From Vulcanimicrobiota bacterium (lineage in GTDB: Bacteria; Vulcanimicrobiota; Vulcanimicrobiia; Vulcanimicrobiales; Vulcanimicrobiaceae), in assembly GCA_963845455.1 (NCBI GenBank), contig CAWJSM010000001.1, positions 56,302-120,301 of the forward strand: a stretch of DNA of 64,000 nt, in the 5' to 3' direction. Positions 1-64,000 of the stretch are shown one piece after another. Position 1 is the first letter of the stretch, and each line of letters opens with the position of its first letter. A program made the position numbers and the translations under genes. The notes under the pieces were generated by a model, which saw only the letters and a list, made by a program, of their open reading frames with translations, was not told the origin of the DNA and ran no database searches.

Positions 1-1065
1 GATGGGGCCGGACCGTTTATCCGCAACGCTTGGTACGTTGCGTTCTGGTCGGCTGATCTGCAAGCCGGCACTTTGCTCGCGCGTACGATTCTCGAGGAGC
101 CGATCGTTTTTTTCCGTGACGCGGCTGGAGACGTCGTCGGGCTGGAAGACATGTGCCCGCACCGGTTTGCACCGCTTTCGCGTGGGCATCTCGTTGAGGA
201 CGACATCCTCGAGTGCGGCTATCACGGATTGCGTTTCGATCGCACGGGCTCGTGCCTGTACAACCCGCACGGCGACCACAAGATACCGCCCACGGCGAAG
301 GCGCGGACGTACCGCGTCGTCGAGCGTTACTCACTGGCGTGGATTTGGATGGGAGCCGGCGATGGCGACACGGACGATATTCCCGACTACCATCTGCTCG
401 ACGACGCCGATCCGCTGCACATCAGCGTGCGCGACTACATGATGATCGACGCCGACTATGAGATCATCATCAACAATCTCCTCGACTTGAGCCACGTTCC
501 GTTTCTGCACGGCGGCGTGCTGAGCGGCTCCGTCGACGACGCCGTGGACGTCACGCAGATCGGCGATCACGTCATGATCTCGCGCTGGGCGTATGACGCA
601 GCCGTGCCGTCGCTCTTCGATGCGCTCTTTCGGGCCGACGGCAAGAACGTGGATAGCTGGACCGAGATGCACTGGATGCCGGTGGGGTGCATGATTCTCG
701 ATACGGGCGTACGCGCACCGGGGAGCGAGAAGGCGAGCGGCGCGGGCTACTTCGGGCTGCACTTGCTAACGCCCGAGAGCCGGCGCTCGACGCACTACCA
801 CTTTGCGGCGGTACGGTTCGGCGTTCAGCCGGGCTCGCGCGAAGACGATCTCGCGCTGCGCGAAACGATCTCGGCGGCGCGGCGGTTTGCGTTCGCCGAA
901 CAGGACAAGCCGATGATCGAAGCTCAGCAGGCGCGCATGGATAGCCGGCCCGGCCGCCGCCCGGCGCTGTTTTCCGTCGATGCCGGCGCAACGCGCGTGC
1001 AGCGCGTCCTGGCAAAGCTCCAGTCAAGCGAGGCTAGTGGCGGTCCCTCGACGACGCGCCCTTAG
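1..1065 (+). CDS. Rieske [2Fe-2S] non-heme-iron oxygenase alpha subunit, VanA/phthalate family (5' end off-window)
   Basis: Frame 1 is open from base 1 (..NAWYVAFWSADLQAG.. precedes the tracked TTG at 73). Rieske motif CPHRFAPLS..CGYHGLRF. VanA_C-like catalytic half (NLLDLSHVPFLH). TAG stop 1063-1065 lies in the loop of a REP hairpin. Confidence 0.85.
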   Translation, partial: DGAGPFIRNAWYVAFWSADLQAGTLLARTILEEPIVFFRDAAGDVVGLEDMCPHRFAPLSRGHLVEDDILECGYHGLRFDRTGSCLYNPHGDHKIPPTAKARTYRVVERYSLAWIWMGAGDGDTDDIPDYHLLDDADPLHISVRDYMMIDADYEIIINNLLDLSHVPFLHGGVLSGSVDDAVDVTQIGDHVMISRWAYDAAVPSLFDALFRADGKNVDSWTEMHWMPVGCMILDTGVRAPGSEKASGAGYFGLHLLTPESRRSTHYHFAAVRFGVQPGSREDDLALRETISAARRFAFAEQDKPMIEAQQARMDSRPGRRPALFSVDAGATRVQRVLAKLQSSEASGGPSTTRP

Positions 1066-1088
1066 GGCGCTTTGCTCGGGATGACGGG
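1037..1088 (+). repeat. REP-like palindromic repeat, copy 1 (long form)
   Basis: GTGGCGGTCCCTCGACGACGCGCCCTTAGGGCGCTTTGCTCGGGATGAC. Inner stem GCGCCC/GGGCGC. The loop TTAG (1062-1065) supplies TAG for the plus gene and TAA for the convergent minus gene. Confidence 0.85.
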
Positions 1089-1535
1089 GCGTTCGCGGGC
1101 GGGGGCGTGGAGCACCCAGAGCGGGACGGTGTTTTCGCTCAGGATCTCACGCAGGTTGTTGGCGACCTGGCTATCGGGTCTGACGCTTCCGACTACGAGG
1201 AAGACGATGTCGGCGCGCAGCTCGGCAACGGCTTTTCTTATGGCCGGCACGGTGTCGGCATCGACGATGGAGACGTGGACCGTCTCGGCCGTCGGCAGGA
1301 TTGCTTTGCGCAAGCGCTCGCCGTATTCCGTCGAGATCTCGGCCGCCGCGCGATGCAGATCGCTGGTGACGATTTGGCGTTCGAGGATATCGCGCCACAT
1401 GGCGCTATCGCGCTGCGGCCACACGAGCATCATGATCTCGACGTGCGAGAGCGCCTGTGCTCGAAACAAGGGGACGACCTGTTGCAGCGCCGCCATCGCG
1501 CGGCCCGAACCGTCCCACAGGCAAATTGCTCTCAT
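1062..1535 (-). CDS. universal stress protein (UspA) family
   Basis: 157-aa ORF. N-terminal ..ICLWDGSGRAMAALQQV.. and C-terminal ..DIVFLVVGS..VANNLREILSENTVPLWVL.. match the USP alpha/beta pattern. The last residues (..VIPSKAP) are REP-encoded. Confidence 0.65.
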   Translation of the reverse strand: MRAICLWDGSGRAMAALQQVVPLFRAQALSHVEIMMLVWPQRDSAMWRDILERQIVTSDLHRAAAEISTEYGERLRKAILPTAETVHVSIVDADTVPAIRKAVAELRADIVFLVVGSVRPDSQVANNLREILSENTVPLWVLHAPARERPVIPSKAP

Positions 1536-1595
1536 TGGGAGAGTATACCCGAGCGGTGCGGCTTATACGAGCAGCCGCTGGGGTAAACGCCGATA

Positions 1596-2827
1596 GTGAA
1601 CCCGATGGCCCCAGCCCGCGGATACCTGTGGCGAATCTTGACGCTGCTGGTGGCCGCACAAACAATCGCCTATGTCGACCGCGTCAATTTGTCCGTCGCG
1701 GGTCCCGTGCTCATTCGAGACTTCGGCTACACCGCGGCGAGTCTCGGCGTGCTCTTCTCGATCTTCAACTGGGTCTTCACCGTCGCGATTCTTTTCGCGG
1801 GACCGTTCGTCGATCGGGTGCGCCCGCGCATTGCATACGGGGCGGGCGTGACGGCGTGGTCGGTCGGGACGATCCTCTGCGGCGTGACGACGGCCTTCGC
1901 GCCGCTGGCGGCATTTCGCGCGCTCGTCGGCATCGGCGAGGGACCGATGATTCCGGCCGGCCAGCGCGTGATCCGTGAATCGTTTCCGGTGAGCGAACGA
2001 ACCCGGGCGGTCGGAGCGTTTTTCGCCGGCAACAAGATCGGCCTCGCACTCGGCATTCCCTTCGCCGCGATCATCTTGCACGCGCTGGGGTTGCCGTGGG
2101 TGTTTTACCTGACCGGCTTGCTCGGCGTTGTTTGGGTCGTGCTGTTTCTCGCCGTGTACCGCCCGCGGGTTTGCCCGGCACGCGCGAGCCGTTCGCGTGG
2201 GCGCAGTTGCTGCGCTATCGCACGACGTGGGGCATGATGCTCGGGAACGCCGGCTATCTCTACATCTATTACGTCTTTGCGACGTGGCTGCCGGGCTATC
2301 TCGTTCTTCAGCGGCATCTCTCGATCTTGAACAGCGGCTTCGTCGGGATGCTGCCGTTCGTCGTCGGCTTCTTCGTCACGATCATCGGCGGCTGGTTGGG
2401 CGACGCGCTGATCGCGCGGGGCATGCGCGTCACGATCGCGCGCAAGAGCATCTCGATCGCGGGCCTCATCGCGGCAACGATTTTCACGATCTACGGGGCG
2501 TTTGCCGCCGGTACGTTTGCGGCGGTTACTTCGTTGACGCTGGCGGTGGCGGGGTTCAGTTTTTCAACGGCGGCGCTTCAGGCGATTCCGGTGGACATCG
2601 CGCCGCCGAAGCTCGTCGGATCGCTCGCGGCTTTGCATAACTTCGGCGGAAATGTCGGCGGGTCGTTCGCGCCGATCGTCACGGGGATTTTGGTCACGAG
2701 CAGCGGCAGCTTTCTCGTGCCGCTGCTCGTCGCCGCCGGGGTCGCGCTCATCCTGGGCTGTCTGCCGATCGCGTTTTTGATCGGCAATATCGATCACGAA
2801 TTGGGAATGTCCGGCGAGCCCTTGTAG
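1596..2827 (+). pseudogene. MFS transporter, anion:cation symporter/phthalate-permease type (one frame change as assembled)
   Basis: ORFs 1596-2237 and 2096-2827 are the N and C halves of one 12-TM MFS (..FRALVGIGEGPMIPAGQ.. ; ..LHNFGGNVGGSFAPIVTG..). Joining them needs a frame change near 2165-2185. Confidence 0.8.
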
Positions 2828-2947
2828 GCCGGATGACGTGCAGCTGTCTTTGGGTGGGGCGCCTTTCTAAAAGCGGAGTCAATAGTACCACGATTGAATA
2901 GCGATACTAGTGATTGCTTCGAAGCTCGGAAATCGAACCCTGTAGCC

Positions 2948-3365
2948 ATGCTCTCGCCTGAAGAGAACGATCTTCTCACGCGCGTCGAGGGCGACGCACC
3001 GATGGGGCAAATGATGCGCCGCTATTGGCTACCTGCGGCGCTAGCTGAAGAAGTCGCCGAGGCGGACGGAACGCCTGTTCGCGTGCGCATGTTCGGTGAG
3101 AACCTCGTCCTCTTTCGCGACACGGATCAGCATCTCGGCCTCATTGAGGAACTGTGTGCCCACCGCTGTGCTTCGCTCGCGCTAGTGCGCAGGAAGACGG
3201 GGGGTTGCGCTGCGTCTACCATGGCTGGAAGTTTGATGTCGCCGGCCGGTGCGTTCAGACACGCCCACGGAGCCGGACGACTTCGGCTACCGTGATCGCG
3301 TGCGCTTGCGGTCGTACCCCGTGCGTGAAGCCGGAGGCTTCGTCTGGGCCTACTCGGCCGGTCCC
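2948..3365 (+). pseudogene. phthalate 4,5-dioxygenase-like Rieske oxygenase, N-terminal remnant only
   Basis: ATG 2948: MLSPEENDLLTRVEGDAPMGQMMRRYWLPAAL..CAHRCASLAL / ..EDGGLRCVYHGWKFDVAGRCVQT / PTEPDDFGYRDRVRLRSYPVREAGGFVWAY, spread over three frames (shifts near 3185 and 3262). Homology stops at a REP copy and the catalytic C-terminal domain is absent. Confidence 0.75.
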
Positions 3366-3409
3366 TCGACGGCGCGCCCGTTGGGCGCTTTGCTCGGGAT
3401 GACAGGGGG
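3357..3409 (+). repeat. REP-like palindromic repeat, copy 2 (long form)
   Basis: CGGCCGGTCCCTCGACGGCGCGCCCGTTGGGCGCTTTGCTCGGGATGACAGGGGG. It directly replaces the 3' part of the Rieske remnant. Confidence 0.85.
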
Positions 3410-3426
3410 CGCTTGCGGGCGAATGT

Positions 3427-4417
3427 TTGGGGATGGAGCTTTTGAACGAGCGGAAGACTGGTGTCGAGGGGCTGCCGCGGCTTCGCTTGCCGCTGAATGT
3501 TGCGTTTTGCGATTACGATCGTACGCGACCGCTTTCTGACGGCACGGTTACGGTGCCTGGGATTTCGCCGACGTATTCGCTGGCTGAGGGCGGCGAGTTT
3601 TGTTTGCGGCCGGTGTACCTTGATTTCGACGTTACGGAGATGTCGTTCTCGTGGTACATCATGGCGCGCGATCGTGGGGAGCCGGTGTGGGCGTTGCCGA
3701 TCTTTCCGTTGCGCATGCCGCCGCTCTCGCATATCTACGTTCGCAGCGACTCGCCGTATCAGACGCCGGCCGATCTCAAAGGCCGCCGGATCGGGAGCGA
3801 AGCGTATCGGCTGACCGTGAACCTTTGGTTGCGCGGGATTTGCAGCGATCGTTATGGGCTCAAGCCGCAAGACTGTCGAGTGGTTCTCGAGCCTTGAGGA
3901 TGAGGGCGCTGGATTTGTCTTTCCCGATGATGTGAAGGTTCACATGAATCAGGGCGATCCGGGCGAGATGCTGCTCGAAGGGCGCGTCGATGCGCTGTTC
4001 TTGCCGAACGCTCCGCCGCAGTTCAATGCCGGCGACACGCGGATCCGGCGCATCTTTGCGGATCATATCGCCGAGGGTGAGGCGCACATTCGTACAATCG
4101 GGTGTGCACCGATGACGCATGTTGTTGTGGTGCACGAGGATCTGCTCGAGCGTGAGCCGTGGATCGTCGGCAGCTGGGTTGAGGCGTTTCGCTCGGCGCA
4201 GGCGCTCGTGGATAAGGCGTATCTCAAGCCGAAGTTTTTGAGTGTGTTTGGCGGGATTGAGGCGCTCGAGCGGCAGCGGCGGTTGTTGGGGCCGACGATG
4301 TACACGCATGGGCTCGATGGGAATCGCGATGGGATTGCGGCGTTTGCGCGTTATGGGTACGAGCAGGGGTATACGAAGCGGCATCTCAGCGTTGATGAGT
4401 TGTTCGCTGCGATTTAG
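3427..4417 (+). pseudogene. 4,5-dihydroxyphthalate decarboxylase-like (PhtD / NMT1-fold family) protein (one frame change)
   Basis: ORFs 3427-3897 and 3854-4417 join near 3878 (..RYGLKPQD|VEWFSSLEDEG..). N-terminal ..NVAFCDYDRTRPLSDGTVTV.. and C-terminal ..YGYEQGYTKRHLSVDELF.. are typical of this family. The exact start is uncertain. Confidence 0.6.
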
Positions 4418-4436
4418 GGGCTAGCGGGGGCGGTTG

Positions 4437-4488
4437 GGGCGGTCCCTCGACGACGCGCCCTTTGGGCGCTTTGCTCGGGATGACAGGG
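4437..4488 (+). repeat. REP-like palindromic repeat, copy 3 (long form)
   Basis: GGGGCGGTCCCTCGACGACGCGCCCTTTGGGCGCTTTGCTCGGGATGACAGGGG, between convergent genes. Confidence 0.85.
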
Positions 4489-4523
4489 GCTCTTTTAAAC
4501 GCTTCCTTTTTCTCGAGCTGCGC

Positions 4524-5612
4524 CTAGCTTAGCAGCGTGCACATTTGCGAGTGGATGCGGACTGATACGGTTGTGCCGGCGGGTGGGGCGTTGGCGGTGG
4601 TTACTTTGGCGATTAGGAGGGTGTCGTTTATGCGGATGATCAGTTCCGTCGCGTCGCCGATGAAGGCTACGCCTTCGACTGTGCCGGTTATGGGGCTGGT
4701 GGCTGGTGCGATAATGGATAGGGATTCGGGTTGTACGGCTAGGGTGGCGCGTTCGCCGGTGGTGCGCGGGCGTTCGGTGTAGCATTCGACGATGCCGTAG
4801 GGGGTGGAGACGGAGACCCGTTGGGGCGAACCGTTGATGCCGGTCGCGATGACTTCGGCGGGGATGAGGTTCGCGCGGCCGACGAAGCCGGCGACGAATT
4901 CGGTGCGCGGGCGGTCGTAGAGATCGCGCGGGCTCGAGATTTGCATGAAGCGGCCGTCGTCCATTACTGCGACGACGTCGGCTAGGCTTAGGGCTTCGGC
5001 TTGTTCGTGCGTTACGAGGATCGTCGTTACGCCGAGGCGTTTCGTCAGCGCGCGCAGCTCGAAGCGCATCTCTTCGCGCAAGCGCGCGTCGAGATTGCTC
5101 AGCGGTTCGTCGAGCAGCAGTACCTTCGGGTCGGAAATCAGGGCGCGCGCGAGGGCCAAGCGCTGCTGCTGGCCGCCGCTCAGCGCGGGTGCGGGGCGAT
5201 CGGCTAATGCGTCGAGATGCACGAGGCGTAGGACCTCGGCCGTGCGTTCGCGGACTTGGGTCGCGTTGAGTTCGGGGCGGCGGTAGCGCAGCGGGAAGGC
5301 GGCGTTTTGCGCGACCGTCATGTGCGGCCAGATCGCGTATGACTGGAACACCATGCCGATGTCGCGCATGCGGGCCGGCACGTTCACCTGCCGCGTTGCG
5401 GAGTATACGGTCTCGCCGTCGATTGCGATTGTGCCGCTCTCGGGTTCCGTCAACCCGGCGATGCAGCGCAGCAGCGTCGTTTTTCCGCAGCCGCTCGGTC
5501 CGAGCAGCGCCAGGAATTCTCCGGCGGCAACTTCGACGCTGACGCCGCGCAGCGCCGCGTGCGTGGTCGCGCCGTCGCGGTAGACTTGCTGCAGATCGGT
5601 AATCGAGATCAT
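4524..5612 (-). CDS. ABC transporter ATP-binding protein (PotA/FbpC type with C-terminal TOBE-like domain)
   Basis: Start moved to ATG 5612 (MISITDLQQVY..). Walker [10 protein letters not shown], signature LSGGQQQRLALARAL, Walker B LLLDEPLS. 4-bp overlap with the upstream permease stop. The tracked 5' extension to 5846 is an Arg-rich shadow. Confidence 0.88.
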   Translation of the reverse strand: MISITDLQQVYRDGATTHAALRGVSVEVAAGEFLALLGPSGCGKTTLLRCIAGLTEPESGTIAIDGETVYSATRQVNVPARMRDIGMVFQSYAIWPHMTVAQNAAFPLRYRRPELNATQVRERTAEVLRLVHLDALADRPAPALSGGQQQRLALARALISDPKVLLLDEPLSNLDARLREEMRFELRALTKRLGVTTILVTHEQAEALSLADVVAVMDDGRFMQISSPRDLYDRPRTEFVAGFVGRANLIPAEVIATGINGSPQRVSVSTPYGIVECYTERPRTTGERATLAVQPESLSIIAPATSPITGTVEGVAFIGDATELIIRINDTLLIAKVTTANAPPAGTTVSVRIHSQMCTLLS

Positions 5613-7332
5613 ACCGGGCTCCCGACGGTGGCGCTGGAACGGCGCGTGCGGTTGAGCAGAAAGCTGTACCCGACGATGAGCGGCGAGAGGCAGATGAGGT
5701 AACACACCGTGGCGGCGGCGCCGCGGGTGAGGCCGCCGTTGAGCCACGTAATCCACACGAATGCGGGGACGGTCGTGTTTCCCGGCGTCGTCAGCAACAC
5801 GGCGAGCGTGAGTTCGCGGCCGGCGAGGATCACCAGATACACCCACGCGAGCGAGAGCGTGCGCGCGATCAGCGGGAGCACGATCGTCCGCACCGTCGCC
5901 CAGGTATTCGCGCCGCTCACGTTCGCCGATTCCTCGAGTTCGCGCGAGAGTTGCAGCAACCCCGAATTCGTCATGCGCGTTCCGTAACTCACCCAGCTGA
6001 CGCTATATGCCAGCACGATGATCCAAATCGTGCCATAGAGTTGGACGACATGGTTGAGGCCGTAGAGCGAGAGCAGAATCACGCCGACGGCCATGATGAC
6101 GCTCGGGACGGCGTGCGGCAAGAATGCGATGCCGTCGAGCAGGGCGCGCCCGCGCAGCTGCGTGCGAAAGCCGATCCAGGAGAAGGCGAAGCTGAAGACG
6201 AGGACGATCGGCGGCACGACGAGCATCAAGAGCGCGCTGTTGGCGAGCCCGCTGAAGAACGCGTCGCCGAAGATCGCGTTGTAGTTGGCGAGGTTCGCGA
6301 TGTGCAGCGCCGTCGCCGAGAGCGGCTGCACGAACGGCAGAAACGATTCCCAGAGCACGACGGCCAGCGGAAGCAAGATGCCGATGATGAGGTAGCCGGC
6401 GACGAACGCGTAGGCCGGCAACGCCCAGCGCCCGAGCGCGAGCTGCGTCGTCTGATAGCCTTTGCCCGAGACGACCGCGAAGCGTTTCGTGTCGAGCGAG
6501 AGGTAGCGCGACCAGACCGTCAGCAGCAGTGCGGCGCCCAGCACGGCGACGCTCAACGCGCCGGCGCGTCCGTAATCGGGCAAGCCCGCTTGCGGGTTCG
6601 TCGTGAGGTAGACGTAGGTGCTGAAGGTGAAGATGCGGTTGCCCCAGCCGATGATGGCGGGAACGTCGAACGTGCCGAACGCGATGATGAACACGTAGAT
6701 CGCGGACGACACGAGTGCCGGCCGGATCAGCGGCAGTACGATGCGGCGAATCGCGGCGATGTCGGGCGCGCCGGCGATCGATGCGGCCTCTTCCAACCGG
6801 TAGTCGAGCGAGCGCAGCGCGGCGCTGACCATCAGAAACGCAACCGGCGCGAGCTGGAAGCCCATGATGATGCCCATGCCGGTGATCGTGACGACGTTGA
6901 GCACCGGGTGCGAGGGGCCGAAGGCCGCGGCGGAGAGGCGGTTGATCAGGCCGATCTGCGGATGCAGCAAGAAGAGCCAGCCCATCGCGATCGCGAAGCC
7001 CGGCACGAGCATCGACACGAGCATGATGCTCACGATTGCGGCCTTGCCGCTGCACCTTCGTGCGTTCGACGAGCCACGCGATCGGCAGCGCGAAGAAGAA
7101 GGCGACCACCGTTGCGATCGCCGCGAGCTCGATCGAGTTGAGGAGGATGCGGACGACGGCGGGGGTGACGAGGCTTGGCGTAGTTGGCGCTCGATGAGAG
7201 ACTTTGCGCTACGAGGATCGCGAGCAGGCAGAGGATCAGCGCGGAGCCGATCGCGACCAGGACGCCCGTCGCGACGACGAATGAACGATCGCCGCCGCGC
7301 TTCCGCGAACGTGGCAATACCGCGTCTTTCAT
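5609..7332 (-). pseudogene. two-domain ABC importer permease (FbpB/ThiP-like) (two frame changes near the 5' end)
   Basis: The body of ORF 5609-7354 has two permease domains. The N-terminus MKDAVLPRSRK..SFVVATGVLVAIGSALILCLLAILVAQSL (ATG 7332) and ..ILLNSIELAAIATVVAFFFALPIAWLVERTK lie in the other two frames, with shifts near 7185 and 7045. Confidence 0.8.
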
Positions 7333-7359
7333 TACCGTTGGCTCGGTTTGGCAAGGATC

Positions 7360-7392
7360 GTGGCGGTCCCTCGACAAGCTCGGGATGACATA
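7360..7392 (+). repeat. REP-like repeat, copy 4 (short form lacking the inner hairpin)
   Basis: GTGGCGGTCCCTCGAC-AAG-CTCGGGATGACATACC. It has the same flanks as the long form but the central GACGCGCCC..GGGCGCTTTG is missing. It sits in a divergent promoter region. Confidence 0.75.
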
Positions 7393-7416
7393 CCGGTCGT
7401 CAGGAGGTCGGCATGG

Positions 7417-8517
7417 GTGTTTTCGTGGGTTCGCGGATTTGCTGCGGTTGTTGTTTGCGGGATGCTTGCGGCGTTTTTGACGGCGTCTGCGGTGCAGGCG
7501 CAATCGGGGGCGCAGCTTGGCAAGAATCTCAATGAGATTATTGCTGGTGCGGCGCGCGAGGGGACGATCGATCTTACGTGGAGCGCGTCGGTGATGGGCG
7601 ATGCCGATGTTGCGCGGCGGCATATGGACGCGTTCAACAAGCTCTGGGGTTTGCACCTGACCTATCGCTTTGCCGCCGGACCTGAAATGGCGCGGCAAGG
7701 GAATCAGCTTTTTACCGAGTTCAGCGCTGGGCAACCGTCGTCGAGTGACATTCTGTTTTCTTCCGCGCAGTCGCTCGCGCCGCTGTTGCCGCACGACATG
7801 TTCTACATCGTGCCGTGGCCGTCGCTCGCGCGCGATCATCGCATCACGCCCGCGTTCATCGAAGGCGGCGGACGGATCATTCGCACGGGAACGTCGATTC
7901 CGGTGGTGGTGTACAATCCGACGCTGATGCCGCATCCGCCGTCGACGATCCAAGGCTTGCTGACGCCGCAATGGACCGGTAAGCTCGCGACGCCGCCGAA
8001 CGCGTCGGGCTTCGACGTGCTCTCGGCGACCGATTTCTGGGGCCAAGCGAAAGCGCTCGACGCGGTGCGCAAGCTCGTCTCACTGCAGGCCGGTCTCGTG
8101 CGGTGCGGTGACGACGATCGCATCGCCAGCGGCGAGTACGCGGCGTTCGTCGAGGACTGCTCGAGCCAAGGGCCGCGCTTGCTCAAGGAAAAGGGCGCGC
8201 CCGTCAACTTCTACGTCCCGAGCGACGGCGCGCAGATCCGCTACTACTACTTGGCGATTCCGAAGAACACGCCGCACCCCAATGCCGCGGTGCTGTTCGT
8301 GCTCTACATGTTGAGCCAGCCCGGGCAGGCGCTGTTTTACGACGCGATGCGCATGGACAACGACATGCTTCCCGGCTCGAAGACGAGTCAGTTCCTCGAG
8401 CCGTACCGGCGCAGCGGGGTGAAGTTCACCACGATCGACATGAATTGGTGGTCGGCGCACCCCGAGGCGCTCGAAGGGCAGAAGAAAGAAGTCGAGATTC
8501 TCTCCGCTTCGCGGTAA
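7417..8517 (+). CDS. ABC transporter periplasmic solute-binding protein (family 1, Fe(III)/polyamine type)
   Basis: I prefer GTG 7417, 9 nt after AGGAGG (7402-7407). Signal peptide VFSWVRGFAAVVVCGMLAAFLTASAVQA. The tracked start 7348 reads through the REP copy. Divergent from the cognate permease and ATPase. Confidence 0.75.
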   Translation: MFSWVRGFAAVVVCGMLAAFLTASAVQAQSGAQLGKNLNEIIAGAAREGTIDLTWSASVMGDADVARRHMDAFNKLWGLHLTYRFAAGPEMARQGNQLFTEFSAGQPSSSDILFSSAQSLAPLLPHDMFYIVPWPSLARDHRITPAFIEGGGRIIRTGTSIPVVVYNPTLMPHPPSTIQGLLTPQWTGKLATPPNASGFDVLSATDFWGQAKALDAVRKLVSLQAGLVRCGDDDRIASGEYAAFVEDCSSQGPRLLKEKGAPVNFYVPSDGAQIRYYYLAIPKNTPHPNAAVLFVLYMLSQPGQALFYDAMRMDNDMLPGSKTSQFLEPYRRSGVKFTTIDMNWWSAHPEALEGQKKEVEILSASR

Positions 8518-8520
8518 CGG

Positions 8521-9475
8521 TTAGTTCGGGCGCAGCGGTTTCGTGATGGATGCGTCGAGTGCGATCACGATTTTGCCATGGGCTTTGCGCCGGGCGAGTT
8601 CGGTATACGCGTCTTTCACCATCGCGAACGGGTAAATTGCCTCCAGGGGCATCTTGATGTCGCCCCATGCAATCGGGTTTGCAACGGATGCCAGAACCTC
8701 GCGCGTGTTCGCGGCTCCCGAACCGTCCGTCTTCGCGCCAACCTTTTGTGCGCCGGCGAAATCGATGATCGTATTGATGCGTGCGGGCGGAACGCCGAGT
8801 GATACGGCGAGGTCGATGTAGCCGTCACCGAAGAGGTCGATGAACGCGGTAATCCCGTTCGGGGCGGCGGCCCGCAAACGGTCGGCCAAGACCGTCGCCG
8901 TACGCGACGGGTTCGACCCCGACCGAACGCAGAAACGCCGCGCTCTCGTTGCTGGCAATGCCGATCACGCGCGCGCCGGTGCGTTGCGCGAGCTGCACGG
9001 CGATGGAGCCGACGCCGCCCGCTGCACCGCTGACGGCCACGGTGTCGCCCGGCTTCAACGCGACGGCGTGCACCGCGGCGACGGCGGTCGATGCGACGAC
9101 CTTCAAGCTGCCGGCGCGGTACCAGTCGAGGGCGGGCGGCTTCGCGATGAGTTGTGAGGTGGGAACCGCAACGTACTCCGCCTGCGCGGCGCGCAGCTCG
9201 GACCATCCCATGACCGCGTCGCCCGGTGCAAACTCCGTCACGCCGGCACCGGCGGAATCGACGCGTCCGGAAAAATCAGAGCCTTGCCCGAACGGAAACT
9301 CCATCGGATACATATCCTTGAGGTAGCCTTCGCGTATCGAGATTTCGCCGGGGTTCGTGCCCGCGGCGATCACGCGCACGACGACCTCGCCCGCTTGGGG
9401 TTCCGGTTTTGCGACGTCGACGATCTTCACTTGGTCGAGTCCGCCATAGGCGGAGAGCTGCACTGCTTTCGGCAT
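8521..9475 (-). pseudogene. NADPH:quinone oxidoreductase / zinc-type MDR dehydrogenase (one frame change)
   Basis: ATG 9475 (MPKAVQLSAYGG..). Nucleotide-binding GAAGGVGS. ORFs 8825-9502 and 8521-8958 join near 8888 (..VAYGDGL|ADRLRAAAPNGITAFIDLFG..). Confidence 0.8.
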
Positions 9476-9551
9476 AATGGGGTGCCCTTCTGGAGGGGAC
9501 ATGGGTTTCCGTGCGCGATAGGAGCGACTATTCGCCCTGGAGGGAGTTCAC

Positions 9552-11211
9552 GTGCGTAAACCGTTGCTCGTCATCGTCTCGCTCGCCTTTGCCGTCCTGC
9601 TCGTTACGGCCGCTAGCGGACTTCATGCGCAGACACAAGGCGTCGCGCTGACGGGGACCGTCAGCTCAGCCGAAGAGGGGGCGATGGAAGGCGTGCTGGT
9701 CAGCGCCCGGCTGAACGGCTCGAACATCACGACCACGGTCGTGAGCGACGCAAATGGGCGTTACAGTTTCCCAGCGGCGAGACTCGGTGCGGGCGCGTAT
9801 GCGCTCACGATTCGCGCGGCCGGGTACGACCTCGACGGATCCAACGTGATCACGCTCGGCTCAGCCACAACGAACGCCGACCTGCGCCTGAAGAAGACGA
9901 CCGACCTCGCCGCACAGCTCAGCAACGGGGACTGGCTGACGAGCATGCCCGGCACGCCGGATGAGAAGAAGCGGCTGATCGACTGCATGGGCTGCCACAC
10001 GATCTTCCGGATCGTGACGACGCACTATACGGCGAATCAGCTCGTGCAGATCATTCCGATGATGAGCGGGTTCGCGCCCGGTGCGCAGCCGCTGTCGCCG
10101 GACCGCCGGCTCTCGCCACCGCGCAGACAGGACGCGGCACAACTGCGCTCGCTCGCGGAATACATTGCGAGCATCAACCTGAGCAGCGGGTCGTGGAAGT
10201 ATCCGCTCAAGACGCACCCGCGACCGAGCGGCCGCGCGACGCACGAGATCGTCACGGAGTACGACCTGCCGCGCGCGCTGACCGAACCGCACGACGTGAT
10301 CCTCGATGCGCACGGCATGGCGTGGTACTCGGATTTTGCGGCGCAAGTTCTGGGCGAACTCGACCCGCGTACCGGCGTGGTCACGGAATACACGCTGCCG
10401 CGCCTCAAACCGCAATTTCCCGCGGGTTCGCTGGACCTCGAAATGGACAAGTCCGGTAATATCTGGATGGGCATGCTGTTGCAGGCGGGCGTCGCCGAAT
10501 TCGATCCGAAAACGAAAACCTTCAAGACGTTCTCGCTGCCGCCCGAACTTGAACGATAACGCCTCGCAGATCGCGATGGTCGATCCGCTGCCGAACGGTC
10601 TCGTGATCACCAACGACGTCGACAAGAACACCGTTCACTTGCTGGACCCGGCAACGAATCAGTGGCAGACGTACGGGCCGTTCAAGATTACCGACAATAC
10701 CGGTTTGCACTCCGAAACGCTCTATGGCGTGCTCACCGACGCACACAACAACGCCTATGCGCTCGACTTCAGCCAGACCGACGGCAACTACCTCGGCAAA
10801 GTCGATTATCAAACCAAAGCACTCTCGATGATCCCGACGCCGACCAAGAACGTCCGGCTGCGCCGCGGGCACTTCAACGACAAAAACCAGCTGGCGTTTG
10901 CGGAATTTGCCGGCGACCAGATCGGGATGTACGACGCCAACACCGGCAAGATGACGGAGTGGAAGCTGCCGACGACCTGGAGCGATCCCTACGATGCGGT
11001 CCAGGACAAGCATGGCGAATTGTGGACGGGCAACATGTCGACGGACCTCATCACGCGGCTCGATTCGAAGACCGGCAAGACCGTCGAGTACCTGTTGCCG
11101 CGCGCGACGAACGTGCGCCGCGTGTTCGTCGACAACACGACGAACCCGGTGACGTTCTGGGTCGGCAGCAACCAGGGCGCATCGATCGTCAAACTCGAAC
11201 CGGGCGATTAG
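9552..11211 (+). pseudogene. secreted CarboxypepD_reg-like + CxxCH + Vgb-lyase-like beta-propeller protein (one frame change)
   Basis: Signal peptide, then ..GVLVSARLNGSNITTTVVSDANGRYSF.., a single heme-c type motif CMGCH, then propeller blades (GNIWMGMLLQAGVAEFDP, GELWTGNMSTDLITRLD, VTFWVGSNQGASIVKLEP). ORFs 9552-10559 and 10306-11211 join near 10545 (..LPPEL|NDNASQ..). Confidence 0.65.
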
Positions 11212-12184
11212 ATGCGCGCGGTTGCGCTCGTGCTGCTGGCAAGTCTCGCGTCGTTCGCCGTCCGCGGCCGGCCGCTCGCCCAAAGCGGTCTCACCGAACT
11301 GACCTTTGCGCTGGTCGCTCCCGGCACCGCCGGGTGGCCGTTGATCCTGGCGGAATCGCAAGGCTTCTATAAGGACGAGGGGATTGCGGTGACGATGATC
11401 GTGGGCGGGACGCCGCCCAACGTCGTCAGCCAAGTTGCGACCGGTGCGGTCAATCTCGGCGCCAACGGGTGCGACTCCGAAATCGTTGCGATCGCGCATC
11501 AGCTGCCGATCAAGATCGTCGCGCCGATGTTCAGCGTGAACCCCTACTCGCTCGTCGTCGCTCCGAACATCAAGACGTGGGCCGACCTCAAGGGTAAGTC
11601 GGTCATGCTCGCGACGAAACAGGACGTTACCGCAATCGCGTTCAGCGCGATGGCCGCGGCCCATAACCTCACGCTCGACGATTTTTCCATCGTGATCAGC
11701 GGCAACAGCACCGAACGCATTGCCGGACTCAACAGCGGCAACGTGCAGGGGGCGATGCTGAACGAACCCTACGACTTAACGGCCGAAGCTGCCGGCGACC
11801 GGATCCTGGGCAGCGCGGTCGATACGACCAAGGACTGGGCGTTCGCCTGCATTTTTGCCAACACGGGCTGGGCCGAGAAGCATCGCCCGCTGGTCGTGAA
11901 GTTTTTACGCGCCGTGCACCGGGGAATGCAGTACGGCTACACGCATAAGGCGGAATCCGTGGCAGCGCTCGTTGCCAGCGCGCACATCGATCCGGTCGAT
12001 TGCTGCGCGTGCTTGGGATATCGACTTCGGCAAGTGGAAAGCCTACGATCCCAACCTGAAGCTCTCGCCGTCGGGGATCGCCGCGATCGGGAAATATCAG
12101 GTCGGGTTCGGCATCATTCCCGCGCTGCCGCCGATGGCCGACTTTTACGATCCCTCCTTTGCCGCCGAAGCAGTGAAAAAATAG
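11212..12184 (+). pseudogene. NMT1/SsuA-like ABC substrate-binding protein (one frame change)
   Basis: Signal peptide plus ..YKDEGIAVTMIVGGTPPNVVSQVATGAVNLG... The C-terminal 70 aa (..WDIDFGKWKAYDPNLKLSPSGIAAIGKYQ..AAEAVKK) are in ORF 11972-12184, with a shift near 12000. Confidence 0.7.
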
Positions 12185-12411
12185 GTCGATCTCGGGCTGC
12201 TGCGCATGGCGCTGCCGGACATCGGTCTTGCGAGCGCATCGACGGTGGATATTACGGCGAATCCGATCCCAACACGCACGCCGTGCTCGGGGTGCTCGAC
12301 ATCACCGGCGGTTACCGCCTCGTTCGCAGCCATTTGCTTGCGCTGATCATGCGCTGCGCGCTGGATATCGAAGAAGGTTTAGCCGCTGTGCCGGCGGGCT
12401 TTCTCTGAGCT

Positions 12412-13354
12412 TTATGATTGTGGCGGTCCCTCGACGACGCGCCCTTCGGGCGCTTTGCTCGGGATGACATGTATGTTCTTGCCGTGTGTGCCTTGCGTGC
12501 CGTGCGCGACATTCGCGCTATGCGCGGGGTGTTCGGTTTTTATGGTTACTCGCTGCATGGTGCGGCGGTTGGGGTAGTAGTCGTTGGCGGCATAGTGTTG
12601 GGTGCCGCGGTTGTCCCAGAAGACCATTGAGTTGGGTTGCCAGTGGAAGCGGAATTGGTATTCGGGGATCATGGCTTGCATGAAGAGTTGGGCTAGGAGT
12701 GCGCGGCTTTCGGTTTCGGACATGCCTTTGATCGCTAGCGTGAATTGGGGGTTTACGAAGAGTATCTTTTGGCCGGTTGCGGGGTGGGTGGTGACGACGG
12801 GGTGCGTTGGGTTTGGGAGTTCCTCTTCCATTTTTGCTAGGCGTTCGTGGCGTTCGCGCGGTGAGAGGTCGTCGAACTTGTGGCGGAAGTTTTGGAAGTC
12901 GTGGATCGCTTCGAGACCGTCGATCAGGTGCTGCATCTTGCTGCTGAGACCGCTGTAAGCGGCGGCCATGTCGGCCCACAGCGTGTCGCCGCCGCGTTCG
13001 GGCATCGTAATGCAGCGCAGGATCGATGCCCATCGGCGGATCGATGCGGAACGTTTCGTCGGAATGCCAGACGTCGGTGGAGAAGACGGGGTTGTCTTGA
13101 TGGTTGTCGAGGACGAGCACTTCGGGCAGGTGTTCGAGGTGCGGCACGAACGGATGGATCGTGAGTTCGCCGAACTTCTTGCCGAAGGCGACGTGCTGTT
13201 CGGGCGTCATCTCGGCGTCGCGGAAGAACAGCACTTTGTAGTCCATCAGCGCCTGGTGAACTTGCAGCGCGGTTGCGTCGCTCACGGGTTGCGTGAAGTC
13301 GATGCCGCGCACTTCGGCGACGAACGTTGGGCCGTAGGGGATGACGTCAACCAT
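12412..13354 (-). pseudogene. TauD/TfdA-family Fe(II)/2-oxoglutarate dioxygenase (one frame change)
   Basis: N-half ..VWHSDETFRIDPPMG.. (ORF 12518-13354) and C-half ..GGDTLWADMAAAY..MVFWDNRGTQHYAANDY..RTMQRVTI.. (ORF 12412-13005), with a shift near 13020. The last 17 codons (IPSKAPEGRVVEGPPQS) read through a REP copy. Confidence 0.85.
12419..12470 (+). repeat. REP-like palindromic repeat, copy 5 (long form)
   Basis: TGTGGCGGTCCCTCGACGACGCGCCCTTCGGGCGCTTTGCTCGGGATGACATG. It overlaps the 3' end of the TauD-like gene. Confidence 0.85.
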
Positions 13355-13365
13355 GAGGTGTTCTC

Positions 13366-14997
13366 TTAGAGAATGAGGCGGCCGATCTTGTTTGTCAAGA
13401 ATTCGGCAAACCAGATGTTTCCATCCGGACCGGTGGTAAGGTCGGCTGGGTTGGCGCCGGCGGTCGGAATGGTATAGTCGGTTTCTACGCCGGCGGTTGT
13501 CACTGAGCCGATGATATTCGTGTGGGTTCCACCGTAATAGAGTTTGCCGTCCGAACCTACGGCGAGTCCCTCGGGGTTGGGGTCAGCGAGCGATAACTGG
13601 TTGATAAATGTGCCGCTGGTATTGACCAGATCGAGCTTGGCGTTTGCCGCATCGATGATCCACAGCAGACTGAGCGGGCCGCTGACGACGTTGCGCAGCT
13701 GCGCCCCGCCGGGAATCGAATATTGCGTATACGCGAGGGTGGTCTGCGAGAACGCGTCGAGCATCGGGGAGCTCGAAAACGGCTCGGTTACCCACATGCG
13801 GCCGTCGGCACCCATGGCCACGCCTTCGAGTTGGGGCGTGCTGGGAATTTGGGCCGATTCCGTCACCGTGCCAGCCGTCGTGATTTGCCCGAGGCGGCCG
13901 GGGTTACTCGCGCCGAATTCGGCGAAGTAGAGATTGCCGCTCGAGCCTGAGGCAATGCCTTCGGGTTGCGCGTTCGCCGTCAGCACGTTGAACTCGGTCA
14001 CGGCGCCGGCCGGCGTGACGCGCCCGATTTTGTTGGTCGAGAATTCGGTGAACCAGATATTTCCGTCGGGGCCCTCGCAAATGAACGCGATCCCGCCGCT
14101 CGTCGAAAATTGTTGGACCGTGCCGTCTGGTGTGACGTAGCCGATCGCGGCTACGTTTTGTTGACCGAACCACAGGTTGCCGTCGGAACCGGTCGCGACC
14201 GAATCGGGATAGATTCCACCGGGAATCGGATATTCCAAAATCGTGTGGTGCGGGTAGACGCTAAAGCTGGCCGGTGTAATCGTGCCGGCGCCGGTTGCCG
14301 ACGGCGTAATCGTGACGGTGTTGCCGGCCAGCGTTCCGGACCCGTTGTACGTGAACGTCACGCTGCTGACGGCGGGCGAGGTGATGGAGATGGTCGATAC
14401 GGTCGTGTTGCCGGAGGCGTCGCTGTTGCTCAACGTGATTGGATTCGCGTACGGATCGGTGCCGACGATCGTGTTGTTGTCCGCATCGAGTACGGTCACG
14501 CTGACGGTGGCTGTCGTCGCTAACGTTCCCGGCACGAGGTGCGTGACGGCCGACGCGAGCTGGATTTTCGCGACCTGGCCACCGAAGGCAATGGCGACCA
14601 CGTTCGCGATCGTCGCGCCGATCGTCGCCGATGTCGACCCTTGGGAGAGCAGCACGTGCGACGCGTCGTAGAGCGAGGCGTTGAAGGTATCGAGACCGAC
14701 CGGTGCGTTGATGGTCAGCGTGCAGGTCGTCGAACACGCGGCAGTGACCGGCGCGCCCGCGTTCACGCTGACGCTGGCGGATGCCGTGCTGGCGGAAATA
14801 TATTGCAGGTGACGGCTCGTGCTGCTGGTCGCGCGCGGAATGGTGATGGTGAACGTCACCGCGACCGTTTGAGCGGCGGCCTTGGTTGGGGTGGCCGATG
14901 GTATCGACGACGATCCGGTTCCGGCGCCGCCGCCACCACAGGCGGCTAGGCTCACCATCGCGGCGGCGATTGCAATACGTACGAACGATACCGTCAT
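13366..14997 (-). CDS. lipoprotein with Ig-like N-terminal module and seven-bladed Vgb-lyase-like beta-propeller
   Basis: ATG 14997 (MTVSFVRIAIAAAMVSLAACGGG, lipobox LAAC). Repeated blades GNIWFTEFSTNKIGRVTPAG / GNLYFAEF.. / GNIWFAEFLTNKIGRLIL. ATGA overlap with the upstream gene. Confidence 0.7.
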   Translation of the reverse strand: MTVSFVRIAIAAAMVSLAACGGGGAGTGSSSIPSATPTKAAAQTVAVTFTITIPRATSSTSRHLQYISASTASASVSVNAGAPVTAACSTTCTLTINAPVGLDTFNASLYDASHVLLSQGSTSATIGATIANVVAIAFGGQVAKIQLASAVTHLVPGTLATTATVSVTVLDADNNTIVGTDPYANPITLSNSDASGNTTVSTISITSPAVSSVTFTYNGSGTLAGNTVTITPSATGAGTITPASFSVYPHHTILEYPIPGGIYPDSVATGSDGNLWFGQQNVAAIGYVTPDGTVQQFSTSGGIAFICEGPDGNIWFTEFSTNKIGRVTPAGAVTEFNVLTANAQPEGIASGSSGNLYFAEFGASNPGRLGQITTAGTVTESAQIPSTPQLEGVAMGADGRMWVTEPFSSSPMLDAFSQTTLAYTQYSIPGGAQLRNVVSGPLSLLWIIDAANAKLDLVNTSGTFINQLSLADPNPEGLAVGSDGKLYYGGTHTNIIGSVTTAGVETDYTIPTAGANPADLTTGPDGNIWFAEFLTNKIGRLIL

Positions 14998-16028
14998 GAT
15001 CCCACCAAGGTCGTCGTCTCGACGTTGATCGTCACCGGCGTGCTTGCGCCGAGCGAGTTCGAGACGATCACGGTGCACGTGCCCACGCCGAGCGACGTTA
15101 ACGGCAGCAAACCGCCGGAGAAAGTTCCGAGCGACACGACGCCCGAACAACTGCCGGGCGGTGACTGCGTAAAGAGAAAGCCGCCGTTATAATTGTTCTG
15201 GCTCACCGAGATCGACGCAGCGCCGGGCACGGTCGTGAATTGCACGGTGCCGGGTGCTACGGTTAGCGGTCCCGGCGGCGGAATGATCAGCGATGCCGAT
15301 CCCGAGACCGTACCGGACGTCGCCGTAAACGTGATCGGTCCGCCGGCGAGCGCGCCCGTATAATCGACCGGAATCATCGTCGTCGTTGCCGGGATCGCGG
15401 CGATGGTCGTTGGTCCGCCGAACGTCAGCGGCGCGGGCAGCGGCGGCGAGGTTGTGATTTGGATCGGCTGCACGTAATTGCCGGGCTGCAAGATCACATA
15501 CCCGGCGGCGTCCTTCGCCACGATCGAGAGCGTCGTCGTTGCGGGCAGGCCGACCGTCAGCGTGTTCGGTGAGAGATTGACGCTGAGCGACGACACGACC
15601 CCATCGAACGTCACCGAAATCGTATTGACGCCGTTCGCCAGGATGGTCGCCGTGGTGGTTCCCGTTCCCAGCAGCGCTGAGGACGCAGCGTACGCGGAGA
15701 TCGTAAACGTGTCGGTCCCGAGCGGCGCGACGACGCCGAAGCTGCACGTCGTCGAGGTGGCCGGACAGGGGCCGCTCGTCGTTTGTCCACCGACGGTCAC
15801 GCTGATGCTGGCCGTTGCCGGTGAGACGGACTGCGGAGTGCGGCTCGTCGACGCGGCAGTGCGCGGAATCATCACGACGATGTTGACGTCGGCTGTGCCG
15901 GCGGGTGCCGCGGGGGTCAATTGGGAGACAGCGCTTGCTTGTCCGCCGCCACCGCCCCCGCAGCCCGTAAGCAGCGCCGCGAGAGCCGTCAGACAAACGT
16001 GAACCCAACGAACTCGTGTAGTTCGCAC
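14994..16028 (-). CDS. lipoprotein, Thr/Ser/Gly-rich Ig-like repeats, no propeller
   Basis: Lipobox ALLTGCGGGGG. The N-terminal ~110 aa are paralogous to the next gene (NIVVMIPRTAASTSR..CSFGVVAPLGTDTFTISAYAAS vs FTITIPRATSSTSR..CTLTINAPVGLDTFNASLYDAS). Confidence 0.6.
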   Translation of the reverse strand: MRTTRVRWVHVCLTALAALLTGCGGGGGGQASAVSQLTPAAPAGTADVNIVVMIPRTAASTSRTPQSVSPATASISVTVGGQTTSGPCPATSTTCSFGVVAPLGTDTFTISAYAASSALLGTGTTTATILANGVNTISVTFDGVVSSLSVNLSPNTLTVGLPATTTLSIVAKDAAGYVILQPGNYVQPIQITTSPPLPAPLTFGGPTTIAAIPATTTMIPVDYTGALAGGPITFTATSGTVSGSASLIIPPPGPLTVAPGTVQFTTVPGAASISVSQNNYNGGFLFTQSPPGSCSGVVSLGTFSGGLLPLTSLGVGTCTVIVSNSLGASTPVTINVETTTLVGS

Positions 16029-16055
16029 CCCGCCAGATACGCCAACGTGCGTGCG

Positions 16056-17698
16056 TTATCCGCCGCGGCTTTTTTTGCCGCACGAGATCGGCCTCATCCA
16101 CGATGCCGATCAGGATGCCGCGCTCGGTTTGCGTGTCCGGTGCGGCGTTCGAGGCTGGCGACGGATTCGGTGGGACGGCGGACGCGTTCGGCCCAGTCGT
16201 CGAGAGCGGTCGCGCAGATCGGCGACGACGTGCGGCGGCGCCGGGATCGGTGCCGCGGTCGTCGAGTTCGTGCGGGTCGTCGTCGCAGATCGAACGCCAT
16301 CGGCGGATGAGCCGTCGAAGCGCATCAGCTTCCAGCGATCGGTGACGACCATCTGCATCTTCGAGCGATCGATCGGCGTGCCGAGGATTACGCGCACGCC
16401 GTTGATCGCGTAGTCGAACTCGCTGAACGCGGCGCTGCGCCAATCGGCCGGCGCGTCGCCGTGCAGCAGCGGCTGCGAGCGAGCGGCCTTGCAGGCGGTG
16501 GTAGGCCGGCGTGCCGCCGGCGAATTCGACGAACGTCGGCACGAGATCGATCGACTCGACGAGCGCGTTGCTGACCGTGCCGCGCGTCGACGTCGGCTTC
16601 CGGGCGCGGATCGACGACGATCAGCGGAACGCGGGCGGAGGGTTCGTGGAAGAACTCCTTTTCGCCGAGCCAGTGATCGCCGAGATAGTCGCCGTGATCG
16701 CTCGTGAAAACGATCATCGTCGAATCGAGCAGACGCATGTGCATTCGAGATAGGCGAAGAGCTTGCCGAGTTCGTCGTCGATCTGTTTGATCAGGCCCAT
16801 GTAGGCGGGGATGACGGCGCGGCGCACGTCGTCGTCGCGAGAAGCTTGCGAGTAGCGCAGTTGCTGGAACGCAGCGTAGCACCGGATGCGCGTTGGCCGT
16901 TCGTCTGTCGCCGCGCACGGCCGGCGGGCACGTCGTCCGGTCCGTAGAGCGCGTGATACGGCGCCGGCGCGATGTACGGCCAGTGCGGTTTGATGAAGGA
17001 GAGGTGGATGCACCACGGCGCGCCGGCGGACCGTTCGATGCACTCGATTGCGCGGCGCGTCATGTACGGCGTTTCGGAATGTTCGGCCGCGACGCGGGCG
17101 GGATGCGGGCCGGCATCGAGCAGCCAGCCGGAGCGGATCGTGCCGTCGGTGTCTTCCCACGAGTTGGCCCACGTGTGCCAGGGATTGGGGCCGTCGTAGC
17201 CGAGCGCGTTGAGGTATTGGTTGTAGCGCAGTTGCGGCGTGGCGTTCGGGCGGAACGCCGGGCGATTCGGGGTGCAGGCCGTCGTCGCGTTCGAACGCTT
17301 CGAAGCCGCACTCGATCAGGAGCTTGCCGGTTTCGGAGGTGCGGATCGATGCCGAGGCGTTCGATCGCGTCGATGTCGGCGCGCATGTGCGTTTTGCCGA
17401 CGAGCTGCGTGCGCATGCCGAGCGGGCGCAGGTAGTCGCCGAGCGTCCATTCATCGAGGCGCAGCGGCACGTCGTTCCAGGTCGTGCCGTGCGTGCGCAT
17501 GTAGGTGCCGGTGTAGGTCGACATGCGCGAGGGGCCGCAGATCGGCGATTGCACGTAGGCGCGGTCGAAGCGGACGCCGCGCTTCGCGAGCGCGTCGATG
17601 TTCGGCGTCGCGACGCGGCCCGGCATCGCGCACGAGAGATAGTCCCAGCGCAACTGATCGGCCATGATGAAGAGCACGTTGCGCGCGGGACCAGCCAT
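16056..17698 (-). pseudogene. sulfatase (arylsulfatase / phosphonate-monoester-hydrolase family), at least five frame changes
   Basis: N-terminus MAGPARNVLFIMADQLRWDY..SPICGPSRMSTYTG (C-x-P-x-R formylglycine motif). Later pieces ..WCIHLSFIKPHWPY.., ..IVFTSDHGDYLGDHWLGEKEFF..SARVPLIVVDP.., ..RWKLMRFDG.. are scattered over all three frames. The 3' end depends on a T7 run at 16070-16076. Confidence 0.8.
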
Positions 17699-17748
17699 GC
17701 GGGAGAAGTTGCGCCGGTTCGGCGAGGTAACCCTCGCGGGCGGTTAGA

Positions 17749-18507
17749 CTACGCCGGAATTGCCTCGCGCACGTCGGCGAACGTGATTTTGTCATCGTAG
17801 AGGCCGGGACCGGTCTCACCGAGATACGAGACGGCTTCGCCGATGCCGATGACGTCGCAGTATTTCGCCTGCATGTCGAACAGACTCATCGCGTGCGAGC
17901 TTTCGAAGCGGTCGAACGTGCACTCTTCGACGATCGAGATCTTGTAGTTGAGCGAGAACGCGTCGACGACTGCCGCGCGTACGCAGCCGGAGGTCGTCGT
18001 CCCGGTGACGATCAGCGTGTCGACGCCGAGATCGACCAGGAAACCCGGCAGCGGCGTGCCGTTGAACGGGCTCGGCTTGAGCTTTTCGATCACGATCTCG
18101 TGCTGCAGCGGCGCGATCTCTTTGACGATGTCGTTGCCGCGCACCGGCGTCGGCGTGACGGGCCGGTCTTCGCCCGAGCGGCGGTTCTTGTGCGCCCAGC
18201 CGCCGCGATCGAAGCCGTCGGGGCGCGAGTCGACGCCGGTGCTGAAGAAGACCGGGATGTGATTGGCGCGCGCCGCGGCCAAGAGCCGTTGCGTGGGTTC
18301 GATCGCGGCCCAGCCTGCCGCACCGCAACTGTTACGCCAGGTTTTCACCGACTCGAGAATCGGCACGTTTACATCGCCGGTGAACGCGTAGTTCACGTCG
18401 ACGATCAACACCGCCGGGCGCGAACCGAAGCCGCCCCGCGCGCCGTAGCCTGAAGCGGTGTAGACCTGACGATCGGTTTCGGTAAGGAATTTGTCCCAGA
18501 CGGCCAT
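17749..18507 (-). CDS. isochorismatase-family cysteine hydrolase (N-carbamoylsarcosine amidase-like)
   Basis: Intact 252 aa. ..RPAVLIVDVNYAF.., ..IEKLKPSPFNGTPL.., catalytic-Cys segment LIVTGTTTSGCVRAAVVDA. Confidence 0.85.
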   Translation of the reverse strand: MAVWDKFLTETDRQVYTASGYGARGGFGSRPAVLIVDVNYAFTGDVNVPILESVKTWRNSCGAAGWAAIEPTQRLLAAARANHIPVFFSTGVDSRPDGFDRGGWAHKNRRSGEDRPVTPTPVRGNDIVKEIAPLQHEIVIEKLKPSPFNGTPLPGFLVDLGVDTLIVTGTTTSGCVRAAVVDAFSLNYKISIVEECTFDRFESSHAMSLFDMQAKYCDVIGIGEAVSYLGETGPGLYDDKITFADVREAIPA

Positions 18508-18525
18508 GGCTCGGATCCTTTCGCG

Positions 18526-19503
18526 TTAAGAGAAGAATTGGGGGTCGACGATTTCTTGATACGGGACTTCGGCACTCAGCAGGCCGGCCGCGATGACGAC
18601 CGCTTCGGCCGTCTTGACCGAATCGGGCGTGATCTTGCCGGTCCACTCCCAGAGCTGATCGGCATACGTGCGCGCCATCGACGTCTTGAGATCGGTCGGC
18701 GACATGTCGGGAAACTCCTTGGCCGCGATCGCGAGCGTTTCCGCTTGATGGTCGCGCACGAACGCGAGCGCCTTTTTCATGCCGGCAACGAACGCTCGCG
18801 CGGTTGCCGGGTCGGAGGTGATCGACTGCTGGGATACGTTGATGGTCGAGTAAGCGTACGGCCCGAAGACGTGCGCGCCGTTCCAGAACGGCTCGCCCCA
18901 CTGGCCCGCTTCAACGCCGCGCGAGATCATCGGTTCGTTCATCACGCCGATGTCGGCCTGACCCTGCGCGACGGTGGCCCCGATGGCCGCCGTCGTCACC
19001 TCCATCAGCGTCACGTCCTTCGTGGGATCCATGTTGAACTTCTTGAGCAGGTAGCGGATCGTCGAGTTGGGCGTGCCGCCGTAGCTGGAGACGGCGATCC
19101 GTTTGCCGTGCAAGAACGTTTTGAGATCCTTGCCCGGCGTGAGGCCCTTCGCTGCGACGAAGTAATTGTTGTTGCGGTTGACGACGTTGCAGATGGCGCG
19201 CAGATTGGCGCCCTTCACGTCGGCATACGCGTTGTGTTCGGGGCCGCCGATGAACCCCCACGCTTGCCCCGAGAGCACGGCGTTCGTGTGTTCCGAGCCC
19301 GAACTGGCGAGCGTGATCGTTGAGACGCTGAGGCCGGCGAACGAGTTGTTGCGGATCCCGACGTACAGCGGCAGATAACCGATGCCGTGCTGCGGTTCGG
19401 CGATGAGGATCGACTTGGTTGCGGCGCGCGCCGTGGCCGGGATGCCCAGCGTGCCGAGAGCGGCGCCTGAGGCGGAGGTGCGAAGGAAGGGGCCGCGACG
19501 CAT
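18526..19503 (-). CDS. NMT1/SsuA-like ABC substrate-binding protein with Tat-type signal
   Basis: ATG 19503: MRRGPFLRTSASGAALGTLGIPATARA (RR-x-FL). The rest of the 700-aa tracked ORF upstream is the permease read in frame. Confidence 0.8.
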   Translation of the reverse strand: MRRGPFLRTSASGAALGTLGIPATARAATKSILIAEPQHGIGYLPLYVGIRNNSFAGLSVSTITLASSGSEHTNAVLSGQAWGFIGGPEHNAYADVKGANLRAICNVVNRNNNYFVAAKGLTPGKDLKTFLHGKRIAVSSYGGTPNSTIRYLLKKFNMDPTKDVTLMEVTTAAIGATVAQGQADIGVMNEPMISRGVEAGQWGEPFWNGAHVFGPYAYSTINVSQQSITSDPATARAFVAGMKKALAFVRDHQAETLAIAAKEFPDMSPTDLKTSMARTYADQLWEWTGKITPDSVKTAEAVVIAAGLLSAEVPYQEIVDPQFFS

Positions 19504-19511
19504 GGGGTCTC

Positions 19512-20379
19512 CTAGCGGGAAGTTTGGGTGTGAAAGAAGCGCCGTAACAGCGTGTTTTCGAGCCACGTCGTGACGATGTAGAGCGCAACCGAGAGCAGCG
19601 ACAGCGTGAACACGCCCGACCAGATGAGCGCGATGTTGTAGGTCTGGCCGGCGTAGTCGATCGAGCGGCCCAAGCCGTGCTGCGATCCGATGAACTCGCC
19701 GACGATCGCTCCCGCGAGCGCCAGGCCGATGTTGATCCGCATCGCCGAGAGAATCGCCGGGAACGTTCCGGGCAAGATGACTTTGCTGAACACTTGCCAG
19801 CGCGTCGCACCGAGCGAAAAGACCAGCCGCACGAGATCGCGGTCGACGGCGCGCATCCCGGAATACGTCGTCAGCGCGCTGATCACGATGGTGAGCGCCA
19901 CCGCCATGCCGATCTTCGATGCGATGCCGATGCCGAGCACGAGGACGACGATCGGCGCGAGCGCGAGCTTCGGCATGCCCTCGAACACGATCAGGAACGG
20001 CTCCATCACCTTCGCATACCAGGTCGACCACCAGAACGAGAGCCCGATCGCCGAGCCCGGAGACGGTTCCGATCACGAAGCCGATGATCGTGGCGGTGAA
20101 CGTGAACGAGGCGTCCTGGTAGAGCGAGCCGTCCCGCAGCGTGCGCCAGAACTCGACCGCGATCAAGGACGGCTGGCTCCACAAGAACGGGTTGATCACG
20201 TGCAGCCGCGCGAGCGTCTCCCAGAGCGCGAGGACGCCGACGGCGATTGCGACGCGGCCGGCCATCACCGACCATGCTGCGGGGGATGTGGCGCGGTACA
20301 CGCGCCGTAATTTCACGCGCGTTGCGGCTCGTGGTGCGGCGGCGACCGGGGGTGCGAGTTCGGTTATGTCGGCACTCAT
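19512..20379 (-). pseudogene. NitT/TauT-family ABC permease (one frame change)
   Basis: ATG 20379 (MSADITELAPP..) overlaps the ATPase stop (ATGA). N-half ..INPFLWSQPSLIAVEFW.. and C-half (ORF 19512-20009, ..LGATRWQVFSKVILPGTFPAILSAMRINIGLALAGAIVGEF..) join near 20030. Confidence 0.8.
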
Positions 20380-21149
20380 GATGCCAGCAGCGCTTCGGCC
20401 GGGCGGTGCAGCAGCGCGAGGAAATGCTCTTTGTACGCTGTGAAGGCGGGCGTGGTCACGACCGAGCGCTTGCGCGGGCGCGACAACTCGATCGTGAGGC
20501 GTTCGATGATCCGTCCCGGCCGGGCCGACATCGTCGCGATCTCGTCCGAGAGGTAGACCGCTTCGTCGACGTCGTGCGTGACGAAGATGACCGTCTTCTT
20601 GAAGTCGTCCCACACGTCGAGCAGCCACTCTTGCATGTCGGCGCGCGTCTGCGCATCGAGCGCGGCGAACGGTTCATCGAGCAGCACCACGTCGCGATCG
20701 CAGAGCATCGTGCGCAACAATGCGGCGCGCTGACGCATGCCGCCTGAAAGCTCGGCCGGATAGCGGTGCTCAAACCCGCCCAGCCCATAGCGTGCGAGCA
20801 GCGGCAGCGCGCGCGCTCGGGCCTCGGCGCGCGGTACGCCGTCGATCTCCATGCCGAGCACGACGTTATCGATGATGCTGCGCCACGGCAGCAGCAGATC
20901 TTTCTGCAGCATGTACGAAACCACGCCGCTCATTCCGAGAATCGACGTTCCATCGAGCATGACGCTTCCGGCGCTCGGCATTTCGAGTCCGGCAATGATG
21001 TTGAAGATGGTGGACTTACCGCAACCGCTCGGACCGAGGATCGCGAGAAACGATCCGCGCTCGATTGCGAGCGAGACCGGAGCCAGCGCGACGACGGCTT
21101 CGCCGCGCCGGGTTTCGAATGTTTTGGCAACGCCGGCCAGTTCGAGCAT
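20376..21149 (-). CDS. NitT/TauT-family ABC transporter ATP-binding protein
   Basis: Walker A GPSGCGKST, signature [15 protein letters not shown], Walker [13 protein letters not shown]. Intact 257 aa. Confidence 0.9.
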   Translation of the reverse strand: MLELAGVAKTFETRRGEAVVALAPVSLAIERGSFLAILGPSGCGKSTIFNIIAGLEMPSAGSVMLDGTSILGMSGVVSYMLQKDLLLPWRSIIDNVVLGMEIDGVPRAEARARALPLLARYGLGGFEHRYPAELSGGMRQRAALLRTMLCDRDVVLLDEPFAALDAQTRADMQEWLLDVWDDFKKTVIFVTHDVDEAVYLSDEIATMSARPGRIIERLTIELSRPRKRSVVTTPAFTAYKEHFLALLHRPAEALLAS

Positions 21150-21365
21150 CGTTCGTTCAGCCTAGCGAACGCGATCGCTTTGTTCCAGCGGCAAATGCAT
21201 GAGCCTGATCCGGCGCGTCGAGCCATTTGTCCGAACGCATAAGCGGTGCGTAGAAATGATGCTTGAAACGCGCGCGTGTTCCGCAGAAGATTCCTACACT
21301 GCGCGGCGCGTCGCCGCAAGCTGGGGAGAGGTTGCGCCGGTGCGGCGGGGTAAGTTCTCGAGCGT

Positions 21366-22112
21366 ATGGAGACGCACGTTGACGACGGCCTGGACCTGGT
21401 GGTGGCGTATCGGACGCTGGCGGAACACGGGATTCTGGACGCCTACGGGCACGTGAGCATGCGCTCTCCGGCGCGCCCGGACCGGTACTTTCTTTCGCGA
21501 GCTTTGGCGCCGGAGCTCGTTACCATCGACGATATCATGGAGTTCACGCTCGACAGCGAGCCGGTCGATGGTCAGGGGCGGGCGCTGTATTCGGAGCGCT
21601 TCATTCACGGCGAAATGTACCGCAGCCGGCCCGATGTGAATGCGGTCGTGCACAATCACTCGCCGACGGTCGTGCCGTTTTCCATCACGCCGGACGTGAA
21701 GCTCAAGCCGTTGTCGGCGGTGACGTCGTTTATCGGGCTAGGCGTGCCGACGTTTGAGATTCGCGATTTTCAGCCGTCGGGCGACATGCGCATTCTTTCA
21801 CAATCGCTGGGCGTCGCGTTGGCGGGGGTTGTGGGGGATAAGCCCGCGGCATTGATGCGCGGCCACGGGGCGGTTGTCGTCGCCGCGGATATTGCGACTG
21901 TTGTGGCGCGGAGTATTTATCTCGAGCTTGCGGCGAAGCAGTTGCAGCAGGCGATGTTGATGGCGGGGCCTGGCGGGCGCGTCGTGACGTTAGATGATGC
22001 GGAAGTTGCCGCCGTGCAGAAGCGGCAAGAGTTTTCGCGGCCATGGTTGTTGTTTCGCACGAAGGCGTTGAACCGGATTGCGGCTGAGGCGGACGAGCAT
22101 TCGCCCAAGTAG
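21366..22112 (+). CDS. class II aldolase/adducin-family protein
   Basis: Intact 248 aa. ..AYRTLAEHGILDAYGHVSMRSP.. and ..NAVVHNHSPTVVPFS.. ..LMRGHGAVVVA.. (His-rich metal-site pattern of the family). Confidence 0.85.
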   Translation: METHVDDGLDLVVAYRTLAEHGILDAYGHVSMRSPARPDRYFLSRALAPELVTIDDIMEFTLDSEPVDGQGRALYSERFIHGEMYRSRPDVNAVVHNHSPTVVPFSITPDVKLKPLSAVTSFIGLGVPTFEIRDFQPSGDMRILSQSLGVALAGVVGDKPAALMRGHGAVVVAADIATVVARSIYLELAAKQLQQAMLMAGPGGRVVTLDDAEVAAVQKRQEFSRPWLLFRTKALNRIAAEADEHSPK

Positions 22113-22119
22113 ATCGACT

Positions 22120-22167
22120 GGGGCGGCCCCTCGACGACGCGCCTACGGCGCTTTGCTCGGGGTGACA
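22120..22167 (+). repeat. REP-like palindromic repeat, copy 6 (variant with paired substitutions)
   Basis: GGGGCGGCCCCTCGACGACGCGCCTACGGCGCTTTGCTCGGGGTGACAG. Relative to the consensus, GGTCCC becomes GGCCCC and GGGATG becomes GGGGTG, so a T-A pair becomes C-G. Confidence 0.8.
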
Positions 22168-22188
22168 GATCAACTGGGTGACAGCTTT

Positions 22189-22216
22189 AAACAAAAAGCC
22201 CCGCGTTAGCGGGGCT
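22189..22216 (-). terminator. Rho-independent terminator of the TPP-enzyme gene
   Basis: In minus sense: AGCCCCGC-UAAC-GCGGGGCU followed by UUUUUGUUU. 8-bp GC-rich stem at 22197-22216. Confidence 0.65.
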
Positions 22217-22293
22217 CTCCATTTAGCGGGGCTCTCCATTTTAGCGGGGCTCTCCATTTTAGCGGGGCTCTCCATTTTAGCGCCTCCGGTTTT
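22208..22293 (-). repeat. 18-bp tandem repeat, four copies plus a degenerate fifth
   Basis: AGCGGGGCTCTCCATTT(T) at 22208, 22225, 22243 and 22261, with degenerate AGCGCCTCCGGTTTT at 22279. It lies exactly between the stop codon (22292-22294) and the terminator of the minus-strand TPP gene. Confidence 0.9.
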
Positions 22294-24080
22294 AGCCGCG
22301 TTCTTCGATGGTTCTCGCTGAGGGGACGGCTTGGACGTCGGGGCCGGTGTTGGCGGAGTATTCGGGGCGCACGATGACGTCGATGACGCAGACTTTGCCT
22401 GCTTTGACGTGCTTGATGCCTTCGGCGACGGCGGCGGCGATTGCGCTGCGTTCGGTGATCGGGCCGATGCCGATGGCGCCTTGGGCTTTGGCGAAGCCGG
22501 CCATGTCGGGCGGCGGATCGTCGATGCGCTGACCGATCCACTTGCGTTCGACCGGGCGGCTGCGCACGACGGCCATGCGCTCTTGGTGCACTTCGTCGTT
22601 GAAGTACGAGCGGTTGTTGGCGACGATGACGAGCAGCGGGATCTTGCTTTGGACGGCCGTCCAGAGCGCGGTGTTGCCCATCAGGAAATCGCCGTCGCCG
22701 GTGATGCAGACCGGCAGGCGCGACGTGCCGCGCAGCGCGAGCGCCGCGCCGACGGCGATGCCGAGACCGCTGCCGATGCCGCCGCCGCCGTCGCCGCCGA
22801 GGTAATCGAAGCGGGCTCGTGAAGGTGAAGTCGGCTTCGTTGACGCCGAGCGGCAGCCGCGTGAAGCAGACTTCCATGCCGGCGAACGCGGTGCTCATCG
22901 CATCCGAGAACTCGTCGATGCCGATGACCGATCCGGTGCTGCCGTTCGTCTTCTTCGGAGCGTGCGGCGCGCCGTTGCTGATCGCGGGTTTGGGTTTCGG
23001 ATTGCCGAGTTCGGCGAGCAGACACGCGACCAGCGCGTCGGGCGGCGCGGCGAGGTCGATGTCGAGTGCCGGCAAGCTCTGATAGTCCATGTTCCAGCCG
23101 CGATGCGCGTAGCGGTCGATGGATGCGCTGATCATCGTGGCTGCGAGGGGCTTGCCGGCGCTGACGGATTTGATCGTGCCGCCGAAGTCGACGCTGTCGA
23201 GATTGAGGATGACGTCGGCGTCGCGCAATGCGGCGGTGGCGGCTTTCGAGCGCGCTTGCCCGAGATGCAGCGGATGATTCGAGGGAAACGTTGCGCCGGT
23301 GAGCGATTGCGTGATGACGCCGGCGTTCAACGCTTCGGCGAGCGCGACGCGCGCGTCCCACGCTTCGATCGAGCGGGCGCCGCGGCCGGCGAGGATGACC
23401 GGATGCTTTGCGCCCTTGAGCGCGGCGAGGACGCGTTTCACGTCGGCGGGCGTCGGTGCGGGTTCATCCGGCGGCGCGTATTTTGCGACCGGCGGGATTG
23501 CGATCGGTGCGCCGAGCTTCTGTTCTTGCACTTCGGCATCGAGGAACACGATGGCCGGACCCTTCGGCAGCGTCGACGCAATCTGGTAGGCGCGCAGGAT
23601 CGAGTCGACGGCGGCGCCGGGTGAGTGCGGGGTGTCGTCCCACTTCGTGAAGTTGCGGCAGAGATCGCCCATGTCTTGCGTGGTGTGGATCCAGTCGATC
23701 CACGGGCGGCGCTTCTGCGCATCGAGCGGCCCGTTCGCGCCGAGGATCAGCACCGGCGCGCGATCGACCCACGTGTTGAAGATCGCCATCGACGCGTGCA
23801 TGAGGCCGACGTTGCTGTGGATCACGGCAAGCATCGGCTTGCCGGTGATCTTCGCGTAGCCTTGCGCGATCGCGACCGAATGCTCTTCGTGCAGGCACAG
23901 CAGCATCTGCGGGTTCTCGTTGCCGAGATAGTTGACGATGCTGTCGTGCAGGCCGCGATAGCTCGCGCCCGGCACGAGCGCGGCGTACTTGATATCCAGC
24001 GCGCGGATCACGGCGGCGACGGCGTCGCTGCCCCAGCCCATGTCGGTCGCTTTCGGCGTTTCGGTTCGCGTCGTAGTCAT
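22292..24080 (-). pseudogene. thiamine-pyrophosphate-dependent enzyme, acetolactate-synthase/benzoylformate-decarboxylase family (one frame change)
   Basis: ATG 24080 (MTTTRTETPK..). N-terminal pyrimidine-binding domain ..LHEEHSVAIAQGYAKITGKPMLAVIHSNVGLMHA... C-terminal TPP-binding part ..GDGDFLMGNTALWTAVQSKIPLLVIVANNRSY.. is in ORF 22292-22681. Shift near 22810. Confidence 0.85.
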
Positions 24081-24217
24081 AGATGGTCCCTTCCCGCGCG
24101 GCCCGGCCGACTCCCTGGCCGGGGGGTCGGATGCCCAGGGCCCTTCCAAGCGGGACTGCCGGCGGCTGCGCGCGGGTACCAAAACACGACCACCATTCCT
24201 GAACGAGGACCTACCAA

Positions 24218-25499
24218 TTGCGAGCACTAGTGTGGAGCAAGCCCTTTACGATGAGCGTCGAGGAGGTTGACGATCCGCGCATCGAGCAGCCCAACGATGC
24301 GATCATCCGTCTCACCACCGCTGCGATTTGCGGCAGCGATTTGCACATGTATGAGGGACGTGCGCCCGGCGAGAGCGGCACCATTTTCGGTCACGAAAAT
24401 CTCGGCGTAGTCGAATCGGTCGGACAAGCGGTCGCGCAGATCAAGGTCGGCGACCGCGTTGTGCTGCCGTTCAACATCGGTTGCGGATTCTGTTTCAATT
24501 GCACGCGCGAGCACCCGGAAGCGTGCCTGACCGTCAACCCGAAGAGCCACTCCGGCGGATACGGGTACTCGGGCATGGGCCCGTTTCGCGGCGGGCAAGC
24601 GGAATTCGTTCGCGTGCCGTTCGCGCGATTTCAACTGCCTGAAGTTGCCCGGGACGCCGGGGGATGAATTCGAGGACGACTTCGTCTTGCTCGCGGACAT
24701 CTTTCCGACCGGTTACCATGCTACCGAGCTGGCGGCAGTCCGGCCCGGCGACAGCGTAGCGATCTTCGGAGCGGGACCCGTTGGGTTGCTCGCGGCACTC
24801 AGCGCGCGCATAAAGGGCGCATCGGAGATCTACGTGGTCGACACCGTTCCCGAGCGTCTGGCGCTGGTCAAAAACGTCGAGGGTGCGATCGCCGTCGACT
24901 ACGCAGAGGGCGATCCGGTCGAGCAGATCATTGCCATGCGCAAGCCGCATCGTGACGCCGTGCAAAATCTCCGCCAGGGCGCGGGCGATAAAATGCCGGG
25001 CGTGATGTGCGCGATCGACGCCGTTGGTTACGAAGCACATGCGGACGACGCTCCCGAGAACGACAACGCGGGTGGTACGCAGCGGCCGAACCAAATCATC
25101 GAGGATTGCATTCGCGTCACGAATCCGACCGGACATATCGGACTCATCGGCGTGTACTTTCCCGAGGATCCCGGCGGCGTCGATGAGGACGCGAAAAAGG
25201 GCCGCTTCACCATCAGCTTGGGCCAGGCGTGGAACAAAGGGATCACGATCGGCATGGGGCAGGCGCCGGTGAAGCGCTACAACGTGTACCTGCGCGACCT
25301 CATCCTCGCGGGACTTGCGAAACCGAGTTTCATCGTGTCGCATCATCTGCCGCTCGAGAGCGGTCCGGAAGCGTATAAGAAATTCGATCGGCGCGTCGAC
25401 GGATTTACGAAAGTGCTGCTCAAACCGCAACTGCGGGCGGACCGGGTTTCGACGGAACGCGGCGAATTCTCGGCCGAACGTTCGGCGAGTCGCGCTTAG
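24218..25499 (+). pseudogene. Zn-dependent alcohol/formaldehyde dehydrogenase (glutathione-independent FDH-like) (one frame change)
   Basis: TTG 24218 (MRALVWSKPF..). CGSDLH, GHENLG, cysteine-rich structural-zinc region CGFCFNC, Rossmann GAGPVGL. ORFs 24218-24667 and 24645-25499 join near 24645. Confidence 0.85.
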
Positions 25500-25501
25500 C
25501 T

Positions 25502-25890
25502 ATGGCTGCCAAGAAGACGCCGGCGAAGAAATCGCCGGCGAAGAAGAAAGCGGCGAAGAAAACCCAGCGAAGAAAACGCCGGCTAGAAAAACATCGGCGA
25601 GGTGGTCGCAGCACGTTACCGAGACGAGCGATGCGATGGACCTCGAGCCCAACGTCTTCAAGCAGCGGTCGGCGAAAAAAATCGCCGAGGCGGTGGAGCA
25701 TGACGCGGCGCGGTCGACGCGCCGGAAGTCGACGCCGTATCGCTCGGCGATGTCGATGCTGACGTTTTACATCAATCGCGCCGGCAAGAACCTCAGCCCC
25801 GAGCGGCGCAAGGTACTGGAGAACGCAAAAGACGTACTGCGGGCCGAATTCGGTCCGCAGGCGCGGTCGCAAAAAAAGAAAGAGCCGTGA
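25502..25890 (+). pseudogene. DUF3175-family protein with Lys/Ala/Pro-rich N-terminus (one frame change)
   Basis: MAAKKTPAKKSPAKKKAAKK then, after a shift at the A4 run 25560-25563, PAKKTPARKTSARWSQHVTETSDAMDLEPNVF..YRSAMSMLTFYINRAGKNL.. (DUF3175 signature as I remember it). Confidence 0.65.
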
Positions 25891-25906
25891 CTTTCGGTCA
25901 CGGCTC
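25871..25906 (-). terminator. Rho-independent terminator (minus sense) between convergent genes
   Basis: Perfect 10-bp stem GAGCCGTGAC/GTCACGGCTC (25882-25906) with a 5-nt loop, followed in minus sense by UUUCUUUUUUU. The stem overlaps the TGA of the plus-strand DUF3175 gene. Confidence 0.7.
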
Positions 25907-25920
25907 CTCGTCCGCCGGGT

Positions 25921-26407
25921 TTACTCGACCCAGTAGTAGTCCACGACGTAGTAGTCGTACAGCTCGCGCTCGCGGCCCCGATCCCAGTTGTCGTCGGCAT
26001 CGTCGAGCATCTGAATCCGGCATTGCGCTGGTGCCCGGCTCGTTCTCCGGACGCTTGCCCGTCCCGACGCCGCCGGCGCTTGCGCGGTAGCTATCGCGCC
26101 GGCTGCCGGCCGGTGCGCCTTCGAGTTGTTCCTTCGTTAGATCGGTGACGAACCCGTGTTTGCTCGTGTCGTAGGTCAACATGCGCCACGGGATCGTGTA
26201 TTCGTGACCCCCCATGCCGAGGAAACCGCCGAATTCAGCGACGGCATACGCCACGCGTCCGCTGACTTTGTCGATCTTGACGCTCTTGATCGTGCCGATG
26301 TCTTTCCCGGCACGGTCGAATACTTTGGTTCCTTCGACGCGATCGCTTGAAATGAGCGATGTCTCCGTCGACTGGCCGGTGCGCGTACCCGCTGTGCTTT
26401 GATTCAC
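25921..26407 (-). pseudogene. PRC-barrel domain protein (one frame change near the 3' end)
   Basis: ..SSDRVEGTKVFDRAGKDIGTIKSVKIDKVSGRVAYAVAEFGGFLGMGGHEYTIPW... The conserved-looking tail ..DDADDNWDRGRERELYDYYVVDYYWVE-stop (TAA 25921-25923) is in another frame. Shift near 26030. Confidence 0.7.
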
Positions 26408-26498
26408 TTAACGCTCTCCTCCATTTGGACCGCATCCATTTTCCGCCGCGAGAGGCGCGCGAAACGTGGTCGGTGGTCCCTCGGGCAAGCGGCACCGA

Positions 26499-27305
26499 CT
26501 ACTCCATCCGGACGTTTTTCGTGAAGTCGTAGTCGGTGTGCTTGGTCGCCGTGAATTTCCAATCGATGACCGACGGATCGCGGCCCGTGACGAGCGTGTC
26601 GGTGAGGAAGGCGATCACCTCGTCCCACGTTTGCTGTGCGGCGACCGGCCGGTAGCGTCCCGGCATCGTATCGTTGAGCCAGCCGTGCGGGACGTCGGGT
26701 ATGACCGTTATCTGGTAGCTGAGGCCGGCGGCTTCGAGCGCGTTGCGAAAGCGGATGATGTCGTCGAAGGAAATGACGTGGTCTTTTTCACCGAAGATGC
26801 CGAGCACGTTCGTCTTGCTCGCGGCGATGAGTCCGCCCATGCCCACGGGGAAGCGCGCGTTTACTTCCCAATCGGATACTTGCGCCGCGCCGTACAGTGA
26901 GACGGCGGCGGTTAACGGATGCGCGTTGGCCCACACGAACGGATAGCGCCCCGTTTGACAGACGCCCATCAAGCCGAAGCGTGACGCGTCGGCGCCGGGA
27001 ACGTCCGCGAAGAGCGCAAACGCGTCTTCGAGGATCGCGAGCACCTCGGGATCGCTCGGCTTCATGCCCACCGTGCCCGCATGCAGCGCGGTTTGGTCGG
27101 GATAGGCGAAAAACAAATCCGGTGCGCACACGACGAAACCGTCCGCGCTCATTTTGCGCGCGAGGTCTTCGGTATGCTGGACGAGGCCGTAGCGCTCGTG
27201 CAGCAGCATGACGCACGGGAACGGACCCGGTCCGTCGGGACGGCACATCTGCACGGGGGTGCCGCGCGCGCCGACCGGGCGCGACTCCGTAATGGTATGT
27301 GACAA
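26499..27305 (-). CDS. dienelactone hydrolase family protein
   Basis: Intact 268 aa. ..PFPCVMLLHERYGL.., nucleophile region FGLMGVCQTGRYP, ..DVPHGW.. Confidence 0.85.
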   Translation of the reverse strand: MSHTITESRPVGARGTPVQMCRPDGPGPFPCVMLLHERYGLVQHTEDLARKMSADGFVVCAPDLFFAYPDQTALHAGTVGMKPSDPEVLAILEDAFALFADVPGADASRFGLMGVCQTGRYPFVWANAHPLTAAVSLYGAAQVSDWEVNARFPVGMGGLIAASKTNVLGIFGEKDHVISFDDIIRFRNALEAAGLSYQITVIPDVPHGWLNDTMPGRYRPVAAQQTWDEVIAFLTDTLVTGRDPSVIDWKFTATKHTDYDFTKNVRME

Positions 27306-27314
27306 ACGAAGCTC

Positions 27315-28127
27315 CTAGAGGTGGATGAGGGTTTCTTCCATGACGCTCTCGCGCACGGCCGATTCGATCAGGCCCCAAATGTGACCGACGTATTCGCTGA
27401 ACTGCGGCGTGCGTTTGACCGACGGTTCGCGCGGGCGCGGCAAGTCGATCGTGATGTCTTCCTGAATGCGGCCCGGGCGCCGGCCGAACACCAGCACGCG
27501 GTCGGAGAGGTAGACGGCCTCGTCGATCTGATGCGTGATGAACAAGACCGTCGATTTGGCGGCGGACCAGATGCGCAGCAATTCGGTTTGCATGATCTCG
27601 CGCGTCTGCGCATCGAGCGCGGCGAACGGTTCGTCCATCAGCAGCACTTCCGGATGCACGGCCAGCGCGCGCGCCAGGTTGACGCGTTGCCGCATGCCGC
27701 CCGAGAGTTGGCGCGGGTAATACTTCTCGAAACCCTTGAGGCCGACCAATTCGAGCAGTGCCTGCGAGCTGCTCGCGCTCGGCCGCCGGTGAGCCGGCCT
27801 TGGATCTCGAGGCCGATGGCGGCGTTGCTCCACACCGTGCGCCACGGTTGCAGCGAGTCGGCCTGGAACACGAACGCGCGGTCGGGGCCCGGCTTCGTGA
27901 CGCGGCGGCCGTCGATCGAGACGGCGCCGGTATCGAACGGCTCGAGGCCGTCGACGATGCGCAAGAACGTCGTCTTGCCGCAACCGCTCGGACCGACGAT
28001 GCTGACGAACTCGCCGTCCGCGACGTCGACGCCGATGTCGGAGAGCACTTCCAAATCGTCGTAGTATTTGGTCAGGCCGCGAACCGAGAGCTTCGCCGCC
28101 GGCGTTCGGTGCGCTCACGCTTTCCAC
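27315..28127 (-). pseudogene. NitT/TauT-family ABC transporter ATP-binding protein (two frame changes)
   Basis: Walker [10 protein letters not shown] is in ORF 27638-28054. Signature [15 protein letters not shown] and [11 protein letters not shown] are in ORF 27315-28127. Shifts near 28075 and 27790. Confidence 0.85.
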
Positions 28128-28957
28128 GGCACGAGCTTGCGTTCGAGATACTGGAAGCCGGCGGTCAGCAAGATGCCGGCGGTGGCGAGCACGATCACGC
28201 TGGCAAAGAGTTGCGGCATGTTGAAGACCTGGCTTGCGTTGTTGATGAGGTAGCCGAGCCCGCCGCGCGAACCCGCAAGTTCACCGATCACGACGCCGAT
28301 CAAGCCGCGCCCGACGCCCAGGCGCAGCCCCGCGATGATGTACGGCGTCGCGCTCGGCAACGAAACTTTCGCGAAGATTTGCGCTTTGCTCGCGCCGAAC
28401 GATCGCGCGGCCTCGACCAGCTGCGGATCGGCATGCTTGATGCCGGTCTCGGTGTTGATGATCATCGGGAAGATGACGAGGCTGATCACGACGGCGATCT
28501 TCGACCAGATCCCCACGCCGAACCACAGGATCAACAGCGGTGCGAGCGCGACGATCGGCGATGCGTAGAATCCCGAGATCCACGGCGTGAGGATGAGTGA
28601 GAGATCTTCGAACGATGCGGTGAGCAGCCCGATCAGCGTGCCGGCGACGACGGCGATCGCGAAGCCGATGAAGAACTCCTCGCCGCTGATCACGATTGCT
28701 TTTTGCAGCACGCCTTGGTGCCACATGTCGACCAGCGCGAGCAGCGAGGAACTCGGCGTGGCTAAGAAGAGCGTGTTCTTGACGACGAAGAGGCCGACGT
28801 ACTCCCAGATCGCGAGGCCGCCGATCACCGATGCGATCGTGATCGCGACGCGCTGAATGGACCGGCGGCGGGCTGCGGCGCGGCGCTGTTCGCTGCGCGA
28901 CGTCCCGCCGGCGGGCAGGGTCGCGGAAGGCGCGCGCGCCGCAACCGCGCTAGGCAT
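28115..28957 (-). CDS. NitT/TauT-family ABC permease
   Basis: Intact 280 aa. EAA-type loop ..[46 protein letters not shown].. Confidence 0.85.
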
Positions 28958-29683
28958 GCGCGGGGGTCTTACCCGTCACTTTCTCGAGATGCGCGACGAC
29001 CTCGTCGATCCCGAGGACGTCGGCGTATTTTTGATGCATGTCGAAGAGGTTCATCGCATGCGCCGTCTTGTGGCGGTCGAAGACGCATTCTTCGACGACG
29101 GTCATCTTGAAGCGATAGCTCCGGCCTTCGACGCACGTCGCGCGCACGCAGCCGCTGGTGCTCTCGCCGACGAGGATGATGCCGTCGACGTCGTGTCGCG
29201 TGCAAGTGCGACATGAGCAGCGTGCCGAAGAAGCCGCTCGGTGCGGCCTTGCGCAGCACGGCCTCACCCGGCAGCGGCGCGACCTCGTCGACGATGTCGA
29301 AGCGGCGGCGCACCCGGTCGGCGATCACGGGGTCGGCACTTGCCGTCTCCTTCTTCCCGCGCGTCGACCAGGCGGCTACGCCGGAATCGAGCGGGTGGAG
29401 GCCGGTGACGTGGACGATCGGGATATCGGCTGCGCGCGCGGCGCCGAGCACGCGCTGCAGGTGCGGAATCGCGTCCCAGGCTTGGGGCCCGCAGGTTCCG
29501 GGCCAATCCGGCATCGCGTCGAGCACCGACGCGGGGCGGCTATCGCCGAAAACCCAGCGATAGAGATCGATCAAGACCAAGCGCCGGCCGCTGCCCGAAG
29601 CCCCACACCTGATGCGGCCGCTCTTTGAGCGTCGCGGCATCTTCGGCAGCTAAGAAGTTATCCCAAACTCTCGTCACTCTCAT
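28950..29683 (-). pseudogene. isochorismatase-family cysteine hydrolase, paralogue of 17749-18507 (two frame changes)
   Basis: ATG 29683 (MRVTRVWDNFLAAEDAATL..). ..VLIDLYRWVFGD.., ..ILVGESTSGCVRATCVEG..KTAHAMNLFDMHQKYADVLGIDEVV... Pieces lie in ORFs 29540-29746, 28969-29640 and 28950-29267. Confidence 0.8.
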
Positions 29684-29776
29684 CGTGCGTTGGTATTCAC
29701 GATCGGGCTTCGTCCACGCCTGGGTGTTGCGTTCGGCGAAAGGCAAAGCGAAAGCGCAGGATATTGGCCAAGCGGA

Positions 29777-30787
29777 CTATCGGCGCTTCAACTCGGCGTT
29801 TGCTTTGACGACAAAGGAATTGTCGTAGAAACGCGCCGGATCCGGCGCCGGCGGTTTGAGCTGGTTGGTTTTCAGCAACGCGCTGATCACCGGAGCGAGA
29901 TCGCTGTTCGACATCACGCCGCTCCGGTTGTAATACTGCGCTTGCGTGATGAAGAAGTCGTACGTCTTCGCGGAATCGTCGGCCGACACGTTGGTCTCAT
30001 CGGCCAAGATGGAGATCGCCTTGGATCTATTCGCCGGGTTGTACAGCCAGGCGACGCCTTGCAAGATCGACTTTGCGTACGCGGTCACGACGTCGGGATT
30101 TTTCTTCGCGAAATCGGTGCGAACGGAGAACGTATCAAACGGAAAGACCGGGAAATACTTTTGCACGCGGTCGAGGACCGGATAGCCCGCACTCGAAGCG
30201 CGGAACGAGAACGGCGGCAATAAGATCGCCGCATCCACCGTGCCCGAGAGCAGCGCCGCGAAGCGCTCCCCGGTTCCGCCGGCAAACGTATAGGTGACGT
30301 CGTCGGGCGTCATCTTATACGCCGCGAGTACGGTGTTCATGAACACCAGCGTGATGTCGTTCGGGCCGCCGACGATAATCGTTTTTCCGCGCAGTTGAGC
30401 GATCGACGAAAGGCCCTTCTTTCCGAGGATGAGGTAGGGCGCGTTGTTGCTGCGGTTGAGGAAACTGACGATCGGCGCGCCGCCGAGGATCGCTTCGATG
30501 ATTTGCGTCGTCGAGACTTCGCCGATATCCACCGAACCGGCCGTCAGCTGCTGCGCGTTCGCTGCCGAGGAACCGGTGATGATCAGATCGGGCTTGACGC
30601 CGTTCTTCTCAAAGAAGCCCATCTGGTTCGCGACGTAGACCGACCAGTCGCTGGCGGTCTTCGAGGTCAAGCCCACGGCGACGGATCGCGGTGCAGCCTG
30701 CGCCGACGCGAAGCGCGGGACGGATGCGGCGGCAACAGCGGCGCCGGCGGCGCGGAGAACGGCGGCACGGGAAATCGATCGATTCAT
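29777..30787 (-). CDS. NMT1/SsuA-like ABC substrate-binding protein (SBP 3 of 3 in tandem)
   Basis: Intact 336 aa. Signal peptide ..AAVAAASVPRFASAQA. ..FFEKNGVKPDLIITGSSAANAQQLTAGSVDIG.. Confidence 0.75.
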   Translation of the reverse strand: MNRSISRAAVLRAAGAAVAAASVPRFASAQAAPRSVAVGLTSKTASDWSVYVANQMGFFEKNGVKPDLIITGSSAANAQQLTAGSVDIGEVSTTQIIEAILGGAPIVSFLNRSNNAPYLILGKKGLSSIAQLRGKTIIVGGPNDITLVFMNTVLAAYKMTPDDVTYTFAGGTGERFAALLSGTVDAAILLPPFSFRASSAGYPVLDRVQKYFPVFPFDTFSVRTDFAKKNPDVVTAYAKSILQGVAWLYNPANRSKAISILADETNVSADDSAKTYDFFITQAQYYNRSGVMSNSDLAPVISALLKTNQLKPPAPDPARFYDNSFVVKANAELKRR

Positions 30788-30832
30788 GCCCGTTCTTTTC
30801 AGCGGCCCTCTACGGCGCCTTTCGGACTTTTG

Positions 30833-31783
30833 TTACGTCCCGGGCGCGATGAATTCGGCCGTGCTGACGGCGCGCGGCAAAAGTCCGTACTTGAACGAGA
30901 AATCGAGCGGTGCGGCCACGTACTTCGGATCGCTCGACGTGGCGAACCAGGCGCGCGTCATCAGCGCGACGGCCGACGGTTCCAGTTTCGCCACTTTGGC
31001 GATGATGCCGGCCGATTCGGCTTGATGCGTGTTCGCCCAGCGCGCGGTGGCGTAGATGCCGGCGATGAATTTCTTGGCGGTCGCGGCGTTCGCTTGCAGC
31101 CACGGCTTGGTGCTGAACCAGACGATGTTGGCGAATTCGGGGGCGATCACGGCGTAGACGTCGGCGAAGAGGCGCGCTTGGCCGTCGTGAAGCGCGGCGC
31201 TCAGCGAGGGTTCGGCGATCGTCGCGGCCGCGATCGTGCCGCGCTGCAGTGCCGCACCCATCTCGGGGAACTTCAGTTCGACGAATTTCACGCGCGAGGC
31301 GGGAATGTTGTTGTGTTCGAGCCATGCGACGACGCCGAGCTGATTGAAATCGTTGAGCGTCGAGACCGCGATCGTCGCGCCGTCGAGATCCTTGGCCGTT
31401 TGCAGCGGCGAGTTCTTCGCCACGCACAAGTGCGAGTACGCGTGTTTGGCTGAGTAGAGCGCGGCCGGGGCGATCATCTGGAACGGAATGCCGTGCGCGA
31501 TGCCCGAGGCGATTTGCACGATGTTGGCGAGACCGACGTCGAGGTCGCCGCCGATGACGCCCTGGACGATCGTCGACCCGTTCGGGAACGTGCTGATCTG
31601 TGCGTTCACGCCGTTATCGCGGAAGATGCCGCGTTCGGCGCCGAAGTACGCTTCGCCGAACGAGTCGATCGGATCGGCGCCGACGCGCACCAGCGGCAGA
31701 TCGGCCTGAGCTGCGGCGGGGCGCGTCGCGGCGAGTACGCCGCCGGCGAGAAGTGCGAGGGCGCCGGAACGGTTGATGGGCAT
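30833..31783 (-). CDS. NMT1/SsuA-like ABC substrate-binding protein (SBP 2 of 3)
   Basis: ATG 31783 (MPINRSGALALLAGGVLAATRPAAAQA). ..GVNAQISTFPNGSTIVQGVIGGDLDVG.. Confidence 0.75.
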   Translation of the reverse strand: MPINRSGALALLAGGVLAATRPAAAQADLPLVRVGADPIDSFGEAYFGAERGIFRDNGVNAQISTFPNGSTIVQGVIGGDLDVGLANIVQIASGIAHGIPFQMIAPAALYSAKHAYSHLCVAKNSPLQTAKDLDGATIAVSTLNDFNQLGVVAWLEHNNIPASRVKFVELKFPEMGAALQRGTIAAATIAEPSLSAALHDGQARLFADVYAVIAPEFANIVWFSTKPWLQANAATAKKFIAGIYATARWANTHQAESAGIIAKVAKLEPSAVALMTRAWFATSSDPKYVAAPLDFSFKYGLLPRAVSTAEFIAPGT

Positions 31784-31793
31784 GATGGCTGTC

Positions 31794-32738
31794 CTACTTC
31801 CGAAGTTCGGGGGCGAAAAGGTCGAGCGGCGTAACGGGCTTGGTGATGAGGCCATACTTCAAGGCGGCGTCGAGATGCGGCTTCAGCGCGGCCGGATCGG
31901 CGGCTTCGTCGAACACCACGCGCGGCATCGCCGCCACGATCGCGGGATCGAGTTTGGTGACGCCGATCAGCACGTCGGCCGTTTGCGCGTGGTGCGTGTT
32001 CGACCAGGCGGCCGCGCGATAGATCAAGGCCGCGAACTTGCGCGCGAGATCGGGGTTGGCCGACACCCACGCTGCGGTTGAGAACCACGCCGTGATCAAG
32101 AAGCGGGTGCCGATCGCGTCGTAGACGGGCGCGAAGACGCGCGCTTCTTTCTTCGCGGTCGTCGCTTGCGGTTCGGCGAGCAGTGCGGCGTCGATGCGAT
32201 GCGTGGCGAGCGCTTGCGGCATTTCGGCAAACGGCATGTCGATGAATTTGACGGTGCTGGAATCGCCGCCGTTCTTGTCGATCCAGATTTCCGGTCCGAG
32301 TTGTGAGATGCTCTTGAGTCCGTTGACGGCGATCGTCTTGCCGTTGAGGTCGCGGGCGGTGCGAAACGGCGAGTCGGTCGCGACCATCATCACCGACGAC
32401 GGTTCTTTCGCCGTGTAGAGCGCGGCCGGCGCGATCATCACGAGCGGCAGGCCTTTTTCACGCGCGGTTGCGAGCGAGCTGACGTTGGTAAGCCCGATGT
32501 CGGCCGACCCGCCGGCGACCGCGGCTTGCACGGCAGCGCCGGCGTAGAGCGTTTGCACTTGCAGGCTGAGGCCGCTTTGGTCGACGAGGCCTGCGGCTTG
32601 TGCGTACTGCACTTCGAGGCCGGTGTCGATCGGCAAACCGATGACGCGGATCGCGTCGGCCGCGGATGCAGCTACGGCCGGCAGCAGGGGTGCGAGGCCG
32701 GCGGCGCCGACCAAACGCAACGCATGATGACGCTTCAT
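31794..32738 (-). CDS. NMT1/SsuA-like ABC substrate-binding protein (SBP 1 of 3)
   Basis: Intact 314 aa. Signal ..LLPAVAASAADA. Clearly paralogous to 30833-31783 (..TAWFSTAAWVSANPDLARKFAALIYRAAAWSNTHHAQ.. vs ..IVWFSTKPWLQANAATAKKFIAGIYATARWANTHQAE..). Confidence 0.75.
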   Translation of the reverse strand: MKRHHALRLVGAAGLAPLLPAVAASAADAIRVIGLPIDTGLEVQYAQAAGLVDQSGLSLQVQTLYAGAAVQAAVAGGSADIGLTNVSSLATAREKGLPLVMIAPAALYTAKEPSSVMMVATDSPFRTARDLNGKTIAVNGLKSISQLGPEIWIDKNGGDSSTVKFIDMPFAEMPQALATHRIDAALLAEPQATTAKKEARVFAPVYDAIGTRFLITAWFSTAAWVSANPDLARKFAALIYRAAAWSNTHHAQTADVLIGVTKLDPAIVAAMPRVVFDEAADPAALKPHLDAALKYGLITKPVTPLDLFAPELRK

Positions 32739-32753
32739 GCGCGGTGCTTTCGC

Positions 32754-34242
32754 TTAAGTCGATTGGCTGCCTTGCGCCGGCGCGGGCGCATGCGCGGCTC
32801 GCAGTCCCGACGGCAACACGATCGCTAGGCCGGCCATGACGACCGCGAGACCGAAGATGATCAGGTAGACGTCGTGCAGCGAATCGGCGATGGCGCCGGT
32901 GAGGCGCGCGAGTTCGGCGGCCGGGATTGCGGCCCGCGTGTGCGGGATCGATCAGGGTCGCGACGACGCCGCCGGCCTCGGGCACGCGCGAATAGAGGCC
33001 GAGGTTGAATACCGCTCCGAAGCTTGCGGTGCCCACGGCTTGCCCGATTTGGCGCATGAAGATGAGCGACGACGTTGCGGACCCGCGCATGCTCCAGTCG
33101 ACGGCGCCTTGCGTGGCGACGACGAACACGCTGTTGAAGAGGCCGAAGCCGAAGCCCAAGATCCCGAGCGCGGCGCAGATCAGCGTGAAGTCCGAACTCA
33201 CGTTGAGCGTGGCGAGAATGGCGGCGCCGACGAGCAGCGGCACGCTGCCGGCGAGCGCGACCCAGCGAAAGCTGAAGCGCAGCTGAAAGCGCGCGCCGAA
33301 GATCGACCCCGGTGTCCAGCCGACGAAGAGCGCGCCGATCGCGATGCCCGCGTCGACGGCGGAGCGGCTCATCGCGCCTTCGATGAAGGTCGGCATGAAC
33401 GTCGAGATGCCCATGACCATCGCGCCGATGAACACGTTGCCGATGTTGGCGATCGCGATCACGCGGATGCGATAGAGCGAGAACGGCATCATCGGTTCGG
33501 CCGTGCGCAGTTCGTGACGGATGAGCAACGCCAACGCAACGACGGCGACGCCGGCGAGCGGAAGGGCGGCCGCGAGCGGCATGTTGCCGGCGTCGACCAG
33601 GACGTACATCAAGCCGCCGACGCCGATTGCGAGCAGGGCCGAGCCGAGGTAGTCGATCTCGTGCGCGACGCGCTTGATGGTTTCGTGATACGCGTTGACC
33701 GCCACGGCGATGCACGCGAGGCCGACCGGCACGTTCAGCCAGAAGATCACGGGCCAGCCGTAGTGCTGGATGATGAACGCGCCGAGCAGCGGCCCGATGA
33801 TCGCCGCGAAGGCCCACGTCGTCGACATGTAGCCTTGCGCGCGGGCGCGGTCGCGCCCGATGTAGAGATCGCCGACGATGGTGGTCGACACCGGCTGCAC
33901 GCCGCCGGCGCCGATCCCTTGCAGCGCGCGGAAGAGAATCAGCTCGAGCATGTTGTGGGCGAAGCCGCAGAGGATCGAGCCGGTGAGGAAGATCAGGATC
34001 GCGACGATCAGCAGCGTCTTGCGGCCGAAGAAATCGGCGAGCCGGCCGTAGATCGGGATCGTCACCGCTTGCGTGAGCAAGTACGCGCCGAACACCCAGC
34101 TGAAGTAACGCAAGCCGCCGAGGTCGCCGACGATTGTCGGCAGCGCGGTTGCGACGATTGTCGCTTCCACGGCCACGATGAAGATCGCGAGCAGCATGGC
34201 GCTGAACACGATCGTGCGCGGGTTCATCCGGGCCGTCACCAT
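32754..34242 (-). pseudogene. MFS transporter, DHA2 (EmrB/QacA-like, 14-TM) family (one frame change near the 3' end)
   Basis: ..TIVATALPTIVGDLGG..YGRLADFFGRK..LFRALQGIGAGG... The last TM (..LTGAIADSLHDVYLIIFGLAVVMAGLAIVLP..stop 32754) is in another frame. Shift near 32935. Confidence 0.85.
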
Positions 34243-34308
34243 TGCGGCACAATGCGCCCGTGCGGAGGCAAAATACTGCTCGCGCGTGAACGTTACGTAT
34301 AACTACCG

Positions 34309-36114
34309 ATGGAACTACTTCGCTTTACCGGCCTCGAGCGGCATTTCGGCGCGAAGGAGGTCTTCCGCAATCTTTCCGGCGTCATCCGCGACAACGAGAA
34401 GATCGGTTTGGTCGGCCCGAACGGCGCCGGCAAATCGACGCTGGTGCGCTTGCTTGCGGGGATCGACCGCCCCGATGACGGCACCATTGCACGCGCGCGC
34501 GAAACGCGCTTCGGCTACCTCGCGCAAGACGCGGCCGAGAGCGGCCCGCAGACGCTGCGCGCGGCGTTCGACGAAGCGCTGACGCGCGGTTCGGCGCACG
34601 AGTGGGAGATGCGCGCGACGCTCAATCGCTTCAACTTCGCCGAGAGCGATCTCGAGCGGCCGCTGAGCGAGTTCTCCGGCGGACAGCGCACGCGCGCGCT
34701 GCTGGCGCGCACGCTGCTCGAAGAGCCCGACTGGCTGATTCTCGACGAGCCGACGAACCATCTGGATCTCGACACCGTGCGCTGGCTCGAAACGTTCGTC
34801 GCGCGCGATACGCGCACGTACGTGATCGTGTCGCACGACCGGTACTTTCTCGAGACGGTCTGCTCGTCGATCTGGGAGCTGGACGCGGGCGAGCTCGCCG
34901 AGTATGCGGTGACGCCGGGGAAGGCGTATACCGAATTCGTCGCGCAGCGCGCCGAGCGCCGCGCGCAGCAGCAGCGTGCCTACGATGCGGCGATGTCGGA
35001 GCGCGAGCGGCAGCGGGCGGTGATCGCGGAGCTGCGCACGCACGGTTCGCACAACTACTCGCACGTGCGTTCGCGCGAGAAGGCGCTGGATCGGGTCGAC
35101 GTCCTCGATGCGCCGCGCAAGGAGCGGCGTTCGATCTCCGTGGCGCTGACCGCGGCGCGCAAGGCGACGACCGGGATCGCGATCGAGCTGGTCAACGTGG
35201 CGAAGGCCTACACGGAGCCGCTGTTTGCGAACGTCAACGCGAAGTTCGCGCGCGGCGAGAGCGTAGCGATCGTGGGCCCCAACGGTGCGGGGAAGACGAC
35301 GCTCTTGCGCATCATCTCCGGCGACATGACGCCGGATAAGGGGAACGTGCGCTACGGCGTCGGTCTCACGACGGCAGCGTATTCGCAGAGTTCGGTCGAC
35401 GATCTGCCGGCCGGCATGTCGGCGGCGGACGCCGTGCAGCAGATGGGCGTCACCGGTGAGGAAGCGCGCTCGCTGCTCGGGCGCTTGAACCTCGGCGGCG
35501 ATGCGGTCGACAAGCCGGTGGAGGCGTTCAGCGGCGGCGAACGGCGGCGCATCATGCTGGCGCGGTTGATGGCGCAGCGCGCGGATTGTCTCTTTCTCGA
35601 TGAGCCGACGAACGACTTGGATATTCCCAGCCGCGAAGCGCTCGAAGATGTGCTCGCGTCCTACGACGGCGCGCTGTTCGTCGTGTCGCACGACCGGTAT
35701 TTGCTCAAGCGCCTGGCGGAACGCGTGATCGCGATTCGCGACGGGCACGCGACGATCGTCGACGGCGATTACGAGACCTACGAGCAGCGCCAGCACACGT
35801 TGCCGGCCGCGGCGACGTCGAGCGATGCGCGGCCGGGTGCGAAGGGCGGGCAGAACGGCAAGCGGGCGGCGCACGAGGCGAAGCTCGATGCGGGGCGGCG
35901 CAAGCGCGCCGTGCTCGATGCGGAGAAGCGCGTCGCGGATCTGGATGCGGAGAAGGCGCGGCTCGAGGCGCGCTTCGCGGCGTCGGATCTGTATGCGGAT
36001 CCGTCGGCCGTGATCACGCTGCAGCTCGAACTCGACCGCGTGCGGCTGGAGAGCGAGCGGGCGTTCGAAGCGTGGGAGCGGGCGACGGCTGCGCTCGAGG
36101 CGTTAGCCGGCTAA
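34309..36114 (+). CDS. ABC-F family ATPase (two NBDs, linker, C-terminal coiled coil)
   Basis: Intact 601 aa. GPNGAGKST / SGGQRTR and GPNGAGKTT / SGGERRR. No TM domain. Charged helical tail. Confidence 0.9.
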   Translation: MELLRFTGLERHFGAKEVFRNLSGVIRDNEKIGLVGPNGAGKSTLVRLLAGIDRPDDGTIARARETRFGYLAQDAAESGPQTLRAAFDEALTRGSAHEWEMRATLNRFNFAESDLERPLSEFSGGQRTRALLARTLLEEPDWLILDEPTNHLDLDTVRWLETFVARDTRTYVIVSHDRYFLETVCSSIWELDAGELAEYAVTPGKAYTEFVAQRAERRAQQQRAYDAAMSERERQRAVIAELRTHGSHNYSHVRSREKALDRVDVLDAPRKERRSISVALTAARKATTGIAIELVNVAKAYTEPLFANVNAKFARGESVAIVGPNGAGKTTLLRIISGDMTPDKGNVRYGVGLTTAAYSQSSVDDLPAGMSAADAVQQMGVTGEEARSLLGRLNLGGDAVDKPVEAFSGGERRRIMLARLMAQRADCLFLDEPTNDLDIPSREALEDVLASYDGALFVVSHDRYLLKRLAERVIAIRDGHATIVDGDYETYEQRQHTLPAAATSSDARPGAKGGQNGKRAAHEAKLDAGRRKRAVLDAEKRVADLDAEKARLEARFAASDLYADPSAVITLQLELDRVRLESERAFEAWERATAALEALAG

Positions 36115-39100
36115 CGGCGCTTCCCGTTTGGCGCGGGCGGCGAGCCAGTCTTTGAATGCCTCGAGCGCCAGCGGGCGGCAAATAGCGAACCCCTGCATGT
36201 AGCGGCAAGCGCGCTTTTTCAGCCAATCTGCTTCGGCGAAATCTTCCACGCCTTCGGCCAGCGAATCGAAGCCGAAGTTTTTGGTGATCGCGATGATCGT
36301 TTCGGCGATCGTCGCATCGTGCGGGTCGCTCAAAATGCCCGAAATGAAGCTGCGATCGATCTTGACCACGTCCACCGGGAGGCGCTTGAGGAACGACAAC
36401 GACGAGTAGCCGGTACCGAAGTCGTCGATCGCGATGCGGATGTTCAGCCGGCGGAGTGCGCGACAGACGTGGCGGGTGGCTTCGACGTCGCGCATGGCAT
36501 CCGATTCGGTGATTTCAACCCCGATATTGGCCAGCGACACCCCGTTGCGCGCGGCCGTCGTAAACTCGCGAATGATTTTCGAATTGCCGGCTTGGCGTCC
36601 GGAAAGATTGAAGAACACGCGGAAGCCGGGGCGCAACGCGGCCAACTCGTTCGCGCCGGCGAGTGCGTTGCGCATCACCCACGCATCGATGTTGGCGATC
36701 GCGCCGTTGGCCTCGGCGAACGGGATGAAGTGACTGGGCAAGAGGAGACCCCGCGTGGGATGGTCCCAGCGGATCAAGGCTTCGCAACCGGTCACCCGGC
36801 CGGTGCTTATTTCTACGTGCGGCTGGTAGTAGAGCACGAATTGATCTTTGGCCAGCGCTTCGGCGATTTCGTTCAGCAAAGCGCTGCGGCGCGTCGCGTC
36901 TCCCTCCATGCCGGCTTCGTAAAACACGACCGAGCCATGGCCCCGCGTTTTTGCATTCGCCAGCGCCGTGCCGGCCCGCAGCAGCACGGCGTCGATGAGC
37001 GTGCCGTCTTCCGGCGCAACCGCGATGCCGAGACTTCCGGTGCGCGCTATCAGATCGGTGCCGGCCCGGTCGCCGGTGGAAAACGCCGTCGCGAACACGT
37101 CGGCGTAGTCGAGCGCGCGGTTGTGAACGGCGTTGACGGAATCCGGTTCGGGGACGTAGATCCCGAACACGTCGCCTTCGATGCGGCCGACGATCTCATC
37201 ACCGATCGCGCGCTTGCGGAGCGCATTGCCGACCTCCACGAGCACCGCATCGCCGATCATGTGGCCGCGTGATTCGTTGACCTCGCGGAACGCGTCGATG
37301 TTCACGAGAATGATCGCGAAACGCCGGCAGTGCGCGGCGGCGGCGCGCGCCTGCGAACGAAACTGCGATCGGCTGAGCAGGCCCGTCAGCACGTCATGCG
37401 CCTGCTGGTACTCGAGCCGCTCGAACTGCCAACGCTGTTGCAGATGATTGGCGAAGAACGACGCCAGGACTTCGATGTAGGCGTAATCCTCGGATCCGAT
37501 GGGTTCGGGCGTCGCTTCGCTCGATGCGAAGGAGAGCCCCCAACTCGTCGTGCCGGCCCGAAACGTCGTTACGATCAACGATTGCGTGCCGTGCCGGGTT
37601 GCAAGCCGGCTGCGCTCGCCGGCGTTTATGTGGTTCCAAGACTGGGTTCCGCGGCCGGCCTCGATGACCGGGCCGATCATGGTCTGTGCGATCGGTATCG
37701 AGTTGCCGACCGGCGGGAAGCCGTCGAGAATGGGCCGGCTCGATGCAACCGCTTTGATGGTGAGTTCCGAGCCTTCGATGAACCAGAGGACGCCGCGGAA
37801 GTTCTGATCGGGCCGAATGGCGGCGGCGGCTTGGCCCAACATGGCCTGAAGCAGTTCCTCATGTCGCAGGTCCGGGTTGTTGATGATGCTTTGCAGCGCG
37901 TCGAGCCGCTCGATGTGCCGTCGCGAGCGCTCCACCTCTGCGTGCAGCGAGCCTTCGAGGGTGGTGACTTGGAGCTGGTTTGCAAACGACGAAGCGAGCA
38001 CGTCGAGATAGGCGTGGTCCTCCTCGTCAAACGATGTGGCCGTCGGTTCGGACGATCCGAAAATCAGCCAGTACTGCGATGCGCCCGCGGTAAACTGCGC
38101 CGTGATGGCGGAGCGCCAGCCGAGGAACGCGAGCGCCGGGGGCACCGTGCCCAGGGTTGAGAGATCGTCCCAAGCGCGCGTGCCGGAGGCCCTCGGAACC
38201 AGCGTTTCGTCGAGCGGGGTGCGCCGGCCGATGTGCACGTTTGCGATCGCGCCTTCGGTACCGGGCTCCGCGCCGATGCCGATCACCACGACCTCGTCAC
38301 CTTCGATGCGTCCGAGCAGGCCTTGGAAGCGCTGCGCGGACCGCAGTGCGGCCGCCCCTTGGCGCAACATGGAAAAGAGCAAGTCTTGGCCGCGCAAGAG
38401 CGGGTTGTTGGCAACTTGCCACAGCGCTGCAAGGCGCTCGGCATGTTGTCGCGCGCGGCCCTCGGCGGTTCGCAACGAGGCTTCCAGGCGTTCCTGTTCG
38501 AGGTGGCGCGCGAAGAACGACGCCAAGACTTCGATATACTCGTAATCCGGGGGGCCAAACGGGACCACCGAGGGCGGCTCCATCGACGCCAGGCAGAGCA
38601 CGAACGGCGTCTTGTTGGCGACGAAGTGCGTGGCGATTTGGCTTCGCAGGCCGGCTTCGCGAGCCCGTGCCGGCAGATCGGGAAGGGCTTGGCAATCGTC
38701 CCACGATTGCGTTCGTCCGGCATCGGCGTTGCGCGCGAGCAGTGTTTCGTTCACGTCGACGCGTTGGCCATTGCGAAAGATACGCTCGATCGCGCCGGCA
38801 TCGGTCCCGCCGGCTTGTCCGGCAACGGCATCCAACACGAAGTCGGATCCGTCGATATGGCCCAGCATACCGGCATAGACTTGTCCGGGACGAATGACCG
38901 TCGACGCTTCGCGCAGCATGGCCTCGACCAGTTCCGCGCCGTGCAGGCTCGGCGTGTTGACGATTCGCCACATCGATGCAAGGCGGTCCGATTGCCGGCG
39001 AACGCGCCGTTCCGATCCCGCCAGCGAGCTCTCGACGATGGCCTTTTCCGCATTGAGCGCGCTGATTTCGCCCGCGTGCGCCGCATCGGCGAGGCGTATT

Positions 39101-39849
39101 TCTTCGGCGCGCTTGCGGGCGGTGACGTCGACGATCGAGGCGAGCACGTACTCACCGCGCGACGTCTTCAAGGGGCTGAGGCCGACCTCAATCGATACTT
39201 CGCGGCCGTCTTTGTGCAGGCCCCAGAATTCGCGGCGGGCGGTGCCGGGTTGCCCGAGCTGGTGGCCGTGTTCTGCGCGGTGGGCTTCGCGGAAACGCTC
39301 GGGAATCAACATTTCGATCGAGTTCTTCAAAAGCTCCGGGCGCAGGTAGCCGAACATCATCTCGAAGCGATTGTTCACGAGCGTGATGCGCCCGCCGGCG
39401 TCGGTTACGAGCATCGCGTCAGCCGAACCGTCGAGGACCAAACGCATCTGCTCTTCGCTGTGCGTGCGCTCTTCGGCGAGCAAGCGTTCCGAGATGTCGA
39501 CGATCGCCGCCAGAATGTAGGTTCCGCGGCGCGTTTGCACGGGGTTCAGGCCGATCTCAACCGGCACTTCGCTGCCGTCTTTGCGCAAGCCGAAGAGTTC
39601 GTGACGGGGATCCATCGGCCGGCCGGTCGGGGCCGCGAGGTACTCCGCGCGCAGGCCCGCATAGACGGCATGGAAGCGTTCCGGTACGAGCACCTTCGAA
39701 TCGCAGCCGATCATTTCATCGGCGTCATAACCGAAGACGGCTTTCGCATGCGTGTTCGCGAGCACGATCGTGCCGCGGCTGTCCCCGACCACGATGGCGA
39801 TCGGCGTCGCCTCGAGCACAACCCGGAGTTGTTCCTCTTCGTCGTCCAT
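36103..39849 (-). CDS. PAS-PAS-(GAF-like x3)-GGDEF(degenerate)-EAL c-di-GMP signalling protein
   Basis: Intact 1248 aa. Two PAS modules (aa ~5-245), three ~175-aa repeats (aa ~283-810), GGDEF-domain start HDVLTGLLSR but active-site motif RIEGDVF (37165-37185). EAL signatures EALIRW, DDFGTGYSS, EGVE and KIDRSF are all present. Confidence 0.9.
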   Translation of the reverse strand: MDDEEEQLRVVLEATPIAIVVGDSRGTIVLANTHAKAVFGYDADEMIGCDSKVLVPERFHAVYAGLRAEYLAAPTGRPMDPRHELFGLRKDGSEVPVEIGLNPVQTRRGTYILAAIVDISERLLAEERTHSEEQMRLVLDGSADAMLVTDAGGRITLVNNRFEMMFGYLRPELLKNSIEMLIPERFREAHRAEHGHQLGQPGTARREFWGLHKDGREVSIEVGLSPLKTSRGEYVLASIVDVTARKRAEEIRLADAAHAGEISALNAEKAIVESSLAGSERRVRRQSDRLASMWRIVNTPSLHGAELVEAMLREASTVIRPGQVYAGMLGHIDGSDFVLDAVAGQAGGTDAGAIERIFRNGQRVDVNETLLARNADAGRTQSWDDCQALPDLPARAREAGLRSQIATHFVANKTPFVLCLASMEPPSVVPFGPPDYEYIEVLASFFARHLEQERLEASLRTAEGRARQHAERLAALWQVANNPLLRGQDLLFSMLRQGAAALRSAQRFQGLLGRIEGDEVVVIGIGAEPGTEGAIANVHIGRRTPLDETLVPRASGTRAWDDLSTLGTVPPALAFLGWRSAITAQFTAGASQYWLIFGSSEPTATSFDEEDHAYLDVLASSFANQLQVTTLEGSLHAEVERSRRHIERLDALQSIINNPDLRHEELLQAMLGQAAAAIRPDQNFRGVLWFIEGSELTIKAVASSRPILDGFPPVGNSIPIAQTMIGPVIEAGRGTQSWNHINAGERSRLATRHGTQSLIVTTFRAGTTSWGLSFASSEATPEPIGSEDYAYIEVLASFFANHLQQRWQFERLEYQQAHDVLTGLLSRSQFRSQARAAAAHCRRFAIILVNIDAFREVNESRGHMIGDAVLVEVGNALRKRAIGDEIVGRIEGDVFGIYVPEPDSVNAVHNRALDYADVFATAFSTGDRAGTDLIARTGSLGIAVAPEDGTLIDAVLLRAGTALANAKTRGHGSVVFYEAGMEGDATRRSALLNEIAEALAKDQFVLYYQPHVEISTGRVTGCEALIRWDHPTRGLLLPSHFIPFAEANGAIANIDAWVMRNALAGANELAALRPGFRVFFNLSGRQAGNSKIIREFTTAARNGVSLANIGVEITESDAMRDVEATRHVCRALRRLNIRIAIDDFGTGYSSLSFLKRLPVDVVKIDRSFISGILSDPHDATIAETIIAITKNFGFDSLAEGVEDFAEADWLKKRACRYMQGFAICRPLALEAFKDWLAARAKREAPLAG

Positions 39850-39854
39850 TGCGG

Positions 39855-41281
39855 CTAGACCAAGACCGGCGCGCTGCGGCGGGCAAGCTCGACGCTGTTC
39901 GTTGCTGATTCAGGCTGCGCAAATGCGGCGCGCGTGATCGCCACGAGGCCGATTGCGAGCCCCGCGATGACCGGAATGCGCAACCATTGCAGCAAGAGCG
40001 ACGGGCGCGCGAGCACTTCGCGCGAGAAGTCGCCCCAGCTGTTTTCGGCCAGCGCGCCGGGCGGGTAGGAATGCGCGACGAACGGCGTGTCCGGCGGACC
40101 GAATCCGGCCAGCGCCAGCGCCAAAACGGAAACGGCGATCAGCGCAGCGATCGCGGTGAGGACGAGTCCGCGCCGCGCACCCATCGTCGCGCGCGCGAAC
40201 GCGCCGACCAGGAACGGCGTGAAGCCGGTCATCACCGAGGCGCTGATCACGTTCCAGGGAATCATCACGAGCGTCACCGCGGTCGCCGTCAGGTTTCGTT
40301 GCCGCGGATACCGCGCGTAGATGAAGAGCAGCGCCGGAATGGCAATCGCGAGCTGTTGAAAGTGGACGTGGACGCCGCCGAACACGGCAAAAGCCGGCGG
40401 CAGCAAGACGAGGGTCGCGGCGTCGCCGGTCGCGCGCCACATCCGGACCGCGACGCTCACGCCTAAAGCCACCATTGCGGCGTACATCAATTCACCCCAG
40501 CGGACGGCCGACGACGGGTCGACGTTAAGCGACGTCAAGACCGAGGTCAAGCTGAATTGCCATTCGTAGGCGTTCGCGAGCGCGTGCGCCGGGATGACGT
40601 CGAACACGTATGCGACGCTCGTTTGAAATCCGACCGCGAGCACGCCGATGAACCACATCAGCAGGCCGCAGACGAGGATCGGCAGACGCGCCGGCTGCAC
40701 CGCGATGAGCAAGGCCAGCAGGACGGGCAGCGCGAGATGCGGTTCCGCAAGTGCGAACATCGCGCACGCGGACGCCGCGATCCAGCGGCCTTGGCGCGCC
40801 CAGACGGCACACGCCGCGAGCGCGAGAAAAACGAACGGCACGGGTTGGCCGAGGAAGTACGTTTGCAAGGCCGTGATCGCGGCGAAGGCGAGGTTGAGCC
40901 AGACGCTCGAGACACCGGTCGCGCGCGCGAACAGCACGACCGCCCCGCTCATGGCGGCAATCAAGAGCACGCCATACACGCTCGCGGCGATGGGGAACGG
41001 CAGCAGCGCGAGGGGCACGAAGAGCAACAGCGTCGCCGGCGGCAACGGCGCGGGCAACGTGACGGATGCGAGCGTGTTCAGCGGAACCGGCGGCCGCGCG
41101 CGCTGCTCGCAGGCGTGCTGCGGCTCCTCGAGGTAGGGATTCGCACCGTGCGCGATGCCGGCGCCCGCGCAATAAAAGGCGCGAAAATCACCCATCAGGT
41201 TGGCCGGGCCGGTTCGGCAATCATCGCCGCGAGCATCGCCGGCGCTAGTAACCAGGCGCCGATCTCCGTCAGTTTGCGCAC
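39855..41281 (-). pseudogene. polytopic membrane protein, DUF2029/GT87-like (GT-C fold) glycosyltransferase candidate (one frame change at the 5' end)
   Basis: The 446-aa ORF 39855-41195 starts MGDFRAFYCAGAGIAHGANPY.. (Asp-containing first loop typical of DUF2029 as I recall it), followed by about 10 hydrophobic helices. A first TM (VRKLTEIGAWLLAPAMLAAMIAEPARP, GTG 41281) lies one frame off. Shift near 41200. Confidence 0.5.
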
Positions 41282-41282
41282 G

Positions 41283-41709
41283 TTATTGCGAGATGACCAT
41301 TTGCGAGCGGCTCGTCATGGGAATCGTCAGCAGCGAGACGAGCGGCGTGAGAAAATGAAACGAGTACGCGACGGAAACCGAAACGAGACAGCCGGGTGAG
41401 TTGTACGGGGCGATCGTCTCGTTGCAACCCGTGTTGCCGCCGGCGACACGTCGTCGTCACGGTCAATTTGACTGGCCGTAATCCCCCGCGACTGTCCCGT
41501 CACGTAGGTCTGGAGCGGATCCGGGCTTCCGCCCGCGCAGGATGCGATGCCGTTGACGATCGCATAGCGGCTCGCGAGGCGGGCACCGTTCGAGACGAGA
41601 TGGTAGGTATAGAGCGCGCGGCCAAGTCGATGATGCCGAGCAAGAGCATCAACGCCGCTAAACTCGCAACGGCGAACTCGGCCAGAACCTGGCCGCGCGA
41701 AGCGCTCAT
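41283..41709 (-). pseudogene. tadE: TadE/TadF-like pseudopilin 2 (at least two frame changes)
   Basis: ATG 41709: MSASRGQVLAEFAVASLAALMLLLGIIDL (TadE N-terminal motif). ..ALYTYHLVSNGARLASRYAIVNG.. and the tail ..CLVSVSVAYSFHFLTPLVSLLTIPMTSRSQMVISQ-stop are in other frames. Confidence 0.65.
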
Positions 41710-42157
41710 TGCACCACCCGCATCGTCGCTGCCGTTTGGATCGTGACCGAGCGCAAGCCGGCCGGCAGACGGCGCGTAGTTGAGCAGCGACGCTTCCGTT
41801 CCGGTGACGACCACCTTGACGTAGAAATTTTGGTGGTTGGTCGTGCAGGCGCCCACGAGGCCGCACGTCGAGGCCGTCAGATCTTCGCATTGGCAAAAGC
41901 TCGATGCGACGGCGCTCACGCCGGCCATGTTCGCATCGCTGGTCGCTGCCGTTTGCATCCCGGTGATATCCGCGGCCGTGGTGTGATTTTGCGCACCGTA
42001 CGCGATACCGGCGCGCGCGGCGCCCGCGACGGTGAGCGCGAGGTTGCCGGCCCGGCCGGCCTCGACCGACGCCGAGCAGCACGAGCAGCAGCAAGGGTGC
42101 GAGGATCACGAGTTCGGCCAGCGCCGCACCGGCAATGCGGCCTGCGTGCGTCGTCAT
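41706..42157 (-). pseudogene. tadE: TadE-like pseudopilin 1 (at least two frame changes)
   Basis: ATG 42157: MTTHAGRIAGAALAELVILAPLLLLVLLGV.., middle ..GMQTAATSDANMAGVSAVASSFCQCEDL.., tail ..LRSVTIQTAATMRVVQ-stop. ATGA junctions at both ends. Confidence 0.7.
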
Positions 42158-43349
42158 TGCACCAACGTTGCGTGCGCGAGTCCGGCGAATTGATTCGCCG
42201 CCGGCGGGACCGTGAGCGTACCGCCGAACACGTTCAAAACGTTGGCCACGAGCAGCGACCACGTGTTTTGCGCGCCGTCATTTTGCACCGTTGCCGTTGG
42301 GAAGTAGAGCATGACCGAGAGATCGACGTCACGGCACTGCGCTCATCGAAGATGGCGGTGTTGGCCGGATTCTGGTAGAGCACGATGCCGGCGTGTTGCC
42401 GGTAAGCGGTGCGCTGAGCGTGATGCTCGGCGATTGAATGGTGAGCGAGCCGCCGCCGGTGCCGTTGTAAAACGTTACGCCGGCGCCGGACACGGTGGCG
42501 CCGTAGACGTTCATTCCGTTATCGAATTCGTAGACGCCGGGCGCGAAGGTCAGCGTCGTTGCGCCCGAGACGGAGAGCTGCGTGCAGTACCGGCCCGGCT
42601 GGATCGTCACCGTCGGGCTGTACGCGGGCGTGGCGTTCAAGCAGGCCCGGAGTTCGGCGGGTTCGCCTTCAGGTACGCGCAACCCGCGATCGTCGGGCAC
42701 GGATCGGCGTTTGCGTGCGATCAGCGTCGGTTGCGCTTGCGGATAGCTTTGGCCGTTGTAGGCGTACGGGCCGATGACGTAGCCGATGAGGGCGGCCGTG
42801 ACCGTCGATCCCGGTACGACGAAACCGCCGTTGGACGAGAAGCCGCACGTCGTCGCGGTCATGTGCGTCGCACCGTTGGCTTGGATCGCCATCGCACCGC
42901 CGCTCAACGCGTACACGCACGTTTGGGGGGAGGACAGTTGTGCAACGGCGGTCGCGCTGATCCATTGCGGTGCAAGGCCGAATGCTGCGCCGAAGAATCG
43001 CGGACACCTTTTGGCTCACGGTCACTTGAACGGCCAAGACGTTGCCGATATAGCTACCGGTTAGCGGCGGGCTGCTCGCGGTGACGCCGACGGTCACGCC
43101 GCCGTTATCGGTAAAGCCGTTGGCCGCGGCGTCGTTTTTTGCCGCGGTGTTCCAATCGGCGAGAGCCGGATACTTGAGTTCGTCCGCGCCGGCGATTGCG
43201 GCCGCGTCGGCGGCCGTTTGCGCGAGGCGCTGCTGATATCGCCAGTAACCGACGTCGACCGCCATCGCCGCCATGCCGATCAGCACGACGAGCATCAGCG
43301 CGAAGACCGGCAGCAGCTGACCGCGCGCGGAGCCGCGTCCCGGCGTCAA
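42154..43349 (-). pseudogene. tadG: TadG-like pilus-assembly protein (at least three frame changes)
   Basis: TTG 43349 overlaps the secretin stop (TTGA). ..RGQLLPVFALMLVVLIGMAAMAVDVGYWRYQQRLAQTAADAAAIAGA.. (Tad/TadG N-terminal signature). The remainder is pieced from ORF 42329-42916 and the tail ..NQFAGLAHATLVQ-stop. Confidence 0.65.
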
Positions 43350-44792
43350 CGCGTTAGAATGGTCGGCGTCATGACGAACACGACGTCGGTCTTCGCGGTC
43401 TGATAATTGGTCGAGCGGAAAAGCGGGCCGAGGATCGGGAGATCGCCGAGAATCGGGATCTTCGTTGATCGTGCGCTGCTCGACGCGGCTCAACAGGCCG
43501 CCCATCACGATCGACTCGCCGTCTCTGGTGATCACGTCGGTCGAGAGTTTACTCGTCTTGAGGGCCGGGACCACGAAACCGTTGAGCGTGACGCCGTCGG
43601 AGAAATCGAGATCGGAGACTTCCGGCGCGATCAGCGTTTCGATATCGCCGTTGCCGAGGATCGTCGGCGTGATCTCGAGTTTGACGCCGTATTCTTTGTA
43701 ATCGATCGCGATCTGCTGCGGTCCGGTCGAGACCGGAATCGGAATTTGACCGCCGACGAGAAAATCGGCCTTGTGGCCCGGCAGCGTGACCAAGTCGGGC
43801 GCTGAGAGGATCTTCGCGTGGCCGCTCGTGATGACCAAATTCAAGGTCGGCGCGAGCGTCGTGGTGCGGAAGAAGGCCCAGGGTGAGGGCTTTGCCGATC
43901 GCACCGGCCGCTTCAACGATGGGAAAGATCGCGGCTCCGAGCGAGAACGTCGGCGCCGCGCCGGCCGCGGTGGGCTGATAGGTTGCGGCTTGCAGATCGA
44001 TGCCGAGATTCTTGAGCCCGGTGTCGTCGATTTCGAGAATGTAGACCTTCACGTCGATCTGGCTGGCCGATGCGGTTTGGAGCCGGTCGATCACCTTGCC
44101 GTCGAGCGAGCAAGATCGCCACCGAGTGCCTTGACGTTCGCAAGCACCATTTCTTCGGTCGTGCGATCGGGGACGTTTCCGCTGACGATGATATTACCGG
44201 TTGCGTCGCTCGCGACCGTGACGTTCGCCGTCGCGGCTTCCCGGCCAGCAGGTTCTGCAATCTCCCCATCGGACGGACCAGCGTTACCGCGTCGACGACC
44301 GTATACTTCGCCGCTGCGGCGAGCGGGCTGAAGCGGGCAGCGACCTCGGCGATCCGCGCAGATCGTCGCTGTCGGTTACGGTGCCGTTGAGGACGATCGA
44401 GGTTGCGAACGCCTCCACCCGCACGCCGGGAATCGCGATCGCCGAGGCGACCATGCGGCGCAGATTCTCGAGGCCTTGATCGGTCACCGTCGATCACGTA
44501 GTCGCGTCGACCCGTGCTCGGTCCACACGAACGAGCGTCGTGTTGCCGGCCGTCTTGCCGTTGACCACGATTTCGCTCGAACCGATCGGAACGATGCCGG
44601 CGATGCTGCCGTCACCGACCGCGACGCGGGTGAGACTCGGCGTCTGCATGACGATCGATTGACCCGTTCGCACCGTTAGGGTCGCAATCGGAGTTCGCAA
44701 CAGACGCTCAGCGGAGCTACTGCAATGGAGATCGCTGCGATAGCGACGCCGAGGGCCGCACGAAAAAGTGATGCAAAGGACTTCCTCTCTAT
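43346..44792 (-). pseudogene. cpaC: CpaC/RcpA-type secretin (at least four frame changes; start codon not resolved)
   Basis: Signal-like ..SLFRAALGVAIAAISIAVAPLSV. N-domain ..LTVRTGQSIVMQTPSLTRVAVGDGSIAGIVPIGSSEIVVNGKTAGNTTL... Secretin core ..[64 protein letters not shown]-stop. Confidence 0.8.
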
Positions 44793-45395
44793 GAGAAAGT
44801 GCCTACTGCGGCCAACGGCTTATGCCCACCGCTGGTAGTGCACGGCGTAGACGGACCGTGGACGCAGTGTCAATTTTGCCGGCGCGAGAGCCGTCGATGC
44901 GGCCGGCGCGGGTAGGATTGAGACCAACGATGCGATTCCTCAGCACCGGATCTATGCCATCTCAGTCGTCGCTACTTGCTCGCCGCTCATACCCACCGGG
45001 CGGGCATGAGCGGCGGCTGAAATGCCGGCGCTCGGAATACCGGTTCAACGTCACGGTATCGCGGTCATCGTGAAAGCGTTCGCTTCAGGGTAACGGTTGC
45101 CGGCGCGCCTCCACTCCAGGCCGTCCTCTACGCGGGGTTCGCGCCGGACCTACCCACGGTGCTCTTGACGCCGGCGGCCGCTCCCGACCGATGCCGGCGG
45201 CAACTTCAATGCGACCGTCATCCGATCGCCCCGGCCTCTTTCAGCGGCGCGATCATCACGGTGTTCGTGCAAACCTTAGCGGCCGCTGAACCCTCGGCCG
45301 CGGCAGCATCAACCATTGCTGATCCCGCTCGGCGTCACGGGCGACCCGGATCCCTAACCCCGCCGCACTTTCGAGCGTAAGGAGATCCATTCATC
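44793..45395. promoter_or_regulatory. long divergent control region between the cpaC operon and the flp operon
   Basis: About 600 bp with no convincing coding frame on either strand. TTGACG at about 45174. SD AAGGAGA (45379-45385) 10 nt before the flp ATG. Confidence 0.4.
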
Positions 45396-45559
45396 ATGAC
45401 GACCACCATCCGCAACTATTTTCGTCTGACGAACAAGGCCAAGGACTGGCCGAATACGGTTTGATTCTCGGCCTCATCGCGGTCGTTTGCGTCGTTGCCG
45501 TCGTCGCGCTGCAAGTCCAGATCACCGCGATCTTGACCAAGGTAGCCAATGCCCTGTGA
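45396..45559 (+). pseudogene. flp: Flp-family pilin 1 (one frame change)
   Basis: MTTTIRNYFRL.. then, one frame off, DEQGQGLAEYGLILGLIAVVCVVAVVALQVQITAILTKVANAL-stop. Flp processing motif G/LAEYGLIL. Length 164 nt, one base short of a multiple of three. Not in the supplied ORF track. Confidence 0.7.
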
Positions 45560-45713
45560 ATCTCGAGCACGGTCTTGCGCCGATGAATCCGGCCAAGGCC
45601 TTGGAGAGTACGGGCTCATCCTCGCACTCATCGCGGCAGTTTGTGCTGCGGTCGTCGTCATCATCGGCGTAAACATCGGGCGGACGCTCACGCACGTCGG
45701 CACCAGTATCTAA
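45549..45713 (+). CDS. flp: Flp-family pilin 2
   Basis: 54 codons, below the ORF-track cutoff: MPCESRARSCADESGQGLGEYGLILALIAAVCAAVVVIIGVNIGRTLTHVGTSI. Motif G/LGEYGLIL. The ATG overlaps the end of flp1. Confidence 0.75.
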   Translation: MPCESRARSCADESGQGLGEYGLILALIAAVCAAVVVIIGVNIGRTLTHVGTSI

Positions 45714-45724
45714 CGGCCGGCACA

Positions 45725-46215
45725 ACGTGTCTGCTCGCCCTGATCGTCCTCGTCGCGGGCACGTTGACCGCGGCCGTCGATCGATGTCCGCCGCCGCAAG
45801 ATTCCGAACCCCCTGACGGCGGCTATGGCGCTTGCCGCCATCGCCGTGCACGCGGCCGGCGGTGTGGCCGCGTTCGATGCTGGCGCTTGCGGTCATGCTG
45901 GCGGCGTTCGCCCTCGGGGCGCGTCGCATTTTCAGCGGCTGGTTCGGCGGCGGCGACGTGAAGCTCGATCGCGGCCGCGTGCGGGCTCGTCAGTTATCCG
46001 GGCTGCATGCTGGCTCGTCGTTTCGAGTCTCATCTGCGGGCGCGGTCCTTGCCGTCGTCCAAGCTGCCGCGCAAGGCCGTCTCGTGACGTCGTTCGCAAC
46101 GCTGCGACGCTTGGCGCTCACCGGCGCGGCTCCGCCGGCGCCGACGCTGCTACCGTACGGCGTCGCGATCGCCGGCGGCAGCACCGCGTACGCGTCTCGA
46201 CGCTGCTTCCCCTGA
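45725..46215 (+). pseudogene. cpaA: A24-family prepilin peptidase, CpaA/TadV type, copy 1 (several frame changes; start approximate)
   Basis: ..LLALIVLVAGTLTAAVD(L)RRRKIPNPLTAAMALAAIAV.. (first Asp box) and ..FGGGDVKL.. (second Asp box), then ..LLPYGVAIAGGS.., scattered over three frames. Confidence 0.7.
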
Positions 46216-46225
46216 GGTTCGCCCT

Positions 46226-47082
46226 ATGAAAACCCGCCGCATCCCGCTTGATCATCGGTCTGGTCCTCGCACTCGGTACGGGCGTGCTGTTGCTGGGTTA
46301 TCTGACGTCGTTGCGGCCGAGCACGTCGCCGGGACAAACGAAGGGGGTGCTCGTTGCGACGCACGACATCCCGGCCCGCTCGGCGGTACGGTGCCGATCT
46401 CTTCACGGTCGAACAGCGTCTCGCGACGCAAGTCGACTCCGATGCCATCGGCGATCCGAAAGCACTCGCCGGCAATTTACACGCTCGTCGCAATTCCGGC
46501 CGGCAGCGTCGCCACGCGTTCGAAGATCGGCTTGGCTTCCGCCGCGACGCTCCCGGCGCGATTGCCGATCGGCATGCGCGCTGCGAGCATCGCGATCGAT
46601 AACGTCAAGGGCGTCGCCGGCCTCATCACGCCGGGTGACCGCGTCGACGTGATCGCGGTCCCGGCCGGCGGTCGCGGGCGAAACGCCGCGCGGTTCAGCG
46701 ATCGTGCGCGGTGCGATCGTCCTCGCGATGGGAACCGACGTTGCGACCACGACCGCCGCGGCTCCCGGACTGCTCGGCGGGCCGCCGCCCGCCTCACGAC
46801 GATCACGCTGGCGCTGACGCCGAACCAGGTCGACGTGCTCGCCGGCGCCGACATGAACAGCACGCTGCGTTGTCGCTGCGCAATCCGAAAGAGCCGATCG
46901 CCGAATCTTCCCTCCGAAGTGCTGAAGCTGGCGACGTGGCGGCCCGCCCGTCAACGTCCGTCGCCGCGCCGCGGTTGCGCCCGGCCCGCCGGCGCGGCCC
47001 CGGCGGCCGAATTCCGCGTCGCGCGGCGTCATGCTGATCGACGGCGACCAAGTCGACCGCCGGGGCTGCGGCACCGCAATGA
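46226..47082 (+). pseudogene. cpaB: CpaB/RcpC Flp pilus assembly protein (several frame changes)
   Basis: ATG 46226. TM ..LIIGLVLALGTGVLLLGYL... ..VLVATHDIPA.. ; ..AIPAGSVATRSKIG.. ; ..LPIGMRAASIAIDNVKGVAGLITPGDRVDVI.. ; ..ITLALTPNQVDVLAGADMNSTLRLSLRNP... The inferred stop overlaps the next ATG (ATGA 47079-47082). Confidence 0.7.
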
Positions 47083-47808
47083 GCCAGCGCGTTTTCGTCG
47101 TCGTCGGCGCGAAAGGCGGCGTCGGCGCGACGACGCTCGCCATCAAACTGGTTGCACAGTTTCCCGCGCTCGCCGAACGGATGATCGTCGACGCGTGATC
47201 TCGCGGCAAGCGAAGCGTCGCCGTCTGGTACGACCTCAGCGACGAACTCGATGTCAGCGCGCGTGATCGGTTCGGCGACCATCGCAACGGTGAAGGACGG
47301 AACGACGGTCCTGGAGTCGCGCGCACGTACGAAGACGGGCTCAATTCAAACGACGGGTTCGATCTCGCGTTCGATCGCGGGTCTGTCCGCCGACGCGCTC
47401 GTGGTGGTCGACGCGCCGCAGCCGTTGGCGGCGACCGTCCGGCCGTTCGTCGTGCGCGCCACGCAAGATCATCGTGGTCACCGAACCACGCGCATGGGCG
47501 TCGGCGTCGCCGGCTCGGTGCTCGCGTCCCTCGCCCGCGCCGGCATCCCGGGGTCCCGCATCGTGCTCGCGACCGTCGACATCAGTCGGCACCGGGGAGC
47601 TCACACGCGATCGGACGTGGAGCAGTCGCTCGGGCTGCCGGTGAGCGTCGAGCTCCCGCACGAGCGCGATCGCCGCTACGAGGGGTTCTTCGACGGCTTC
47701 GTCACGATGCTCACGCGGCGCCGCCAGCGCGATCGACGATCCGCAACCACTCCATCGGAAAAGCCGGTCTTCGAACGCCGGGCCGAACGCGGCAGGCCGT
47801 TCGGGTGA
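47079..47808 (+). pseudogene. cpaE: TadZ/CpaE-like ParA/MinD-fold protein, copy 1 (several frame changes)
   Basis: MSQRVFVVVGAKGGVGATTLAIKL.. (deviant Walker A without the second Lys), ..IVDADLAGKRSVAVWYDL.., ..ALVVVDAPQPLAATVRPFVVRAT... No receiver domain. GTGA junction with copy 2. Confidence 0.7.
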
Positions 47809-48540
47809 ACCGGCGCGTCTTCGTCGTCGTCGGCGCGAAGGGCGGCGTCGGCGCGACCACGATCGCGGTCAAGCTGATCGAAGAGTTGCCGGCCGCGGGG
47901 AACGCGTGATCGTCGACGCCGATCTGGCCGGAAGACGAAGTCTCGCGGTCTGGTACGACCTCAGCGTCGATCTCGACGTCGGTCGCGTCATCGGTGCACC
48001 GGCGTGGCAAAGCGAAGGTCGGCCAGCTCGTGATGGAACTCGCGCGGACCTACGAGGACGGCTTCATCCAGACCGCGGAATCGGTCGTACGCTCGATCGA
48101 ACGGTTGCCGGAACAGGCCTTCATCGTCGTCGATGCGCCGCAGCCGTTTGCCGCGACGGTCCGGCCGTTCATGGCCCGGGCGTCCAAAATCATCTTGATC
48201 ACCGAACCGACGCTGATGGGCATCGGCGCGGCGCGGGCGATGCTCTCGGCCATGGATCGCTTCGGCGTTCCGCTGTCGCGCCTCGCGTTCGTCCTCAACG
48301 AAGTCCGCGAATGCGGGAGACTTGCGGCGCAGCGACATCGAACACGCCCTGCGCATCGCGGTCGAGCGCCGACTTGCCGAACGATCGCGACCGGAAGTTC
48401 GGGAAGACTTCGCGGGCTTCGTCGACGCTGCTGGCGGCGTCGCCGCCGTCGAAATGCTCGACAACTTACGCCAGTCGACGGAAAAGCCGATCGGCGACCG
48501 GCGCGAGCCGCGCGCCTGCGGCTGGCGACTGCCGTCGCGG
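47805..48540 (+). pseudogene. cpaE: TadZ/CpaE-like ParA/MinD-fold protein, copy 2 (several frame changes; 3' end approximate)
   Basis: VNRRVFVVVGAKGGVGATTIAVKL.., ..VIVDADLAGRRSLAVWYDL.., ..AFIVVDAPQPFAATVRPFMARASKIILITEPTLMGIGAARAM... Colinear with copy 1 at both protein and DNA level. Confidence 0.65.
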
Positions 48541-49895
48541 TCCCCGCCTCCGGCGACGACGCCGCGCCGCCCTCACGATCTTCGGCCGCGTCGACGACCT
48601 CAAAACAGAGCTCCACGCGCTGATCTTGACCCGGATCGATTTTTTCACCGCCGGGCGCGCGGACACGGACGCGAAGAAACACGCCGAACTGCGCGATCAG
48701 ATCGAGAAGATCGCCACGGAATTCCTCGCCGCGAGAAGCGACGTCAAGACGGCGGAAGACGCGGCCCGCATCCGGCGCGAGGTGATCGAAGAGGCGCTCG
48801 GCCTCGGCCCGCTCGAGAGCTTGCTGCACGAAGACGGACGTCACGGAAATCATGGTCAACGGACACGAAAACGTCTTCGTCGAGCGCAACGGCCGCGTCG
48901 AACGCACCACCAAACGATTCGTCGACAATCGCCAGGTGCGGCTCGTCATCGAACGCATCATCGCCCCGATCGGCCGGCGCCTCGATGAATCGAGCCCGAT
49001 GGTCGACGCGCGCCTGCCCGACGGCTCGCGCGTCAACGCCGTCATCGAGCCGCTCTCGATCGACGGGCCGACGCTCACGATCCGGCGTTTCGGGACGAAG
49101 CGTCTGCACGTCGAAGACCTGATCGAAGCTCGGCGCGATGACGCCGCCCGTGATGGATTTGCTGCGCGCCGCCGTCGAGGCGCGCCAGAACATTCTCGTC
49201 ACCGGCGGCACCGGCTCCGGCAAGACCACGCTGCTCAACGTGCTGTCGGGTTTCATCCCGCGCGCGGAACGCATCGTGACGATCGAAGACGCCGCGGAGC
49301 TGAAGCTCGATCAGCCGCACGTCGTGCGGCTCGAAACCCGTCCGCCGAACATCGAGGGCACCGGCGGCGTCACGATCCGCGATCTCGTGCGCAACGCGCT
49401 GCGCATGCGGCCCGACCGCATCATCATCGGCGAGTGCCGCGGCGGCGAAGCGCTCGACATGCTGCAGGCGATGAACACGGGGCACGACGGCTCGCTCGAC
49501 GACGATCCACGCCAACTCCCCGCGCGACGCGCTCTCGCGCGTCGAAACCATGGTCATGATGGCGGGCTACGAGCTTCCGCTGCGCGCGATCCGCCAGCAG
49601 ACCGCGAGCGCGATCGACCTCGTCATCCAAGTCGCGCGGCTGCGCGACGGCGCCGCGGAGCGTGATCGGCGTCAGCGAGGTCATCGGCATGGAGGGCGAC
49701 ATCGATCACGATGCAGGAGATCGTCAAGTACCAGCAACGCGGCTGAGCCCGCAAGGCAAGGTCATCGGAGACTTCGAGCCGACGGGCGTGCAGCCGATGT
49801 GCCTGAAGCGTTTCGAAGAGCTGGGCGTGCACTTCGACCCCGTCATCTTCAACTCGATGCCGGCGGGACAGCCGGAGGTCGCATGGTCGCGCTAG
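48540..49895 (+). pseudogene. cpaF: CpaF/TadA secretion ATPase (at least five frame changes; 5' end approximate)
   Basis: ..[31 protein letters not shown].., Walker [13 protein letters not shown], ..[32 protein letters not shown].., ..[18 protein letters not shown]... Pieces are spread over all three frames. TAG at 49893-49895. Confidence 0.88.
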
Positions 49896-50748
49896 CGCCG
49901 ATTGCGATCATCTTCGGTATCCTCGGAACGCTGGCGTTCGTCATCGCCTCGTTCTGGGATCAGATCGCCCTAGAGCATTACAACGTTCGGCGACGGCTTT
50001 CGGTCCGACCTCGAACTCGCCGGAATGCGCATCGCGCCGGAGAGGTATGGCCTGGCGATGATCGGGATCGGCGCTCGGAGTGTGGACCGCCTCGGTCCTG
50101 CTGCTGCGGCCCGGCTTGCTCGCCGGAATCGTCTTGCTGCTCGTCTTCGGCAGGTGCGACGGTGTATGGTGCCGGCTGGTACATGCGGATGCGGCGCAAA
50201 GGGCGCGTCCGGAAGTTTCAGGATCAACTGGAACAGGCACTGCGGTCGCTTGCCGGCGGGGTTCGCGTCGGACTCGGCATACGCCAAGCGTTCGTCATGA
50301 CGGCCGATGAGAGCCGCGACCCCTTGCGAGCGGAGTTCACGCGCGTCGTCGGTCTCAACAACGTCGGGCGTGAGCATTCTGGACGCCTTCGACCAGATGG
50401 CCGCTCGTATGACGAACCCGGAGACCGCCATGCTCGCGCGCGTGCTGCGCGTTCAATCCCAGACGGGCGGCAACCTCGGCAGCGTCCTCGTCGGCCTGGC
50501 GGATACGATTCGCGACCGGCGCCGTCTTTTGCGCCGCGTCAGCGCGATCACCGCTCAGGGCCGCGCGACGGGTTGGCTGCTGGGTCTTCTCCCGGTCGCG
50601 CTCGGCGCATTTCTCGCCGTGGCCGAGCCGACGCTGCGCGAATCGATGCTCTTCACGCCGGTCGGCCAGCTCTTTCTCGCGGCTCGCGCTGGGTCTCGAC
50701 GCACTCTCGATTTTCACCATCATGAAGATCGTGCAGATCGATCCATGA
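49883..50748 (+). pseudogene. tadB: TadB (T2SSF-family inner-membrane platform protein) (several frame changes)
   Basis: ATG 49883 after GGAGG. MVALAPIAIIFGILGTLAFVIASF... ..FQDQLEQALRSLAGGVRVGLGIRQAF.. ..ILDAFDQMAARM.. ..VLRVQSQTGGNLGSVLVGLADTIRDR... ATGA junction with tadC. Confidence 0.75.
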
Positions 50749-51599
50749 CCGACGTTGCTCCCTTCGTGATCGCCGCTCATCGGCGCGCTCTCGATTTTCC
50801 TCATCGCGATTTCGATGACTCCGTCGAAGAACGCCCTCAGATCGCGGATCCGAAAGCTGGAACGCACCGACGAGCATGCTTCGCAGCACACCGTCATCAT
50901 CAACCAAATCGTCAGCGCCGAGCACAAATCGACGCTGCAGAACCGCCTGAACGAGGCCGGGTGGTACGAGGTGACGCCGGCGGCCCTGGCCCTCCGGGGT
51001 CTTGGTGCGTACGGCATCGGCATCAGCGTCGCCGCGCTGCTCATCATCTTCCTCCACAACAACGTGCTCGGCGGGACGATCGGCGTCCTCATCGCGCTGA
51101 TCGGCTGGCGCGTCCCGAGCATCTTCCTCTCGCGCGCCATCAAGGTCCGCAAGGAATCGATCGGGCGCGCTTGCCGGAGTTCCTCGATCTACTCTCGACC
51201 ACCGGTTCAGGCGGGCCTCGTCGCTCAATGCGGCGATGATCGAGTCGGCTCGGCGCGAGCGAGCGGCCCCCTGCATGCCGAACTGACGCTCGACGCTCTC
51301 CGAAATTCGGCTCGGCCGCTCGCGCGAGGAAGCATTGAACGCGATGGCCGACCGCGTGAACGAAAACTCGTTGACCATGACGGTTTCCGCGATCGTGCAG
51401 GCCGAGAAGCTCGGTTCGGACCTCGCGTCCATCCTGCACGAACTCGCCAAGGAGTCGCGCGACCGGCGCTGGATGCGGGCGGAAGAGAAGGCGGCGCAGC
51501 TGCCGATCAAGATGATCATTCCGATGGCGCTGTTCATGATTCCCTCGCTGTACCTGATGATCTTCGGTCCCGTCATCGCCCAATTCGTCGAGCAAGTAG
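50745..51599 (+). pseudogene. tadC: TadC (T2SSF-family platform protein) (several frame changes; 3' end uncertain)
   Basis: MTDVAPFVIAA.., ..LPEFLDLLSTTVQAGLSLNAAM.., ..EALNAMADRVNENSLTMTVSAIVQAEKLGSDLASILHELAKESRDRRWMRAEEKAAQLPIKMIIPMALFMIPSLYLMIFGPVI... Confidence 0.75.
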
Positions 51600-52225
51600 T
51601 GTTGCTGCTGCTACTCTCGGCCTTCGTCGGCGCGCTGCTCTTCGGCGCGGCCGGCTTGCCGGCAGTCGTGGCCGAATGGTGGTACGGCTCCGTCGAGCCG
51701 GAAGCCGACGGACCTCCGCCGCTTGCCGTGCCGGCTGGATCTTCGTCGTCGTTCCCGCGTGCATCGGCTCGGCCGTCGGAATCCACGGCGCCGAGCCCGC
51801 GCGCTGGCGATTCTAGTCCTCGCCGTGTTGGCGTTGAGCGTTTGCGCGGCCACCGATGCGCGCACCGGTATGCTCCCGGATCTCTTCACGCTCGGCCCGC
51901 TGGCCGCGCTGCTCGCACTCGCGCTGCCGCACCGTGATTGGCTGCCGCTCGCGGGCGCGCTGTTCGCCTTGCTGCCGTTTGCGGCCCGGCCGCGTTTGCC
52001 TCACGCGGCCGTGGCATGGGCTGGGGAGACGTCAAGCTCGCCGCATTCGGCGGTGCCCTCGTCGGAATCGGCGGCATCACGTTCGCCGTTACGCTTGCCG
52101 CGGCCGCGGCCTACTTCGTGTTCGCGGTAACCGGGCGCGCGCGCCGGCCGATCGCGTTCGGTCCCTACCTCGCGGTCGCGATCGGAGCGTTTCTGCTATT
52201 CGGCAGCGCGTTGCCTAGCCTATGA
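51599..52225 (+). pseudogene. A24-family prepilin peptidase, copy 2 (frame changes; start approximate)
   Basis: ..LAILVLAVLALSVCAATDARTGMLPDLFTLGPLAALL.. (first Asp box) and ..GMGWGDVKLAAFGGALVGIGG..RPIAFGPYLAVAIGAFLLF.. (second Asp box). It follows tadC directly. Confidence 0.65.
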
Positions 52226-52635
52226 TTCTACGCAATTCCACGACGAATGCGATCGTCGCGACGCGCATAAAGCGGTTGACCGGGCTCGTCGAGCGGGCCG
52301 TCGGTTTGCTTGGACGCGCGCGCATCGGGCGCGACGAAGGCGTGTGGTTGTCAGCGAGTCGCGCGATACACACGGTGGGGATGCGGCAGGCCATCGATGT
52401 GATGTTCGTCGACGGCGCGGGCGTCGTGCTGCGCATTTGCCGCGACGTGCAGCCCAATTGCCTGATGCTGGTCTGCCGCCGGGCGCGGGCCGTGGTGGAA
52501 CTGGGCGGCGGGGCGCTCGACGCGGGCGACGTCACGCTCGGCGACCGGCTCGAACTCATTGCCGAGGGATCCGCGCAGCAGTTGCGTGCGGACGGTTTCG
52601 AACAGGTCGGCGCACGCGATAACGTGCGCTGCTAG
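52222..52635 (+). CDS. DUF192-family protein (last gene of the flp operon; 3' end probably over-extended)
   Basis: ATGA junction with the preceding gene. ..LTGLVERAVGLLGRARIGRDEGVWLSASRAIHTVGMRQAIDVMFVDGAGVVLRI..AVVELGGGALDAGDVTLGDRLEL.. fits my recollection of DUF192. The final ~25 codons overlap the convergent regulator. Confidence 0.55.
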   Translation: MILRNSTTNAIVATRIKRLTGLVERAVGLLGRARIGRDEGVWLSASRAIHTVGMRQAIDVMFVDGAGVVLRICRDVQPNCLMLVCRRARAVVELGGGALDAGDVTLGDRLELIAEGSAQQLRADGFEQVGARDNVRC

Positions 52636-53952
52636 TTGCGGTTCGGCCGCTTCGGAGGCCAGCAACGCGCCGGCGTGGAGGCGTTCGGCCTGCCGGTAGT
52701 GCTCGCGAGCGGCGAGCCGATCACCGTTCGCGTACTCGGTTGCCGCGCATTCGGCATATTCCCGGAACAAGCGCACATCGATCGAGACCCAGTCGAGGTC
52801 GAGCGCGATCGAGTTGCCGACGCTGATGTACCGGCCGGCTTCGCGTCCCGCGGCCTCGGCCAGCGCGCGGCGCAGCCGCCATAACGTGCTGCGGAGGCCT
52901 TGCGATGCGACCGCCGGAGACGCGTCCGGCCAGAACGTGAGCAGCAACTCGGCGCGCGTAACCGCGGCGTCCGCCGCCAAGGCAATGTAGGTGAGGACGT
53001 TTTGATCGCGGCGGCGATCGAAGGTGACCGATCGCTGCGCCACGCGGCAGGAGAAGCGGCCGAGCAGCGTGATGACGAGCCGCCCATGCAGATTCTCAGC
53101 GGGCGCGGCGTCCGGCCGTTCGCCGCCGATTTGGGCGAATAAGCGATACGGTCGGAAACTCGGGCGCATGCGAACGATCGGATAACCGATGGCCTCGAGC
53201 CGCTCGAGAACGCGTTGCGAGGCCGGATCGTCCAGTGACCGGAGTGCCGCTACGAACGCCTCGGTCGATCGGGTATCGTGGTGCTGCGCGGCGACCAGCT
53301 CGATGACCATATGGCCGTTGCGCTCGCGCCAGATCTCAAACGCTCCGCGCAGGCGACGCCCCTCGCGCGCGGCGTCACGGATGATCCAAGCAACGATCAG
53401 CGGCCATCCGTCGGTGTCGTACTTGAGCTGCTCGACGTCCATCTGATCGCATTCAACGCCATGCGCGTTCGCAAGATCGGCGATTTCGCTCGAACTGAAT
53501 GAAAGCAATGACGAGTCGACGACCGCCGCCAGGCCGCGGGCCACCATCGCTTGAGCGTGCATCTGCGTGCGCGAAGATCCGGCCAGCAAATAGTGGCTGC
53601 CGTACGGCCAGTTAGCCTCGATGATTTCGAAGAGCGCTTCGCTTCCGGCCGGCGAGAGTTGGTCGAATTGATCGATCAAGGTCAAACCGACGCTCGTCGG
53701 CGCACCAAGACCCGCCACGACCTGCAGGCGCGAGGCATGGGGCGGCAGCCTGACGACGTTGACGCGCCGGTCCTGCATGGCAAACTGCCGCAGGGCCGTC
53801 GATTTGCCGCCGCCGTGCGGCGCACAGATCATCCGGACCGGCGCAAAGCTCGATCGCGTAAGGAGCTCGAGGACTCGCGGCCTGAGGATCTCAATGCCAA
53901 GTTCCCGGCGCAGTGTAAGTGCCGGCGCGCTCGATAGTCGCTGCTCTCGCAA
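52351..53952 (-). CDS. P-loop NTPase + winged-helix + BTAD (SARP/AfsR-like) transcriptional regulator
   Basis: TTG 53952. Walker A ..MICAPHGGGKSTALRQF... wHTH ..ITLLGRFSCRVAQRSVTFDRRRDQNVLTYIALAADAAVTRAELLLTFWPD..LRSTLWRLRRAL... BTAD start ..DVRLFREYAE... The last ~70-95 codons overlap DUF192 antisense and look non-native (alternative-frame TGA at 52566-52568). Confidence 0.7.
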   Translation of the reverse strand: MREQRLSSAPALTLRRELGIEILRPRVLELLTRSSFAPVRMICAPHGGGKSTALRQFAMQDRRVNVVRLPPHASRLQVVAGLGAPTSVGLTLIDQFDQLSPAGSEALFEIIEANWPYGSHYLLAGSSRTQMHAQAMVARGLAAVVDSSLLSFSSSEIADLANAHGVECDQMDVEQLKYDTDGWPLIVAWIIRDAAREGRRLRGAFEIWRERNGHMVIELVAAQHHDTRSTEAFVAALRSLDDPASQRVLERLEAIGYPIVRMRPSFRPYRLFAQIGGERPDAAPAENLHGRLVITLLGRFSCRVAQRSVTFDRRRDQNVLTYIALAADAAVTRAELLLTFWPDASPAVASQGLRSTLWRLRRALAEAAGREAGRYISVGNSIALDLDWVSIDVRLFREYAECAATEYANGDRLAAREHYRQAERLHAGALLASEAAEPQLAAHVIACADLFETVRTQLLRGSLGNEFEPVAERDVARVERPAAQFHHGPRPAADQHQAIGLHVAANAQHDARAVDEHHIDGLPHPHRVYRATR

Positions 53953-54008
53953 CGTTTACTCACTTCACATCGTCTCCAGCGGAGACGAAGCAACACCCGT
54001 ACGCATGC

Positions 54009-54024
54009 GTGTGACAGGTCACAC
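54009..54024. promoter_or_regulatory. perfect 16-bp palindrome, candidate operator
   Basis: GTGTGAC-AG-GTCACAC in the lower-GC divergent region between the regulator (start 53952) and the small ORF at 54170. Confidence 0.35.
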
Positions 54025-54169
54025 TCAAGCACCATTAATGTGTACCCTGCTCCGAACGAACACAAACCCCCCTGTGGATCGCTGCCACGGCGAGCATCCG
54101 CGACCGAGCGTACCGACAAGCTTTTTTTCGCAGCGCATAAATGACGTACCGAGACGTTAGGAATTATTT

Positions 54170-54430
54170 ATGCATCAGCCCGTCAAGCGAGCGCTTGTCG
54201 AACCAATGGATGACTTCGAGCGCCACCAACTCCACGAGATCTTGCGCGATCTCGCCTCCCAACTTTATGCCATGAGCGCCGAAAACGTCGAAATGTCGAA
54301 GAGCGAGCAGTTAGGTAACCTGCTCTCCAAAGACGATTACAATCGGCGAGTGATCAATCGCGAGCGGATGACCCAAATCGAGGACCTCATCACGGGCGTC
54401 ACCGAGAACCTCGTTCGCGACCGCGCGTAA
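54170..54430 (+). CDS. hypothetical small acidic protein (86 aa)
   Basis: ORF only. Lower GC than its surroundings. AGGA 12 nt upstream of the ATG. I recognise no family. Confidence 0.4.
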   Translation: MHQPVKRALVEPMDDFERHQLHEILRDLASQLYAMSAENVEMSKSEQLGNLLSKDDYNRRVINRERMTQIEDLITGVTENLVRDRA

Positions 54431-54519
54431 GCCTACGAGGCCGCGGCTCCGGCGAGGGCCTATTGCGTTCTAAGCGCGTTCTCAGGATGCTTTACGCTCG
54501 GAGGCGTAACGTGCGTGGC

Positions 54520-55038
54520 ATGAAGCGCTTGTGGATGCTCTGTTCTCTCGGCTTGCTGCTTGCGGTTCCGGCCGCCGCGTTCGCCCAGCAAGGTCCGCCC
54601 GGCATGGGCGGCCCGCCCACGCCGCAGCAGCAGGCGGCGCTGGAGAAGGTGCGCGCCGATGCCAAGGCCGCCGCGTATGGGGCGCTCACGCCGGCGCATG
54701 CGGCGAGCGTCAACGCGATCGTCGCGCAGGTTGCGGCGGGGACGCTCGACCGTCGCGCGGCGAGCGGACAAATTGACGCGCTGCTCACGCCCGACGAGCA
54801 GAAAGCCGTGCTTGCCGCGATGACCAAGTCGCGCGAGGCCATGCGCGCCGCGATGGGCGGTGCGGGTGGCCCGCCGCCCGGGGGTCCGCCGCCGGGAGCC
54901 GGGCCGCCGCCGGGGGGACCGCCCGGAGGCGGGCGCTTTGGTCCGCCGTCGGCGGGACGGTTCTTGCTGATGATCTCGATGTCGCCGCGGCAAATGCGCG
55001 GACTTCAGCCCCGCGCGCGGAGCAGCTCCGCGCCCTAA
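54520..55038 (+). CDS. secreted Gly/Pro-rich protein with LTxxQ-like motifs (Spy/CpxP-like?)
   Basis: ATG 54520: MKRLWMLCSLGLLLAVPAAAFAQQ signal. ..LTPAHAASV.. ..LTPDEQKAVL... GGPPPGGPPPGAGPPPGGPPGGG tract. Confidence 0.5.
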   Translation: MKRLWMLCSLGLLLAVPAAAFAQQGPPGMGGPPTPQQQAALEKVRADAKAAAYGALTPAHAASVNAIVAQVAAGTLDRRAASGQIDALLTPDEQKAVLAAMTKSREAMRAAMGGAGGPPPGGPPPGAGPPPGGPPGGGRFGPPSAGRFLLMISMSPRQMRGLQPRARSSSAP

Positions 55039-55045
55039 CCGCGAG

Positions 55046-55234
55046 CTACCAGAGCTCGCCCCCGCCGACGAGGAAATAGAGTATCGGGCCGACGCCCCAC
55101 AGGATGCCGGTGATCGCCCAAATGAGTTTCTGCGCGTCGTTGAGGTCGGTGCGGGCGAACAGGTTGATCCACATCAGCACCGCGGCGATCGGGTGGAGAA
55201 AGATCGAGAGCAGGATCTCGAGCAGCAACTTCAC
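55046..55234 (-). CDS. small membrane protein, PLD-nuclease N-terminal (PLDc_N) type
   Basis: GTG 55234: VKLLLEILLSIFLHPIAAVLMWINLFARTDLNDAQKLIWAITGILWGVGPILYFLVGG. Two TM helices. Confidence 0.5.
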   Translation of the reverse strand: MKLLLEILLSIFLHPIAAVLMWINLFARTDLNDAQKLIWAITGILWGVGPILYFLVGGGELW

Positions 55235-55256
55235 CCTCGTACCTACCGTCGTGCGG

Positions 55257-55907
55257 CTACGGAAGTTGCGTGAGCGTGCCGCGCTCGACGTGGAACGCCG
55301 GGCCGGGGAAAAGCTGGCGAGCACCCGGATCGTGGCTGACGAAAAGCGTCGGCACGTTCACTTGCTTGAGCATCGTTGCGAGCTCGCCGCGCACCAGCTT
55401 GCGCGTCGCGACGTCGAGCGCGGCGAGCGGTTCGTCGAGCAGCAGCGCCGCCGGTTTCACGACGAGCGCGCGCGCGAGCGCGACGCGTTGCCGCTGACCG
55501 CCGGAGAGTTCGGTGACGCGCGCACGCGCGAGCGTTCCGATGTCGAGCCGCTGCAGTTCGCGCATCACGCGTTCCTGACGTTCTTCCTTCGGCACGTTGC
55601 GCGCGCGCAAGCCGTACTCCACGTTGCCCGCGACGTCGTAGTGCGGGAAGAGCGCGTATTCCTGAAAGAGGATCGCGATGTTGCGTTTCGCGGGCGGCAC
55701 GAACAGCCGCTGCGCGGTGTCGGTGAGCGTTCGTCCGTCGAGGGCGACCGTGCCCGTTTTCGGACGGATCAAACCGGCGAGCAAACGGAGCAGCGTCGTC
55801 TTTCCCGCACCGCTCGGACCTTCGACGACGGTCACGCCGTTCGGCGCTTCGCCCGTTGCGTCGAATGAAAATTCGCGCAGTTCCATGTGCAGGTCGAACG
55901 TCAGCAT
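55257..55907 (-). CDS. modC: molybdate-type ABC transporter ATP-binding protein (short form, no TOBE domain)
   Basis: ATG 55907 overlaps the modB stop. GPSGAGKTT, LSGGQRQRVALARAL, LLLDEPLAALD. The call rests mainly on coupling to modB. Confidence 0.7.
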   Translation of the reverse strand: MLTFDLHMELREFSFDATGEAPNGVTVVEGPSGAGKTTLLRLLAGLIRPKTGTVALDGRTLTDTAQRLFVPPAKRNIAILFQEYALFPHYDVAGNVEYGLRARNVPKEERQERVMRELQRLDIGTLARARVTELSGGQRQRVALARALVVKPAALLLDEPLAALDVATRKLVRGELATMLKQVNVPTLFVSHDPGARQLFPGPAFHVERGTLTQLP

Positions 55908-56683
55908 CAGACCGGCCTGCGTTCCGCCGACGCTTGAACCGCGACGACGACGACGAGGCTGAAGAGAATGAGGATGACCGAGAGCACGACCGCAACCGGA
56001 AGATTGCCGCTTTCGAGGTTGAGGTACACCGCCAGCGGCAGCGTTTGCGAGACGCCTTGCAGATTGCCCGCGAACATGATCGTCGCGCCGAACTCGCCGA
56101 GCGCGCGCGCCCACGACAGCACGGCGCCGCCGATCAGCGCGGGCGCGGCCAGCGGAATCGTGATGAAGGCGAAGGTGCGCAGCGGACCCATGCCGAGGCT
56201 CGCGGAGGCGGCTTCGAGTGTGCGGTCCGTCGCGATGAAGCCGGCCCGCGCGGAGCGCACGTAGAACGGCGAAGCGACAAACGTCTGCGCCATGATGACC
56301 GCGATCGTACTAAACGAAAGCGAGATGCCGAGTGTGCCGAGCAGCGGTCCGAACGTGCCGTTGCGGCCGAAGGCGAGCAGGAGCGCGAGACCGGCCACGG
56401 CGGGCGGCACGACGATCGGCAAATCGACGATCGCGTCGACGAGCGAGCGAAACGGGAAGTTGCCGCGTGCGAGAACGTACGCAAGCGGGGTGCCCAGGCC
56501 CAGGGTTATAGCAAGCGAGCAGAGCGTCGTAATGATGCTCAGACGCAACGCCTGTTGCGCTGCAGCGGTCTGCAGGGCAGCGATGATATCGCCGGGCTGT
56601 AAATGGAAGAAGAGGCCGGTGAGCGGTAGCAGGATGAACGCGACGAGGATCGCAGCCGCCAGCACGACCGCCATGCGTATCAC
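55907..56683 (-). CDS. modB: molybdate ABC transporter permease
   Basis: ..LEAASASLGMGPLRTFAFITIPLAAPALIGGAVLSWARALGEFGATIMFAGNLQGVSQTLPLAVY.. is the ModB/CysT signature segment. Intact 258 aa. Confidence 0.85.
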   Translation of the reverse strand: MIRMAVVLAAAILVAFILLPLTGLFFHLQPGDIIAALQTAAAQQALRLSIITTLCSLAITLGLGTPLAYVLARGNFPFRSLVDAIVDLPIVVPPAVAGLALLLAFGRNGTFGPLLGTLGISLSFSTIAVIMAQTFVASPFYVRSARAGFIATDRTLEAASASLGMGPLRTFAFITIPLAAPALIGGAVLSWARALGEFGATIMFAGNLQGVSQTLPLAVYLNLESGNLPVAVVLSVILILFSLVVVVAVQASAERRPV

Positions 56684-56699
56684 GGGCGGTTTCGTTCGA

Positions 56700-56785
56700 G
56701 AAGTCGACCGTTTCCACTGCTCTCGGCCGGAGGCGAGGGCATTTTAGCCGAGCAAAGGACCGTCAGTGAAACGCGCGAACCGCTG
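56700..56785 (-). ncRNA. structured 5' leader of modBC (candidate riboswitch, class unverified)
   Basis: In minus sense, a long-range helix GUUUCACUG (56772-56764) / CAGUGGAAAC (56719-56710) encloses the hairpin CUCGGC..GCCGAG (56752-56747 / 56727-56722), whose loop contains GCCUCC. Confidence 0.25.
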
Positions 56786-56802
56786 GACGTTGGTCCGGAA
56801 AC

Positions 56803-56876
56803 GCGGGTGTGATGTAATGGTAGCCTGCGACCTTCCCAAGGTTGACGCGCGGGTTCGATTCCCGCCACCCGCTCCA
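56803..56876 (+). tRNA. tRNA-Gly (anticodon CCC)
   Basis: Acceptor GCGGGTG/CACCCGC, anticodon arm CGACC-TTCCCAA-GGTTG, T arm GCGGG-TTCGATT-CCCGC, encoded CCA. 74 nt. One U-C mismatch in the D stem. Confidence 0.9.
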
Positions 56877-56881
56877 GGATC

Positions 56882-56955
56882 GGCGACATAGCCAAGTGGT
56901 AAGGCAGAGCTCTGCAAAAGCTCCATCCCCAGTTCGAATCTGGGTGTCGCCTCCA
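56882..56955 (+). tRNA. tRNA-Cys (anticodon GCA)
   Basis: Acceptor GGCGACA/TGTCGCC, anticodon arm GAGCT-CTGCAAA-AGCTC, T arm CCCAG-TTCGAAT-CTGGG, encoded CCA. 74 nt. Confidence 0.92.
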
Positions 56956-58326
56956 ATCCTCCTCCTGCTGGCGGCCTTCGTGGCCGTCGCAGTAGTCGGA
57001 CCCGTTTTGGGCGTGCGTCAGCTGGATGCCGAGTCCAACGCGCAAGTGCGGCTCGCGGCCGCCCGCGAAGGCGTCGACGCAATCTTTCGCGAGCAGCTCT
57101 CCGAGGAAACCGGCCTGCGCGGTTTCGTCTCGACGCGCGACAAGTATTTTCTCGACCCCGACGGTCCGCCGAACCCGCAGTTCGACCAGGCCGTCGAGAA
57201 ACTCGTGCAGGCCGTGACGGCGGCGGGCGTCCCCGAGGCCGCGCCCGTCGTGCTCGACATCAAGCAGACCCACGACCGCTGGGAACGCCAGGTGGCGCTT
57301 CCGCTGCTGCGCGATCCGGGCCGCCGCGACGCGCTGCCGGTTCAAACGTACGGGAAATTGCTGACCGATCAGCTGCGCGCGTCCTCGCAGCAGTTGCGCG
57401 ACACGCTGGCCGTGGCGAGCCTGCGTCAAGAAGCGCAGTTGCGCTCCACGATCAATCTCACGGTCGGCGTCAGCGCCGCCATCGTCGCGCTATTTGCTTT
57501 TGCGGCCGTCATTCTCGGCCTCGCGCGCGCTACGGCGGAACAGCGCTTGGAGCGCGAACGTTCGCTCGTCGGCGCGTTGCAGCAGACGCTGCGCGTGGGC
57601 GGCACGCGTCTGCCGCGCACGGAGATCGGTTACGCCTACCTCTCCGCGACTGCCGAAGCGCTGGTCGGGGGCGATCTGCTCGACACGTGGCGCGACGGGC
57701 CGGAGACCGGCTGGTTTCTGATCGCCGACGCCAGCGGCAAGGGCATCCAGGCCGCGCGCCATGCGGCCTTCGTGCAGTATGCGCTGCGCGCGCTCGCGGC
57801 CGAACGCGACGATCCGGGCGTGGTCGTCGAGCGCTTCAACCGGATCTTCCTCGATACGTTCGACGACCCGGGCATCTTCGTCGTGCTCTTCCTCGGCCGA
57901 TTCGACGCCCGCACGCACACGCTGCGCTACGTGGGTGCCGGCCATTCGACCGCGTTCGTGCGCCGCGGCGCCACGGTGGAGCAGCTGCCGCCGACCGGAC
58001 CGATCGTGGGCCTCGGTCCGGACAGCATCTTCGGCGTCGGAACCGTCGAATTGCCCGTCGGCTCGACCGTCGTCTTGGCGACCGACGGCCTCACCGAGTC
58101 GCGCGACGCGAGCGGAACCTTTTTGGGCGACGACGGTGTCTCGGCGTTGCTGGCAGCGGCGCCGCTGGACGCTCAAGGCATTTGCGACGTCTTGCTGGCC
58201 GAGGCCGAACGGCGTTACGGCGGCTCGATCGCCGACGACCTGGCGATTCTCGCGATGACCGTCCTCGCGCATGAGGACGGCACCGATACCGGGTTCTCCA
58301 CCATGGAAGCCGCACCGCAGCGCTAA
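56944..58326 (+). CDS. membrane-anchored CHASE3-like sensor + PP2C/SpoIIE-family phosphatase (start uncertain)
   Basis: ..[20 protein letters not shown] (TM), periplasmic ..[24 protein letters not shown].., second TM, then PP2C ..[38 protein letters not shown]... The tracked ORF start (56842) reads through both tRNAs, so it is rejected. Confidence 0.8.
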
Positions 58327-58337
58327 AGAAAGAGCCC

Positions 58338-59108
58338 ATGCTCGTCCGCCGGATCGTCCCTTGTCTCGATATCAAAGAAGGCCGCGTCGTCAAAGGCATC
58401 AAGTTCGTCGAACTCGCCGATGCCGGCGATCCGGTCGAACTCGCGCGCCGCTACGAGCACGAAGGCGCCGACGAGCTGGTCTTCCTCGATATCACGGCGA
58501 CGGTCGAAGGGCGCAACGCCACCCTGGCCGTGGTGCGCGCGGTCGCGGCCGAGTTGACGATCCCGTTCGCGGTCGGCGGCGGCGTGAAGACCGTCGATGA
58601 CATGAACGACCTGCTGCGCGCCGGCTGTGACAAGGTCAGCATCAACTCGGCGGCGCTGCGCAATCCCGGCCTAATCGACGAAGCCGCGCACCGTTTCGGC
58701 GCGCAATGCGTCGTCGTCGCGATCGACGTGCGCACGGTCGACGGCGATTTCGAAGTGGTCGTCGACGGCGGCCGCACGCCGACCGGCCGCGACGCGATCG
58801 CGTGGGCGCAAGAAGCCGAACGGCGCGGCGCGGGCGAATTGCTCGTCACCAGCATCGATCGCGACGGCACGAAGGCGGGCTTCGATCTGCCGCTCTTGCG
58901 CGCAATGCGCGCCGCCGTCAACCTGCCGATCATCGCCTCGGGCGGCGCAGGCACCAAGGCCGACTTCGTCGAGGTGTTCGAAGAGACGGGCAGCGATGCG
59001 GCGCTCGCGGCGACGCTCTTCCACTACGGTGAGCTCGCGATCGTCGACGTGAAACGCGAACTCGCCGCGCACCACATCCCGGTGCGGCTGGAAGCGGTGG
59101 CCGTCTAG
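58338..59108 (+). CDS. hisF: imidazole glycerol phosphate synthase, cyclase subunit
   Basis: [65 protein letters not shown]... Intact 256 aa. Confidence 0.95.
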
Positions 59109-59757
59109 ATGGAAGCCGCAGCACTTCTGTCGGCGGTGAAGTGGAACGGCGACGGCCTCGCGCCTGTTGTGATCGTCGATGCGCGCACGAACGCCGTTCT
59201 GACGCTCGCCTACGCCAATCGCGAGGCGCTGGAAAAAACGCTGGCTTCGAAATCAACCTGGCTCTACAGCCGCTCGCGCGCGGAACTGTGGAATAAAGGC
59301 GCGACGTCGGGGAACACCCAGCAAGTAGTGGCGGTGGCGATCGATTGCGATAACGACGCGTTGCTCTACCGGGTGATTCCCGACGGGCCGGCCTGCCATA
59401 CCGGCGCGCCGACGTGTTTCACCGAAGTCGTCCCGCTCGCGCGGCGCCGAAGCGACGCCCAACGGCGCGCACTTCGCCGAGGCGATGCTCGCGCTTTCGA
59501 GCACGATCGCCGACCGCCACGCAAACCCGCCCGAAGGCAGCTATACGGCGAAGCTCTTCGAAGGCGGCGTCGATCGCATCGCCAAGAAAATCGGCGAAGA
59601 AGCGACCGAGGTCGTCATCGCTGCGAAGAACGAAGACAAAGCCGAACTCGTCTGGGAGATGAGCGATTTGCTCTATCACTCGCTGGTGCTGCTGGCGGAA
59701 CGTAAAGTCACGCTCGACGAGATCGGCGACGAACTCGCGCGGCGCGCTGCGGGCTGA
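59109..59757 (+). pseudogene. hisIE: bifunctional phosphoribosyl-AMP cyclohydrolase / phosphoribosyl-ATP pyrophosphatase (one frame change)
   Basis: HisI part ..[55 protein letters not shown]... HisE part ..[46 protein letters not shown].. is in ORF 59485-59757. Shift near 59450. Confidence 0.9.
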
Positions 59758-61801
59758 CCGTCGACAAGCACTCACTCGCAGGGTTAGCCGGCGTCGGTCC
59801 GTCGACGGCGGCGAAGTTTGCCGAACTCGGGATCGAAACGCCCGAGCAGCTGCTCGCGCACTTACCGCGCGCGTACCGTGACTGGCGCGTGCCGCAACCG
59901 ATCGCGACGCTGATCGAAGGCGAAGCGATCGTCGTCGGCCGTATCGTGGGCGTGAAAGAACGCGCCGGCCGTTTTCCGCTCGTCACCGTGACGCTCGCCG
60001 ACGACACCGGCGCGATCGCGGCGAAATTCTTCGGCCGCCGCCATCTGTTCGGCCGCTTTGCCGCCGGCGACCGGCTTTTCGTGAGCGGCCGCGTTACGCG
60101 CGCCGGCCTGTTGCCGGAGATCAACGTCACCGCGCACCGCGAACTGCGCGGCGACGAGCCGTACGTCGGCGAGATCGTGCCGGTCTACGGCGCAACGAAA
60201 GATCTGCCGTCGCGCACGATCCGCACCACGATCGCGAAGAACCTCGACCGCCTGATCGCCACGCGCGTCGATGCGCTGCCGCCCGCGCTCGTGCGCAAGC
60301 ACGACTTCCCGCCGCTGCGCGAAGCCTGGTTCGGCGTGCACGCGCCGCGCGATTCCGGAAGACGTGGAACGCGGCCGCGGCCGCATCGTGTTCGAGGAGT
60401 TCTTCGGCATCGCGCTTGCCGCCGCGCTCAAGCGCGCGCGTCGCGAAGCGGCCGGCGGCGCGCCGCCGATCGAACCGCCGCCGGACTGGTACGAGCGCTT
60501 CAAAGCGCGAATTGCCGTTCGCGCCGACCGGCGCGCAGACGCGCGTCATCGAGCAGATCGCGCGCGACATGCGCCGCACCGCGCCGATGAACCGGCTCTT
60601 GCAAGGCGACGTCGGCAGCGGCAAGACGCTGGTCGCGGCCGCGGCGATCGTCGCTCGCGCACTGGGGCGGCCTGCAGAGCGCGCTGATGGCGCCGACCGA
60701 AATTCTCGCGGCGCAGCACGCCCAGAAGCTCGCGCCGCTGCTGCTGCCGTTCGGCATCGCGGTCGAGGCGATCTTCGGCTCGCAGGGCGTGCGCGATCGC
60801 CGCAACGCGCGCGAGCGGCTCGCCTCGGGCGCCGCCGGCGCTCGCCGTCGGCACGCACGCGCTGCTCACCGAAAACGTGGAGTTCGCGCGCCTGGGCCTC
60901 GTGATCATCGACGAACAGCACCGCTTCGGCGTCGAGCAGCGCGCGCAACTGCGCGCGAAGAGCCTCGCCCCGCACACGCTCTACATGACCGCGACGCCGA
61001 TCCCGCGCACGCTCGCGCAGACGAAGTACGCCGACCTCGACGTCTCGATCATCGACGAACTGCCGCCGGGGCGCACGCCGGTTGCGACCTTTGTCATTCG
61101 CGACAGCCGCAAAGCGCGCGTCTACGATTTCGTTCGCGAGAACGTGGAGCTCGGCCATCAGACATACGTCGTCGTGCCGGCGATCGAGGCCGGCGAGACC
61201 GAGCTGTCGCAGCGCGATCGCCGAAGCCGAATACATCGGGCGCGAGGTGTTCCCGGATTTGCGCGTCGGTTTGCTGCACGGACGCATGCCGCCGAAGGAG
61301 AAAGAAGCCGTCATGGCTAGGTTTAAGGCTGGTGAGATCGACGTGCTCGTTTCAACGACCGTCATTGAAGTGGGCGTCGACGTGCCGAATGCGAGCGTGA
61401 TGGTGGTTCTGGATGCGGAACGGTTTGGACTGGCGACGTTGCATCAACTGCGCGGCCGCGTCGGACGCGGTGCGGCCGCCTCGACGTGCGTTCTCGTGAC
61501 GTCAGGCAATCCGGAATTCCTCGAGCGGCTCGACGTTCTGGCCGAAACGAACGACGGGTTCGAAGTGGCGGAAGCCGACTTGCGGATGCGCAAGGCCGGC
61601 GTCCTGGCCGGCACGACGCAAGCCGGCGCCAACGACACGATCGGCAACATCGTCGACGACTTCTCGCTCTACATGCAGGCCAAAGGTTCGGCCGAAGCGA
61701 TCGTGTCGGAAGATCCGGAACTCGCGGCGCCCGAACACCTCGCGCTGCGCGCCTTGATCGACGACGTTGCGGCGGCCCGCGCGCTGCTGGTGACCGCGTG
61801 A
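59754..61801 (+). pseudogene. recG: ATP-dependent DNA helicase RecG (about five frame changes; start approximate)
   Basis: ..[37 protein letters not shown].., wedge domain, ..[88 protein letters not shown]... Shifts near 60353 (TT), 60510, 60665 (G4), 60835 and 61210. Confidence 0.92.
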
Positions 61802-62499
61802 AGCAGACCGCCGTCGGTTTCGACTTCGATCACACGCTCGGAATCGATAACCACCTCGAACGGCACGCGTTCGGCGTGCTCGCCGCGCAGTACGGTTCGC
61901 TGCTCGACATCGAACAAGCGCCGACGTACGACGCCGTCGAAGCGCTGCTCGTGCCGTTCCGCGCGGCGCAAGAATCGATGGCCGCGATGATGGTGCGTTT
62001 CGCAGCCAAATTTCTGGCGAACGGCACGGCGACGCACGCCGACGGTGAGGAGCTGGCCGGCCGTTATCGGCAAATCTGCTACGACCTCGTCGCAGAAATG
62101 GTCGTGCCGGTGCCGGGCGCGGTCGAGTGCATCCGCGCGCTCGTTGCCGACGGTATTCCGGTCGGCATCCTCACCAACGGCTGGTCGGAACTGCAGGAGC
62201 GGAAGATCGAACACGCACTCGGCGTGTTTCCCGGCCCGATGTTGGTGAGCGATCTCCTCGGCGCATACAAGCCGTCGGCGGAAGCGTTCCGGCAGCTCGA
62301 AGCGGCGCTCGGCGTCACGCCCGCGGAGCTCTGGTACGTGGGCGACAATCCAATCGCCGATATCGCCGGAGCGCGCGCATACGGATTGCGCGCGGTGTGG
62401 CTGAATCGCGGCGGCGATGCGTACCCGGCGGAGCTGGCGGAGCCGACCGCGCAGATCGAACATCTTGACGCGCTGGCCGGCATCGTTCGAGGTGCGTGA
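61798..62499 (+). CDS. HAD-superfamily hydrolase
   Basis: GTG 61798 overlaps the recG TGA. Motif I FDFDHTLG, motif II GILTNG, motif IV YVGDNPIADI. Confidence 0.8.
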   Translation: MKQTAVGFDFDHTLGIDNHLERHAFGVLAAQYGSLLDIEQAPTYDAVEALLVPFRAAQESMAAMMVRFAAKFLANGTATHADGEELAGRYRQICYDLVAEMVVPVPGAVECIRALVADGIPVGILTNGWSELQERKIEHALGVFPGPMLVSDLLGAYKPSAEAFRQLEAALGVTPAELWYVGDNPIADIAGARAYGLRAVWLNRGGDAYPAELAEPTAQIEHLDALAGIVRGA

Positions 62500-62530
62500 G
62501 ACATTATGGCGAAGATAACGGTCCATCCAA

Positions 62531-63619
<1,089 letters not shown>

Positions 63620-63623
<4 letters not shown>

Positions 63624-64000
63624 GCATCTATCGCGTGTTGGACAAACTCGAGGCCTACGTGCGTCAGGGCACGGTGCTGCCGCTCAAACGTCGCGTGCTT
63701 TCTGAAGAGCGGCTGTTCGAGTTCATCGAAAAAATCCGCTCGACGCTGCCGGCGGAAGTCGGTCAAGCCAAGCTCATCGCGAAAGACAAAGACCGCGTGT
63801 TGCGTGAGGCGCAGGAACGCGCGCAGGCGATCGTCAGCGACGCCTCCGAAGCGCACGCCGCGATGGTCGACGATCACGAGATCGTCAACCGCGCGCGCAT
63901 CACCGCGGAGACCGTGCTGCGCGAAGCCGAAGTGCGCGCGCAACGCATTCGCGAAGGCGCGGACGCCTACGCGGCGCAAGTCCTGTTCGATCTCGACAAC
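63620..64000 (+). CDS. conserved hypothetical coiled-coil protein (3' end off-window)
   Basis: GTG 63620 overlaps the coaD TGA, with GAGGAG 12 nt upstream. Open to the window end: VSIYRVLDKLEAYVRQGTVLPLKRRVLSEERLFEFIEKIRSTLPAEVGQAK.. then a helical charged region. Not in the ORF track because it has no stop. I prefer it over the antisense ORF 63530-63979. Confidence 0.45.

Follow-up and report, generated by a model that had tools for sequence, protein, structure and literature searches.

The 64,000-nucleotide stretch of DNA analysed here (the window) carries, at 41283-52635, a genuine and complete gene cluster for a Tad (type IVc, Flp) adhesive pilus. The preliminary description had placed two divergent gene sets here, and both are found where it put them; upon frame correction and comparison with Pfam and NCBIfam, each corrected product matches its expected family. 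The locus and its flanks comprise the following features.

36103-39849, minus: PAS-PAS-GAF-like protein with degenerate GGDEF (EGDVF) and EAL domains, 1248 aa, ORF intact (Pfam EAL 3.7e-71, GGDEF 6e-27, PAS)
39855-41236, minus: GT87 (formerly DUF2029) polytopic GT-C-type glycosyltransferase (Pfam GT87 4.3e-08, 33.6 bits against a cutoff of 25)
41214-51983, no strand: patch of dense small indels, 10.8 kb, 91 window-specific frameshifting events (three-way nucleotide alignment)
41283-41709, minus: TadE-like minor pilin (pseudopilin) a, 3 frameshifts (Pfam TadE 4.6e-09, corrected protein)
41706-42157, minus: TadE-like minor pilin b, 2 frameshifts (Pfam TadE 1.4e-08; ATGA junction at 41706-09)
42154-43349, minus: TadG-like large minor pilin, 5 frameshifts (Pfam Tad 2.2e-11, Tad_C 2.3e-06)
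43346-44776, minus: CpaC/RcpA secretin, start TTG at 44776, 10 frameshifts (Pfam Secretin 3.5e-41, T2SS-T3SS_pil_N 6e-12)
44930-45357 (approximate), plus: conserved small secreted protein ('hyp133'), about 6 frameshifts (conservation in relatives)
45396-45559, plus: flp1 pilin, 53 aa, G/QGLAEY processing motif, 2 frameshifts near the 5' end (Pfam Flp_Fap 5.2e-05, below the curated cutoff)
45549-45713, plus: flp2 pilin, 54 aa uncorrected (Pfam Flp_Fap 2.8e-04, below cutoff)
45710-46229, plus: A24 prepilin peptidase 1 (TadV/CpaA-like), start approximate, 8 frameshifts (Pfam Peptidase_A24 3.3e-13; both catalytic Asp motifs)
46226-47082, plus: CpaB/RcpC, 9 frameshifts (Pfam RcpC 4.3e-20; NCBIfam TIGR03177 pilus_cpaB, 126 bits against a cutoff of 71)
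47079-47808, plus: free-standing TadZ-like ParA/MinD-type protein without a receiver domain, about 243 aa, motif AKGGVGAT, 7 frameshifts (sub-threshold NCBIfam Ssd/CpaE_hom_Actino, ParA, MinD)
47805-49895, plus: TadZ-like::CpaF fusion ATPase ('TadZA'-type), about 695 aa, 15 frameshifts (Pfam T2SSE 8.4e-65, N-terminal CbiA/ParA; NCBIfam TadA family 3.4e-103)
49883-50748, plus: TadB platform protein, 5 frameshifts (Pfam T2SSF 2.6e-15)
50745-51602, plus: TadC platform protein, 6 frameshifts (Pfam T2SSF 6.3e-20)
51599-52225, plus: A24 prepilin peptidase 2, N-terminal extension of about 70 aa, 3 frameshifts, the last at about 51985 (Pfam Peptidase_A24 3e-09; both Asp motifs)
52222-52635, plus: DUF192 (COG1430) protein, 137 aa, ORF intact (Pfam DUF192 1e-11, 45.3 bits against a cutoff of 27)
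52351-53952, minus: putative regulator, 533 aa, weak Trans_reg_C and BTAD-like, ORF intact (convergent overlap with DUF192)

The minus set runs secretin, TadG, TadE, TadE, GT87, exactly as first read. In the plus set (flp, flp, A24, CpaB/RcpC, TadZ-like, (TadZ-like)CpaF, TadB, TadC, A24, DUF192) the order stands, but the reading of 'tadZ - tadZ - cpaF' as three genes does not: the second TadZ-like unit shares a single uninterrupted frame of about 695 aa with CpaF (47805-49895), as in all relatives, and the reported TadZ duplication comes down to a free-standing paralogue and the CpaF N-domain, not two genes. The original gene list also lacked the secreted-protein gene that heads the plus set (about 44930-45357) and the PAS-GGDEF-EAL gene after GT87 (36103-39849). 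All seven 4-nt junctions that had been quoted are exact (ATGA, ATGA, TTGA, ATGA, GTGA, ATGA, ATGA), and identical overlaps occur in the gene calls of the intact relatives L001 and L002. A complete locus in two divergent, tightly coupled operons is supported.

The small secreted protein has a Sec signal peptide and a beta-rich domain without a lipobox; a Pfam search with it gave no match, and in Eremiobacterota relatives its gene likewise opens the plus operon. Residues 11-53 of flp1 are 100% identical to the Flp of L001, and a counterpart of flp2 is conserved, though uncalled, in both L001 and L002. The uncorrected GT87 ORF spans 39855-41195, its first 14 or so codons being lost through a 1-nt deletion at 41214. 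Directly 3' of GT87, on the same strand, lies the PAS-GGDEF-EAL gene, a neighbour shared by L001 and L002 with a 4-nt overlap; its EAL, DDFGTG and EGVE motifs are intact and its GGDEF motif is degenerate (EGDVF). The product probably acts as a c-di-GMP phosphodiesterase or sensor. Homologues of the putative regulator flank the locus in L001, L002, L003, L083 and L085.

Could these genes encode a type IV filament machine of another kind, for instance a T2SS, T4aP, Com pilus or archaellum-like system? Models of VirB11, TrbB and FlaI match the ATPase as well, and every one of these machines has T2SSE and T2SSF domains. However, the best ATPase model is that of the TadA family (3.4e-103), CpaB exceeds its equivalog cutoff, and RcpC, TadE, Tad/Tad_C and Flp-type 53-aa pilins with G-x4-EY are all found; moreover, the T2SSF proteins are two short ones (TadB and TadC) instead of a single PilC/GspF, and the A24 peptidases carry no methyltransferase domain. 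We regard a machine other than Tad as extremely improbable.

The Tad locus of Aggregatibacter actinomycetemcomitans comprises flp1-flp2-tadV-rcpCAB-tadZABCDEFG, and that of Caulobacter crescentus pilA-cpaA-F. With these the window locus shares short Flp-type pilins processed at G/xxxxEY, an A24 peptidase lacking a methyltransferase domain, RcpC/CpaB, secretin, the CpaF/TadA ATPase, paired TadB and TadC, TadE/TadF/TadG minor pilins, a ParA/MinD-like TadZ/CpaE function and tight operon coupling. Unlike them, it falls into two divergent operons, the secretin and minor pilins being encoded on the opposite strand, and its operons include or directly adjoin DUF192, GT87, the small secreted protein and the EAL protein. 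The departures from the textbook loci noted earlier are likewise borne out: there is no TadD, CpaD or RcpB lipoprotein in the window locus, TadZ lacks the atypical receiver domain (ARD), being fused to the ATPase with a free-standing paralogue in addition, there is a second A24 peptidase, and DUF192 and GT87 are within the operons.

Such departures raise the possibility that the locus is singular, its combination of genes peculiar to this genome and maybe a new kind of Tad system, the more so as a literature search found no paper describing a Tad locus in Eremiobacterota and none linking DUF192 to Flp. We compared Eremiobacterota loci (L001 and L002, the more distant L003 and L083-85, and L086-90) and, for counts, 79 Tad loci from other phyla. 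Gene order in L001 and L002 is identical to that in the window, with intact ORFs, and the core layout is conserved in L003, L083-85 and L086-90; every Eremiobacterota relative compared has the same layout with intact genes, including the fusion, the second A24 peptidase, DUF192 and GT87. DUF192 follows tadC or the second A24 gene in all of them, and it is not peculiar to this locus in wider comparison either, lying right after tadC in 23/79 loci spread over many phyla. The TadZ::ATPase fusion is present in 9/9 Eremiobacterota loci covering cpaF and in 9/79 outside the phylum, while GT87 adjoins the secretin operon in all Eremiobacterota loci compared versus 0/79 others. Because the architecture is routine in Eremiobacterota, although this clade is little studied, the implied one-off combination essentially falls away. 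Synteny comparison thus largely refutes a singular locus, which we consider very unlikely, and the locus is better described as a known system in a modest variant typical of the phylum. Corrected CpaF is 83-90% identical to CpaF-named proteins of about 695 aa from Eremiobacterota, Vulcanimicrobiaceae, Velthaea and Elarobacter MAGs; the best DNA match found is about 75% identical to the window, and no database record matching the window's own proteins was found.

The ARD-less TadZ, listed earlier among the atypical features together with its duplication, also has precedents. Bdellovibrio bacteriovorus has a TadZ-ATPase fusion with a K/RGGxGxS/T motif, the TadZA hybrid (preprint, bioRxiv 10.64898/2026.07.08.737194), and here as there an N-terminal ARD-less ParA/MinD-like TadZ with this Walker-A-like motif is joined through a linker to a C-terminal TadA/CpaF ATPase. 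The Eremiobacterota motif, KGGVGA(T/S) (KGGVGAT in the window's fusion), nevertheless lacks the second lysine that KGGVGKS has, the window locus has no known RomR-type partner, and Bdellovibrio has no tad-linked prepilin peptidase, in contrast to the two found here; phmmer did not link the N-domains of the two groups, which are too divergent. An ARD-less ParA-only TadZ-like protein also has a solved structure: among structures, PDB 3EA0 ('ATPase, ParA family', 245 aa) is the closest full-length match to the TadZ-like family (profile E 1.7e-08, 3-205 vs 4-219) and, although the similarity is remote, it too is a stand-alone ParA-type protein of similar size with no receiver domain and a deviant AKGGxGxS P-loop. 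By curated Pfam and NCBIfam models TadZ family membership is sub-threshold, both TadZ-like units matching NCBIfam TIGR03815 CpaE_hom_Actino weakly (2.6e-05 and 1.8e-05; 23-24 bits against a cutoff of 154). Actinobacterial and Gram-positive Tad loci with an Ssd/CpaE-like TadZ also lack TadD and RcpB; unlike these, the window locus has a secretin and a diderm host, Eremiobacterota being a diderm phylum (PMC9758169). The free-standing TadZ and the CpaF N-domain are paralogues with 52-59% identity, and the former is the only feature restricted, among the Eremiobacterota loci compared, to the window's subclade.

The window sequence is most anomalous in its frame breaks, which the preliminary description had reported but set aside. 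Frameshift-aware alignment and three-way nucleotide alignment show them to be real: at least 82 fall inside coding sequence, 2-15 per Tad gene, and the patch has a mean of one indel per 120 nt (8.4 per kb), far above the rest of the window, with no window-specific frameshifting indels in 39900-41199 or 52001-53900. One explanation is a genuinely decayed pseudogene cluster, the Tad pilus having been lost in the lineage and the 90 or so indels being real mutations. Every Tad gene is indeed broken, the patch roughly matches the two operons (intact neighbours are PAS-GGDEF-EAL, the body of GT87, DUF192 and the regulator), and other genes of the window, namely recG, hisIE and an MFS gene, are split too, as might happen in a genome under reductive evolution. 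However, selection is not relaxed: dN/dS on the window branch is 0.227, against 0.188 and 0.246 in intact relatives, and no excess substitutions accompany the indels. Despite 15 frameshifts, corrected CpaF is stop-free with Walker A, Walker B and His box intact, and deviates at 1/209 columns that are at least 97% conserved (homologue mean 1.4). No convincing substitution-derived stop was found in about 3,600 codons, the one apparent stop in the free-standing TadZ being best read as an insertion/deletion pair. The spectrum is also unlike natural bacterial decay: the indels are almost all of 1 bp, one-base insertions (43) outnumber one-base deletions (28), homopolymer context is not above random expectation, and spacing (CV 0.98) matches random, Poisson-like placement. 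Finally, the patch edges cut through genes (codon 8 of GT87 and the middle of the second A24 gene), as does a patch in recG, where at least five breaks within 0.8 kb are flanked by clean ends. Decay is therefore unlikely. A very recent inactivation specific to the Tad locus, with which the patch, at 8.4 per kb, roughly coincides, has a low probability; the broken recG, hisIE and MFS genes show that frame breaks are not peculiar to it. On internal evidence, patchy sequencing or assembly error, as opposed to biology, appears the likeliest cause; the indels would suit a stretch of long-read sequence that was left unpolished or had low coverage, and the organism's real locus is probably intact. 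Taken jointly, a standard Eremiobacterota Tad locus with about 90 errors in the deposited sequence is the reading we hold with considerable confidence, and as part of it the free-standing TadZ would derive from duplication of the CpaF N-domain in the window's subclade.

Family knowledge suggests how the machine would work. The two Flp prepilins and the minor pilins (TadE, TadE and TadG) would be cleaved at G/xxxxE(Y/F/L) by the A24 aspartyl peptidases and polymerised on an inner-membrane TadB/TadC platform powered by CpaF, whose N-terminal ARD-less ParA/MinD-like TadZ domain probably serves in motor positioning or recruitment; the fibre would leave through the CpaC secretin, with CpaB/RcpC in the periplasm. 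To this the phylum typically adds a second A24 peptidase (conserved among the Eremiobacterota loci compared), DUF192, the small secreted protein, GT87, a SARP-like regulator and a c-di-GMP protein of EAL type. Any roles of the small secreted protein, GT87, DUF192 and the second peptidase are putative, drawn from gene context; GT87 may glycosylate pilins or a surface glycan. In Pseudomonas, TfpW is a GT-C-type pilin glycosylation enzyme of type IVa pili. The two are alike, by analogy only, as polytopic GT-C-fold glycosyltransferases within pilus gene clusters, but GT87 is of a different family (PimE-like), and pilins would be no more than a putative substrate for it. L083 and L085 have two GT87 genes each, and an Acyl_transf_3 gene stands beside GT87 in L083-L085, which could equally point to a surface-polysaccharide module.

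Between 41 and 53 kb, in a window of about 65% G+C, plain ORF finding returns only short overlapping fragments, and the codon-position GC signal switches phase at intervals of at most a few hundred bases. Read in three frames, the interval holds Tad proteins that pass from frame to frame, CpaF over at least five frame segments. After frame correction the Tad genes were recovered at full length and in the expected Pfam and NCBIfam families, with Flp and TadZ sub-threshold, and the seven start/stop overlap motifs that the preliminary description had quoted at gene junctions are all present. That description was largely right: the locus is genuine and its design complete, one of the "genes" listed being a domain of a larger protein.

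Genes of the two divergent operons, with protein lengths in L001 and L002 (the closest compared Eremiobacterota loci) and frameshifts in the window
Minus operon
Secretin; 476 aa; 10 frameshifts
TadG; 393 aa; 5 frameshifts
Two TadE genes; 149 and 140 aa; 3 and 2 frameshifts
GT87 (GT-C glycosyltransferase); 440 aa; 1 frameshift (codon 8)
36103-39849 (-), PAS-GGDEF-EAL protein, next after GT87 in L001 and L002 as well; no credible frameshift
Plus operon
About 44930-45357 (+), small secreted protein, unknown; 133 aa; 6 frameshifts
flp1, Flp pilin; 53 aa; 2 frameshifts
A24_1, first A24 prepilin peptidase; 171 aa; 8 frameshifts
CpaB (RcpC); 283 aa; 9 frameshifts
47079-47808 (+), free-standing TadZ-like gene (TadZ1), its product called an unknown protein in L001 and L002; 245 aa; 7 frameshifts
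47805-49895 (+), TadZ::CpaF fusion ATPase; 696 aa; 15 frameshifts
TadB (T2SSF); 286 aa; 5 frameshifts
TadC (T2SSF); 284 aa; 6 frameshifts
A24_2, second A24 prepilin peptidase; 206 aa; 3 frameshifts
DUF192; 131 aa; no credible frameshift
Convergent neighbour
52351-53952 (-), regulator-like ORF of 533 aa in the window; no credible frameshift

The corrected CpaF matches T2SSE in Pfam (8.4e-65) and has Walker A, Walker B and His-box motifs (GGTGSGKTT at residue 467); among NCBIfam models the TadA family fits it best (3.4e-103), at 345 bits slightly short of the cutoff of 373. TadB and TadC match T2SSF over cutoff (2.6e-15 and 6.3e-20), the secretin product matches Secretin (3.5e-41) together with T2SS-T3SS_pil_N, and CpaB matches RcpC (4.3e-20) and TIGR03177 pilus_cpaB (126 bits against a cutoff of 71). 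Also over their Pfam cutoffs are both TadE proteins, TadG (Tad and Tad_C) and both A24 peptidases, each of the latter with both Asp motifs. The Flp pilins score 23.4 and 21.0 bits against Flp_Fap, under the gathering score of 32.2, and have the motifs GQGLAEY and GQGLGEY, a length of 53-54 aa and a hydrophobic core; the second flp-like ORF, which follows flp1, is kept but uncalled in L001 and L002. Both TadZ units have only sub-threshold matches, to CbiA, ParA, MinD and Ssd; the motif K/RGGxGxS/T and the place between cpaB and cpaF fit TadZ. DUF192 (PF02643) scores 45.3 bits against a threshold of 27, and GT87 (PF09594, formerly DUF2029), a predicted glycosyltransferase, 33.6 bits against 25. 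An ORF and family search of 36-54 kb found no TadD/CpaD/RcpB outer-membrane lipoprotein, which is an accessory part of Tad systems and not universal. The only unassigned ORF there is the small secreted protein, which has no lipobox or family match; neither it nor the other recurrent unknowns of these loci matched Pfam. Rfam returned no RNA element in 35-55 kb, and the intergenic region between the divergent operons gave no sigma-70-like promoter. A type IV filament system other than Tad is rejected on the family matches.

What can be said of the broken frames? We mapped them with a frameshift-aware dynamic programme, aligning L001 proteins to window DNA, and by aligning the nucleotide sequence of the window with L001 and L002 in MAFFT; tblastn HSPs spanned frame changes with diluted identity, and a codon-phase HMM was too coarse for shifts about 120 nt apart. 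The protein-guided alignment gives at least 82 frameshifts over all Tad genes, and the three-way nucleotide alignment 91 window-specific indels of a length not divisible by three, all within 41214-51983, with none in 39900-41199 or 52001-53900. Single-base insertions account for 43 of them and single-base deletions for 28; their spacing is Poisson-like (mean 120 nt, CV 0.98), and the affected bases show no enrichment in homopolymers over random bases. The patch runs from eight codons into GT87 to inside A24_2, and so does not follow gene or operon limits. Broken frames are also seen in other genes of the window: the MFS transporter and the truncated sulfatase listed further below and, downstream of the locus, these two.

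59109-59754 (+), hisIE; PRA-CH and PRA-PH domains in different frames, hence one frameshift near 59420-59440
59772-61800 (+), recG; six frame segments, the wedge, DEAD, Helicase_C and RecG_dom3_C domains lying in differing frames; at least five frameshifts, at about 60420, 60520, 60670, 60845 and 61210, all inside about 0.8 kb, the gene being clean over its initial 650 nt and final 600 nt

Natural pseudogenisation, by which the genes themselves would have decayed, is rejected on the indel spectrum and on selection tests. Over 3,299 Tad codons, dN/dS is not raised on the window branch (0.227, against 0.188 and 0.246 in the intact relatives), and the corrected CpaF, with its 15 frameshifts, deviates at one of 209 columns with a conservation of 97% or more, where 98 full-length homologues deviate at 1.4 on average. 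Insertions outnumber deletions, homopolymer bias is absent, and the few apparent stops lie beside indels and are accounted for by indel placement or by insertion/deletion pairs. Pseudogene decay in bacteria is unlike patchy single-base indels without substitutions. The frame breaks are thus most likely sequence error: indels that are pure, random, patchy, of one base, free of substitutions and heedless of gene boundaries, and that occur in housekeeping genes too, have the look of residual long-read error. Four intact window proteins (1248, 533, 601 and 137 aa) had no identical database entry, a window-specific TadZ1 peptide had no metagenome match, and a scan with a clade-specific peptide gave five loci, the best at only about 75% nucleotide identity. 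Automated annotation of this record would misreport the Tad system as fragmented or absent, and recG and hisIE likewise; the main lesson for genome interpretation is caution about local sequence quality.

The preliminary description knew of no described Tad locus with this gene combination. A provisional, stitched CpaF found relatives of about 695 aa, 83-90% identical, in Eremiobacterota, Vulcanimicrobiaceae, Velthaea and Elarobacter MAGs; these are named CpaF in their sources and carry a ParA/CbiA-type domain ahead of T2SSE. In L001 and L002 the genes are intact, their order is exactly that of the window, most junctions overlap by 4 nt, and a convergent gene of about 440-510 aa follows DUF192. 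The more distant loci L003 and L083-L085 keep the small secreted protein, one to three flp genes, A24, CpaB, TadZ::CpaF directly after CpaB, TadB, TadC, the second A24 and DUF192, as well as the secretin operon with GT87. The same synteny thus runs across the compared Eremiobacterota loci, and a unique architecture is rejected on it; this is the ordinary Tad locus of its phylum, not a singular oddity. We found no published account of a Tad locus in Eremiobacterota, nor of a link between DUF192 and Flp, and in the description of the only cultured species the envelope is diderm and the only pili reported are of type IVa (PMC9758169). The overall architecture is a modest variation, previously undescribed, on a well-known system.

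A single gene encodes both the supposed second tadZ and cpaF: once corrected, the frame 47805-49895 is free of stops, and all relatives have one ORF of about 695 aa. The motif KGGVGAT lies in its N-terminal domain, at residue 12. A full-length match links a profile of the TadZ domain in Eremiobacterota to the ParA-family structure 3EA0 (245 aa); MinD, FleN and MipZ come next. A July 2026 preprint describes in Bdellovibrio a "TadZA", in which a ParA/MinD-like TadZ that lacks the receiver domain (ARD) and bears K/RGGxGxS/T is fused to TadA (bioRxiv 10.64898/2026.07.08.737194). The window protein has the same layout – N-terminal TadZ region, linker and C-terminal TadA ATPase in one polypeptide – and phmmer drew no link between the N-terminal domains of the Eremiobacterota and Bdellovibrio fusions. 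Nine further loci with TadZ-ATPase fusions in the cross-phylum sample belong to Bdellovibrionota, Omnitrophota, WOR-3 and one "Deltaproteobacteria" MAG. Bdellovibrio is thus not alone in having such fusion motors, which in Eremiobacterota are the norm.

Only the window's subclade (L001, L002 and L086-L090) has the free-standing TadZ-like gene of 245 aa. This gene is 52-59% identical to the CpaF N-terminal domain of its own lineage, and is therefore a duplicate of that domain. Between orthologues, identity is 62-68% for the free-standing gene (47079-47808) and 75-80% for the fused domain (47805-48560); by this measure the duplicate is evolving faster than its parent domain.

How far do the remaining peculiarities extend? 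The sample of 79 Tad loci from other phyla came from a contig search with the fused CpaF, in which generic CpaF motifs dominated and only one Eremiobacterota locus was returned. A DUF192 gene sits at tadC or immediately downstream in 23 of the 79 (L005, L010, L012, L016, L019, L020, L023, L025, L033, L037, L039, L040, L042, L043, L048, L049, L052, L056, L061, L062, L068, L077 and L080), in phyla that include Acidobacteriota, Chloroflexota, Bacillota, Verrucomicrobiota and Omnitrophota; an A24_2-type match is present in two and GT87 in none. DUF192 is thus a recurrent tadC partner in many phyla, a lead for which we found neither a function nor a link in the literature. Another lead is the GT-C glycosyltransferase consistently tied to the secretin operon in Eremiobacterota. 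In L083-L085 an Acyl_transf_3 gene and a 470-510-aa protein without family match stand beside GT87, which is present twice in L083 and L085 (regions 692-6117 in L083, 1-6152 in L085, and 760-3346 and 16128-18652 in L084), and the set has the appearance of a module for glycan modification. TadG and TadE of L083 are encoded about 5 kb past the assembly operon.

Taken jointly, these features may define an undescribed Tad subtype of Eremiobacterota, a tentative reading that we consider possible but somewhat short of probable. It would comprise a TadZ domain without receiver and without P-loop lysine, permanently fused to CpaF; a module of A24_2 and DUF192 that closes the assembly operon, DUF192 perhaps being a widespread Tad accessory; and a GT87 glycan module, with or without acyltransferase, coupled to the secretin/minor-pilin operon. 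If the last were true, it would point to a Tad fibre that is glycosylated or to an adhesin linked to the pilus.

Which genes are present, how they are ordered and coupled, their conserved motifs and their conservation across the phylum are direct observations, and knowledge of other Tad systems suggests how the parts would work together. The A24 peptidases would process Flp and the minor pilins, TadB, TadC and CpaF would assemble the fibre, CpaB and the secretin would carry it across the envelope, and the TadZ domain would tether or position the motor. More speculatively, the lysine-less P-loop of that domain may bind ATP without hydrolysing it, the second peptidase may split the work between pilin classes, GT87 may add sugars to pilins or to a glycan associated with the pilus, DUF192 may act as an accessory factor so far overlooked, and the EAL protein and the SARP-like neighbour may control expression through c-di-GMP. 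The three leads – fusion motors, DUF192 and GT87 – are modest and testable, and leave the general picture of how a Tad pilus works unaltered.

The co-oriented PAS-GGDEF-EAL protein beyond GT87 has a degenerate GGDEF motif (EGDVF) and intact EAL, DDFGTG and EGVE motifs, and is probably a c-di-GMP phosphodiesterase; such a gene flanks the locus in L085 too. At the other end, DUF192 (+) and the 533-aa ORF (-) overlap convergently by 285 nt (52351-52635), the overlap in relatives being 64-83 nt. The window holds these further genes, of which the MFS, sulfatase and TPP-enzyme genes are candidates for broken frames.

56842-58326 (+), intact CHASE3-SpoIIE (PP2C-type phosphatase) sensor protein of 494 aa, downstream of the locus
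1587-2824 (+), MFS transporter in two frames, split near 2.2 kb
16794-17743 (-), sulfatase covering profile positions 1-102 of 301 only, truncated near 17.0 kb
22209-24227 (-), TPP-enzyme ORF of 673 aa with N and M domains and no match for the C-terminal TPP domain, a candidate broken gene
9522-15186 (both strands), several ORFs of Vgb_lyase/beta-propeller type, one with an N-terminal CarboxypepD_reg

Among the last, the adjacent plus-strand ORFs 9522-10556 and 10300-11208 each match portions of one family and are perhaps pieces of a further split gene.
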